The translations under genes and the position numbers were made by a program. Of a stretch of 64,000 nucleotides of DNA, positions 1-64,000 are shown piece by piece. Numbering within the stretch: position 1 is the first letter of the stretch; each line of letters opens with the position of its first letter. The notes beneath the pieces were generated by a model that worked only from the letters and a program-made list of their open reading frames with translations, made no database searches and was not told the DNA's origin. The DNA is from Marsupella aquatica (taxonomy: Eukaryota > Plantae > Marchantiophyta). The stretch covers positions 2,359,223 through 2,423,222 of the forward strand of contig OZ316892.1 of the NCBI GenBank assembly GCA_973895155.1, given 5' to 3'.

Positions 1-96
1 GGTTGCATATGTGTGTGGACGAGTTCTAAACTGCAATCACTGACTTGTTGAATTGCTGTATATACTGACTGTTTGAGATGGTTTTCATAAATGCAG

Positions 97-3000
97 GTTC
101 TTCAAGCAGCTTTTCATATTCTTCTGGTTTCACCAGCTGGCGGCATCACTCTTCCGTATAATTGCTGGAATCGCTCGTAGCATGGTGTTGTCCAACACAG
201 GAGGCACATTTGCTCTACTTGGCGTCTTCGCTCTTGGTGGCTTTCTCATCGAGAGGCCGGCCATCAAGGGATGGTGGATTTGGGGCTATTGGGTTTCGCC
301 TCTCACGTATGCCCAGAATGGTGCTATGGTGAATGAGTTTCTCGCACCGCAATGGAATATTCATGTAAGTAGCCTGTAGGCACTGAATCATCTGGTTCTG
401 AAGTGACTGTTGCTGTCAAGTAATCCTGAGGCTTTTTGTTACATTCCTACTATTTAAATATCTGGAGGAAATGTGACAGCGAAAATGCAATATTACTTGC
501 ACTTAAATTTGTATCAGTCATACTTATGATTTCTTGGGTGCTTTCTTTGGATGGTTTCTTGGATGCAGACACCTGGCTCGACCGAACCGTTGGGGTACCA
601 ATATTTGAAGAACATAGGTGTCTTCGCGCATGCTTACTGGTACTGGATTGGAGTCGGAGCTCTGATTGCATACGTTTTTCTCTTCAACTTCCTCTTCACG
701 CTAACTCTCACATACCTCAACCGTATGTGTCTCATGCCTTTCACCTGCGTTCAACAGTTATGCACCGATATATTTTCCATTGAAATGTCGCTGTCGTGCT
801 TCCATTTGAGTGGACTCATGAATGATGCCAGCAGTAGGGATCAAGCCCAAGGTGTATGGCAATCCGTCTATACAATGACATGCCTTGTTATGTTGTGCTT
901 CAAAATTCTTGCATTGATTTCTGTTCCTGTTGTGCTTGAATTTTCCAGCTCTCGGGAGAGTTCAAGCCGTTATGTCTGAGGAGCAAAGAGCTGAAGCACA
1001 TGCCAATCTCACCGGCGAAGTAGTTGAAGCTACTATTCCATCCAGGAGAAGTAGTATTACCGCCACCATGCCTCGATCTCTGTCCCAGAATGGTTAGTAG
1101 ATTTCCACTCACAATTCACTTCGCAGTGAAGACGAGCTTGAGATTCCCTCAATCCTTTGTATCATATCGTGAAACACTTGGGTTCATTCTCAGTACACTA
1201 CTACAGTATTGCGGTGATTTTATAATCTGTGTTGAATGTCTTGTTGGAGGTTAAGGCAGAGCCCTAAGGCTCGAATTTAGACTTTGAAATCGATTTTTTG
1301 TTGTTTACCTCCAATGTGGACGATACTTGTATACGAATGTTACCCTTGGTGGAAAGAACAGGTGAACTATAGGCTAATGACGGACTCTTACGTGCTTGCT
1401 GAGTGCCTCACAATTGTGGCAGTGTATGCTTGAAGTACTGGTATGGTGCGGAAGCAGTTCAATGACACCTAATCATGAATTGCCCCTCCAATTTGCAGAG
1501 TCTGTGGCACGAAAGAGTGGTTTTTCCTTTGCAAGGAAGAGTGATGTTCAGATGGCCAGAAAGAGTACTACTGCTCCTGCCGATGATAATGACAATGACT
1601 CTGAAATTCATGATGTGAGGGCTAGAGCTAGCAATACTCTCTCAATAGCCTCCAGGAACTCAATGAATACGGAAGATGCAAACGGTGTGGCTGCTAAGCG
1701 AGGCATGATATTACCCTTCCAGCCATTGTCCATCAGCTTTGACGATGTCCACTACTACGTTGATATGCCAGCAGTAAGTCTTTCTCTCTTTTCTCATCTG
1801 TTCACTTTCAATAGACAAGACAACGGATGCTTGCCGTATCTTGATCTTGATTCGAGCTCGTCTATTCTAAGAATATTGGGAACTTTTGGGCGTACAGCAA
1901 ATGAAGGCACAGGGCGCTACGGAAGATAGGCTGCACTTGCTGAGAGGAATCACAGGAGCTTTCAGGCCGGGACTTCTCACGGCTTTGGTCGGTGTGAGTG
2001 GAGCTGGGTAAGCGTTGGTACAACTGATTCTCATCTTGTTTCGTGACTGAACAGAAAGTCATAGGATGACTACAATGGCCACAGCGGACGCGAACATTTC
2101 TTTCATAGAATGAACAATTGAATTCGTCATACCCAAAGCAAAGTGACTATAACGAGAGGGTCAATCAACAATACCCATGAGGTCAAAACATGCGGTGTCG
2201 AAAATCTTAGCCTTCAGAGGACTGACGCCCATTACCTCCAATATGGTCTTGCAGGAAGACAACCCTTATGGACGTTTTGGCAGGGAGGAAAACTGGAGGT
2301 TACATTGAGGGTGACATTCGAATTGCCGGTTTCCCCAAAGTTCAGGAGACCTTTGCCAGGATTTCAGGGTATTGTGAGCAGACCGACATTCACTCCCCAC
2401 AAGTCACAGTTCACGAATCCCTCACCTACAGCGCTTGGCTCCGTCTGGATGGATCGATTGATAATAACACTAAAATGGTATGTTCCATCCACTTTCACCA
2501 TTACATATGATGTTTCCAACATCCTTTTGTGTACGACCGGCCATCACTGGGAGGTGGGAAATCTGGACTACTTCTAACTAAAGCTAACATGAAAGTCCAT
2601 CATGGGTTGAAGCATTGATTCAAAATGACGGCGGGATTTACGTGGACGATCCTGATTCATTTTCAATTGTGTGTCGATATTTCAGCAATTCGTGATTGAG
2701 GTGATGGATTTGGTGGAGTTGACACCTCTCAAGGACGCACTGGTTGGGCTGCCCGGAGTTACTGGTCTCTCTACAGAACAAAGAAAACGTCTCACCGTTG
2801 CAGTAGAACTTGTGGCGAACCCATCCATTATTTTCATGGACGAGCCCACTTCTGGTCTCGACGCTCGTGCTGCTGCCATTGTGATGAGAACTGTAAGAAA
2901 CACTGTAGACACTGGGCGAACTGTGGTGTGCACCATTCATCAACCAAGCATCGACATTTTTGAAGCCTTCGACGAGTTGCTCCTCATGAAGCGCGGTGGG

Positions 3001-4996
3001 CAAGTAATCTACGCTGGTCCCCTTGGAAGACATTCCCATAGACTCGTTGAGTACTTTGAGGCTCTCCCTGGTGTCCCTAAAATCAAAGAAGGTTACAATC
3101 CAGCCACTTGGATGCTGGAAGTTTCTTCGTCAGCAGTAGAAAATCGTGTTGGTGTGGATTTCGCTGACATCTATAGCAAGTCCTCACTCTTCACGAGGAA
3201 CAAGGGATTGGTCGACAGTCTCAAAACGCCTCCTGAGGGTGCGAAGGACTTGTGGTTCCCAAGCCAATACTCTCAGCCTTTCTACAAGCAAATGACTTCT
3301 TGCTTGTGGAAGCAGCAGCTGACTTACTGGCGTAGCCCTGATTACAACAATGTGCGGTTCATCTTTTCCTTGCTGGCGGCTCTGCTTTTCGGGACGCTCT
3401 TCTGGCAAATTGGCAAGAAAAGGTTGGTTCCTTTATCATCGTCTTCTGATATCCGCAAAGCAATACACTCTGAAACCATATCTACCCACACCTCATTTGT
3501 CATAATCGGAGCCTGAGCCACTAGCAGCAAAACTTGATACTGGATATACCTTGTTCACTTAGTTGAGTTGCTACCAGAACAACAAAAAGCTAATGAGCAT
3601 CTCTCATCTCAAAATTTTCCTAGGTCTATTTGTTCGTGAGCGCTCTTGGAAAGTTGAGCTGAACCTGATGTACAGTACCCAGGCAGATGATAGAATTTGG
3701 TGCTACAATTCGGACCAGCTAGCTTTACTGATCGTCAATGTACTCGTGGGTGCTTGGACAGGGGTACTCAATCCAGTATAGCAGCAACTGGAGGAGGCTT
3801 AGTGGCCGCAGTGATTTTCACTGGTATCAACAATGCGGCGACCGTCCAGCCCGTCGTAGCAACAGAACGGACTGTATTCTATAGAGAACGAGCTGCTGGG
3901 ATGTATTCTGCTGCTCCATACGCCATTGCTCAGGTACTGGAACATCATTGCTGTAGCGTTGGGATCAGTCTGAAGCTTCGGGACTACAAGGTCCCAATCC
4001 TGCAGGGCATTCTGAATTAATTTGTGAACTGAAGCGTTGAGGGCCATTAATTTTTAATCAGATCATGCTTCCTGACATGCTATTCTCTGCCTTGAGATTT
4101 GGCAAGAAGGTATATCAATGTCCTATAGAATGGTACCAATAGGGCCCTGGCGGGACTCCCCTCACAACTCGGAGTTCAATTAGCTAGAGCTAGCGATGTC
4201 AGTCATGTAGGAGAGAGGCTCGAACCATGGCTTTTAACATATTCACTTTGGCAACTCAGGTGTTGATCGAATTTCCGTATCTCTTGATCATGGCCATCAT
4301 GTTTGCGTCGATCACGTATCCTATGATGGGCTTGCAATGGACTGCTGCCAAATTTTTCTGGTACTTATACTTTCTGTTCTTCTCCTACGCCTACTTCACC
4401 TTCTACGGTATGATGGCCGTGGGTCTTACCCCGAATCACCAAATTGCAGCCGTTGTGGCCTCCTTCTTCTACCAAATTTGGAATCTCTTCTCCGGCTACT
4501 TGATCCCACGCAAGGTGAGAACATCTAAGTATCCGTATATGATCTCAAGGTTCCAGAAACTCACCAACTCCATATCTCTGTCGTTACTATTGCTTGTGTC
4601 TGGATTCCGGAATGTCCGCGTGCGACACCGGGATACAGTGTTCTTTAGCAGCAGGTAGTTTCTAAATCTGAACCCGTGATGAAATTGTCGATCCTAATTT
4701 GGAGTCCTTCTTGTGTGCAGATAGCACCGCCCTGGGTAAGATGGTACTACTGGATCTCCCCCACCGCCTGGACTTTGTATGGTCTGTTCGTCACTCAGTT
4801 CGGAGACGTCCATACCCCACTGAAATTCACGGACCCGACACATGCACCACAAACAGTATCACAGTATATTTCAGATTTTTATGGCTTTGAGACGCATCTT
4901 CTCCCGCTTGCGGCCATTATGTCTTTGGTGTTCACCTTCCTCTTTGCTTTCGTTTTCATGCTATCCATTAAGTTCCTCAACTTCCAGACGAGGTAA
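97..4996 (+). CDS. ABCG: Full-size ABCG (PDR-type) ABC transporter, 3' part (end of TMD1, NBD2, TMD2); multi-exon, 5' end lies upstream of the window
   Basis: Spliced exons encode [16 protein letters not shown], the PDR motif [23 protein letters not shown], Walker [22 protein letters not shown], signature [54 protein letters not shown] and the C-terminus KFLNFQTR* (TAA ends at 4996). Introns are GT-AG. Confidence 0.96.
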
Positions 4997-5630
4997 AGGG
5001 TAGACGGCTACAGGTAGTTAGCAATCCAACTTAGTGCTGGTGTTTTAGCTAAGTTGAGTATTGCCTGCGTTGTAATTTTATGCCTAAGACTGGCATTGTA
5101 AAATATTGATCATCATGTAGATATAGTTGGACTTTCCTCGTGTCAGATCCACTGAGAGGATTTGACGTGCCAGCTCGAGATAGATTTGTAACAGTACGTT
5201 AAAGCAGAGGTGCCTGGGCAAAACCGATACTATTTGCTCTAGTCTCTTATTGGTGAAGAGTAGGATTTGGAACCTCCCAAACTGAGTTGCGTTTGTTTCG
5301 CTGAACTCTGCTCGATGCAACCCAAACACCATACAGGAACGATTGTTGAAAGAGTAGTGATTGTGGGGCTAGCAGCCGATTTGGCACTGCTGGTATGCAT
5401 CCCGAAGTGGGGGTCGGATTTGTAATCTTGTGAAGCTCAACAAATGCTGAAATGCTGACATGTAAAATAAATCCCGTTCATGTTCAAATTAAGATGAAAC
5501 TGTTGCAGCCTATGCATACATTCACTTCTATTGTGGGAATTTCAACACAAATTTGATAAGAGTAAGGTCCTTGTCCAGGAATCGTGTATCTTTCGGTGAG
5601 CAAGATAAAATTCGAGCCATGCAGTGTAGT

Positions 5631-5712
5631 TTGTCTTTGACTTTGGACTGTTAGACCTGTAGTAAATCATGTTGTCTTTGACTTTGGACTGTTAGACCTG
5701 TAGTAAATCATG
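5631..5712. repeat. Perfect 41-bp tandem duplication
   Basis: TTGTCTTTGACTTTGGACTGTTAGACCTGTAGTAAATCATG occurs twice in tandem. Confidence 0.9.
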
Positions 5713-6103
5713 GGTTGAAGATAAAGAAAAGCTCCAGTTGGCAGTTCACAGTTAACACTCTCAAAACACAGGATGAAGACCAGTAGCCCACAAATGCTTA
5801 TCCCGATCTATTGAAATGATGAGATACGGCAGGAGAGCAAAGTAACTTGGATAACGCTTGCACTTCAGTGCTGAATCGACAAAAAACAAAATCAACCGTG
5901 GGCAGAAAACAACCAAAAACCTTGCTCTCATAGCCCAGAGCAAACACAATGAATGTAAAGTGCTTTATTAATGTCTTGGAACTCGAACGAAACAGAACGC
6001 TCAAATTTGTTTTGGTCGAGTTGTGAACGTATATATGAATACCCTTTGTCGATGCAGCTTCAATCGAAAAGAGTTTCATTTGCGCGCACAGTCATTTGGG
6101 TCC

Positions 6104-6485
6104 TGTGAAGTGTTTCCCTTGTGAAGTGTTTCCCTTCTGTGTTCTGGTCTCGACGTCTTCCCACTTTCACTTCCGTTCTTATCGTAGGGCTTGTTTTTAG
6201 CTCTTTACTCCTTACTGTAAAGTGGCGCGGGTGTAAGGCAGTCTGTTGCCCAACACGTGTTTGAGCTTCCTATGGCGCGCCCGGCTCTTTTCAAACTCGT
6301 TTGAAGGGCAGGAGTGCCTGCACTTAAGCAGTATCCGCGACTGACTCTGGATAGAGCATTCAGTCTTTTACAATGAATCAATCAATGGATGTGAGCGCAA
6401 TGTTTGCACTCTTCCACAGATACTGCGTATGATTTATGAATGTGTCAAAGTGTCTTATGTTTTGCTCTCCAAGCTACAGATCACA
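6104..6485 (+). repeat. 5' LTR of the young copia
   Basis: Starts TGTGAAG (the first 16 bp are tandemly duplicated) and ends GATCACA; near-identical to 10858-11239. Confidence 0.97.
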
Positions 6486-6602
6486 GGTTATGGGCCAGTA
6501 TTAAATCAATCGATCGATCGATCGATAGTCTGTTATAGTCTTCTGTGAACAAACGCACACACTTTTGTCTACTTCGTGTTCTGCTCTATCACAATTACAG
6601 TC

Positions 6603-9600
6603 ATGACATTTCGTGACTCCACTCACTTGTTACCAAAATTAGATGGCGGTCCCAATTACGAGCAGTGGCAGCTACTTGTCTCAGCTAGTCTGGCATCATC
6701 AGGCGGCTGGAAGTTCATTGATGGAACAGCGGTGTCACCTGTTCAAGAGATTGACGAAAAGAACTATCAGTTTCAGGCTCGTCTTGAGACTTACAATGCT
6801 CAAGCCGCTCACGCTCGGATGATCATCCTTTCTACTTGCAAGACACACATTCAGGCGACCCTCGCGTTGGTGCCTACAGCAAAAGAATGTTGGGATAAAT
6901 TGAAGAAGATCTACAAGCCTCAGGGGCTTATCCAGAAGCACAATACGTGGGTTGCTTACGTCAAATTGCAGTATCGGGGGGAGGACATGGAAACATTTAC
7001 TACTCAATACCGGGATGCTCTTGATCGATGTGCGGCTGCAGGCATTGTCATTGATACTGTTGTTCAAACCATGCAGTTTCTTCATAGTCTGGACAAGCAT
7101 TTCAATCATTGGACAACCAATGTACGTGAGCACATCCGACGCAACCCGAAGGATTCTCCTTCCCTTGATCTTCTTCTTCAAGAAGCACGGGATGAATATC
7201 ATAATGATCCTGATCAGGCACCATTGCAGCCGGCTTTACAGCTGAACGTCAATACTAGTACCTCACGTCCAACTTCGTCCACGCTGCCTAAGGAACTCTG
7301 TCCTTACTGTCGACTTCCTCGCCACAAGGAGGACACCTGTTACTATAAGTACGAGCATCTTCGACGACCAGGATGGCAGCCCAACACAATTACAATGCAA
7401 CGCATTCAACAACGCCTCAAGGGGACAAATAATGTTCAGGCTACTCTTCCAACCGTCCTCTGCCCTGATTCTCCTCCACTTGATATTTTTAATTTTGTGC
7501 AATCTTTACATCACATACATTTTGAGGAGACTCCATTTGCGGATACCGGTACTTGGATTGCTGACTCTGGTGCGAATCATCATTTTTGTAACAACCGGAG
7601 TCTATTCCAGGATTATCAATCTGATCCACTGTCCATCAATACTGGGGCAGGACAAATCATTTCACCAGGGCACGGTAATCTAGATCTTTCTGTGCAATGC
7701 ACTGATAAATCTTACCGACCAATACGACTACATAATGTACGCCACATGCCGAGTAGTGCATTAAATACTATCTCCGAGCATCTTTTAGAACAGAAAGGTG
7801 TATATTGGCATGGCTGGGAGTCTCGTTTCGTTTTCCGAGCAACTGGTCAAGAATTTGCTAGCGCCAAGAAGTTCGATGGCCTTAAGGTTCTTTGCGTCAA
7901 AGTTCCACCCTCGTCCACTCCTGATGATAATCACTTCTTTGCACAGAGTGTTAGTTTTCCTCTCCTTCATAGTCGTTTTGCACATTTGCATTCTGACGGT
8001 GTCAAGAAGGTTGTCCAACAAGCAAACATTACACTCACTGGCTCTAATGTCCTACCGCCGTGTGAAACATGCGCCCTTGCCAAGTCCTCTCGTGTTATCT
8101 CTCATGAATCACACACTCGGGCGACTGCTCCATTTCAGAAAATACACATTGACCTTGTTGGTCCTATCTCCACTCCCGGGCTCAATCACCAACGCTTTTT
8201 TCTGCTTGTCACTGATGATTACTCACGCTCTCGCTGGGTGTATTGTGTTCAGCATAAGAGTCAAGTTTCTTCCCTTGTTCAGAAGTTTTGTATTGCAATA
8301 CAAGCTCACTATTCTGTCAAGGTTGGGGCTATTCATTGCGACAATGGCACTGAGTTTGGCAGCGCAGAGTTACAACAATTCTTGGCAGATCTTGGATGCA
8401 GCATCTCACACTCGGCTCCATATCATCACACTCAAAACGGAATTGCTGAACGGGCAAATGGTGTCATCATTGAGCGGGCCAGGGCTATGTTGTTGGATTC
8501 TCATCTTCCATCTCGTTTATGGCCAGAAGTGGTTCGGACTGCAGTTTACGTGTCAAATCGGCTACCTACGACAGTCAATCCTGACTTAGCATCTCCGCTT
8601 GCTACTCTCAATCGTGCGTTCAAACGGCCGTTTAATTCTAATATCACTCATTTGCGAGTGTTTGGTGCAATTGTTTATATGCACATACCTCCTGAGAGGC
8701 GACTTCGTGGTGATAAATTTTCATCCAGGGCACGACGTGGATTTCTGGTGGGATATGGTGATGGTCTTAACTATCGCATATGGTTTCCCGACACAAATGA
8801 AATTGCAGTATCTGCCTATGTTTCCATTGATGAGACACCCCGTTTAGTTTCTCCATTACAATCGATGACGACGGATCCTGCTTTGATCACTTTTGAGCAA
8901 CCAATCTTTTCGGCTCCAATCGATGCTCCATTAATAGCTCCTCTTTCGGCTCTTGCCATTGATAGTCAGGCACCTCCTATTTTCTCGTCGGCACCTGACA
9001 CTATTCCAAATCAGGTTTCCCCTGATGCGGCTGAGTTTTTTCCGACTATGATACCACCTTTGGGCACAATCTCGCCAGAAGAATTCCATGAAGATGTAAC
9101 CGCAGCAATAGCTGACATGCCGCCTCCTCCTCGTCGGTCGACTCGAAGTAATAGGGGTGTTCCCCCCCCTCGATTTTGTTCTGCCTCTTTGCTCTCGCAT
9201 ATTCCATCAACGCTGCTCTACTCTTATTCGGCTGCGCTCTTCTCCTCTTTTTCGGATGTACCAAAAACTCACAAAGAGGCGATGTCTGGGCCTGATGCTG
9301 CATCTTGGAAAGAAGCGGAGCAGAAGGAACTTCATCAGTTGGCAAAATTAAATGTGGCTCGATTGATTCCGTTACCACCTGGTGCACGCCTACTTCCATC
9401 CAAATGGGTTTACAATCGAAAGAAGACAGGCATCTACAAAGCACGTTTTGTGGCTCGCGGGGATAAGCAACGACCAGGTGAAGACTACGGGGATACTTTT
9501 GCCTCTGTGGTTAGACCTGAGACTTTTCGCACCATTATGGCACTTGTTGCTATTTTCAATCTCGAAGCTCGTAGTTTCGATATTGTTACAGCATTTCTAT

Positions 9601-10835
9601 ATGCTCTGATGGCTGGCCAGCCACCCATTTATATTCGACCACCACCAGGATATGAGACGTATACTGCCGATGGTCAGCTCCTCATCTGGTTACTCCTATC
9701 TGCTTTATACGGTTTACGGCAATCTCCTCGGCTCTGGTACATTGCGATTACTGAGTTTTTGGCTACTCATGGTTTTTTCCCGTTACTCTCAGATCCATGT
9801 GTTCTAAAAAATTCTACGGGGGATCTCATTGTCTTGTGGGTGGATGACATTATTACCATCTCCACGACCGTTGAAGGTGTCAATGCTATGCACTCCATGT
9901 TGTCATCCCGATATGAGATTCGTGCACTTGGAGACTTAACTGAGTATCTTGGGCTGGCAATTTATCGAGATCGGGCTGCAGGAGTTTTATATATTGCACA
10001 AAATCAGTATGCTCAAAAGGTTCTTACTCGTTTTCATATGAATGCTGAGGTTGCTCTCACTGCACCTTCCACTGGAATTGATCAATTACTTCCGAGTGAA
10101 ATCTCTGCCACACCAGATCAGTTACAATTGTATCAAGCTATGATTGGCTCCCTCATGTATCTAGCAGTGTGGACGCGGCCCGATATTGCTGAACGATGTG
10201 CACGCCTTGGCCAATTTGCACATAACCCTGCGCCTGAACATCAGGCTTCTGCTCGACATGTTCTGGCTTACCTCAGCGGCACCATTCATCTGGGTCTCAA
10301 GTATCATTCTGCTCTATACCAGGGTATTGAGATCCATTCTTTAAATTTCCAAGGATATTGTGATGCTTCTTTTGCCGGTGATGTTATTGATCGCAAATCT
10401 ACCTCTGGCTATCTTTTCAAGCTTGCTGGTGGAGCTATCAGCTGGAAGTCACGCAAGCAGCCAATTATCACAACCAGCAGCACTGAGGCTGAATACGTCG
10501 CCTACTCTATTGCATGTAAAGAAGCTATTTGGCTTCGCGCTCTGCTACAACAACTTGATTTCTGTTCTTCTGATGTCTCTACTGTTGTCATCTGGGGAGA
10601 TAATAAGCCAGCAATTGCTTTGACTATTAATCCAGAGCATCATGCTAGGACCAAGCATATCCAGATTCAGTGGCATTATGTGCGTGAGCAAGTTCGTTTA
10701 GGGCATGTGCAGATCAAGTATTTGTCGACTGACAACATGCCTGCTGACGGCTTGACGAAACCACTGGCTGGAATCCGTTTTCAACGATTCATTGAGCTTC
10801 TTGGTCTTGTTTTCTTCCCAGTTTCTACCAATTAG
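6603..10835 (+). CDS. Copia gag-pol polyprotein (Gag, protease, integrase, RT, RNase H)
   Basis: CCHC knuckle CPYCRLPRHKEDTC, protease WIADSGA, HHCC (LHSRFAH...CETC), integrase IHIDL / DNGTEF / QNGIAER, RT YKARFVARG and LWVDD, RNase H YCDASFA / STEAEY / ADGLTK. The order INT before RT defines copia. First ATG at 6603. Confidence 0.97.
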   Translation: MTFRDSTHLLPKLDGGPNYEQWQLLVSASLASSGGWKFIDGTAVSPVQEIDEKNYQFQARLETYNAQAAHARMIILSTCKTHIQATLALVPTAKECWDKLKKIYKPQGLIQKHNTWVAYVKLQYRGEDMETFTTQYRDALDRCAAAGIVIDTVVQTMQFLHSLDKHFNHWTTNVREHIRRNPKDSPSLDLLLQEARDEYHNDPDQAPLQPALQLNVNTSTSRPTSSTLPKELCPYCRLPRHKEDTCYYKYEHLRRPGWQPNTITMQRIQQRLKGTNNVQATLPTVLCPDSPPLDIFNFVQSLHHIHFEETPFADTGTWIADSGANHHFCNNRSLFQDYQSDPLSINTGAGQIISPGHGNLDLSVQCTDKSYRPIRLHNVRHMPSSALNTISEHLLEQKGVYWHGWESRFVFRATGQEFASAKKFDGLKVLCVKVPPSSTPDDNHFFAQSVSFPLLHSRFAHLHSDGVKKVVQQANITLTGSNVLPPCETCALAKSSRVISHESHTRATAPFQKIHIDLVGPISTPGLNHQRFFLLVTDDYSRSRWVYCVQHKSQVSSLVQKFCIAIQAHYSVKVGAIHCDNGTEFGSAELQQFLADLGCSISHSAPYHHTQNGIAERANGVIIERARAMLLDSHLPSRLWPEVVRTAVYVSNRLPTTVNPDLASPLATLNRAFKRPFNSNITHLRVFGAIVYMHIPPERRLRGDKFSSRARRGFLVGYGDGLNYRIWFPDTNEIAVSAYVSIDETPRLVSPLQSMTTDPALITFEQPIFSAPIDAPLIAPLSALAIDSQAPPIFSSAPDTIPNQVSPDAAEFFPTMIPPLGTISPEEFHEDVTAAIADMPPPPRRSTRSNRGVPPPRFCSASLLSHIPSTLLYSYSAALFSSFSDVPKTHKEAMSGPDAASWKEAEQKELHQLAKLNVARLIPLPPGARLLPSKWVYNRKKTGIYKARFVARGDKQRPGEDYGDTFASVVRPETFRTIMALVAIFNLEARSFDIVTAFLYALMAGQPPIYIRPPPGYETYTADGQLLIWLLLSALYGLRQSPRLWYIAITEFLATHGFFPLLSDPCVLKNSTGDLIVLWVDDIITISTTVEGVNAMHSMLSSRYEIRALGDLTEYLGLAIYRDRAAGVLYIAQNQYAQKVLTRFHMNAEVALTAPSTGIDQLLPSEISATPDQLQLYQAMIGSLMYLAVWTRPDIAERCARLGQFAHNPAPEHQASARHVLAYLSGTIHLGLKYHSALYQGIEIHSLNFQGYCDASFAGDVIDRKSTSGYLFKLAGGAISWKSRKQPIITTSSTEAEYVAYSIACKEAIWLRALLQQLDFCSSDVSTVVIWGDNKPAIALTINPEHHARTKHIQIQWHYVREQVRLGHVQIKYLSTDNMPADGLTKPLAGIRFQRFIELLGLVFFPVSTN

Positions 10836-10857
10836 AAGACAGTCGATCCGGGGGGTG

Positions 10858-11239
10858 TGTGAAGTGTTTCCCTTGTGAAGTGTTTCCCTTCTGTGTTCTG
10901 GTCTCGACGTCTTCCCACTTTCACTTCCGTTCTTATCGTAGGGCTTGTTTTTAGCTCTTTACTCCTTACTGTAAAGTGGCGCGGGTGTAAGGCAGTCTGT
11001 TGCCCAACACGTGTTTGAGCTTCCTATGGCGCGCCTGGCTCTTTTCAAACTCGTTTGAAGGGCAGGAGTGCCTGCACTTAAGCAGTATCCGCGACTGACT
11101 CTGGATAGAGCATTCAGTCTTTTACAATGAATCAATCAATGGATGTGAGCGCAATGTTTGCACTCTTCCACAGATACTGCGTATGATTTATGAATGTGTC
11201 AAAGTGTCTTATGTTTTGCTCTCCAAGCTACAGATCACA
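10858..11239 (+). repeat. 3' LTR of the young copia
   Basis: Copy of 6104-6485, followed by the TSD GGTCC. Confidence 0.97.
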
Positions 11240-11599
11240 GGTCCGTTCGTCCATGGCAGGGGTAGAGTGCATATCATAAAGCTAGAGCATGCGTAATTGT
11301 TGCTCATGACCTAAGTCGACAAAGACCTCTAGAGAATGTTGACGCAGAGGATAAGCAGATGTGATTTATTCTACATCTATTCGGTGACTTTCTCATGGTA
11401 GAGCGCTGACGGGGAGAGAAACTTGCCCGTCCCACACTACACCAATGGCACTTAGATTTTGGTTCCATTCGAGGTGCCCCTCTATAGGCCTAGCAGAAGC
11501 GCTTGAAGCACAAAGTCCCTGAATCCAATTTGCTATTGAGCAGGCTCTCTAGCAGTCGATCGACAACCGGAATGCGACATCGTCAGGAGCTAGCGAATT

Positions 11600-12918
11600 G
11601 ACCTTGACAACTGAACTGTGTTTTCTCCCGGCGCTACAATCGCCTAGACCCGACCATGCGAATATCAGTCGTTCGTCGGAGAGAAGGACGATCAACCTCA
11701 GCTTGATGCGATTCTATTTCAGCTCTATTCTTGAAGAAGAAAACTTTGGATTGGGAGAGAAAGACGATTATTTCGTTGTTTGGCGTGGTTCTATTTCAGC
11801 TCTGCGTAGTGAAGAAAAGCAACCCAGCCGTTGCAAAAGTCGACTATCAACTGAAGAACTAAAACCTCGTAAGCTGCAACATTCCAATGTTTGACGAACA
11901 ACCGAAGACTAAACCTCATGAGTTGCAAGTTTGGATTTCTCCAGGACCTACAGTCGCCGATAGCCGACCATGCGAATGTCAGCCGTCCGTCGGAGAGAAA
12001 GGTGATCAACCTCGGCTTGATGCGATTCCACTTCAGCACTACTTCTCGAAGAGCTTTGGGTGGGAGAGAAAAACGATGAATCGATGTCATTGTTTGCGTG
12101 GTTCTACTTCAGCTCTGCCTTTTGAAGGAAAGAAACCCAGATTCGACTGAGAACAGAAGAACCACATCTAAAGTTGCCATGTTGCGCAAATTAATCGAAG
12201 ATCTGGACCTCGTGAGATTTGGAACCTCGTTCCCACAAAATCATTTCTTGTTAGAGTTGGTCGGTGGCGCTCCGTGAGGACCTATCCACATATTCGTGAT
12301 ACAGGTGATCAATCTCAGCTTGATGCGTTTTCACTTCAGCTCTACTTCTCGAAGAGGAAAGCTTTGGGTGGGAGAGAAAGGCGATGTATCGATGTCATTA
12401 TTTTCCGTGGTTCAACTTCGGTTCTACCTTTCGAAGGAAAGAAACCCAGCAATTAGACTGAGAACAGCACAACACAGTGAAAGTTGAGCAGCTATCCACA
12501 TATTCGTGATACAGGTTATCAATCTCGGCTTGATGCGTTTCCCTTCAGCTCTACTTCTCGAAGAAGAAAGCTTTGGGTGATAGAGAAAGGCGATGTATCG
12601 ATGTCATTATTCTCCGTGGTTCAACTTCGGCTCCACCTTTCGAAGGAAAGAAACCCAGCCCTTAGACTGACAACAGCAAAGCACAGGGAATGCTGCCACA
12701 CTGCGATAATGAATCGAAGAGCTGGACGTCAGATTTTTGGAAGCTCGACATCATTAAATTGTTTGATTCACACTGCGCTAATGAACCGAAGAGCTGGACG
12801 TTAGATTTTGGAAGCTCGAAATCATATTCTCGTTTGATTTAGTTGGTGGCGCTCCGTGAGGAGCTATCCAAATATTCGTGTATGCCGCGTTTGTATCCCG
12901 CGCACGGTATTCTTTAGT
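11600..12918 (+). repeat. Array of four degenerate ~140-bp core units in 200-310-bp periods (probable non-autonomous TE)
   Basis: The core ATCAAYCTCRGCTTGATGCG...GGGAGAGAAA...GAAGGAAAGAAACCCAG recurs at about 11690, 12005, 12308 and 12518. Confidence 0.75.
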
Positions 12919-13149
12919 AAAAGGCGAAAGAATAGTTCGCTATGTGCTGAACACACGGCAGAGGTGACAGGAGAGGAGCAGCGACTGCTATTTTGTTCAA
13001 TACTTGAGTTATGTTTGCATGCCCCACTTATGGTTTATTTCTAGCTCTCGGCAGCCTCCAATCCGCCAGCTCAGTGCTCGTGCTTCAAAGCAAGTACACT
13101 TGAAAGCCTCGAAAAAGCGGAGAATGTGCATTTGCTTTGCAGCACTTGA

Positions 13150-13470
13150 AAGCTGAAAGCAGACCCATCCAAGAGAGGATACTAGACATTCTGCTTCTGA
13201 GCCTGTCATTCGGTAGGGTAACCAGTACCAGGGATCCGAGAAAGTAGAGGATACTAGACTTTCTGCTCCGGAGCATGTGATTCGGTAGGGTTACCACAAG
13301 GGGACCATACCAGGGATCCGACAAGGACCAAGAGATAGAGAGAGTTTAAACCAAAGCCCCAAAACGGGTCAGCCAGAGGCTGATAAGAAACCAGACAGTA
13401 CTCCCACAACTACACCCCACCTACACACATACCCTCCACACCCCTTTGCCTGTGGAGGGCGGTTCCAAGT
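13150..13470 (-). mobile_element. Copy of a putative tRNA-derived SINE family (5'-truncated, with an internal ~62-bp duplication)
   Basis: The reverse complement aligns by eye with 25830-26040 (CCAC..GCAA.GGGGTG...GGTGGGGTGTAGT...GATCCCTGG...TTGTGG...ACCCTA...CATGCTCC). Confidence 0.55.
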
Positions 13471-14627
13471 GTTGTCATAACATAAACCATGACTCCATAG
13501 AGAAAAAGAATTTGGCAAAGATCAACCAAGACTCTATCCTAAACACTTAAATAAGACTCTATTACCAAGCAAGCATGACTCCGTTCCTTGGAAAGAAGTG
13601 TTGCGAAAACATAAATCACAACTCCATCAATCATGACTCTTATTAACCAAAGTACTAGGCTCCCTTGAACACTTAGACTATGTTACTGACAAAGCAAGTA
13701 TGACTATGTTGGAAAGAAGTGTTCACTTGCCAAAACATAAACCATGACTCCACAAGGAAGAAGTCAACAACACAAAGTCGATTGGGCCGGAGCGTGCGAT
13801 CAAAAGTGAAGGTTGCCAAAACATACACCCGAAGTCGATCACACAAAGTTGATCGGGCCGGAGCACGTGACAAAATGTTAGAGTATTGGTTTAAGTTCTA
13901 GTAAACTCGGGCCGGAGCGGGCAGCAGCATCAGGGACTGGGACGGGCAGTGTACGGTGCCCCAGGAAAATGGGGGCACATTAACTCTAAGTAGATCTAAC
14001 TCGTGGTAGAATAATGCACACTCAAGATTTGTATCCACTCATTGTGAAGATTCAACCTTGATTCAAATTAGTAAATTAAATTAAAAACGCTAGGCCTTAT
14101 GTGTATTAGGGTTCTTTTCCCTCATTATGGGCAAGATGTCCTGCAACTATTTGGGGGCATCATAACACACAAAGCCCTGTAAATTGGGCTTTACTAGTCT
14201 TGATTATGCCCTTCCTGATTTTTCTCTTTGTAATTTCTAGGGTATTATTTATTCCCGTATTTATTGAATAAGATTTGGAGAACCGTCATAAAGATTAGTA
14301 AAGATGAAAATCTCTTAGGCTTTGAAGTGTGCACACTCCTATTGGGATAGTACTTACCGGGAAAGTATTTTCACATTTAAGGGATGGTTATTTTGTTGTT
14401 TTGATTCATGAACTAAGGTGGCACGAGCTGCAACAATCAGTTGATTTATGAATTAGTTCACTAACGTACTTGCACAAGGTTCCAGTTCACCAGGTCCAAA
14501 CAATATCTCATTCAAGAAGAGATTCAAACCTTCCAGACTTCAAGACTGAGTTAGTACATCGTGGCAAGTCAAGAAGTGTGAACGTGCCAGCTAGCTTGAA
14601 AGCGCTCGCAAGAACGAATTGATAGAA

Positions 14628-14750
14628 GAAAACATGGTAGGCCGGCTAAAGGTTTTGGTACTGATAGCTTTTGCAGACAGAAGGAAACATGGTACGTCGG
14701 TTAAAGGTTTTTGTACTGATAGCTTTTGCAGACAGAAGGAAACATGGTGG
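14628..14750. repeat. ~55-bp tandem repeat (just over 2 copies)
   Basis: GAAACATGGTA...TAAAGGTTTT.GTACTGATAGCTTTTGCAGACAGAAG is repeated. Confidence 0.85.
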
Positions 14751-15880
14751 GTCCATCCGTGGGCCTTCTGTATAAATGCAAACCACTCACGGAATGAATA
14801 CATACACATTAGTGTGGACTTGCCAGTCCACGACAGTGGTGTTTGGCTCATTCAGCTCTAGATCAGACTCTCTAGTCCAAGACGGGATAGGAAAGTCTGA
14901 TTTTTTTAATTTTAGACCACAATCGCACGTACTCACTTAGATTGGAGTCCACTGGAGGAGAGAAGTTCAGTGCAGGTGAGACGGGATAGATTGACATAAC
15001 ATGGTGAATGTCAATCTAGACACAGGACCCCATTGTCTGAACGCACTGTCGCTGCATGAATTTGCGTATCCTACTACATATGCACCAAAGAGTTTGTTGG
15101 GGCCAAGAGATCGATAGGGGTACAATTCTGATGCCGGGGAGAATGCTGATGCGACGCGAGAGAGAACTGTGACGAGCTAAAGTGCTGCAGATATATATCC
15201 TTGTCTACCTTTGACCTGAGTTTTAGAGATCAAATCGGTGCAGTTGATTGGCCCAGCTATTCTTTCGCAGGCACCGTACCAAATGTTGAAGTGACCCACG
15301 AAGCACTCGATGGTCGATCGGTCGAACCGAGCGTCGAACCAGCCAGATAACTTAGTCAAATGGAAATGAACGACTCCAGTTCTGCAGACTGGAATGGAAA
15401 GCTTGCCCTATCATTATATTTTTGTCGAGTGGTTATCAATCTGTCAAACGTAGATGACGTTCTGGCCGCTCTAGCTAATGCCTTCCAAGCTGCCATCATC
15501 AATATATCTCTTCATGCTCGTCGCGGACTATGGAGGCTATCTGTTTATTTCTTGCAATGCAACACTACTTCGATCAAGTTGGAAACGATGATTGTCTGAT
15601 CTGTACGTCTCAAGGGAGAAGCCTTCTTACAATTCGACTCTTATTCGTAACTCTTGATTCTTTCTTGGACTGAGCACACTTCGCTTGAAAGAGTTGAACT
15701 CAGGCACGAGTAAATTCTACAGAGCTCTAGCTAGTTCGAGCCTAGCTACATTAGAAAGACTAGTCAGTTGGATCAGGAGTAAAAACTTAACAAAGCTTGG
15801 ATGCCCCAACAGCGGGCCCAAGAGTTCTCGTTGTACCGGCCAACCCGTATACCAATTGAAATAAATGACTGGAAGATAAA

Positions 15881-17613
15881 ATGACGACGACTATCAAGGC
15901 AAACAACGAAACAGCCGGTGACGGTATCCTTCTCCGACCGGGAGGGAGGGGACCATGGATGATCTGTGTAATGTTTCTGCTACTAGTTACCGTCATCCTG
16001 AACTTGGACTTTCAGGGCGAGGGCAGAATTACATCCATCAACCTGTTTGCACAGTATTCTCTGGAACTGCCCTTGTTCAGCTCCATGAGTATGAGTGCTC
16101 CACACAAATTCTGGCACAACTTGTTGTTGGAGGAACCATATGATTACACAAGCACGCTAATCGGTCTCTTACATTTGAACTCCACAGGTGCCAACCCTTG
16201 CTACCAGGCCATTACGAACTTCACGATATTGGAAGGGCTTCCCGAACCGGTTACCGGGAAATATCTCTTCGCAACTGACGTCTTGCATCGGCTGACTCTC
16301 GTCGCGTACGAGGAGAATGGGTTGAGAAGATGCGCTGGAGGAGACTACTTCGAGGTGGATTTGCATAGCGATTACTACAAATCACGGCTCCCCACGGTGG
16401 ACTTTGGAAACGGGAGTTACGGTCTGGACCTCATTGTCCCAGCCAGATTTGCCGGACCCTTCGTCCTGGAGATCTCCCTCCTTTACGGCAACTGGCACGG
16501 CCTAGAGGTTGTCCCAGACCAGTGGGCCAAAATGTCCATAATACTGTCCGAGAAATTGAAAATGGTTGCCGAATTGTTTGGTGACCCCAAGACCAGAAGG
16601 CCCCAACGCGCTCCTCTCAAGCAATGTACTCAGGCCGATTTCGATGATCTAACTTCATGGCAAGGGCGGTGGACTCGCAGCTGGTTCAACGAGTCGTGCG
16701 AGGCAGACGAGCAAAAACGCTTCCGATGCCTTCCCAAGGACCATTACAATTGCGAGGAGCCGTGGTGCTTCGGACCAGTTGGCAGCATTGACAGCAACGG
16801 CTGGGCATACTCGGCTCACTGCAGCTTCAAGATCTTTACAGCAGAAGAGGCTTGGAAGTGTCTAGACGGCAGGTGGTTCCTGCTGTGGGGTGACTCCAAC
16901 TTCCTAGACACAGCTCGCAACCTTATTCTCTTTGTGATGGATCAACCGTTGCCTGATGGGGAGTGGTTGGGAGGCTACAATTTCAAACGCAATTACGAAG
17001 TCACGTTCGTCAATCAGCATGCTCCAGACCAGACCTTCCAAATCAGCCAGATCTGGAACGGAGCCTTCCGAGAGGTGGACATTGGAGAGGGCCTAGACGT
17101 TCTCAAAATCGAGGAGCATCAGCAGAGACTGCTCGATCATTTCAACGGCACCAATAGATGGCCGGACACGATCGTCATGAACTCGGGGATGCACGACGGT
17201 ATCCGCCAAGCTACGACCGAGAGCTACGTTGCGATTGCGGAGTGGGCCATTGACTGGTGGATCAAATTCTACAACAACCTGCCTCAGAATCGAAGGCCCC
17301 AGCTGTTGTGGAGGACCACCATCGCACCCGCGGGATGGGTGAGGCACATGCCGTCGAATCCCAACAAACTGGAGATGTATAATCACATCATGATGGAGAA
17401 ACTGGTGGGGGTAAGAGATGTTTTGCCCATCAAGTTCATCGATACGTTTGATCTCACGTTTCCTTTCCATTACAACAATGAGTACTGTGATGGTGGGCAT
17501 TATGGTCGTCCCCCGGCTCAAATGAGACTCCCTGGTTTGACAATCCGCACTGGTATTTCGTGGATATCATGCTTGCTCACATGTGGCTCAATGCTCTTTG
17601 TCCTTCCACGTAA
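15881..17613 (+). CDS. Intronless type-II membrane protein of the plant NXPE-like (Ig/filamin-like + SGNH/PC-esterase) family, with an apparent 1-nt frameshift at 17510-17514
   Basis: N-terminal TM helix; GGDYFEVDL...DFGNGSY Ig-like motif; catalytic-type WGDSN, NSGMHD and DGGHYG motifs. The conserved tail HWYFVDIMLAHMWLNALCPST* is in a shifted frame (TAA 17611-17613). Confidence 0.8.
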
Positions 17614-19469
17614 AAATTCGTGCTGGTCTACACAATTTTGGTGTGAAGTGGACTTCAGTAGCCGTTGATTCACCTACACTTCGATTGAAATTCTCCTACG
17701 TGATCCCCGACGTGATCTTACTTCTGCATTTGTCCAAAAAGAAAGGACAAAAAACCTTCTCCATGACTGTCCTTGAATGAGCACTCCTAATGATGATTCT
17801 TCAATGTGTCCAGTCTTCTCAGCTCTGCATTGAAAACTGTGGTAGCCGCCGATAATTTATTGCGCACAGAAACCCCACGACTCGCTATTTTATTATGGTT
17901 CTATAAAATAAAATTGCGTTGTTCTGGTTTGAATTAACATCATTTGTTTTGAATTTGCGAGCTTCTTGGATATTCTCCAGCAGTTCATTTGGACCAGTTG
18001 CTAAAAGTTTCCATTTTATGTTGTGGTAAAATATTTGGGTCCACAAGCGCTTATATCGCCAAAAGCAACGATGAAACCCAGTCTACAGGTATGTTTTCCT
18101 CCAAACTGTCAGTCATGTAATCCAGATCAAAGGTCAGAACCTCCCCAACTTCCAGTAAGGGGTCTCACATTTAGACTTTTCACATTCCCTAAGTGATCTG
18201 TTCCAATTACAGTCACAAGTGTTACTTACCTGAGGTCATGGTCCATGATGTCTGCTCATCAACAAAGTATCGATATGCTATGCACATGAAGAAGTTCTAA
18301 TCAAGATTAGCCAAGAAGAACTTTGTAAAGAAAAATCCCATGATCATGCATAGTCATGGCTAAGCCATATACAGCAAAGACCATAGATGCCCCTAATCAG
18401 ATCACCTCTAAAGTACCACAGTGGATCCATATTCTTGAATACGTCCCCCAACCCCAGCCCCGGAGCTTTCCTTCCCGAGTTCGGGCAACAAGACAGCATA
18501 AGGCGAGCATAGACTTTGCCAGGTAGACAATAGATGCGTGTGTAAAGGAAGTCACCAACAAGTAAGTTGTCTAAGAAAGTACGTTATGATATGGCCGCCA
18601 GCAGCACATATGCAGTTGGTGCTAACAACCAAGAAGTTGAAGTTGAGGAAACAAAGAAGTTTTCAAAGCTTTGTATGTGTCATGCCCGGACGCCTTCGTC
18701 CCACCCTTTCAACTAGGAAAGGTGAGCGAGACTTGTGGAAACTATGAATTGATCACAAAGTGGACTCACGCAGTCGAGTTGAGGCTCGCCTTCACATGAA
18801 ACAGTGTCTCCGTGATTTGATCGGTTTGATAGTTCGGCAAACACCAATTACGGATCTCTTTCGACATAAATAACCGAACTCCAATTTCTGTTCAGAAGCT
18901 TTCCCTAATGTCAAGCCAGTGACTACCTTATAAGCTGCTACACTGTTCAGCAATGTGCTTTCGAAAATTTATTTAAAACATTGAGATTCACTGGAGATGT
19001 TGTTCAATTATGTCACTGGAAATTTCCTACCAAACATCTATTGTAATCCTACCCACACTACACAAATGAGCAATCTACTATTCTTACAGCCCTCCCGAAC
19101 CTTTCCCTTCATCAAAATAACGGACTTCCTGGTAGAGTGTAGTCTATATAACTTGTTGGCGTTGACGCTGTAAGCTTGGACATGACGCAAAAATGTAACC
19201 ACACAGATCCCACCTCGATGAGTCAGAAGTCGACGTAACATGGTTCGGCTTGGCTGTGTGGCTAAATTGCAAAGCTTGCACCCTAATATGTTTTATCAGC
19301 TTGTCATAGGACTACCGTCATTTGCCCATATTGCCAGACTTAAATACCTGCGATATCTATCAGTTTTAAACCTGCTGCTACTATGGTCTTGAATGGTATA
19401 AAGTGGTGAAGTCTCCTGCAAGTAATACAATCCGGCAAACAATAATGGAATATAAACTCGTCGCATCGG

Positions 19470-22400
19470 TCATTGATACATCTTCCTCGCCACATAAAAA
19501 CTCAGCAACGACGATCCCACAGAAATAGCGACCAGGACGCTCAGGAGGCCATTGTTGAAGGGAATAGGCCTTAAACTGGTAGAATGTTTCTTGTCATCCG
19601 CCTCATCAGAAGTGATGCCATCTGGACCAGAGGCCTTTGACTTTCTGTTTCTCAATTCCCCTGGGAAATCCCTCGAGGTGGATGCCGCAGAGCTGATTTG
19701 AGCTTGGAGCTTTTCATACTCCAGTTTCTGGGCATACCATGGAGCTAAATTAGTTCCAATTAGTTCCTGTGTTGCGCCCAACTAGCAAACCATCGTTGGG
19801 AACAGGACCCACAGCAGCAAGCCTTCAAGATTTAAGAACTTGAAGATCCACAAGAACAAGATATATCCGTTTAACACCCAAGACGATGTGACATCATATC
19901 ACTGGATGCCGCAGTGGGAGAGACAGTGCACCTGAGATGCGAGCTGTTCCTTAAGCGTTGAAGCCTCCTCTTCCCCACTGCGAGAGCTTGTAAGAGCGCT
20001 CAACTCTTCTTTGAGCTTGGACACATCTTCTTGTGCACTGGCAGATTTTTTCTGCTCCTCCGCAAGACTATCCTTGAGATTTGATAGCTCTTCTTGCGCA
20101 CTGGTAGATTTCTCCTGCTCCTTTGCAAGCGTGGCATTCTGTATACAGTGTGAAACGGCCACCTCAAAAGAGGATCTACAAGATCCAGCCGTTTCAAAAT
20201 CTAATGGATAGAACCAGGCCAAGTTCAAAAATTCAGGCTTTAGGGCGTGCAGTCAAAATGAACACAAGTAGAGTTGCAAAAAGTCATATGAAGAACTCGT
20301 ACAAAGACAAAGGTTGCAAAGGAAAAAGACCATTTCACGGTGTCTTTCTTCAGATGAGTGTAGCTTTTGTTGCAGCTCGTCCAGGAGCCGTAATTTTGTC
20401 AGCTTGATTTCAGCTTCCCTCAACTGCCCCCTAATGTCCCGCAGCTCCCCATCAAGTGCAGTCTCCTTGGCAGATCTGAAGTTCCTTGTCTTCGTAGTCT
20501 CTTGTTCCCTTTCAAGTTCAACCTCTTTGAGACGGTTTTGAGTATTCACAAGGGTTGTCCCAATGGCATCTTTCTCCGAGGTGAGATTAGCGATCTGCAA
20601 AACCACATCGCTTTGTAAGGAAGCCATTTTCCTCAGCACTGTGATTTCAGAATACCACAAAACATTTTCATACCATCATCTCGTTATGTTGAGCTCATAT
20701 TCCAGGTCTACCAATCCACACATGACACACGAGCAAGATTGAAACACATGCCAAGCCGATGTTTCACACATAACTAGTATGAGCATCTTCTCGCAGTTGT
20801 GCCAAATTGTACAGTGACACAGATCGGGTTGTCATGGAGATATTCTTAAGATTCTCAGGAGAACTTCTCAAAGTCAATCCTTAACAACAGAACTCACACG
20901 ACGTAGTGTCCAAAAAATACAGATTAATATGAGTTTCACTGCCTTCGTGACCGTTTCGTAAACATGGAGATGAAAAAACCCAATGACATAGTAAGAACCG
21001 GAAGAACAATTGTAGTAACCTTCGCATTCAGGTGCTCCCGCTCAGTATCTGACTGAGTCTTAAGTTTGGCCACCTCTTCAGTCAAAGATCCACTACTTTC
21101 AGTCACGGCAACCAATTGTGCTTGCAGGGTAGACGCCCTCTCTTCGGCCAATTTAAGTTTCTCCTCCAGGTGTTTAACTCGTGCATCACCGTCCTCAGAT
21201 TTTTTCTTTAATACTTCCAGGTCAGACAACAATTGTGCCGCTCCTTCTTGAGCTGAAACAAGTTGATTGTTCAATTCTGAATGACTTAGTTCTCCATGCT
21301 GAACTTTCTCTTCGAGGGCCTGCAGTTTTTCCTGCAGTGACTGGGCCTCTGAAGTAGCTTCGGTATGCTTTGCTTGTACTTCAGAAAGGGTCGATTTCAG
21401 GGATTCTGCCTCCTGCACTGCATCTTGTGCTTGAGTTTGATGCTGAGTCAGCAATTCCTCGAGCTTGATAGACCTATCCTGGACTTCCTTTGCAGTGCTT
21501 TCATGGTGTGCTGCATGATCCTCGGTAATCTTAAGCTTCTGCTCAAGTTCCGTTTCTCTTTCTCGAGCAGCACTGAGCTCCTGTTCGACCTGAGCCAATT
21601 TTGACTGTAACTCCCGTAAGGTTCCAGCGTGCTTTGTTGTCTCCAACTTCGACTCGTCCAGCTGTGACTTAGTTGACTCTAACAAATCTCCAGCTTCTTT
21701 CAGCTTTCCTTCATATACGACCACCAAGCCTTCTAGCTCAGACACCTTCCCTGCGTGCAGCATGACGTTGTTTTCGTGTTGTTGCGAGTTACTCTCATGC
21801 TCCCTTGCTTTCTCTTCGGCAAACTTCAACCTCTCTTCCAACTGAGATAGTTGTGCTTCAGTTTCCTTCAAAGTTGCTTCAGTATTTGAGCCAGCTGCCA
21901 GCTGTCCCTTGAGCGTGTCAACCTCACCCTGTAAGGAAACAACAGCCTCCTTATATGCTTGGAGATTACCCTCATGCAAGGCAACTAAATCCTGATGTTC
22001 GACTACCTTGCTTTGGGTAATCTTCAGCTGCGCTTGGGCCTCTGAGATTTCAGCTTGCAATGATTGAACAGTTTCTTCATGAGCCTTGGATTTCTCGTCA
22101 TGAGTAGCGACCAGACTTTCCAGCTCTGCTGACCTACTAGAAAACTTGTTGGCAGTCTCCTCGTGAGACTTTGCCGCAGTCTCGTACTCCTGGGCTTTTC
22201 CAGCAGTCTCCTTCAATTCACTCTCCAGAGCCGCAAGTTTCTCTTGTAGTGATAGCAAACTCTCTTCTTGAGCCGTGGATTTCTCTTCCAAAGCGACTGA
22301 CCTATTCGAGAACTTGTTGGCATTTTCCTCATGGGACTTTGCTGCAGCCTCATGTTCCTGGGCTTTTCCTGCAGTCTCCGTCAATTCAGCTTCCAGAGCT

Positions 22401-23341
22401 GCAACCTTCTCCTGCAGTGATAGAACAGTTTCTTCGTGACCCTTGGATTGTTCTTCGTGACTGGCGACCAAGCTTTCCAGCTCCGTTGATCTACTAGAAA
22501 ACTGGATAGAATTTTCCTCATGAGACTTTGCCGCAGCCTCGTGTTCCTCGGCTCTTCCAGCAGTCTCCTTCAATTCAGCTTCCAGAGCAGCGATTTTCTC
22601 CGTCAAAGACGCAGCCTTGGCAGCTGAATCGCCGGCTTTTGTGTTCGTCTCCGCCAGCTCCGCCTCTTTTGTCCTCAATTCTGCGAGATGAGATTCAATT
22701 TCAGCCTTCAGCTTCTCGTCACCCTCCTGGTACTTAGTTTCGGTTGCGGCAAGAGATGATTCTGTCTCTGCCGCTTTTTGTTCCGCAGCATCTTTTGCCG
22801 TTCTTGCTTCCTTCAAGCTTATATTGAGCTCTTCCACTTGTTTTAACGCAGCCGAGGCCTTTTCCTCACTGACCTTCGCTGCCTCCGAAGAAGAAGAAAC
22901 TTTTTCTATATGTTCTTTTACTTTTCCTTCGAGCTCAGCGATCTTGGCCTCTGCCAGTTGTTGGGCCTCGGTGTGTTCCTTTAAATGGTCCTTCAGTCTC
23001 TGTACCTTGGCTTTCTTCTTCTTCAACTTCTGCAGAGTTAAATGTGAGTCCGAACATCAGATTTGACATTGCAAATTACGAGAAGAGGGAAGAATGACAG
23101 ACAGATCTCGCAGACCATTAATCATTTTACAACTTTTATGCCTTGGAAACGTTGTTACACAGTACTTTGACGGCAGTGCTCCCAGAATTGAGGAATAGAA
23201 GAAATCACACGTATAGCAACTCACCTGAGTATAGACTTCCGCTGGAATGGGATCCAAATCACCATTGGCCCCTCCATTGTCCCCAAAAGCGTTCTTAGGA
23301 GTTACATCGCCCGCCACCTGTTCTGATTCCGGGTCTGCCAT
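19470..23341 (-). CDS. Long coiled-coil, C-terminally tail-anchored membrane protein (PICC/PICL-like), multi-exon
   Basis: Exons at about 23341-23225, 23031-21021, ~20597-20335, ~20141-19932 and ~19729-19470. E/K/A/L-rich heptads; the C-terminus SRD...RKSK is followed by a TM helix LLSVLVAISVGSSLLSFYVA and a short basic tail, as in plant PICC-type ER proteins. Confidence 0.75.
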
Positions 23342-23959
23342 GCATGAATGTTACAGAAGTGATGCGATCAACGAAGAGCGAACCTGCAGCATCATAACAA
23401 ATCACTTTTAAGAATTTAGTTAACGCCTAGGAGCAAAATCTCCCAGGGCTAAAAACAAATGAGCAGGCTTTTACATTCAAAAGTCTGTACGATCTGCGTC
23501 TCGGGTGTCATCGCTGCCTGCCTTCGAGAAGAGTCTCTCATGTAGTAGAAACCGATCTCTTTTCATTGATTCTCCCCGTCTTGTTATTCTATTATTCAAG
23601 CCCCTACGCGAGAAACTGTCTACTGTCAATCAAACTACAATAAGTCGAACGGAGATCCATCTTTACTGGCAATTGACGCACCAGACGATAGGAAGAACCT
23701 TCGAACAGTTTTGGACAAGATCTTCAAGAGGGGCACTCGGACGAATGAGATTCGGCCCTATGCTAAGTTAATGTTGTTGTCGATCCTCCGACGCAGAAGA
23801 ATGCAATCAGGCAACAAACGAATTCACGAAGACGGAACACAGAGATGCTGAAGATTCTACGATTCTCTGATGGAGAACAAGACTTCGGGGCGTTACGAAG
23901 GGCTCAATCGTACAAAGAGAAGGAACTAGAACAGCTCACTGTGAGCGAGAGGGAAATGA

Positions 23960-24420
23960 AAGAACGGAAGACGGAAAGAATGACGGACTGAATTTCACGG
24001 GAACGAGAGATTGAGGAAAGCATCCGATGTCTGAGTCGACAGACTGATCACAGTCTTCAATTACGCCTGCCATTCCACTTCTCACTGAAAGAAAGGAACA
24101 CCGAATGAACAATTTTCACAGGGGAACGAGAGACTGAGTAAAGCATCTGATGTCTGATTCAACACACCGATCACACTCGAATCTCACAGAGGAAAGAACG
24201 ACAGATGAGGAAGGTATCTGATGTCCGATTTGCCAGATCGATTACAGTCACCGATTACGAACGCCATTCCACTCCTCACGGGACGAAAGAATGAATGAAC
24301 CAATTTCACATGGGAACGAATGACAGATTGAGTAAAGCATTCGACAGCTGATGCAGCAGATCGATCACCACCACCACCACCATCGATTACCAACACCATT
24401 CCACTTCTTCCCAAAAACGC
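23960..24420. repeat. Degenerate tandem repeats (3-4 units of 75-125 bp) upstream of the coiled-coil gene
   Basis: Recurring AATTTCAC.GGGAACGA...GAGTAAAGCATC.GATGTC.GA...GATCACA...GCCATTCCACT. Confidence 0.7.
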
Positions 24421-24737
24421 CCACTTATAACTACCATGAAATACTACCCACCTGAATCGATTGATCCGATCGAATGATGTCTCAGGCCAGTCAGCCACCC
24501 CAGACCACATACAGCAGATTGTACCAGACCAGAGCACGCCGCGCTGCTACTCAGAGCTCAGCCCACCGACCTCTACACGACCTCTCTCTAGATGGACACC
24601 CTCTCCTACTCAATCGACCACCACCAACACCTTATCGTGCCCACATGCGCAACCATGCCCTTCCGATCAAATCAAATGGAAGGCAAGCGGACGAGAGATC
24701 GAGCGAATGAAGAAATATGAGTATGCTCCTGACAATG

Positions 24738-24764
24738 CTCTCTCTCTCTCTCTCTCTCTCTCTC
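24738..24764. repeat. (CT)n microsatellite
   Basis: About 13 CT units. Confidence 0.9.
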
Positions 24765-25769
24765 ATTCTCTGAATAGGCACCCACCTCTCTCTTTCTTTC
24801 GTGGTGTTCCTCTTTGCGTTGCTTGCCTTTTTGGGTTTCCTTTCCAATCTTTTTGGACTCTATCCTCGCATGATTCCCCCTTCATGTCTCACGTCAGGCA
24901 CAACGTTCTTCCCTTTCCCTTGCCTGCCCTGCCCAACCCTGCCCCTGCCCTTCTTGAGCTGGATCTGGCCGGGCGGTGTTTCGTTTTCCATTGCCCGCGG
25001 GCAGAAAGTGACTGCCCGACTGCCCCAGCGGCGGATCGATCTGGCAGGGATGTGTTTCGCTTTCCGTTGCCCGCGGGTAGGAAGTGACTGCCCACCTGCC
25101 CGAGTCGCCAGCGGGATTCTACAAGTATTTTCTCAGACAGCGAAGAGCAAAATTAAGGTTTTTTCCTTTTGGTAGTGTGGCGAAGCTCCCCAAAGGACAT
25201 GATTCTAGATAGATTCCTTTTCTCATTTTGCCGTATTGGTTTCTGACCGTCAGTTCTGGCAGATGGTAACTGTGGCTAAGTGTGAAATCGACTGGTGGAA
25301 TTTATTTTTTAAGCCAAGGAAATAGTCGAGAAATATTTTTGAGAGGTGGAATTAACTACTGTAGCTAATTTTTGCCACAAAACACAAGTATAGTCAACCT
25401 TCTATTCCAAAAATGATCATATGAGTGTGAAGTATTTGCTTGGTTGACTCCCAAAATGAAACTTGTTACTTGATCTACCCCCTGAGGTCTACAATGGTCC
25501 AGATCTGAGATCAAAAGGTCCCATCAATGGTCCAGATTGGGGAAAAGTATTGAGGGGGTTGATTAAGCAAACTTTTTCCAGAAGGGGGTCTACTAAGCAT
25601 ATCTCTCGATCAAGTGTCTAGCTAGCCCCAAAGTGTGGGAACGTTCAAATATTACCCTCGAGTGCCAAGTTGTCCAATCAACTTACCCAACAGATCTCAA
25701 GCTGCCCCAAGTTGTGAGAGAACAAGATAGTCACATTTTTGCTTATTTATTTTCAATATTTTTAAGCAA

Positions 25770-26060
25770 TTGGCTTAGGTTAGCTGGCCAAGGTAATAAC
25801 CTAAAATTGAGAGGTCCCAGGTTCAATCCCCCTTCCACAAGCAAGGGGTGCAGAGGGTATTGTGTGTATATGTGGGTGGGGTGTAGTGGTTAAGAGTATT
25901 GGTTTCTCTTCGGGTCTTGGTTGCCCACTTTGGGACCCTAGTTCAACTGTTCCCTCCCTCCTCCTGGTGTGGGTCCTCATCTGATCCCTGGGTATCATCC
26001 TTTTGTGGATACCCTATAGAGATGCATGCTCCAAAGTGGGTCATCTATCCACAATTGGAC
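25770..26060 (+). mobile_element. Putative tRNA-derived SINE copy
   Basis: tRNA-like head with B-box GGTTCAATCC (~25821) and a second tRNA-like segment GTGTAGTGGTTAAG...GTTCAACT. Homologous to 13150-13470 (-) and more weakly to 30340-30620. Confidence 0.55.
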
Positions 26061-28352
26061 GGGTTTGCTTTGGGTCTGCACAAATAAGGGTAGTCACATT
26101 TTACACATTTTCCTATGTTGTTAAAAACATCTTGCAGAAATAATAATGAACAATGAATAAATGGTGCCACTTCCACGGTCTTTTTTACAAATAAAATATG
26201 ATTAATTTTTGGTCCTTTTATTGACACATTTTGGACCCTGCTCTGCCCTTATTTTCTCCTCTCCTGGGCCTGCCCTGACTCCCCCTCCCCCCAACACCCC
26301 ATGTGTCCCGAACCCGCCCTGCCCCGCCCCACCTGGTCTTTTCTTCTCCATTTGTGGAATCCCCTTTTGCCTCCCCTCCTTTCTCTTCCCCTCTCAAATA
26401 TAAGGGTTGCCTGACCATTTGCCTCCCGGTGCAACTTTTCACCTCCTTCACCTTTGCATTCCTCTATCATCATTTTGCCATCACCTCATCCTTGCCTCCC
26501 TTCACCTTCCTCCTTTGCCCTCACCTCCTCTCTCACCCTTGCCTCCCTTTGCCCACCTCCCAACCCGCCCTCACATCTCTCCCTTGTAGCCCTCTTGACA
26601 AACACTGACCAGCCAACAACATCCTTGATGACACTTCTTTGTCTCCACAGCACCTCCTTGCCTTGATGACACTTGCGTGCCTAAGTGCATTCTTTGCCTT
26701 GAAGACACTTCCTTGACTCATTTTGAAAACTTTTTGTGCAACACGTTAACATTGAACTACTTAATCTAATTATGGGGACCTGGATCCACTAGGATTTGAA
26801 AATGAACAGCCCCAAAGTACTCATCCGGTTCGCTCAGGCCCTGCTCAAAACACAATCATTTTGGGGTAGTTTTTTTCAATTTTAAAATTGATGCAAAACT
26901 GAAAAGTCAGAGTTTACATTCCAATAAAATAGTACTAAAACGTATGTCAGAGTCGTTTTTTAATTTTCACAAGCACTCTAGAGACATACTAATTATTGTA
27001 TTCCAGAAAATGAAGCAATCCCAAAATAGTCTTCTCATGCTTGAGGTTTGTCAATTTAAACTAATTTTAACACTGAAAAAGTCCGTGTTCACATCAAGAT
27101 ACTAAACTATTATTATTACAACTTACATCAGAGTTGTTTTTAATGTCACCAGCACTGTAAAATATTTTGTAGTATTTTTGTTTGCGCGAAGCATATGGGA
27201 CGGGCCCACGGTGGTACTGTTCTAGTCGCTGTATCCCCATGACCCCGTTCCACGCTCGGTTAGCCTCACCGTCCCACGCGTCGTCCACTACTACTGTAGG
27301 AGTGCCCGCTATTCCGGAACCTTTTCGCACCTGCCAAACTGACCGTGTGACAGTGGGGCAGCTCGTGTGGGATACCGTCCGACCAGTACGGGTTTCGCAA
27401 GACACTGACGTCCGCTCTGGGCAGGATCCTGTCAGACGGTGGGGTCAGCTGGGCCGGCCCGGGCAGCATCCACCAGGAATCCGTATGGGCTGCCCGGGCA
27501 CCTCTTGTGGGGTCCAGTCTGGGCACTCGGGTATAGTGGGCAGCGCAGGCAAGGAAGGTTCGATACATTTAACCCTCTCTAAGTGCATTCTTTTGGGAAT
27601 ACCACTTTTTGCAGTCCTTGATAAGTGCAAATCCCCCAAAAAATCGGCTGGACTTTGGCCATTCAAAAAAATCAAGTGAGAAAGTCGCAATGGATTCTCC
27701 ATAAGGGGAAATTTGATCCTTCCGGGAAGACGGATCCTGTGTGCACTTAGCCATTTGTTGCAATCCTCGATAAGTGCAAATCCCCTTATAAGTTGACTCA
27801 TGGAGTTTGGCACTCGAAAAACTCAAAGCGAGCAGGTCGTAAGGGATTCTCTACAAGGGGAAGTCAGAAAATCACAGCTGAAGGGTCATCCACTATTCCA
27901 TGTGTCATAACGTCTGCTAGCCTGATTACCCCGGAGGCTAAGTTTGATAGACGTGACCCAAAAAAGACCTTACTAAAAGAAAAATTCTTCGTTTTCTTCC
28001 TCCATGCTTGCCCCCATCCATGTTTTCTGCATGCATCTCCAGTTTTCCCCTTAGAGTCTCAGTCTAGCTGCTTCAGTGTAGACAGTAGGTCTAAGGAGCG
28101 TTTGATTACAATTAGTAAGGTAAATGAAATGTGGCAAGAAAACAAGAAAGTTATCTTTGGGATTTGTAGGTCTCTCAACACTCAGGACAATACTAGGCTC
28201 ATTGACAATATCTTTCCAAACCATTTGTAATGGACACCAAAAAAACAAAATTCAATTGGATATGAGGGAGACACTGAATGTCAAAGTTAGTTGCTCAAAA
28301 AAATTTAGAAGCACAAACTGTGGATAATGAGTAATGGAATGATCTTAATTTT

Positions 28353-28567
28353 CTCGGTCCGCTTGGGTTAGTTTTAGTCTCTCTCTCTTTCTTGGTTTTT
28401 AGGGGTTCCCTATTGTTCATTTCTTACTTTTAGTTCCTCTTTCTTGGTGTTTAGTGGTTCCCTTTTGCTCACTTCTTTTTCGATTGGTTTTGTCCACTTG
28501 GGCCCTCTTTTGTTTGTTCATTTGTACTCTGTTTGGTTCCTTTGTATATAAAAAGTGTGTATATTTT
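28353..28567 (+). mobile_element. Solo 3'-UTR fragment (extreme 5' truncation) of the CRE-type non-LTR element at 33475-36056
   Basis: Near-identical to 35846-36056, with the same terminus TTTGTATATAAAAAGTGTGTATATTTT. Confidence 0.92.
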
Positions 28568-29934
28568 GATTTAGACATTCATAAGACTTCTTAGAAAGTT
28601 CTTTCCAAACCTAATGAGCCCCAAAATGGCAATTCAGGTGGATATCAAAGGGAGATATGGATCTACAAACTTTGCTATTGAAACCTTCTGAAACCACAAG
28701 GGTGGCATTGAGTGATGTTAAAAGTGTCACACTTAATTAATGGGGGTTGCATTGTTCATGGGCTCAGTCCAATGGGAGCATCATTTTCAGCTGCGACTAT
28801 TTCCGAAATTCTCGAAACACTAACTATTTTGTCTCATTATGGGCAGCTCCCACTGAAACGTGTGCTCATGCCTAAACTCCAAAAGCCATCTTTTGCAGAG
28901 AGCTGGCCAAGTGGCCATGTCAGCAGCCAAGTCTCATGGTGGGCCCCTATTTGGGCCGTCCAAAGACTGGAGACTTCACTTTCGGCAGAGGTGGGATCAA
29001 ATCAAACACCACATTAAAGAATAGAAAAAAACATTCCAAAAAAAAGACCGCATCTGGAGAAAGGAACAAATCTGGGTATCAACTAATATCTCATTCCCAC
29101 GTTGCACTCCTGGCTCTTTTTACCAAACAGTTACTGATGAGTTAGTTCCAAGGCACGTCAGCTCTTGAGCTAAGTTTGTGAACTTTTCAAAGTTCCTAAA
29201 GTGCTTATCTAAACGACCAATTTACTTCTAAAAGGGCCAAACAAAGTACAAAAGAGAAAATGAAAAAGAGGTCCTGACAGGACAAACACCAAATTAAGTA
29301 TACATCACTCTGCCAAAGAATAGCCAAAGAACAACTTTAAGGGCCACGAAAGGAAATCCTTCGAAGCTGGATGGATCACAAAGTGCTCCTTGTATAACAT
29401 TTAATTTGTTTACTTGAAATCCTGATGTGACCCTTATTAAAATAAACATTTTCACAAACCTTGTGCAAGTTTCAATAGGAATTATATCACCCTTAGCAGC
29501 TCAAGGGTTAGCCGTTGACAACTTTGCAGCATTGCGTTCAACAGTTGAATAGTCTATGGAGTTTGTAAATTCATGTTTCCAGATCAACAGAACTCCTCTC
29601 CATTAAATCAGACACTACATGTGGACCATTAAGTCACCACACTATTGTAGTGGGATATCTTTATTTTATTTTATTTTATTCTTTCTTGTTCTCTGGATTT
29701 GCATTTTCCGTCTTCTTTTGCAATTTAGTGTTTTGTCCTCTCTGGACTTCTTATGAGATACACCTTTGTCCTCTGATCAAAAGTAATAAAAATAAAAAAC
29801 GTCCACGAAAATGTATAAATCAGGAAAAAGGAAAATACAATGAAAGAAAAGGAAAGAAAAGAAAAAGAGGTCCATTGATTGGCCCTTTTTTAGTAAGTTG
29901 CCCATTTCTGCCTCCATGGCCCAACAAAGTAACG

Positions 29935-29956
29935 CCCCCCCCCCCCCCCCCCCCCC
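29935..29956. repeat. C22 homopolymer
   Basis: Directly visible. Confidence 0.9.
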
Positions 29957-31552
29957 TTTTCCCGTACTACAGTGACTTCCATCCTACCCATGAACGAGGA
30001 GGATCACGTATTGTGGTTTTCTTTTGGTGTTTTCTGGGAAAAGGAGGGGGGCCCAAATGGTGTTTTTTGGACCTTTTGACAGCTACGTCATCTTTATTTC
30101 GGTAGGGTGGTGTATTAGGCGGTTTGACTCTTTGAACTCAATAATGGACGGCCTGGAGTAATTGACAAACCAATTAGTGAAATAGTCAGATGAGAATCAC
30201 AATTTGATAGATTGGGTACTACTCTCCAAAATATTTCACTCACAATATTCATATTTTTATTGCATGATGGGGTATTTCAGGAAGGGTTTAGGTCTCATCA
30301 TAGGCAGGTAGTACTTGATGAAACTTATCCTTCAAGGTCAGGTTGCTGGGGATTGGCTCTGGCATTGAAAGGTCTCTGGTTCAAATTCCCCTCCATGCCC
30401 AGGGGTGGGTACAGGAGTGGCTACAAGGTGTGTACTGGGCTAGGCTCATGGCTTAGCACAGCTCCCTATTCAATAGACATTCTCCTACAGGCCATCTGTT
30501 GGGGTGAGGCTGGCATGGGTCCCTCTGAACCTTCCCCTCAAGGGTCTCTTTTTGTGTAATATGCCATACGTCTATGTCACCACTCCAATGGGGAATGGGA
30601 GTGACTCGAGCAATCCCATTTCCTTTTGAGACAAGCAAGATAAGCAGGTTACGATGGAGAAAATATCGTATATTTTTCAGAAATGAAACCTAGCCCATCA
30701 GCCCTATTCGAAGGGCTCAAAATCAAAAAATATTATTTTCTTAGATTAATTAATATGTTTTTAATCCTGTCATTTAAGATGGTATATCACGTGTCATATG
30801 TTAGAAGAGCAAGGTTTTAACACGAAAAAGATAGTGGACAATTATACTCATTTGGAGAAATATCACAATATGTCTAGACATCATATTAGAAAGAACCATC
30901 CAATCTAATTGGGATGAAATATTTGGTTGCCATCATGCAAAGAAGAAACCACATACTATACCTAAGCATACAAATCTAGGAGTAAAGCAAACTGGGACCC
31001 AAAAGATATTTCAAAACAAGACACATGGGATCATGCACCTTTTCATATCCATAAGGGAACACAAAAGGTTACCACTAAACTATTTTTTCTATTCTATAAA
31101 ATAATATACCCAGCTGAAGAATGTTAAATTGTAGCATATATATGTCAGTGTAAGATCCAATTTACTATCTGAATAAACAAAAAACCAAATCCTTGCATAT
31201 TTTAGAGATTTTCTTGACCAACAGGCTAGTGTGAGAAAAGAATGTTGTGCAAGGCTGAGATTTTATTGTTTCTTAAATGTGGTGATATGTGTGATCTTGT
31301 TTCTTAAATGTGTGATCTTCCAGCAAATCATAATAAAGACCGTGTTTATTTTGAAGTCACCATCAAGTATATAAGAGATGTAGCACTCCCTTTTGTTGTA
31401 TCACAAAATGCATAGCTACACAGGCCCAGCTCAGCTCAAGAAGAATCAGTAGTCAAGCATGCTCACACACTATTTTTTTCTACGAATAGCATCTGGTATA
31501 TAGATTGATGAGAGGAATTTAAATCACTTAGACTCTTTTCCAGAATGAAAGA

Positions 31553-31805
31553 GCTTGATGGATAATTCTGACAATAGGATAAGCCGTTGCCAATGCTGGT
31601 CTAATCAGACGATCAACACAGAAATCCAGGGATCATTCCAAGCAAGGTCCCTATTATATATGACGGCTGCTCCAAAGCTTCAAGCTGGGTTGATGCCCAT
31701 GGTCAAACTCTGCCAGACGATAAGTATAACTCTGGAATTGACACAACAGCAGAGCCACCTGACCAATATGAGGGTGATGGGAATGGTAGCAAGGTGAACC
31801 AATAA
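31553..31805 (-). pseudogene. PIP: Decayed PIP-type aquaporin fragment (second NPA loop and TM6)
   Basis: The minus strand translates to [11 protein letters not shown][~70-nt insert][24 protein letters not shown][frameshift]-CVDRLIRPALATAY. The PIP consensus is [26 protein letters not shown]...[22 protein letters not shown]. Confidence 0.85.
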
Positions 31806-33474
31806 ATTTGTGGTATATTTTCACAGCTTGCACATGAAAACTTTAATATCACAGGTTACTTGTTGGGTCAGCAAAAGACTTGATGGGCCCCTCTAGGTAA
31901 ACATATCTGACTAGTACTTCACTTCTCAATTGGACTTCCTGGGGCTCAATTGGACTTCCTGGGGCCCTTGTCCCTGTAACCATTCCTTATCACCTGTGTG
32001 AATACTTTTTTCCTTGTTTGATTCTAACGTGGTAGGTAGAGCTATGTAAGTAGTACTCCAGGTGTACTCCCTCCAATTATTTTGGAGTGTAAACTTGTTT
32101 GAAAATGTTTATATAAAGGAAGTAGGGAATTACTTAGCCACTGTCACTCCCATATTCATTTTATTCTTGTTTTGAAACACTTCTGCATATAAGTTGCATA
32201 TAAGGTACGTAGTACTTAGTCTCTTTATCTTTTCTTATGTTTTACAAAGTACTCATGCTTGAAAGTACTTCTTCAAGTATCATTTTGCCTGAATGATTTT
32301 GAGTGCTCTCTGGGTGCTATTTTTTAAAAGTTGTATTTTGTAAGAAAATCACATGGGGACTCAAATAATTAATTCATGGTGTTTTTGCTTAAGGTTTTTG
32401 TGCAAACAAATCACATGACGTGAGCATTTTTTTGGTGTTATTCTTGTAATTTCTCACTTTTTGACATTCCTCTCATTTACCATGAGACTTTGTTCCCACA
32501 ATTTTGGGAAAAAGTACTAAAAATGGTGAAATCTGTAACCACATTTTTGTCTTGGCTAGTGTGGGTTTAAAGTGAGATCTTAAGCAATGTAGGTGATATC
32601 CATAGTCCCTCCAGGTTAGCTTCTAGTGGTTCCGCAAGAGAATTTTGTGAATGATATTTGAAGAATATTCCAAGTATCTTAATATGATGTTTCTGTGACA
32701 TTATCTTTATAATTAAAAACTAAATCAAAAGAATAATATGTTGGGTTGCAATGTTTCTTGGTATAAGAAAGAGTATTTATGGACCCCATTGGAAGTTATT
32801 TCCAAAATTCTTGGCCCAAGATGCACCTATATTCACATTAGCATGATTTGTCACAAACAAAAACTGTTAGTTATACAATAATAACTAAATTTTACTATTC
32901 CTGTTTGAGACAAGGCAAAGAAAAATAGTTAGACCTTGTAACTATCAAAACAATGGAAAATTGAAAGATAAAATTTCAAGTAAACAAAGACAAGGGTAAA
33001 TTAGGGGTGAAAGAAAATAATATTTGGATGACTTGTAGCTAATATATCAGTGTTTTCTGGTAATCTATTTCAATTTTTTAAATTAATTTACACATTTTTG
33101 AAATAATGACAAGTAGAAAGAAATTCTTCACTTACTCTACCATTTACGAAGATAACATAAGAAACCCAAAAACCTTTTTAATTTTTCTAACATTTACTAA
33201 GGTAAACTTTGGCTACTATGGATAGAGCAGTAACAAGCAAAACTAAGCAACACCATAACTAGTATAGGAATACCCAGGGACTCTAAGACCTTTCAATTAC
33301 TATGGACAACATAATATTTTGCATGAACTATACCTAAGGTTACATGTAGTAAAGACCTAGAGGTACCAAGGGAACCATTTTGCATGGAGAATTGCCCTAA
33401 GCATTACCATGAATGAACTGCTATTTGTCTTCAATGAAAATTATCCTAATTGCTTTTAAAATTCACTTCATTTA

Positions 33475-36056
33475 GAGTCTTCCTCCATGCCCCGCGTTGT
33501 TTTGCTGGTGGCCCCTCCGGCTATGTCTTTGAGCATTTTCGTGATTTATTCCCCCCTGAGGATCCTCAGTTTGGTTTTCCAGTTTTCTTCTCCTTTTGCT
33601 AGTGTATTGCAGCCGGTCGTTTGCCTCCTCCCGTCTCTCGGCTCTTGAGTGCTTCTCGTTTATTGGCCATGGCTAAGTCTTCACCGGGTGTTCGACCAAT
33701 TGCTATTGGGGAGGTTTTTCTTCGTCTTGTGTCTTGCACACTTTCCTCACAGTTTCGCTCTGCATTATCGGATCATCTCTCTCCACATCAGTTTGCAGTT
33801 GGCGTTCCTGCCGGTTGTGAGACAGTTATTGCGGGTATTCGAGCTACATTGGACCTCCACCCTGATTGGGTTGTCCTCCAGGTTGATGTCTCTAACGCTT
33901 TTAATACGGTTTCTCGGGCAGCCATTTTTCGTGCTTTGAGGGCGGCGGATCCAGACATCCAGTCCCTGATCCCCTTTGTCCGTTGTTTTTATGGACTCGA
34001 GGCCCCACTCTTCTATAGTCATCACTCCTCTACAGGTGTGTATACCACTCTTTCCTCTGCAGAAGGTACACGTCAGGGTGACCCTTTGGGTGGGCCTCTT
34101 TTTGCCATTGCCCATTTTACAGCTTTACGGGAAGCTGCCATGGCCCACCCCCAGTGTATCTTCCCCTCCCTTTCAGATGACACCCACATCATTGGTCCTC
34201 CTGCCGCGGTTACTTCTGCCCTCGCCACTCTTTCCACCCATTTGATGGGCCTCGGTTTACGAGTTCAGCCTGTGAAGAGTCGTGCATGGAGTCCAGCTGG
34301 GTTACCCTCTGATCTTGTGCTTCCCCCAGGGTTCTTACGTCCAGCCGATGGTCTTCGGGTCCTTGGCTCCCCAGTCGGTACCGCCTCCTTTTGCTCATCT
34401 TTCATCGTTGACTCTATACAGGCTGCCTTAGCCCATACTCCTATGCTCCCTAAGTTAGCAGATTCTCAGGTAGCATTTGGGATGTTGTTGAGGTGCATCC
34501 ACCCTCGTGCGTCTTATCTGGCTAGGACGCATCCCCCTACCGAGGATCTTTGTCTCCACCTTCGAGCATTTGATGTCTCCATTCGTCAGACCCTGGCCTC
34601 TCTTTTAGGTCCGGGTACGTTGCTCTCATCTCCGTGGCTTCATCGACAACTCAGTCTTCCTATTTCGCAGGGTGGTTTTGGGCTTACTTCCATTGAGAGC
34701 CTTGCACCTTTGGCCTTTTTGGGTGCGTGGGCGGCCGCCTTCTCGTTGTTGGCCGATCGTTTTCTTATTGAGGATCGCCCTTTTTTACTTTCATCTCTCA
34801 TGGAGGTAGAGGAGGGTTCCCTCCCGTTTCAGGTTCATTTGCGCGCAGCAAGGTCCTCCTTACCAGATCCTGTTCGCGCCGCGTTACCTTCTTTCCAGGA
34901 GTTTTTATCCTTGGATCCCGTTCGTCTTCAGGCAGACCTCGCTGGGCGTATGCACACTTTCACCCTTTCCAGCATCCTCTCCGAGGCACCTGACACGGAC
35001 CGAGCTCGGATTCTTTCTTTCGGAGGGAAGGGCGCAGGTGGATGGCTTCAGGCCAATCCAGTCATTCCTCATTTGCGGATGTCTTCAACGGAGTTCTCCA
35101 CAGCCATGCGTCTTCGTCTGGGGCTGCCCCACCCACTTCTTGCAGGTTTACCTCCTTCTTGCACTTGTGGGAAGCCTTGTGATGCCACAGGTGTCCATCT
35201 TCTTCGGTGCAGTTTGGGAGGTGAAACCATTATTGTTCACGACGCTGTGCGAGATGCGACTGCTCAGGTTCTCTTTGGCTCTTTGGTATGCGTGCAGCGG
35301 GAGGTGGTACTCGAGTTACCTGGTCCTCCATCACAGCGGTTACGGGTGGATCTTACCATGGTCCGTGAGGGTCAACGTACTTTGGCAGATGTTGTGGTGG
35401 CAAACCCATTGCGCCAAGACATCATTGGGACAGCGGCAACTACGGCAGGGGCAGCAACGTCACGTGCGGCAACAACAAAGGAGGCCAAATATGCTGCACG
35501 AGCTTCATCCGACAGCTTCCTCCCCCTTGCTGTGGAGCTATTTGGGCGTCTTCATCCTCAGTTTGATGGGCTTCTTCGGCAAGCTGCCCGGGATGTTCAT
35601 GGCCAAATGGGTCCCACCGGACCCCGCTTTCTATTTTGACCACGCACTTTCGCCAACGCATTTCAGTCACCTTACAGCGTGCTCAAGCTCGGGCCATCTA
35701 TCGTCGATCTCTTACAGTGGGTGCTAGTGTGCCTCCGCAGCGGCTAGCTCCCCTTGAGGATGTTCCAATCCCACTTGCCGATCTAGTTTTGACTCTTGAT
35801 GTGGACCATTAGCTTTTTGCCACAATCGGTAGGAATGATGAGGACCTCGGTCCGCTTGGGTTAGTTTTAGTCTCTCTTTCTTGGTTTTTAGGGGTTCCCT
35901 ATTGTTCATTTCTTACTTTTAGTTCCTCTTTCTTGGTGTTTAGTGGTTCCCTTTTGCTCACTTCTTTTTCGATTGGTTTTGTCCACTTGGGCCCTCTTTT
36001 GTTTGTTCATTTGTACTCTCTTTGGTCCCTTTGTATATAAAAAGTGTGTATATTTT
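33475..36056 (+). mobile_element. 5'-truncated non-LTR retrotransposon with RT and C-terminal restriction-like endonuclease (CRE-clade-like)
   Basis: AGGPSG region 0, VRPIAIGE, VDVSNAFNTVSR, GTRQGDPLGG, catalytic SLSDD, zinc knuckle CTCG...HLLRC, HDAVRD, RVD...LADV...KEAKY...PLAVELFG; T-rich 3' UTR; no LTRs. Confidence 0.9.
33503..35812 (+). pseudogene. Disrupted RT-REL ORF of the CRE-like element
   Basis: In-frame TAG at 33600-33602. Frameshift at the C4 run 35622-35625, after which FRQRISVTLQRAQARAI...DVDH* continues to TAG 35812. Confidence 0.85.
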
Positions 36057-37997
36057 CTCTTCTAATTTAGAATACTCCATTTCATTTTTGTCGTTTCATC
36101 TATCTATTCTAATGAGCAACTCTTCATGATTCCACATAGGTCAATAAAATTTATGTATATAATCAAGGGATCCTCAAATTAATTTGCAGTGATCTAATTA
36201 TGGCATTGCAATATAATCAAAATATAGCACTCACAATTGCATATATTAAATGTATTTCTTTGAAGGAATTTTTTGGAGAAATACACCATTGTATTGTATA
36301 CTTTATAAATTCTGGTAAACTGCAACAATAAGGATATTTATCTACGTATTACTCCTCAGTTGTTAGCAGTACTTGTGGAGGACACGTGTAATGCATTTTC
36401 ATTATTTTTGGTACATAACTCACTCGGCTTGCCATTTGAACATTAATGCAGATCAAAAAAATTAATTTCATCATTTGTCACTTGAGTAACAATAATGTTT
36501 TTTAATCCTCTCAGTAAGATAGAATACTTATCCTTTTAATTTACTACAGGACAAGAGAACTAGACTAGTTCCGGGATGAACAGAGTATAATGCTAGCCCA
36601 CCTGACTACTGTAGCAGGCGTGCTATTATTTAGATGTAATTATTCACTTATTTTGTTTACTTTTGGGGGAGTGTATTTATTGGAACTTATTGCTCAAAAA
36701 GTTTGGTAAGTTTTTGAACAGACAGAACCTCCTTAGACAGTTTCTTTCTAAATTATTTTTTGAGTGTTTTGCAGGATACCAGAGTACCACTGATTTGAGC
36801 TTTATTTGCTATGACTTGTCAACCCTCTACCTACCATCTGCAGTGAAGCCTTTCAACCGCTTGCCAAGCTCCAACATTGGCATTGATAATTCAGTAAGAG
36901 TATTTAATTTTATTCAGATTTCTGTGACCAGTTTTGTGCGCTATCTTATTGATGCTGGCAAGGGCTCTACAATAGTGGTAACTTGGTTCTCGAATGTGAA
37001 TGGTCAAAGGTTATTTCTACTTGCTTCTGGACTTTTAGGGGTGCCCATGTTGATTCGTCCAAGCCCAAAAAATTTCTCAGTCTACTTTTTCCAATATTTT
37101 GCTCATACATAATCAAAACCTGTGTATGAGGCCTATTTCAATAGAAGACATCATTTCCCAGGACATTCTCAGGGTGCTGTGTCTGGCGCTTCATTTGCTC
37201 CCCATTTCCTGAGACTGCCTGCTTATTGTACCAGCCCACCTTCTTGGGAGGCCAATGCCGGGTGCCAAATTATTTTTTGATTATTTGCTATGAGCCCTAT
37301 GCCCATGCGTTGAGTGATTAGCCAGGAAAAGTAGGAACAGCAAAGCAACGATTGTGCAGGTGTTTAAGGTGGATTGAACAGTGACAGAAAATTAGTTTTC
37401 AGCGACCAGCCAGGGCTTCTTCCTGCCCAGACTACAGTTCATAAACAGACAATCGACCAAAATGAGCGGAATTGGATACATTAGTCTGTACAGTTGCTCA
37501 AACCAGGTTACTCGTATAGTAACTGAGGACGGACATGAGAAACAAGCAAGAGGGTTTGTGGGTGGCTTCACCAGACGTTGGGTGCACATTCATTTGCCCT
37601 CTTATAATTTGCCTCTAAGATTAAATCCAGACAGTGTAATGAGTGGGAACTGTTGTACTTGTCTTTACAAGAACTTGGGACCCATTCAGGTCTGTTTTCT
37701 ACCAATCCTATATAGCAAACAATGGGTCCAAGTAAATGGTGATGCGGGGTGCTCAATTGTCCAGAAGTTTAGAGTTTAGACCACCTGCACTTTGGTCATA
37801 ATATTTTCTAAAATTTGTCCCCTTCATTTCAAGATATTTGGTATGGAGTCTATGTTTAGAATACAAAGTGATCCATCAATTTGCTTGGGTTCAAAATCAC
37901 AAGTGCCCCAGTGTCTTGCAATTGCTGCCCTCATAAACATGAACAAAAAAGTTCACAAGTGCCCCCACCCTCTTGTAAAGCCACCCTCAACAAACAC

Positions 37998-38135
37998 TCA
38001 ACAAAGTTCTGACTTCTGGACTCTAAATTGTCGACCCTCAAAAACACGAACAAAGTTCTGACTTCTGCACTCTCAATTTTCGGCCCTCAAACACACGAAC
38101 AAAAGTTCTGACTTCTGGAATCTCAATTTTCGAGG
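37998..38135. repeat. ~50-bp tandem repeat, about 3 copies
   Basis: ACAAAGTTCTGACTTCTG.ACTCT.AATT.TCG.CCCTCAAA.ACACGA is repeated. Confidence 0.85.
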
Positions 38136-39008
38136 ACATGACACAAAACGGCTCCAAGCCGCCAAATGATGTGATTGGCGTTGCAAATGGCACGCAACAA
38201 TCGATCTGCTCCACTCTGGAGAGAAAGAAAAAAATCAGTAAACCAGTCCGCTTCTCTCAGCTTTTCTATCGCTTCTCTCTCATCAATCAGCTCTGTTCGA
38301 GGAGGTGACGCAAAACGGCTCCAAGCCGCCAAAATAATGGACTTCTCACGTACGAGTGAGAAGCGAATGATGATGAGTGATGAGACGACGAGAAAGACTG
38401 AAAGAGGGACAGGGAACCGAAATTTAAGATTACGGAGCATGAGATCATTTGAGAGGGTTTGAGAGCGATGAGAGCTACAACAGACTGAGGACACTACTGG
38501 GTACTGTACAATTCTACCAGTAAGTTGTAGCAGAAGCAGCTGAGCTAAGCTGACCGATCTACCGGCCCACAGGCTATGCCCAGCGCGCAGAACCGTCTCC
38601 TCGTACACAACTCTTCACTGCTGCCGCTCGTCTGATCTGAGCTGAGCTCAACGCAGTAGCAGCAGCATTAGCTGAGCGGGGAACGAACGGTCTTCTAGAT
38701 TTCTCGTTAGCTCTCTCTCTCTCTCTCCCATGCCAATGCCAGCTCTCTCATCTCAAGCTCAAGTGTGAGAGACTCCAAGTTCCATGCATCATTGTAATAG
38801 TGGCGCAGGGAGAAGCAGTGGCATTGTGTGGCACACTTGATTTTTCCGAGGCTTGAGTTGTGTGGCAGATTCCGAGTTTCATCATCATTGGCATAAGTGG
38901 AGACTTGCATTGCGGCTGCCCCTTGGTTTTCGGGAAGAACCGGCATTGGGGGAGAGATATCTTTGTTTGTTTAGCCAGGGCGTCAAGGACCTTTAGAATC
39001 TTGTTCCA

Positions 39009-40550
39009 ATGGGATGGGGTAGGCGTTTTGCCCATGTTTGGACTCTCGTCATCGGCCTGGGAATGCTGGGTGTGGTTCTCCTCGGAGTTCCAGCTGATGC
39101 CGCGTTTGTGGGAGTTGTCTATGGATACACCGACAATGGGCCCTCTCCGAGTGAAGTCGTCCAGCTGCTCACGCAGAATGGCATCTACCAGGTGCGGATT
39201 TACGACACGAACCCCCTCGTTCTATCCTCATTCGCAAATAGCTCGCTCGAAGTTATGGTCGGGATCACGAACCAGGAGCTCCCGGACGTCGGTCAATCCA
39301 ACATCACGGCTGCCGACTGGGTGAAGTCTAACCTACTTCCTTACACTCCATACCTCAATATCACCGGCATTGCCGTGGGAAGCGAGGTTCTCACCAGCGG
39401 GAGTGGGAACCTATCGTCAATGCTGGTCCCAGCGATGAGATACGTCTATGCGGCTCTCGTCGGCGTCGGCCTCGAGTCTCTAATCAAGGTCACGACGCCG
39501 CACAATCTCGAGGTGTTGGAGAACTCATATCCTCCGTCGCAGGGCGCGTTCAACACGACCTTCCTGCCCGTCATCGTGCCATTGCTCAACTTCCTCTCCG
39601 TCACTGATTCCTTCTTCCTGGTGAACCTCTACCCCTACTTCTCGTACGAGGCCAATTCCAAGAACATCGACCTTGCGTACGCGCTCTTCGAGCCAAACGG
39701 TGGTGTCCCAGATACTTACAACAGCAACAACAAATACTATAGCCTTTACGACGCGTTGCTCGATAGCGTCATCTCTGCCCTGGGCGCGCAGAATTCCTCG
39801 ACGCTCCCCATCGTCGTCGGGGAGACGGGGTGGCCTTCCGCTGGGGATCCGAACGAGGTCGGATGCTCCATCACCAACGCAGAAGCGTACAATGGAAATT
39901 TCGTTATGCAGGTCTACAACAATACGGGCACGCCTCTGAGACCTTTCGAAGCCTCCAGCGCATACATCTACGAGCTTTTCAACGAGGAGACTCGACCCGG
40001 ACCCCTCTCGGAACGTAGCTGGGGCTTGTTCCACGCCAACACCACGCCGGTGTACGCCATCGACCTCGCGGGCTCTGGACGAAGTATCGTCGGGGGTAAC
40101 GCGACCGTCAACGCAACCTGGTGCATCGCCAAGGTCGGAGACGCTCCCCAGGATCTACAGAACGCTCTGGATTACGCCTGTGGCGATGGGGGAGCGAACT
40201 GCACTGCGATCCAGAATCAAGGGCCGTGCTGGTTCCCGGACACGGTGCAGTCGCACGCCTCATATGCCATGAACTCATACTTCCAGAAGATGGGGGATGA
40301 TCAGGCCTCCTGCGACTTCAAAGGCCTGGGTCAAGTTACGTTCGTCGATCCGAGCTACAGCGGATGCCAATACATTCTCAACGTGACGGCACTGAATCAG
40401 AATACTGGTTCGGGGAGCTCCACACAATCCAGTGGTGCCCACCTTCTGCGGCAGCTGGAGACGGGTCTGCTTGCGACCTTTCTTCGTGTTGGCTTCGTTC
40501 TAGTTGTAAGTTTTGCTGGCCACTTTTTCTTACACCTAAGAAGTGGCTGA
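39009..40550 (+). CDS. Glucan endo-1,3-beta-glucosidase (GH17 + X8/CBM43, signal peptide, probable GPI anchor); intronless
   Basis: Signal peptide, FVGVVYG, VRIYD, IAVGSE, NLYPYF, VGETGWPS, YIYELFNE, WGLF; X8 WCIAK...ALDYACG...C..IQ..GPCW.PDT...HASYAMNSYFQ...CDF; Ser/Gly linker and hydrophobic tail. Confidence 0.96.
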   Translation: MGWGRRFAHVWTLVIGLGMLGVVLLGVPADAAFVGVVYGYTDNGPSPSEVVQLLTQNGIYQVRIYDTNPLVLSSFANSSLEVMVGITNQELPDVGQSNITAADWVKSNLLPYTPYLNITGIAVGSEVLTSGSGNLSSMLVPAMRYVYAALVGVGLESLIKVTTPHNLEVLENSYPPSQGAFNTTFLPVIVPLLNFLSVTDSFFLVNLYPYFSYEANSKNIDLAYALFEPNGGVPDTYNSNNKYYSLYDALLDSVISALGAQNSSTLPIVVGETGWPSAGDPNEVGCSITNAEAYNGNFVMQVYNNTGTPLRPFEASSAYIYELFNEETRPGPLSERSWGLFHANTTPVYAIDLAGSGRSIVGGNATVNATWCIAKVGDAPQDLQNALDYACGDGGANCTAIQNQGPCWFPDTVQSHASYAMNSYFQKMGDDQASCDFKGLGQVTFVDPSYSGCQYILNVTALNQNTGSGSSTQSSGAHLLRQLETGLLATFLRVGFVLVVSFAGHFFLHLRSG

Positions 40551-41692
40551 TCATTGAACCGCATTTTGAGACACATGCATTGTTCTCGGGAATGCCAACA
40601 TGGATGGCAGGTCTTGGTGAATGTGAAGCCGGATTCAGTGGTCTCAGGCCATGAAAATGGTTTCTTTTCCAACTACACTTGGATTTCTCGAAGGGTTAAT
40701 AGGTTTCCCGCTATACCCATTTTAGTAGGGTGATTCGGCCGGCTTTGTAGATATACCGGAGATCGGAGTGCACGCTTTTTGAGGAGAGTCCCTTTCCTTC
40801 CCCACAAGGATAAATTCTCTGGGCAGCCGGTTGATGTAATTCCGGAAAATTTTGATTTAGGAAGACGAAATTAAATCTCAGAGTCACGTGTTTTGAATTG
40901 GAGAAGAGATCCGGAAGATTAGGAATATGAGAAGAAATTTTGGCATACGTCTCCCGCATTTTGATTCATGAAGACGACATTGTACCGAAAAGTATCTTAC
41001 CCAGACAACTGGTGTTTGCCAGGCCTAATTTGATGTGAAAGCATTCATCTATTAGATGCGTGTATATGGTTCAGAAGTGTCAGCATAGGGAACAACATTT
41101 CTGTACCAGATAAATTAAGATCTGTTTTCGTTCCGGAAAATGAAGCAGCAGTATTGAAAAATCTCACAACAGCAGTCGCACATCTCAAATCATGTTTGGA
41201 TGAGATGAGTTGTCAGCAGTTTATCATACATGGGACCAAGAAACTGAGAATAATTGAAAGCAAACGAATGCTGGTAAAGTGGTGCTCAACATGGGACATT
41301 TCTGTACTTAAATTGATCATTTCAGCATCCGTAATGGTCGAGAAGCTTCCCCTAACTTAACCTTTCAAACTTCTGACGATTCGTCTTTTTGGAATGAAAT
41401 AATAGCGTTTACCTTATTCAACCAATATGCTGTGTGGTACTACTGTCTCGTGATATATGAAAATTGCACGTGTCTCTCTATGTGTTCAAATGGCTGCTAC
41501 TAGCATGTCTTAAAGTCATGGGTCTTGTTGCAGCTCAAATTAATTGCCTGCCTTCTGCTTTTGAAGTTGATGTTCTCTTCAAAAATACAAATTCAAATAA
41601 TCTATGAATAATCTCTTGACCCGCTGACAGAAGTAAAAAGAAACGAATTATTGTGTTGGTGAGATACTCAGGCGAGAAGGACCACTGATCGG

Positions 41693-44600
41693 TCAATTCT
41701 TGGCAGCCAAAAGATCCGAGACCTGATTTGTGTAGAAATCAGGCTGGATTAAATTTTCTGGGCTTTGCAAAGTCGTCAAGTCCGTCACTCCTGCAACAAC
41801 CCATGAACCACAACCTCTCAACACTTTTCACACAAACTACAGAAAAGGAGTCACATGTCAATCGGAGGCCACGTTTACCTGAGAGAACCAGGAGAGTTTT
41901 ACATCCACCGTTCTGACCAAATAGAATGTCGGTGTCTAGCCTGTCTCCCACCATGCATATCTGTGTCTTGCTGATTTGGAATCTGTTACAAAAGTCATTG
42001 TGAGCACATTAGTGCAAAGTTACGCTTCTGCACGTAAAGGGACTGAGTGACAGCAAAAGCTTTGAGAAACAATATAATGAAAGCGAGTGGTTCTTGAAAT
42101 TACTGATTACATCATACATTCTCATACCCAAAACTGCCATTCTCGAAATTACGATCAATCATGGTAGGTATTGGGAACTGTCGAGAGAAGTCAATCTAGT
42201 GTAGTTCTATGGACTTACTTGTTTGCAATATAGTCCATCATGAACGTTGAGGGCTTTCCAACCACAGTTGGCTCCCTGTTTGAGGAAACTTTCACGGCGC
42301 CAACCATCGTCCCTCCGGCTGGCCACTGTTGTGTCTCTGAAACGTTAGATACGCTGTCGAGGTTGGTGGCGATAAACAGACAACCAGGGTTCTTTAAACA
42401 AAGGGTTGCATATCTGGTGCACGAAAACAAACACAGTGAATAGGAGCTGTAAAGGGAAAACACAATACAAGATGCAAGTCTGGCACGGACACAAAGACAC
42501 GTAATTGAATTCCATTAACCGGACCACAAATTGCATAAAGTCAAGCTGTCACGAAGAGTTTGACGACAATAAATCAAACACGAGCTCAACTTCCTTCTGT
42601 TGCCTGGACAGAGTTCCAATAAAAATATTCTAGTTTCATTCCTTCATGAAAACCTCTACCGACATTGTTCAGGTAATAAAACCCTTGATTAAACAAAATC
42701 ACAGGATCCTGACTGGTAAGCAATGTGAAGGATACCCTACAGTGAAGGATACTACAGTGGCTGTCTGTTGATGATAGCAATTAAAATAGCCAGAATCCGT
42801 CCAGAGATGCAGTTTCCTCCCACTCAAGTTTGGTTTTCATACGACCATCATTTCCAGCACGAAAGAGAGGGTGAATTGTGATGTTTGCAGAAAACAGTGA
42901 CTGCAGCAAAATCCAGGAGAGGATGGTCATTTTGAATATTGCCCTGAGGACATAGAAAATAATCAAATGCTTCAGAGCCCCTTTGGCTGGAGAACGAAGA
43001 AGTTTGGTGGAAATCTCGCACATGGATGCGGTTTTAACAATACTTACGTTAGCTTGTAATAGTTGATATTTCGATCAAACCCAACAACGACAGCACCAAC
43101 CTGCTTGAAAAGCTTTTGTCAGTGAATACTGCCCTTGGTAATGGATGATGCAGTAACGATCCAAAAGATTCATGACTCATCTACACAAGAGCACGACTAA
43201 ATTCATCATGCCGATCTAAATGCAATATGGCCATATGAAGCACTCAGCCTCATGGTTTAAGCCTAACACCATAGTGAATTTGGCCTAGGTTCAAGCCTTT
43301 CATGTGCAGCTAGACTAGCTGTAGTAAGCTTGTTGCCTGGGTTACAGAAAATACTCAAAATATCCTTAAATGTAGTGAACAGACTTACATCGTGATCATA
43401 ATCTAAATCCTTAGTAGCTCCAGCGCCTATCTTCTTCTCGCCGTCCTCCTGTCAAAAAACAGAGATGCAATAAACAGCCAACCTTCCTCCCTCTCAGGAA
43501 ACGAGCAGGCTGGGGACCAATACTGAAAACATTTTCTGCTAGTTGCTTTGAGCACTGACTTGTTACGAATCTGAAAATGTTCTCAGAAGTGTCTGGAGAA
43601 TTTTCATTACCGGTCCACCAAGGTACCGTATGCCAGCTTGTTGGAGTTCCTTCTGTATTCCTTCCTCACCGACAACATAAACCTGGTGATGCAACAGCGG
43701 TCTACGTCTATGAATATAGCGAAGAGCACAATTTGTATATGAAAATGGGTAGTATAACAGGAACTTCATGATCTACATGCACCGAACGTGAGCTATCAAA
43801 TGTTTCCAACAGCTCTCGCTGCTCTCTAGACGAACAAGAAGAACAGAGGGCACAGGGGGGCAGATAGTTCGCCTCCACCTTCTTGTTTGCAGGGAAGTTG
43901 ACGGAGGTCAAGTAACCTGCGGCAGCAAAGGAGGAGGAAAAGATCTCTTCCTGCACATGAGACAGTTAGTATAGTTGAGACATCTGAGAAAACAGATTAT
44001 AACTCTTAGAATATGAAATAAAGATTCTGGTACCGTAACCCCAAAATTAAGGAAACATTGACATGTAGTGCAAATGGTTTAGTTAATAAACTCACTTCAT
44101 TTGCTTCTAGCCCCATCCTCTCGAACTGCTGGTGTAACATCTTCCTCGATTTTGTGGAGTTGTTGGTCACAAAGATAAGTTTCTTGCCCTTCCTATCACA
44201 AAACGTATGTGTGGCGCATTCAAACTATCAGAAGCATGACGTTCCATATGCTGCAAAATCCACAGTAGGCCCGACAAGAAAGGAGCGAAAATAAATCACC
44301 AATGTAAACCATGCCGTCTGTGTACTGACCGAGGCTCTCAGCAGGGCTAGAGTTTCCGGAACTCCATCTATAAGCTTTCCACCCTTCCATATAACACCTG
44401 CACCAAGAGAGCGGCACCTAACTATGACCGTCAATTTTATTTTTAGAGCTGACAAACACTACTCTACCATTAATTATGTTTGAATTTGAAAAACATTGTA
44501 CGCTATGACGTACAGGCTCATCAGGAAGACAGATAATCCACAATCTAACGGAAGATTCTATCAGTAATACCGGTAATTCATGGACTCAGGCCGAAATTAT

Positions 44601-45157
44601 ATGGGTTTTTTAGTTATATAATTGAATTGGTGATTGGGTATTGACATCCTGATTTTTAAAGGATGAAATGAGACTGAAAAAGACTACTGTTATTCAGGAG
44701 ACTTACCATCAAGATCGAACATGAAGGTCTTGATGTCGGCCATTAGTTTAGCAGCATCTGTTAAGAAGGAGGCGGCTTTCGTTTCTGCACATAGTAGCCA
44801 CTCCGCACTTTAGGAAATCATATTGGCTGCAGATCTAGTTCAGGCCATCATGCACACCTGCAATGCTCAATGACTGATCAACATCATTCAGCTTCACAGA
44901 TAGAGACTCTAAAGGGAAAGGTTACAGAAAAACATACCAATAGTGCCCGTCGCAGAAGTCATTGCTCTACGCAGGAAAGCAAATGGTGGAAAGCTAGCTG
45001 AGGTGTACGATCCCAAAGCGCCAGTTGTTGTCCTGCTCCACGACAATGAGTTTTCAGACGATGGGTAAACTCGGCTGCACAAGGTGCTCTTCCAGTGAGA
45101 GAACTCAATCGTACTTAATACAAGTCTGAATGAATCCTTACACACACGAATGCACAT
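41693..45157 (-). CDS. PGLP: Phosphoglycolate phosphatase (HAD class IIA) with putative organellar transit peptide; multi-exon
   Basis: Spliced exons give FMFDLDGVIWKG...LIDGVPETL, FVTNNSTKSR, EEIFSSSFAAA, VYVVGEEGI, VGAVVVGFDR, FIATNLD, VVGKPSTFMMDY, MVGDRLDTDILFGQNGGCKTLLVLSG and PDFYTNQVSDLL; TGA at 41695-41693. The start at 45157 is tentative. Confidence 0.93.
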
Positions 45158-46049
45158 CTGAATTTCTCCAGCCTGTTTCGATTCACTGATCCTAAGCTGA
45201 AGTCAGGTAATTTCATCAACGGGATCAGCAATTTCTTCAATTTGCTTAGTTGGGTGTTGAAGCAGATGGGAAATTCGAAGGATTCGAGGGATTCCAACAT
45301 GCAGGAGGGGGATTTCTTTTCGAAAAGCTCAAAATATCTCATTGGTGGCCGATTATTGGACCAGGTCAGGGCACATTTTCCCGCGCAGGGTGTGTGCCCT
45401 GGATCTGATGGCCAACGTACCGACGTGACCTTACTCAGGTTGTCTAAACTCGCCTCCGGTTACAAAAAACTAACCCCACAACCTGACCAGAGCAAATATC
45501 AGCTTCACTCAGGTTTTATAAGGGGATCATCTACCATGTGGCAAGGCACTATTGGCCCAAAACATGATGAGTCAAGCAGGCCCAGGTTTGTTTTTGAAAC
45601 AGGCCGGCGAAGAAAGAGCCGGGCGCAAAAATGGAAGGCCGGGAAGGAGTGGGTGGCTCTGTCATTGGGCCTGTGTTTGCTCAACACGAAGGCAGGGAGG
45701 GAGCCAGGGTGGGGCCTAGCCTTGCAAAATGTAAGGGAGCCGGCCCTGTACTCCCACATTTTTCATAATTGGAATGAGCCGGCCAGGGGTTAGGGCATTA
45801 CCAGCCAGGGTTCTGTGGGGGCAATAGTTTCTTGCCACCTGGCAGAAAATTAATGCAAATGACCTCGGGTTAAACCACCACTCGGGTATAAAGGCCCCCA
45901 CCAGGCTGCCCGTGTGTACGGGCCACTCTGCCCAGGTCAGGCAGAGTGTCGGGTGCCCTGGCATCACCCGGAGCTCACAGGGCCCAGCATCGCTCCCCCC
46001 TCCCCGTAGCCCCCCTCCCAGCCCTAGCACTTGGGCAACAGCGGCCGCT

Positions 46050-46640
46050 GCTGCAAGGAGCCAAGACTGGCTGGCTGCCATAGCCAGCTGCGAGCACCAA
46101 CCTCGCTGCTACGAGATGCTGCTCGACTTGCTCGCCTCCTGCTCGACTTGCTCGCCTCCTGATTGCTGACATGCTGCCTCCGCTCCAAGCTCCCAAGATT
46201 TCGTGGCTGCCATAGCCAGCTGCTCGCCTTCTCCTCGACCTGCTGCCAACCTCGCTCCCGACATCGTTGCTGCTCGACCTCGCTGCTGCCCGACCTCGCT
46301 GCTACTCACCTGTTGCTCACCTGTTGCTCGACTCGCTGCCACCGCTTTGAGCTCCCAAGAGTTCGTTTCCACCATAGCCAGCTGCTCGCCTGCTGCTTGA
46401 CTTGATGCCAACCTCGTCGCTCCCCTACTCCTCGCCTGCCTCTTGCTTGACTCGCTGCCAACCTCACTACTTGCCAGCTGCTGAACTTGCTCGCTTGCTG
46501 CTCGCCTGTCCCAACCTTGTTGCTGCTCCAACCTCGATCGTTGCTGCTCCGACCTCGTTGCTGCTCCCGACCTCGTTGCCATAGCATGGGGAAAGAAAGC
46601 TACTGTCGTTGCCAAGCTCGCCTTGTTGCCATAGCTTCTT
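46050..46640. repeat. Low-complexity GCT/CTC-rich degenerate minisatellite
   Basis: Recurring CCATAGCCAGCTGC, AACCTCGCT and CTCGCC units. Confidence 0.75.
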
Positions 46641-47388
46641 GTTTGCTCATCGTTTTACGACTTCATTTCTCCTCATTGTTAGGTCTCAATTTCTCCTGAT
46701 CACATCGGCTCAAATCGTGCAAAGAAGTGTTGCTGTGTTTTGCCCTTCAGCTCGACTGGAAGTTGCAAAACCTGTGCTGCCGTTTGTGAGCCTTGCTTGT
46801 GTTCATTCGGATCTATTGTGGCCTGGGTGGAGTTCCCTTGTCAGCATAGACGACATTTGTAACGGCAAGCCCATGAACCATCCAACGCACAATAGTCGAC
46901 ACAGAGAGATACGTGGTTCACCTCCACATGAGGCTACGTCCACGGGAACACACAAGAGCTTTATTGCACTCTAGGCCGACCGGCCATACCAAGCATCCAC
47001 AGCACAAGCTCTCCCTATCTCTCAACTAGCTCCGTAACAATGAGCCTAAGTTCCACCAGGGTCTGGCATCAGCCCTGGCTACATACACAACAGCACTACC
47101 GCTAACAATAGCTAAGTCCTAACCCGAGTTAGCCTAACTATAGTTAGCTCATGAGTCACAAGACTAGAGCAATATCTAACAAACTCCCCCTTGACTCTTG
47201 TCTTGGGGACTAGACTAAATGCTACCATATGGAATCCTCAGCGGGAAGTTCTAGACAATCACCAAACCAGGTCTCCCCCTAAAAACCACAAGGGTTAACT
47301 AAGGGTTAACTAAAACTAAGCCGTAGCCAAACAGGAATGAGTAATCCATATACAAATAGTCACACATTGCTACATAACTCTACTTGCA

Positions 47389-50300
47389 CTACAACTGCAA
47401 AACCTGCAAAGTAGCACGGTGTCTTGAGAAACTCTCCAAAGGAATCACTTTGATAAAGGCATCAGCGGGATTGAGCTTTCCATCAATCTTGACTAGCCCA
47501 AAAGTTTTATCAGACACTGCTTGCCTGATAAAATGGTACTTGATATCAATGTGCTTCACCCTACTATCTATCACCTGGTTAGCAGCCAAGTGAAGAGCAC
47601 TCTGACTATCAAAGTTTAGAGTCATTTTGCCATGCTCTAAACCCATCTCCGCGATCAACTTATCCAACCAAATTGCTTCCTTTGTAGCTTTTGCTGCTGC
47701 AACATACTCTGCTTCTGTAGTAGACTGAGAAATGCACTTCTGCAAGGTAGATTTCCAACTGATACATCCTCCTCCAAGAGTGTATACAAACCCAATTGTA
47801 GACCTCCTTGTATCCAGACAGCCTCCATAGTCAGAATCTACATAACCAACTAACGTTCTATCTGATATGTTATCAAATAGTAATCCATAGTCCTGTGTTC
47901 CCTTCACATACCTGAGAATCCATTTCACAGCTTCCCAATGTACCTTCCCTGGATTTGACATGAATCTACTAACCTTGCCCATCGCTAGGGCCAAGTCAGG
48001 CCTAGTACAAGTCATCAAATACATCAGACTGCCTACTGCCTTCTCATGAGGAATCTTAGCCATCAGACCTTTCTCCACAGCATCCGTAGGAGAGAAAGCC
48101 GATGATAACTTGAAATGTGAAGCTAAAGGAATACTCATTGGCTTACAGTTCTCCATGTTGAATCGTGCAAGTATTTTCCTCACATACTGGCCTTGACTCA
48201 AGCACAATTGTCCAGTATCAGAGTTCCTAACAATCTCCATCCCTAAGATCCTCTTGGCCTTACCAAGATCCTTCATCCTGAATTCAGCACTCAATTTCGC
48301 CTTGAGACTGTCAACCTCAGATTGATCTTTAGCCACAATCAACATGTCATCCACATAGATCACCAGAATGATGAAACCAAATACATCATTCTTGACTGAT
48401 TTCGTATACACACAAGGATCATACACCATCCTTGTAAAACCTTGAGCAAGCATGAAATCATCAAACCGCTTGTTCCACTGTCTGGGAGATTGCTTCAATC
48501 CATACAAGGACTTGAGCAATCTGCAAACTAAGTTCTCTTGGCCCTTCTTCATAAAGCCTAGTGGCTGTCTCATGAAGATCAACTCTTCCAAGTTGCCATA
48601 GAGAAAAGCAGTAACAACACCCATCTGATCCATCACCAGATTAAAAAACACAACAAGCTGACACAAGATCCGAATTGTGGAATACTTAGCCACCTGTGAA
48701 AAGACCTCATTGTAATCCACTCCTTTCTCCTGAGTGAATCCCTTGGTAACAAGCCTTGCCTTGTAGATCTTAATTATCTCCACCCTCTGAAGGATTGTCC
48801 TTAAACTTGTAAATCCACTTGCTGTCCACCACTTGTTGACCTCTTGGAAGCTCCACCAGCTCCCATGTCTTGTTGTCACTCAAAGATTGCAACTCCCTCT
48901 GCATTGCTGCATTCCACTCATGCTTCTGCTCTGAAGCACAAGCCTCATTGTACGAAGAAGGCTCTCCTTATTCCAAGATCAAAGTCATATCATCTTCTTC
49001 AGGTGCAATGTCAATATCATCTAGCTTAGATGAGTCTGCCCATTGACCATACCTAATAGGAGCTCTAGTAGAACGACTGAAAGTTCTTCTAGTAGATGAC
49101 TCAGGCTGATCTACTACTGTTGTTGGCTGAATTTGAGGTACCCCAACAACAATCTTCTCCTCTTGTTCCATCACAAGAACCAACTCCAAGCCTGGAGCTT
49201 CTCCATCTCTCCTGTCATGAACATCATCATGACTAATCTCCCCCTCAACCCGATCCGGGATGGGAGATTTCCCCTTGTCAGTATGGGAGTCCTGAGAAAT
49301 CTCCCCCTCCTTTGATGATCTGGACTCATTAAAAGACACATCTCTACTGACAATTAACTTACAGGTTACTGGATCCCATAACCTATAACCCTTCACACCT
49401 TTTTGATAGCCAAGAAAAATGCACTTCTTCGACTTGGACTCCAGCTTGGATCGAAGTTGGGAAGGTATAAGGACATAAGCATCACATCCAAAAATCCTTA
49501 CATGTGAGTAATCTGCTGGACGCCCATACCTCATTTCAAATGGCGTCTTGAATCCAATAGAACAGGATGGAGAAACTTTTACCAAATAAGCTGCAGTGTT
49601 GACAGCTTCAGCCCAAAATTCATGTGGTAAGCATGATTGACTCAACATACTCCTCGAGCGGTCCAATAGTGTTCGGTTGAGTCTCTCAGAAACACCATTC
49701 TACTGAGGAGTATAACTTGTTGTGAGATGGCGGGTAATCCCCTGCTCCTTACAATACGTTCCAAATTCCCCGGAACTGTATTCACCGCCATTATTCGATC
49801 GAAGATATCTCACCTTATTACCAGTCTGATTCTCAACTTGGGCTTTCCACTCCTTAAAAGTGGCAAAAACATCAAACTTATTGTGTAGAAAGTATATCCA
49901 CACATACCTTGAGTAATCGTCTATGAACGTGACATAGTATAACCGTCCAGAATGTGAGGGAGTAGGGGCTGGACCCCACACATCACTATGTACATACTCA
50001 AGTACCTCCTTGCTGGTATGAGTTCCAACTCCGAAGGGTTTCTTGTGCTGTTTCCCTAGCACACAGTGCTCACAAAATTCCAACTTACAAGATTGTAAAT
50101 TAGAAAGTAATCCTTTCTTTTGAAGAATAGCCAAACCTTTTTCACTCATGTGGCCCAAACAGAAGTGCCACAGCCGGACCGTCTCCTCATGAGATAAGGT
50201 TACATTGGCTTGATCATAGACTACACTGCCCTCCAAAATGTATAGATTGCTATGTCTCTTTCCCTTCAATACAACTTTAGTACCAGTTGAAACCTGAAGG

Positions 50301-51674
50301 ACACCATTAGCAAAACTCCACTGATGGCCATTTGCTTCTAAAACTCCAAGTGAAATGAGTTTTTTCATCATGCTGAGAATGTCTCACATTCCTCAACGTT
50401 CTCACAGCACCATCAAACATCTAAAATCTTACAGATCCAAGTCCAACAACTTGACATGGGATTCCATTTCCCATCAACACTGACCCGTTGGAAACCGTGT
50501 AAGAACTGAAAAAATCTCTCCTAGAGCAAATGTGAAAAGTACATGCACTATCTAGAATCCAATCATCACTACCTGGATTTGACACTACGTTGAGAGCATA
50601 ACCTTGACATCACAATATGTCATCATCATCGAGTAAATCTACCTCATGCGAGCTTGATGCCGCGTTAGCAGAGGCAATAGGGACCTTTACTCGACAATCC
50701 CTTTTCATGTGGCCAGGCTTGCCATAATTCCAACATGCAAGAGGCTTCCTCTCTTGCAATTTCCCTCTGGATTTAGATCTCCCCCGTGATGTAGATCTAA
50801 ACCTATTTTGTCCATTAGTGCGATGCGCTGCTCTTCCCCTGTTCACATTGAGCGCAGTGCCACAAAAAGATGCTGTCTGTGATTGACCCAGCTTCTTCTG
50901 AGCATCATCAGACAGTAATGAGCTCACCACCTCATTATACGAAATGGACTTCAGATCTCTGTACAAGAGAACCTGTTTCAAGCCCTGATAAGACGGCGGT
51001 AAGGAGCTTAGCAAAAGCAAGGCCTTATCCTTATCTTCAACTCCTTTTCCTAGGTTTGACAGATCCACCGCAAGACTGTCAAATTCATCCAAGTGATCCT
51101 GCATCTTGCTCCCTTCTTTGAGCCTGAGGCTCATCAAGAGAGACTTCTTGTATAGCCAGTCTGACGCATCTTCCCAGTAGTACTTCTCTCGTAGAGCCTT
51201 GAACAGTGACGCGCAATCTGCATAATCATCCAACTGCTTGATGATGTGCGGCTTGAGATATAGCATCACTACATTGACAGCAATCACCTGCTCCTATCTC
51301 CATTGTCTCACAGAAATCTCCTCCTCTCCATCATACTGCTCTCGCGATGAAAGCAGATGAGCTAAGCCCATTGCACGAAGAACACCCTTCACTTGCTTCT
51401 CCCACAACAAGTAATCAGTACGACCATCGTACTTTTCCACCTCAAACTTCACTCCTCCGAATCTAGCCATCTCCCTCTTCTTTCCAACTACCGACAGCTC
51501 TGGTAGTAACACAGCTTCCTCCACTGCACGCCGCACCGGTGATCGTACCGGTGTCACTAGTTCCTCCTCAAATGGTAGCAGCTCCTCCTCAAACTCTCTG
51601 TCTGATCGTCGCGATCCTGAAGCTCTACCGATGCCAATTCTTCCAGTATCCTCCGAGTCACTCATATGAAACAA
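47389..51674 (-). pseudogene. Fragmented copia gag-pol
   Basis: Pieces KFEVEKYDGRTDYLLW, CWNYGKPGHMKRDC, WILDSA, YVHSDVWGP, KSKKCIFLGY, YKARLVTKG, YVDDML, STTEAEY and KHIDIKYHF are split by stops and frameshifts. Confidence 0.93.
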
Positions 51675-51894
51675 TCACGAGAAAACGTATTTTTTGGAAA
51701 CTTCTCACAAAACTCAAAACTCAACACCGCCGCGTAGCCCACGAAGCTAGGAGTCCAATACTGAAAGCCGAAATCAAAATCCGTTGAGAGGTCACAGACC
51801 GTGGGTCGTGGGTACATGCCTACCCAGACATACCCACATGAGTCACGAACCGTGGGTTGTGGGATATCTTCTCACTCAAAACAAAACCTCATGG

Positions 51895-52115
51895 ACCGTG
51901 GGTCGTGAGCTCAATACTCACTCAAGCCAAGACCTCACCACCTATGGGTTGTGAGCTCACTACTCACTCAAGCCAAGACCTCACCACCTGTGGGTCGTGA
52001 GCTCACTGCTCACTCAAGCCAAGACCTCACCACCTGTGGGTCGTGAGCTCACTGCTCACTCAAGCCAAGACCTCACCACATGTGGGTCGTGAGCTCACTA
52101 CTCACACAAGCCAAG
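51895..52115. repeat. 46-bp tandem repeat (about 5 copies) in the copia 5' leader
   Basis: ACCTGTGGGTCGTGAGCTCACTGCTCACTCAAGCCAAGACCTCACC units are head-to-tail with no spacers. Confidence 0.92.
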
Positions 52116-53645
52116 CGCTAAATACGGCGGAAATTACGGACAAAGTACTATTTCTTAATTTGTCGTTTTCTCTGTGCCCTAAGTCATAGTTGCACCTCGC
52201 CTTTTTGCAATGCCAAATCGCCGTTTCCAACGAGAAAAGTGAACGCCGCCGACCGGAAATGTTGCCGAATTGCACCGGCACAGTCTGCAGCTCCAGCAGA
52301 GTACGAACTTCCACCGCGTCACCTTCACTCCGCGTCAAGTGCCAATCCCGGACTCAAAATGACCGCCTTGTCGCGATCTCTCCATTGAGCCCTAGCACTT
52401 CGCGTTTCTTCCTTCAAGTTGAACGTCACGACGAGTAACCTGGTTCAGGGAAAAACAAGCACCATAGCTTGTCAAAAAACCAGAACTCAACATCCACTTG
52501 TCACGTTTCACTCGGTATTAACTCGGCAGTAACTCAGCTACCGAAACGACCAGCTCGCTTCAACCTTCAACATGAGCAACAACATGCGATACCTACCGCA
52601 CCGCACAACTCACACCGTTGAAAAATGCGAACTTTGGTCTCTCCCCCGAAAACCCGTCGAACACGAATAAAACCTGAACGACGTAAACTTTGATTCCTCC
52701 GCACCACGGATACCGATCAGCGAGTTCTAACCACCGTTAGAAAGCCCTCTCACTAACCTATCCGCTCAGCCACACACATTCAAGTTTCATGCAAAGAAAC
52801 TCTGAATGTACCATCGACAATGAACGCTGGAAAACCTGTCACGAAAAAACCTCGTCACCTCCCAGGCATGCTTTGATACCATTTGTCAGCATAGACAACA
52901 TTCATAACGGCAAGCCCATGAACCATCCAACGCACAATAGTCGACACAGAGAGATGCGTGGTTCACCTCCACATGAGGCTACGTCCACGGGAACACACAA
53001 GAGCTTTACTGCACTCTAGGTCGACCGGCCATACCAAGCATCCACAGCACAAGCTCTCCCTATCTCTCAACTAGCTCCGTAACAATGAGCCTAAGTTCCA
53101 CCAGGGTTTGGCATCAGCCCTGGCTATATACACAACAGCACTACCGCTAACAATAGCTAAGTTCTAACCCGAGTTAGCCTAACTGTAGTTAGCTCATGAG
53201 TCACAAGACTAGAGCAATATCTAACATCCCTTTCAGTATACTACTCAGATTTTGGCTCGAGTTGAGGCTGCGGTTTGGATGCTCTTGTTGTGAGTGTGTG
53301 AGCTTTTTGCCAGAGCTTTGTCCGAGTTTGAGATCACGATTGGTCCTTATCATTCTTTGCTCAAGTTTGTGCTTCCTTTCTTCTGCTATTGCTGCCATTT
53401 GTGTTCATAGAATTTGTGTTCATAGAATTTCAGCATTCCCTCTGTTGTTGCAGCAATTCAATTGTGAGCATTGCAGGTCTTACGGCTGCAATTGGTGTTG
53501 TGGATTTGTGTTCGTTGCTCCTTGGATTTCAGCAGCAAGGTAGTGCAACCAGGAGTTCTGATCTTGGTGCTCGGATTTCGGCTGTGAGGTTTCTCTGAGG
53601 ATTTCATTCCACTGTGTTGCTGCCATTTCAGTTGTTGCAAGTGCT

Positions 53646-54175
53646 GTGAGCTTTTTTGGTGACGATCAGGCTATTTTTGCAGTGACAACAGGGTCTGATT
53701 TCCAATGTACATCCTTTGCTAATGTTGGGCAAGAGCAGCAAGTGACATGTGAATGTGATTGGTTTTGTGTCAGGAAGATGGCGCCGACTAGAAAATTGAG
53801 AGCCATGTTGACTGAAAATGGCAATGGGATCTACAATTTGACCTGGCAGGATCCTAGTCATGTTGAGGGCACTCCACCCACTGTCTGGACTGTCACTGTG
53901 CAGGAGGTCAAGGCTGATTTTCCAGATTTTTGTACTGCAATTACAGAGTGTCACAGTGATCTCAACCCTATAGTCCCAATTGAGCAGCTGATCATGTGCG
54001 CTGCATATAGTTATGTTGAAACTGTCATGAGAAGGAAGAGATACCAAGTCTACACTCACTTGGCCTACGTAGCAGGGTACCCGAGAGAACTAAGTTTCCT
54101 GAACTGGTTGAAGCTTCTGTGAAAGCTACTTGGCATGATGAAGGAGAGGAATTTGTAGGATTCCTTGCTAATTAG
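53646..54175 (+). pseudogene. KolX-like protein (similar to the P2X7 cytoplasmic ballast domain), frameshifted at 54080-54082
   Basis: ...MRRKRYQVYTHLAYVAGY-[fs]-ERTKFPELVEASVKATWHDEGEEFVGFLAN* resembles the motif R..AY......G...R..LP.CV...IR..FP..DG.Y.GF. Confidence 0.6.
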
Positions 54176-55006
54176 GGATAGAGAGACTTTTGCCACACTT
54201 CATGTTTATGTTTCAATGTTTGATATGACTAATAAAGCTGTTTGCAGAATACAACTCCTGCTAGTTGGCAGCATAAGGGGTTCAATTCCCCTTGGGAGTA
54301 CATGTTACAGCAACACAAAAACATATTTGCATGAGAAGCACATTGTTCTATCTTGTTTACATTCTCCCTTGTATATTATCTTTGTTTCTTCCTTCCCATT
54401 GCACTTGTCAAAGTTGGTAGTATATGCTATCTATTGCAACTCTAGTGTGTGAAGTACTGTGCATTCAGACCAAACAACTTTTATCACCAAACACTATTAT
54501 CACCAAACATTGTTTCATGTCCAAACTGCAATATTCCTTGTAATGATGGCTCATTGGAGTCGGCACTCTCAAAATTTCCAATGTTCTTAGCTATCATATG
54601 AGAGTCAAAAGCTCCATCTATAGCTCTTGCCTTGAGTCACATTACTACTGATGTGAGGTGATCATTTTTCTAGTCAGGTCCCGGCCCTCCTCAAGAGAAT
54701 CACCCCTACAACAATGACAACCATTTTAGAGTAAGTTACACAATGACAACCATTTTACAGCAAAATGAAACCTATTTCAATGAACTAATTTTATTGCCTA
54801 TACTCACATGAAGTATGTTAGCCGAGGTCTTTTACGGAGGCCTGGCACCACTCCATAAGTACACTGATAGCTATGTTCACCCCTCCTGCATAAAATCACC
54901 CACAAAATTGTACCTTATAATAATTGTCATCAACATTGATATAGCAATATGCTTACATTGCCACTTGTAAAAAATATTTAGCTCATCTCATTACTTTACC
55001 TTGGTT

Positions 55007-55297
55007 CTAAGATGGAGGTGGCACTCCATAAATACGCTCACTCGTTCGGTCTTTCCAATTAGTGGTCCGGTCCACCAACACTCGGGTTCGACCAGGACGC
55101 TCTCTAATAGCAGTATTCACGGGCGTGCGATGGTAGACCTTCCACACATGTCGGCGGATATTCTCGTTCCAATCAAGGGCAGCACAACACAAGCGAGCCT
55201 CATGAGTAGCCGAGAAATGAATACGCTTGATGACATACTTGCCCATCACAGAGTGATAGGTCTCCGACATGAAGTTCTCCCGAGCCAAGCCCAACCC
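55007..55297 (-). pseudogene. C-terminal fragment of a Kolobok-type DDD/E transposase
   Basis: NFMSETYHSVMGKYVIKRIHFSATHEARLCCAALDWNENIRR matches the T..LE.FHS....YAPKR..F....AR..LAALD.NEN..R segment carrying the catalytic Glu. The upstream coding part is absent. Confidence 0.7.
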
Positions 55298-55679
55298 GGT
55301 GAACAAACACAAAATTACACAAAACAATGCAAAGTCAAAAATGGAGAGGAAGAAAAGGAAGGAGCACTAGACCTCTTGGAGTCCACTTGTGAGTATGACA
55401 CCCCAACCCAGAGTACTTATATTACGAATGTTAGAGTAACTCATACATGAAATGGTGGGGGCAATAGTGCCTTGCCACCTGGCAGACAAACAATGTGGAA
55501 TGATCTTGGGTTAACTATAAGAGATAGATTAAGTCATATATGAAATGGAGTTCAGCCTATAAATAAATTAAATATATAAAATGGGGTCAGCCCAGAAATT
55601 AACGTAGTCTGGGGAAAGTGAATAATAAAGGTCACTTTGGGGGACAAACTTGAAGCCCAGATGGGCCACCAAGTAGGAC

Positions 55680-56050
55680 AAAATGCTCCCCTCGATCCAT
55701 GGGAGGTTTGGACTTATATTTTGATGATTATGAGTATTCAAATAATTTTTAGTTCTTTTTCACTGGCAAGGCAACTATAGAAGGAGGAGACACAAAAAAA
55801 ACACAAGCCCTAATATTTACTATTAATGCAATGAAAATTAATCTGGTAGAATTTACACTTCCTCATTCCATGATAAATAATTCAATCAAAATCGTCAAGA
55901 ACTCACGGTCACTTTGATGGAAATGTAGTTTACCTACTCCTCTATCACATACTCAAAAGGAAAAAAAATATTTGAATTTATAAACTTCCCAATAATGAAA
56001 CTCAAATTTTGGTAAATGTGGTCGATGGGGTTTCAAAACCAACATTATGA
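55680..56050 (+). repeat. Dispersed AT-rich repeat (probable old non-autonomous TE), copy 1
   Basis: Shares GCAAGGCAACTA..AGGAG..ACAAGCCC.AATATTT...GTCACTTTGAT...TTACCTACTCCTCTA with 60910-61350. Confidence 0.7.
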
Positions 56051-57945
56051 TCCCTGGGATCATTTTCTTGGGGGACACGTTAATTAATCCATGGACCCCA
56101 TGTTATCTTAGAGGCAGTTATCTAGAGACTGAAGCCTAGATGGACCTCCAAATCAAAAGAAAAAAAATTCAAAAATGGACAAGTCAATGTTTGACACTTG
56201 AAATAGTTGCCAAACTTACCAAGGCAACCATAATTAACATCAATCGCAAAACCAGCTGCATTGTGAACTACTGTTTAATGTGTGGGTAGCTTAATTGCCC
56301 ACTTCAGCAAAATAGTGCTCGACGGTTTCCTCCACGGTATCGAAGGGATGCTGGATGCACTGAAGTTGCATCAAAAGTAATCACTTTCAATTCTAGACTA
56401 AGAGAGAGAAGTCATCGGTGTCATCAAATTAATAACTTTGCATAATCATTTAAGACAAAAAGTTTCATGGAAACAAATCTTCAATTGTGGAATTTGGAAT
56501 AGATCGAAAGCTAGAGAAAGTTAGAACCTCATGACCACTTTAGTACTTGATAAAATCTCTCAATGTTACACTCATTGGAAAACTAAAGAACATTGGAAAC
56601 TTATAATCTATTTAGAACTCAACTAAATCTATCAATGTTAAGTTCATTAAAAAGCTAAAGAAATTCTAAAATTCATAATCTCCTTAGTACTCGATAAAAT
56701 CTGTCAATTTTAGGTTCATTCTCATGGAAGGGGTAAACATTTCAAGGGTTGTACAACAAAGATTTCTATTCACGTTAGAGACTATGAAAATCATGGGTAA
56801 AATCTATTTTTCAAATTATTTACTCAATTCTTACCAAATGATGACAATGCTGAGCTCATCAGGACCGTCTCTTCAAGATCTTTCTAATGCCATATTAAAC
56901 GTGAGTTTTCATTATGATTTGATTTAGCAATGTCAAATCAAAAATTACTACCGGGAGAATTTTATGTTTTGAATAAAATCAAAATATAAATAAAATAGTT
57001 ATTGGGAGAAGTTTTACCTCAATTTTTTTGTCTTTTGATTTGCATGTCAGTTTTTTTATCATTCTTTTTTATGGCAGGGCATCCTAGTTTTTACAGCAAA
57101 CTTATCACAAACACTAATACAGAAGTTAATTTTATTCAAAAACAAATCTCTTCCTTCCTGTTTGCAGCGTGCCATGATGATGTGACACGCTGTGGAGCCA
57201 GGAATTTTGGAAAGTACCCCTAATGGGGGTCCATAATAAAAAACTCTAGTATTCTTTGGTTGTGTGAGATAATATGATTAAAATTAATAATACTTATTAG
57301 TAGGGTCTCCAATCTTAGAGTAATATTCTCAACGCAATCAAAGCCATGACATTTTCACTTAGTATTAGCGTTTTTCACAAGGGAATCTCTGTGTCGACAG
57401 CTCACATTCGATGATGCATTGATGCACTTACTCTGAACGAATTTTTGCACGGGGTCCAAAGCATCATTCCTTCCTCTGTAGAGCTACTTTCATGGGGACA
57501 CCTCTGCTCATGAACCTGCGATTTCAGAACCAGCGGAGTTTCATTTGCCGTTTTCCGTAGACGAAAAGCTTGATCTGACTCCTCCATCAGCAGCAGAGGC
57601 GCAGATTTCCATAGCATTCGAAGGTAAGCAAGTCTTTCTCGTTCAGCTTATCGTCTGGACGATGAATTGAGGTTTCGGATGGTGAATTTGGGTTTCGAAG
57701 GGATTGTATCGCGTGATCTTGGTAGTCTTGTTGTTGAGCTAAGAGGCGGGAGATAGGCATTATGTAAGGTTTCTCCAGATGGACTGAACGGAGGATTTGA
57801 TTATGCTTCTCATGATCGAATTGTCTGGTTTGGATCAGGCGTTGTGGCTGTGCGAGACCTACTCTTGACTAGGTCTTTTGAAGTTATCGAGAGTTGAAGC
57901 GTGGATACATGATTAGCGCGGCGGAACCTAGTGAACGGTTTCGTT

Positions 57946-59357
57946 ATGGTAGGCGCAAATGTTTTCGAGGTGATGTCGGGGGTGCTTGGCGTATCGGGCG
58001 TGTGTGCTCCTGTGTCTATGCACGCTACAGCGCAGGATTCGTCCGACAATGGCTTCAATTTGATGGGAGCGGCTTGGAAGCGCTCTCCACGGCGCTTGGT
58101 TGTGAAAACGGAGGTGCGGGTGCTTCTTATGAACTCTCTCTGGTATTGCATAGGATAACTTAGTGACCCGTAGAGGCAGTCAGGGCAACCATCGCAATCG
58201 TTGAAGGTAAGCCGAATTCTTGTAATCTCTCTTTTCATCTAAGAGGCATATTGAAATCCACTCGTTAATCCAGTGAATGTCCTGTATCATCGGCTTTTCC
58301 TAGGACTTCAGATGAAGCTGAATTGAATCAAACCCGTCCTAAATCTAATTGAGTGGACTTTTGGAATCCAAAGAGGTCAAATTAGGCAGCCATATAGAAA
58401 CCTCCAACAATTGCTCAAGAAAACGTTTAGGCAAACAGACAATTTTGTCTCGGATAGGACAGAGCGGCAAAAGCTTCAGTTGTCCTAGACATCATTTGAA
58501 AAGAGATTCTGGTAGAGACGGTTGTAATTGTCCGGTAGGGAGGAGTTTGAGGAACTCATCTAAATTCATGGGAATTCAGTTCTAGTACACCATGAACGGG
58601 AGATTTCAAGGGGATGAGAACAGAAGACTGTCGTTTGAAGACTACGGTCAATTAGTATGTCTGACAATGAATTATTCCTGCTGCTAGTCCAATGTGAAGC
58701 GAGAGAAGAAGAAGCTTCCAGATCCGCCTTGTATCAAGTGTGAAGGAACTGGCAAAGTCAAATGCAAGCGATGCTGTGGGAGAGGTATGGCCTCTCCAAC
58801 TTCTGATGGAAGGAGTTGTTTTAAAATATTCTTTCATATATCTACTTCTCGTCATCTTCACCATATTTCTTTGTTGTTTTCACCCTAATCGACCAATTTG
58901 TCTGCTTGCGTGATTTAATTTGGTGCTTACGGTTGATTCCTATTCACACTCATCAGGACGAACCAACTTCACAGAACTAGTCATGCTGCCCAAGGGTGAA
59001 TGGCCAAAATGGTTAGTAATTCTTGTCGAATCAGTTTTTGAGAAAAATCAATAGCGTGTCTACATCTGAGTACTGGTAATTGATTCAGGAGTATAGGATT
59101 ATCAACCAGATTCTTTGCAGCAAAAAGCATGCTAGCGACACGATCCCTCACAAATCAAAACCTCAGGTTCTCTTCGAATTTGTGAAGGCCAGAGCCGACC
59201 GCCGGAATTGAGCTGACACTAGGGCTACTTCCTGTGCAGGTGCTGGGATTGTAGTGGCTGCGGAAATAGCTTCTGTACACGGTGCTTTGGAACGGGCGAA
59301 AAAAGAGGCACCATCGGTTTTCATTTACCAGACGAGATAGACGGATCCCAAAATTGA
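57946..59357 (+). CDS. Small DnaJ-type cysteine-rich (zinc finger) protein with putative plastid transit peptide, 4 coding exons
   Basis: Exons 57946-58113, 58688-58784, 58957-59011 and 59240-59357 give ...RRLVVKTESNVKREKKKLPDPPCIKCEGTGKVKCKRCCGRGRTNFTELVMLPKGEWPKWCWDCSGCGNSFCTRCFGTGEKRGTIGFHL...*, with four CxxCxGxG repeats. Start ATG is 57946 or 57973. Confidence 0.88.
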
Positions 59358-60909
59358 CATATGGCTTCCGTCTAGTTGGCTTTTCTTGTGACTGCCAGTC
59401 TGAGCAGTTCATGCTAAATGTTTTCCGTCGTGTGAAAATGAATTCTCTGTCAGAAACACTTAAACAAATCAAACAGTCGTCGAATGGGTGGACAGGAAGT
59501 TGAGCTCTGGGGCAAGAAGAAATGCTTTGCCCTTGAGTTATCCCGAGGGAAAACGACAGATGGAATCCAGGACTTGAACAATTTTTAATGCAATGAGATT
59601 CAGTTCATTTCAGTTCAATTAGAGAAAGAAATCGATGAATGAAGGTGGTGAAATTCAACTGGCCAAACATGATCTTCACGTAAGACTTTAGAAGCGACTG
59701 GTATGAAGTAAGAAGCAAGGAAAACAGCAGGCAAAGCAGGTGCAAGGTCCAAGGCTATCATGTCAACTAGTGGACAGGGACGCCCACAAAGAGCATGCAG
59801 ATAGTGACACAGGGGCGTCATGGTGGAGTAGTAAAGAGCAGGCAACACCAGAGTAGGTTCATCGTAACAGTGATTATACAGGTACTCCCTCAAACGACAG
59901 TGCAAGGTATTGATACCAGGAAGCCACGTTGTGATTAGATACTGGGACGAGAGGGATAAGACATAGCTCTGAAGGCGGTTGTGTTATGTGTATCAGCAGT
60001 GTAATTATGGACGAAATGTTTGAGAGCCTCATACATATGTATCTAGTGTACATTTTAGCATGAAAAGCACATGGATGCTATATTTTGGATGAAAGTACAT
60101 GTGTGGCCTCATAAGGTTGCTGACAACTCTTCAGACTGTCTTGGGTGTGGTTTCCTTTCCCCTGTTTTCCAAAACGAAACTCTTGTATGAAGAGACCTAT
60201 GGTAATTGTGTTCTTCGGAGTTGTGGAGGTTGCTGTGTCATTCAGACCTTGGATCACAGCGTAGTAATTCAATTGCATGTTCCAGTTTTTTTTAATTAGA
60301 GGTCTTGTATCTGAAACATTTTCGCTGTCGTATTCACTCACGAGAAATGTACCCCTCAAGGTCGAATAGCCCCTTTGCCCACGCAAAGTTCTGTCATTTT
60401 CATTCTCAAGCTGGGATTTGTTCATGTCTTTGCTGCAGTCTTGTTTCCAAACTCGATAAACAGTTGCAATAACTCAAAAGAGTTGATTGCTTCATCTTTT
60501 AGCATCAAGTTTTCTCCCTACAGAAACTGACTTTTGACCTTTCCTCCCCCACCCTTTCCTCCCTATTTCCCCACTGCCCTGACTGTAGGGACCCCCCCAT
60601 GGCACACGCTGCTCCGAGGGTGAATGGGAACTGTCAGGTCTCCATTGTGGCAATCTCAGGGCGGTAGGATCTTCTGCATTTAATTAGGGTTAGTCATTTA
60701 ACCCATGGCCAGAAAAAGGTGGCAAGTGGTGATATTTGACAAAAAAGTGTCCACATTCACACTTCCCATCCCATCACCCATTAGATTGGCTGGGTTAACG
60801 TGACACATTGTGGGGCTGGTTGTTGGGTCTAGAGTTATAAAAATTATCTATTTATTGTGGTAACAGGGACGGCAGGATGGAAAACAGGATGGACTGCCAT
60901 GTTGGACAC

Positions 60910-61350
60910 AGTGCTCCCATGGACCATATTTGGTGGTGCATCCTAGTGTGGGGTCCATATCTTGACAATTATGATTCCTAAAATGATTTTTAGTTCTGCT
61001 AGTGCAAGGCAACTAGAGGAGGAGTAGACTTGAACAAAAAATACAAGCCCAAATATTTCATGTCAACATAAAGAAAATTGATCTAATGAAATTGAACGCT
61101 TCACATTATAGGATTAAACTCAACCAGAAAAACCAAAACGTAAAGAAAATTGATCTGATGAAATTGAACGCTTCACATTATAGGATTAAACTCAACCAGA
61201 AAAACCAAAACTGCACTGTCACTTTGATAAAAGTGTACCTTACCTACTCCTCTAGCATGTCCCCAAAACTAAAAACTATATCTGAATTCAGGTATATCAA
61301 GTTATTACAATTAAACTAATATTTCATGAAGTGTGGTTCACTGGGGTTTC
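60910..61350 (+). repeat. Dispersed AT-rich repeat, copy 2, with a near-perfect internal 72-bp tandem duplication (61069-61211)
   Basis: Homologous to 55680-56050; TAAAGAAAATTGATCT.ATGAAATTGAACGC...AAAACCAAAAC occurs twice. Confidence 0.75.
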
Positions 61351-61529
61351 AATGACCAATCTACAGTAGTGGTCCATGGGGTCTTCAAATTCAACCATTG
61401 CCGGCTCAAATTTTTTAAAAATAAACAGTTAGCACATAGACATAAAACTAAGACCAATCTTGCTATCCATGGGCCTTCAAAACTCGTTCACCTTGGGAAA
61501 AACAAACATAAACAGTAATAAATAAATAA

Positions 61530-61562
61530 ATCTATGTCTATATCTATATCTATATCTATATG
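61530..61562. repeat. (TATATC)n microsatellite
   Basis: Directly visible. Confidence 0.85.
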
Positions 61563-62675
61563 TTGTCAAAAGGATAGAAATGCCAAATGAGGAGACATGA
61601 TCCAAAAGCAAAACGACCACAATAAAGGGGGGAAAACGGAAAGAGCACAGGTGGACTAAAAGAGTCCTAAGTCAGTCCCCCACAACAAGTCCCAATAATA
61701 ACACAGAAACGTAAAATAAAATTGGATCCAATCCCGGCGAAGGCGGTGGGGAGTGTTCACAGAGCCTCTCGCCTTCCAACCTTTAAGCCCACAATTCTTT
61801 GACCCATGCAACAGAAGGCATTCCATTGACGACGCTGAGACTCAATCTTGACAGGTTTCCCCTTCTCAATCGGAAGTAAATCAGTCGAAGCCCAACTCGA
61901 TCGTGGGAATTGCTGCCGGAATTGGTCTCTCCAGTAAAATCAGTCGAAGCCCAACTCCATCGGGGGAGTTGCTGTCGGAATTGGTCTGTCCACGAGAAGG
62001 CGGTGTCGACCTAATCAATCTTGACATATTTGTTTCCTCCTCTCAATCGGGAGCAAAGCTTGTGTACAGTCGATCCCGGCTCGATAGGCGCAGTTCGTGG
62101 AATTGAAGTGGTCGCGCCACGAGAAGGCGATGACGGAGTGATCGAGATTCGGCCAGCATAGTAAGCGTCAGTGGATTGAATTGGAAATTGGGCACTCGCG
62201 TTCTTGCAGAGAGGGTAAGGGAGCGGCATGAGGACGTGAGCATCATCCTCCGCGAGGGGAGGGCTGCTTGTAGGGTTAGTTCCGGGAAGACGTAGACTAG
62301 TACTGGAATTTCGCGAAGAAGGACATCCGGACAAGGGTTTGGGCCGGGGTCGAGAATTCTTGAATTGGAGATAAACGCCCTGCCGACGACGGGAATTATA
62401 GAGCGCAGGTTTTAGGTCCGTATTGCATTGTAATGTTTATCTCGCTGCAGTCAATTTATGGTAGCACTTCGCTCCAGGGGTTCGGACTCTGTCAATTTTC
62501 TAGGCGGATGTAGTTTAGGGTTTTAATAGCCATTCGGAACTCCAGTTTGTTCCGTCTGGACTTTGAGTGAATTGCATTTCTCCTTGCCCGCCTCATTTTT
62601 TCTTGCGATTTCTCCTCTCCAGGCTTTAAATCGGAGGTATAGGAGGATAGCGCAGACACAGAAGGAGGAAAAGCC

Positions 62676-64000
62676 ATGGCGACTGCATCAGCGGCATTCA
62701 AATCCCGAGAGGATCACAGGAAACAGTTGGAGTTGGAGGAAGCTCGGAAGGCCGGGCTCGCCCCAGCCGAGCTCGATGAGGATGGCAAGGAAATCAATCC
62801 TCATATTCCACAGTATATGTCCTCAGCTCCATGGTACCTCAACGCCGAGAGACCAGTAAGCCTTCCTACCATCATCTCACAGCCATGACTCCAACACATG
62901 TGACCAAGGAATAAAAAATATGAGTCGCCATATTATTGGAAGGACTGGCGAATTTGAGAGGATTTTGATTCCCGAGAATAAGTTTTCGTGTTTTCTACCA
63001 TTCATTGCGTAACTCGATGATTTCATATGTCGCTTACAGAGTTTGAAGCATCAACGGAAATGGAAGTCCGACCCGAATTACACCAAGGACTGGTATGACA
63101 GAGGTGCGAAAGTCTATCAAGCAGAGAAGTTTCGCCCAGGCGCATGCACGAAGTAAGTTCTAATAGTCCTTGTTCAGATGGCTTTCATTAATTTTGTGGC
63201 TGGATTGGGGAGCTGGTAGATTAGGGTTTGGTACCTTGTTTTACTCCTAAATGTGAGCGCTAGTCTATATGAAAGACATCCATGTGTGTATAGAGACCAA
63301 ATATCGTCAGATATAAATGGTTGCGTTTGAAGCATATGACTCATTAAGGGGATATATTCGGTATCTTAATCATTTAGGCATGGTCGGTATTAGAGAACAT
63401 CCATTGATTTAATTTATCGATTACATTCCGGATGTCTGTTTTGTGTAGCTGCGGTGCTATGAGCCACGATGTGAAGGGTTGTATGGAGAGACCCAGACAG
63501 ACTGGGGCAAAGTGGACTAATAAGCGGATTGCTGCTGACGAGAAGGTCGAGATTTTTGAGCTGGACTACGATGGCAAGCGTGATCGCTGGAACGGTTATG
63601 ACCCTGCAACGTATGCACGGGTGATAGACACCTACGAAATGCGGGACGACGCCAGGAGAAAGTATCAGAAGGAGGAGCAGATGAAGAAGCTGGAGATGAA
63701 AAATGCGGTTCCGGAAAAGGAGAGAAAGGAAGGGGAAGACAGCGATGATGATGGGGAGGAGGAGGATGATGATGCGGATGTTGATGAAGCGAAGGTTGAT
63801 GAGTCAAAGCAGATGGATTTCGCAAAAGTGGAGAAACGTGTTAGAACTACTGGCGGTGGAAGTACTGGAACTGTCAGGTGAGGTCCCTTAAGTCGTAAAC
63901 TCTGTGGCCTGTTTGCTCTTTTCGTTTGCATTTCTTCAAAACCTTCGGTTACGATCATAGTGAATGTCTGAGAAGTGCGTTTAATGATCGTAGATTCCGA
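62676..64000 (+). CDS. SLU7: Pre-mRNA splicing factor SLU7 (SMP-like), 5' part; continues beyond the window
   Basis: [61 protein letters not shown], zinc knuckle [44 protein letters not shown]. Exons at 62676-62855, ~63040-63152 and ~63449-63877. Confidence 0.97.

Follow-up and report, generated by a model that had tools for sequence, protein, structure and literature searches.

A degenerate, probably Kolobok-type DNA transposon with a partly KolX-like second gene in a likely liverwort genome

What left two short coding remnants facing each other, tail to tail, in the 64,000 nucleotides of DNA analysed here (the window)? An earlier note, made from the sequence, had read them as an apparent Kolobok DNA transposon in a land plant, with a transposase gene and a gene for a KolX protein related to the P2X7 ballast domain. 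Based on our analysis, the feature very probably derives from a cut-and-paste DNA transposon that forms a repeat family, of which it is an internally deleted, non-autonomous copy; the superfamily is likely Kolobok and the host likely a liverwort. Both convergent coding remnants are genuine, further copies of the element occur in the same organisms, a copia retrotransposon was inserted into it later and the first two catalytic aspartates have been lost. What remains in this copy is the accessory gene, broken by a frameshift, and the final ~95 codons of the transposase, arranged tail to tail. We regard it as a degenerate member of an apparently undescribed Kolobok-type transposon lineage of green plants. 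The window contains no N and holds plant-type genes, for example a GH17 plus X8 glucanase and an ABC-2 transporter according to Pfam.

The minus-strand open reading frame lies at 55010-55366 and the plus frames at 53562-54122 and 54020-54175. Their stop codons, TAG at 55009-55007 for the minus frame and TAG at 54173-54175 for the plus gene, enclose a spacer of 831 bases (54176..55006) with one AATAAA per strand, at 54231 on the plus strand and at 54795 on the minus strand. Both peptides that had been noticed are present, and the homologues found for each exclude chance. The start of the plus gene has to be moved, from 53646 to the ATG at 53778.

Which enzyme does the minus remnant represent? 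It occupies 55007..55297 on the minus strand, the codon for the last catalytic glutamate being 55264-55262, and transposase homology ends at about 55288; the upstream part of the protein is absent from the window. As family profiles run in six frames over the whole window gave no other transposase piece above threshold, this copy is unable to make an active enzyme, and with only the C-terminal end of the transposase left the proposal of a non-autonomous derivative is borne out. At 35151-35315 there is a weak match in antisense (E 0.34-1), which we attribute to chance. The 95-residue piece matched 2 of 112 candidates, a protein of Calypogeia fissa (69%) and one of Riccia sorocarpa (63%), the E values of these two liverwort matches being 1.4e-35 and 7.5e-26. 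A profile built from the window piece and the two liverwort proteins retrieved 212 representatives at E<=0.001, 150 of them listed; 30 of these 150 were looked up, the choice being guided by a 100-row tree of the C-terminal piece from which the window row was left out. An organism name was available for 15 of the 30: 8 Riccia, 1 Calypogeia, 2 Chara braunii, 1 Closterium and 2 Branchiostoma, plus 1 cluster common to Pyramimonas and Prorocentrum transcriptomes. In this last case (P0031), the 90% cluster mixes entries from both transcriptomes, and one label may be a contaminant. An atlas search with the transposase piece produced weak leads only (integrase-core clusters at 0.90-0.91), and no relative was found among 37 candidate viral contigs.

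The longer members of the family were assembled into a 39-row alignment, in which the catalytic core is strongly conserved among the rows that have a residue at the position: the first D in 29/29, the second D in 34/35, the H of the DxWH signature in 34/35 and the last E in 34/37. A finger between DxxH and the last E is equally evident (H548 in 38/38, H553 in 36/38, C556 in 35/37 rows with a residue). Full-length relatives thus carry the DDD/E triad, RNase H fold and C/DxxH motif by which Kolobok is recognised, of which the window copy retains the last E only. Pfam detects a SAP domain in 13/39 members, and in relative P0026 it sits at residues 427-461, between DxWH and the finger. The one transposase family of Pfam to exceed its own cut-off is PF20700, 'Mutator-like transposase', which is matched by 12/39 rows at E<=0.1. 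Against the lancelet protein P0140, the family profile aligns over 373 columns and keeps the triad in register (probability 98.7, E 4.7e-16), and by eye P0140 resembles Repbase Kolobok_16_CGi at 21/32 residues around the first D and at 10/24 before the last E; it can be matched by eye to the cores of Repbase Kolobok_1_MyEd and Kolobok_1_OwFu also. By this indirect route, a profile match to P0140 followed by a by-eye comparison with Repbase, the transposase appears to be homologous to curated Kolobok families. A predicted structure of P0026 (pLDDT 79) has its best matches in the P element, ISCth4 and Hermes transposases (E 2e-6 to 4e-5), members of the C/DxxH clan to which Kolobok also belongs according to excerpts of PMC9587614. 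The Kolobok-type assignment of the earlier note therefore stands: relatives keep D, D, DxWH and E, the profile reaches P0140 and no MULE or hAT family is matched.

The second gene, of 132 codons, extends over 53778..54175 on the plus strand and has a one-base frameshift at 54077-54082. A homologue search limited to 58-186 aa returned no candidate; an alignment query over longer proteins returned two. Two uninterrupted Logan proteins, P0180 and P0181 (165 and 133 aa), match the gene from start codon to stop, across the break, with E values of 4.8e-33 and 1.1e-30 and with 85/130 and 84/131 identities (~65%). Part of the depth at 54077-54082, in contigs of 4/4 sequencing runs, has an added base. 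The contigs with this base, together with the uninterrupted homologues, indicate that this is a real family gene and that the frameshift, correctly placed in the plus frame before, is a one-base loss private to the window copy.

Is the second protein a KolX? Pfam gave no useful match for four window peptides, no direct P2RX7_C match for the window pieces, P0180 or P0181, and no nuclease match for the second gene. The connection comes from a metagenome contig, L003, that has a whole related transposase at 2070-3893 on the plus strand, followed by a convergent gene in the same tail-to-tail arrangement as in the window. The last exon of that gene matches P2RX7_C positions 161-191 of 192 at E 0.0008-0.0015, a match that sits below the family cut-off (19.9 vs 23.5 bits), and the liverwort second-gene profile scores 18.8 bits over 51 residues of the spliced L003 gene, the best of 2000 shuffles reaching 6.1. 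Through L003, the second gene thus seems to be related to KolX, indirectly and no further than its ~50 C-terminal residues. The window protein, P0180 and P0181 all lack the seven zinc-binding cysteines of the KolX ballast fold; they have 3 (scattered), 2 and 6 cysteines, respectively. The proposed KolX/P2X7-ballast link hence survives for the C-terminal part and fails as a direct P2RX7_C match and for the zinc cysteines. Co-occurrence of the two genes elsewhere is upheld by the convergent pair in L003, one of four metagenome loci with the transposase; the other three, with 270-700 bases downstream, have no KolX-like convergent gene. L002 may carry another second gene, a cysteine-bearing frame at 1795-2097 on its minus strand that converges on the transposase there and has no Pfam match. 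A model of the second protein (pLDDT 62, C-terminal part <50) predicts three strands plus helices in the N-terminal part, and fold searches with this low-confidence model gave no hit at E<=0.001, a best Z of 4.8 and no clear ballast match, an outcome that speaks neither for nor against the ballast fold. PDB sequence searches returned no P2X7 chain; rows for formate dehydrogenase (E>=0.14) were taken as chance. The leads of an atlas search with the gene were weak and confined to unnamed and fn3 clusters.

How far does the element extend? Not over 53646..55297, as had been assumed, but over ~3.6 kb from roughly 45.5 to 55.5 kb of the window, since it reaches left past a nested copia of 6.4 kb. 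This Ty1/copia retrotransposon (46839..53226, minus strand; RVT_2, rve and gag matches in Pfam) is separate from the DNA transposon. It has LTRs of 343 bp, identical at 333/343 positions, and is flanked by a 5-bp target duplication at 46834-46838 and 53227-53231. In 4/4 runs, contigs skip the copia and join 46835 to 53228, so that the sequence to its left is part of the same element. This left internal region (45874..46838, plus strand), which is joined to 53227 in other copies, contains a TATA-like box at 45887-45892 and short tandem repeats at 46119-46579 and is likely, from its sequence features, to be a promoter or leader of the second gene.

The contigs derive from four sequencing runs of two studies, one of which may be the source of the window. 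As many as 10 different variant contigs overlap at individual sites of the element, and this shows a repeat family. Over the gene region the summed contig depth, which is not a copy number, is 21, 11 and 25 times that of the host flank in runs X1, X2 and X4 (X3, read in part, was left out of this comparison), and depth is unbroken across both genes and the spacer in 4/4 runs. Among the contigs listed, none spans both genes, and no one liverwort contig with the two genes intact was seen. A contig of 9.7 kb crosses from host sequence into the left block with zero differences, placing the element in the plant genome. Depth over 55380-55808 comes from one low-depth contig, indicating that other copies differ there, as expected if a deletion took the 5' part of the transposase gene.

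The ends of the element are candidates. On the left, a block of ~355 bp (45522..45876; outer boundary approximate; covered by other copies at 45727-45733) has imperfect inverted ends, namely 29-nt arms at 45530-45558 and 45818-45846 that pair in the predicted fold (z -2.0; 2/100 shuffles equally good). The 29-nt motif occurs three times in the window, forward at 45530 and in reverse at 45818 and 55458, and 0 times in 100 shuffles. The first copy (45530..45558, plus) is 90% complementary to 55458-55486. The second copy with its extension (45815..45873, minus) and the third, which with its extension forms the candidate right end (55455..55516, minus; TTAA at 55511-55514; outer boundary approximate), make up a 60-nt direct match of 83% between 45815-45873 and 55455-55514, scoring 77 against a shuffle maximum of 32. 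Similarity halts at GGG-TTAA on both sides, at 45873 and at 55514. The earlier note had expected insertion at TTAA and terminal inverted repeats: the inverted motif near both ends is there, a TTAA target duplication, the 4-bp form typical of classic Kolobok families, was not found and the candidate left end lacks TTAA. In this one old copy, no inverted repeat with a 4-bp duplication rose above controls, two pairs at 10/14 failing to outdo six control zones. ATAA at 45518-45521 and 55517-55520 would suit RR..YY ends, within chance, and no empty site was seen. We consider three readings of the ends. They may be RR..YY ends with an ATAA duplication, the element then running from 45522 to 55516; they may be of piggyBac-like type; or one terminal block may be repeated on both sides, with the right copy mostly deleted. 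GGG-TTAA is the pattern of piggyBac, whose ends are CCC..GGG in TTAA, as against RR..YY of Kolobok, except in the case that the element truly ends 2-3 bases farther outward.

Could the remnants then be part of something other than a Kolobok element? In one scenario, a piggyBac element would account for both the ends and the second gene, and the piece of Kolobok transposase would be a captured or nested fragment. The exact halt of the end similarity at GGG-TTAA would suit it, and piggyBac families with a cysteine-poor KolX C-terminal protein are on record in excerpts of PMC9587614; we nevertheless think it very unlikely, because L003 has the same tail-to-tail pairing with a Kolobok-type transposase, depth runs unbroken over both genes and the spacer, and neither the listing of open reading frames nor Pfam scans of 14 window peptides contain a piggyBac transposase. 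GGG-TTAA occurs twice in direct orientation, a matching left end is absent and the transposase is not of piggyBac type. It is highly improbable, too, that the transposase comes from a Mutator-like or separate C/DxxH lineage merely resembling Kolobok. PF20700 bears the name Mutator-like, one row weakly matches Transposase_mut (E 0.039) and ISCth4 and Hermes are among the matches of the predicted fold, but MULE (PF10551), SWIM, hAT (including its dimerisation domain) and piggyBac are absent from the 17 Pfam families matched at E<=0.1 by the 39 members, P0140, which is the strongest PF20700 member, resembles Repbase Kolobok cores by eye, and a KolX-like partner is a trait of Kolobok0. Hardly any credence is due to the idea that the two remnants are unrelated neighbours, or domesticated host genes, instead of one mobile element. 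The many diverged copies, the private frameshift, the truncated transposase and the recurrence of the gene pairing in a distant eukaryote (L003) all contradict it, even though the element ends are only candidates and homologues are annotated as hypothetical host proteins.

We therefore return to a Kolobok-type element and to its origin. The trees are quick ones, with no bootstrap, long branches and no named fungal rows, and the window row fills 13% of tree columns. In a 42-row tree, the window groups with Calypogeia P0001 and one Logan protein (SH 96), and this group lies inside a set (SH 98) that includes Riccia rows; the rows of Riccia and of Calypogeia are interleaved. A 22-row tree of longer rows unites 7 liverwort, 2 Chara and 1 Closterium sequences with the algal-transcriptome row (SH 96). 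A clade of liverworts and the lancelet group, named for the AU test after the first tree was seen, is rejected (p-AU 0.0005). Sister sequences occur in the freshwater green algae Chara and Closterium, which makes inheritance of the lineage within green plants likely, and long residence there, in preference to recent transfer from animals, is our best reading, though not a proven one. Of the two origins that the earlier note had left side by side, retention fits better and a recent animal source is disfavoured. Horizontal arrival of Kolobok in liverworts from fungi, protists or animals, which concerns the origin only, is unlikely; the range is patchy, with no moss, hornwort or vascular plant among the 15 named relatives, and the trees are devoid of named fungal sequences, but several sublineages are common to Riccia and Calypogeia, the supported group that contains the liverworts also takes in Chara and Closterium, and identity to lancelet sequences is only about 18%. 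Kolobok is already on record in green algae with Kolobok_1_KlNi, which we take to be from Klebsormidium nitens, and Kolobok_1_MicRcc299; these differ in belonging, by eye, to another lineage, in having a CCHC finger after the first D and in not being from land plants.

How would such an element work? DDE cut-and-paste elements are bound at their ends by the transposase, excised and inserted elsewhere. By analogy, both genes of intact family members would be transcribed from the ends inwards, and the two AATAAA signals in the spacer fit such inward, convergent transcription. The DDE transposase of the family would bind to the 29-nt motif repeated at the ends, cut the element out and reinsert it elsewhere. 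The SAP domain within the core likely contributes DNA binding and the small second protein is likely a non-catalytic transposition helper. The window copy would be mobile only with transposase supplied in trans.

In this the element would act like a two-gene Kolobok, by analogy with Kol0/Kolobok0 (type Kolobok-1_XT) as laid out in excerpts of PMC9587614, with which it shares a DxWH DDE transposase, an H..C finger before the last E and a KolX-related second gene. It departs from that system in its land-plant host, in the SAP domain inside the catalytic core, in a second protein with no zinc cysteines and another N-terminal part, and in that no TTAA duplication was found; because the KolX cysteines are absent and the ends unproven, we do not file it as canonical Kol0. 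Kolobok_16_CGi, Kolobok_1_MyEd and Kolobok_1_OwFu (excerpted from Data S5, PMC9587614) and lancelet P0140 share the context of the first D with the window family and likewise have no CCHC finger behind it; they come from animal hosts, unlike the window element, and P0140, while aligning over the whole core by profile, is ~18% identical and lacks the SAP insertion. The piggyBac-2_GrCh_2p and piggyBac-14_PI_2p proteins (excerpted from Data S6, PMC9587614) are likewise cysteine-poor and similar to the KolX C-terminus, and piggyBac-2_GrCh_2p ends in the GF motif by eye, whereas the partner in the window element is a Kolobok-type transposase. A possible likeness exists to KolobokP, for which excerpts of PMC9587614 describe target duplications that are not TTAA-specific: a terminal block with its own inverted ends and an end sequence that recurs directly at the far end. 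In contrast to KolobokP, which is marked by long terminal direct repeats and a His-Me nuclease, there is no such nuclease here, only 60 nt recur, at 83%, and the block is ~355 bp as opposed to 450 or 660. Tentatively, and with considerable doubt, these traits may be combined: a Kolobok lineage passed down green plants from before land plants that continued to amplify in liverworts, with SAP inside the catalytic core, a KolX helper devoid of zinc cysteines, and ends of a composite-like kind (on both sides a terminal unit of 355 bp that has inverted ends itself) that evolved separately from those of KolobokP.

What are the implications of a Kolobok-type element in a liverwort? The view that the superfamily would be notable in a land plant holds, as the titles and abstracts searched contained no characterised land-plant Kolobok; Repbase and Dfam may already hold such families. 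In the excerpts available, Kolobok is named once among minor classified repeats of spinach (PMC6337768), and other angiosperm genome papers among the matches listed mention it once; plant hosts of Kolobok are chlorophyte and red algal only in the excerpts of PMC9587614; a screen of 1007 plant genomes that included Kolobok reports, in the part consulted, recently active clusters only for seven superfamilies, Kolobok not among them (PMC12973397); and an excerpt of PMC7016195 describes the P2X7 ballast domain as not detectable in plants. The element would thus add a DNA-transposon superfamily to the inventory of land plants and mean that plants, too, possess a remote relative of the P2X7 ballast C-terminus. 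A small KolX with no zinc cysteines would be a simple test case for the job of KolX. In the gene sets of Riccia and Calypogeia, transposases of this type are entered as host proteins with no name, and they are therefore likely to be overlooked in repeat libraries and gene counts for liverworts.

The neighbourhood is rich in other repeats. Window positions 6104-11242 hold a copia whose LTRs are 99.7% identical over 385 bp and which has a single uninterrupted frame of 1428 codons, features that point to a very recent insertion. A 678-codon frame with an RVT_1 domain at 33603-35636 is likely a non-LTR retrotransposon, near which direct repeats of 97% lie at 28353-28567 and 35846-36056. Directly to the right of the element, a second repeat family is seen at 55660-56190 and 60888-61537 (~70-75% alike), and contig depth is far higher from about 55780 on. 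On the left, a divergent host gene on the minus strand (about 42300-45100) begins a few hundred bases from the element's left end; presumably it resembles a plastid phosphoglycolate phosphatase.
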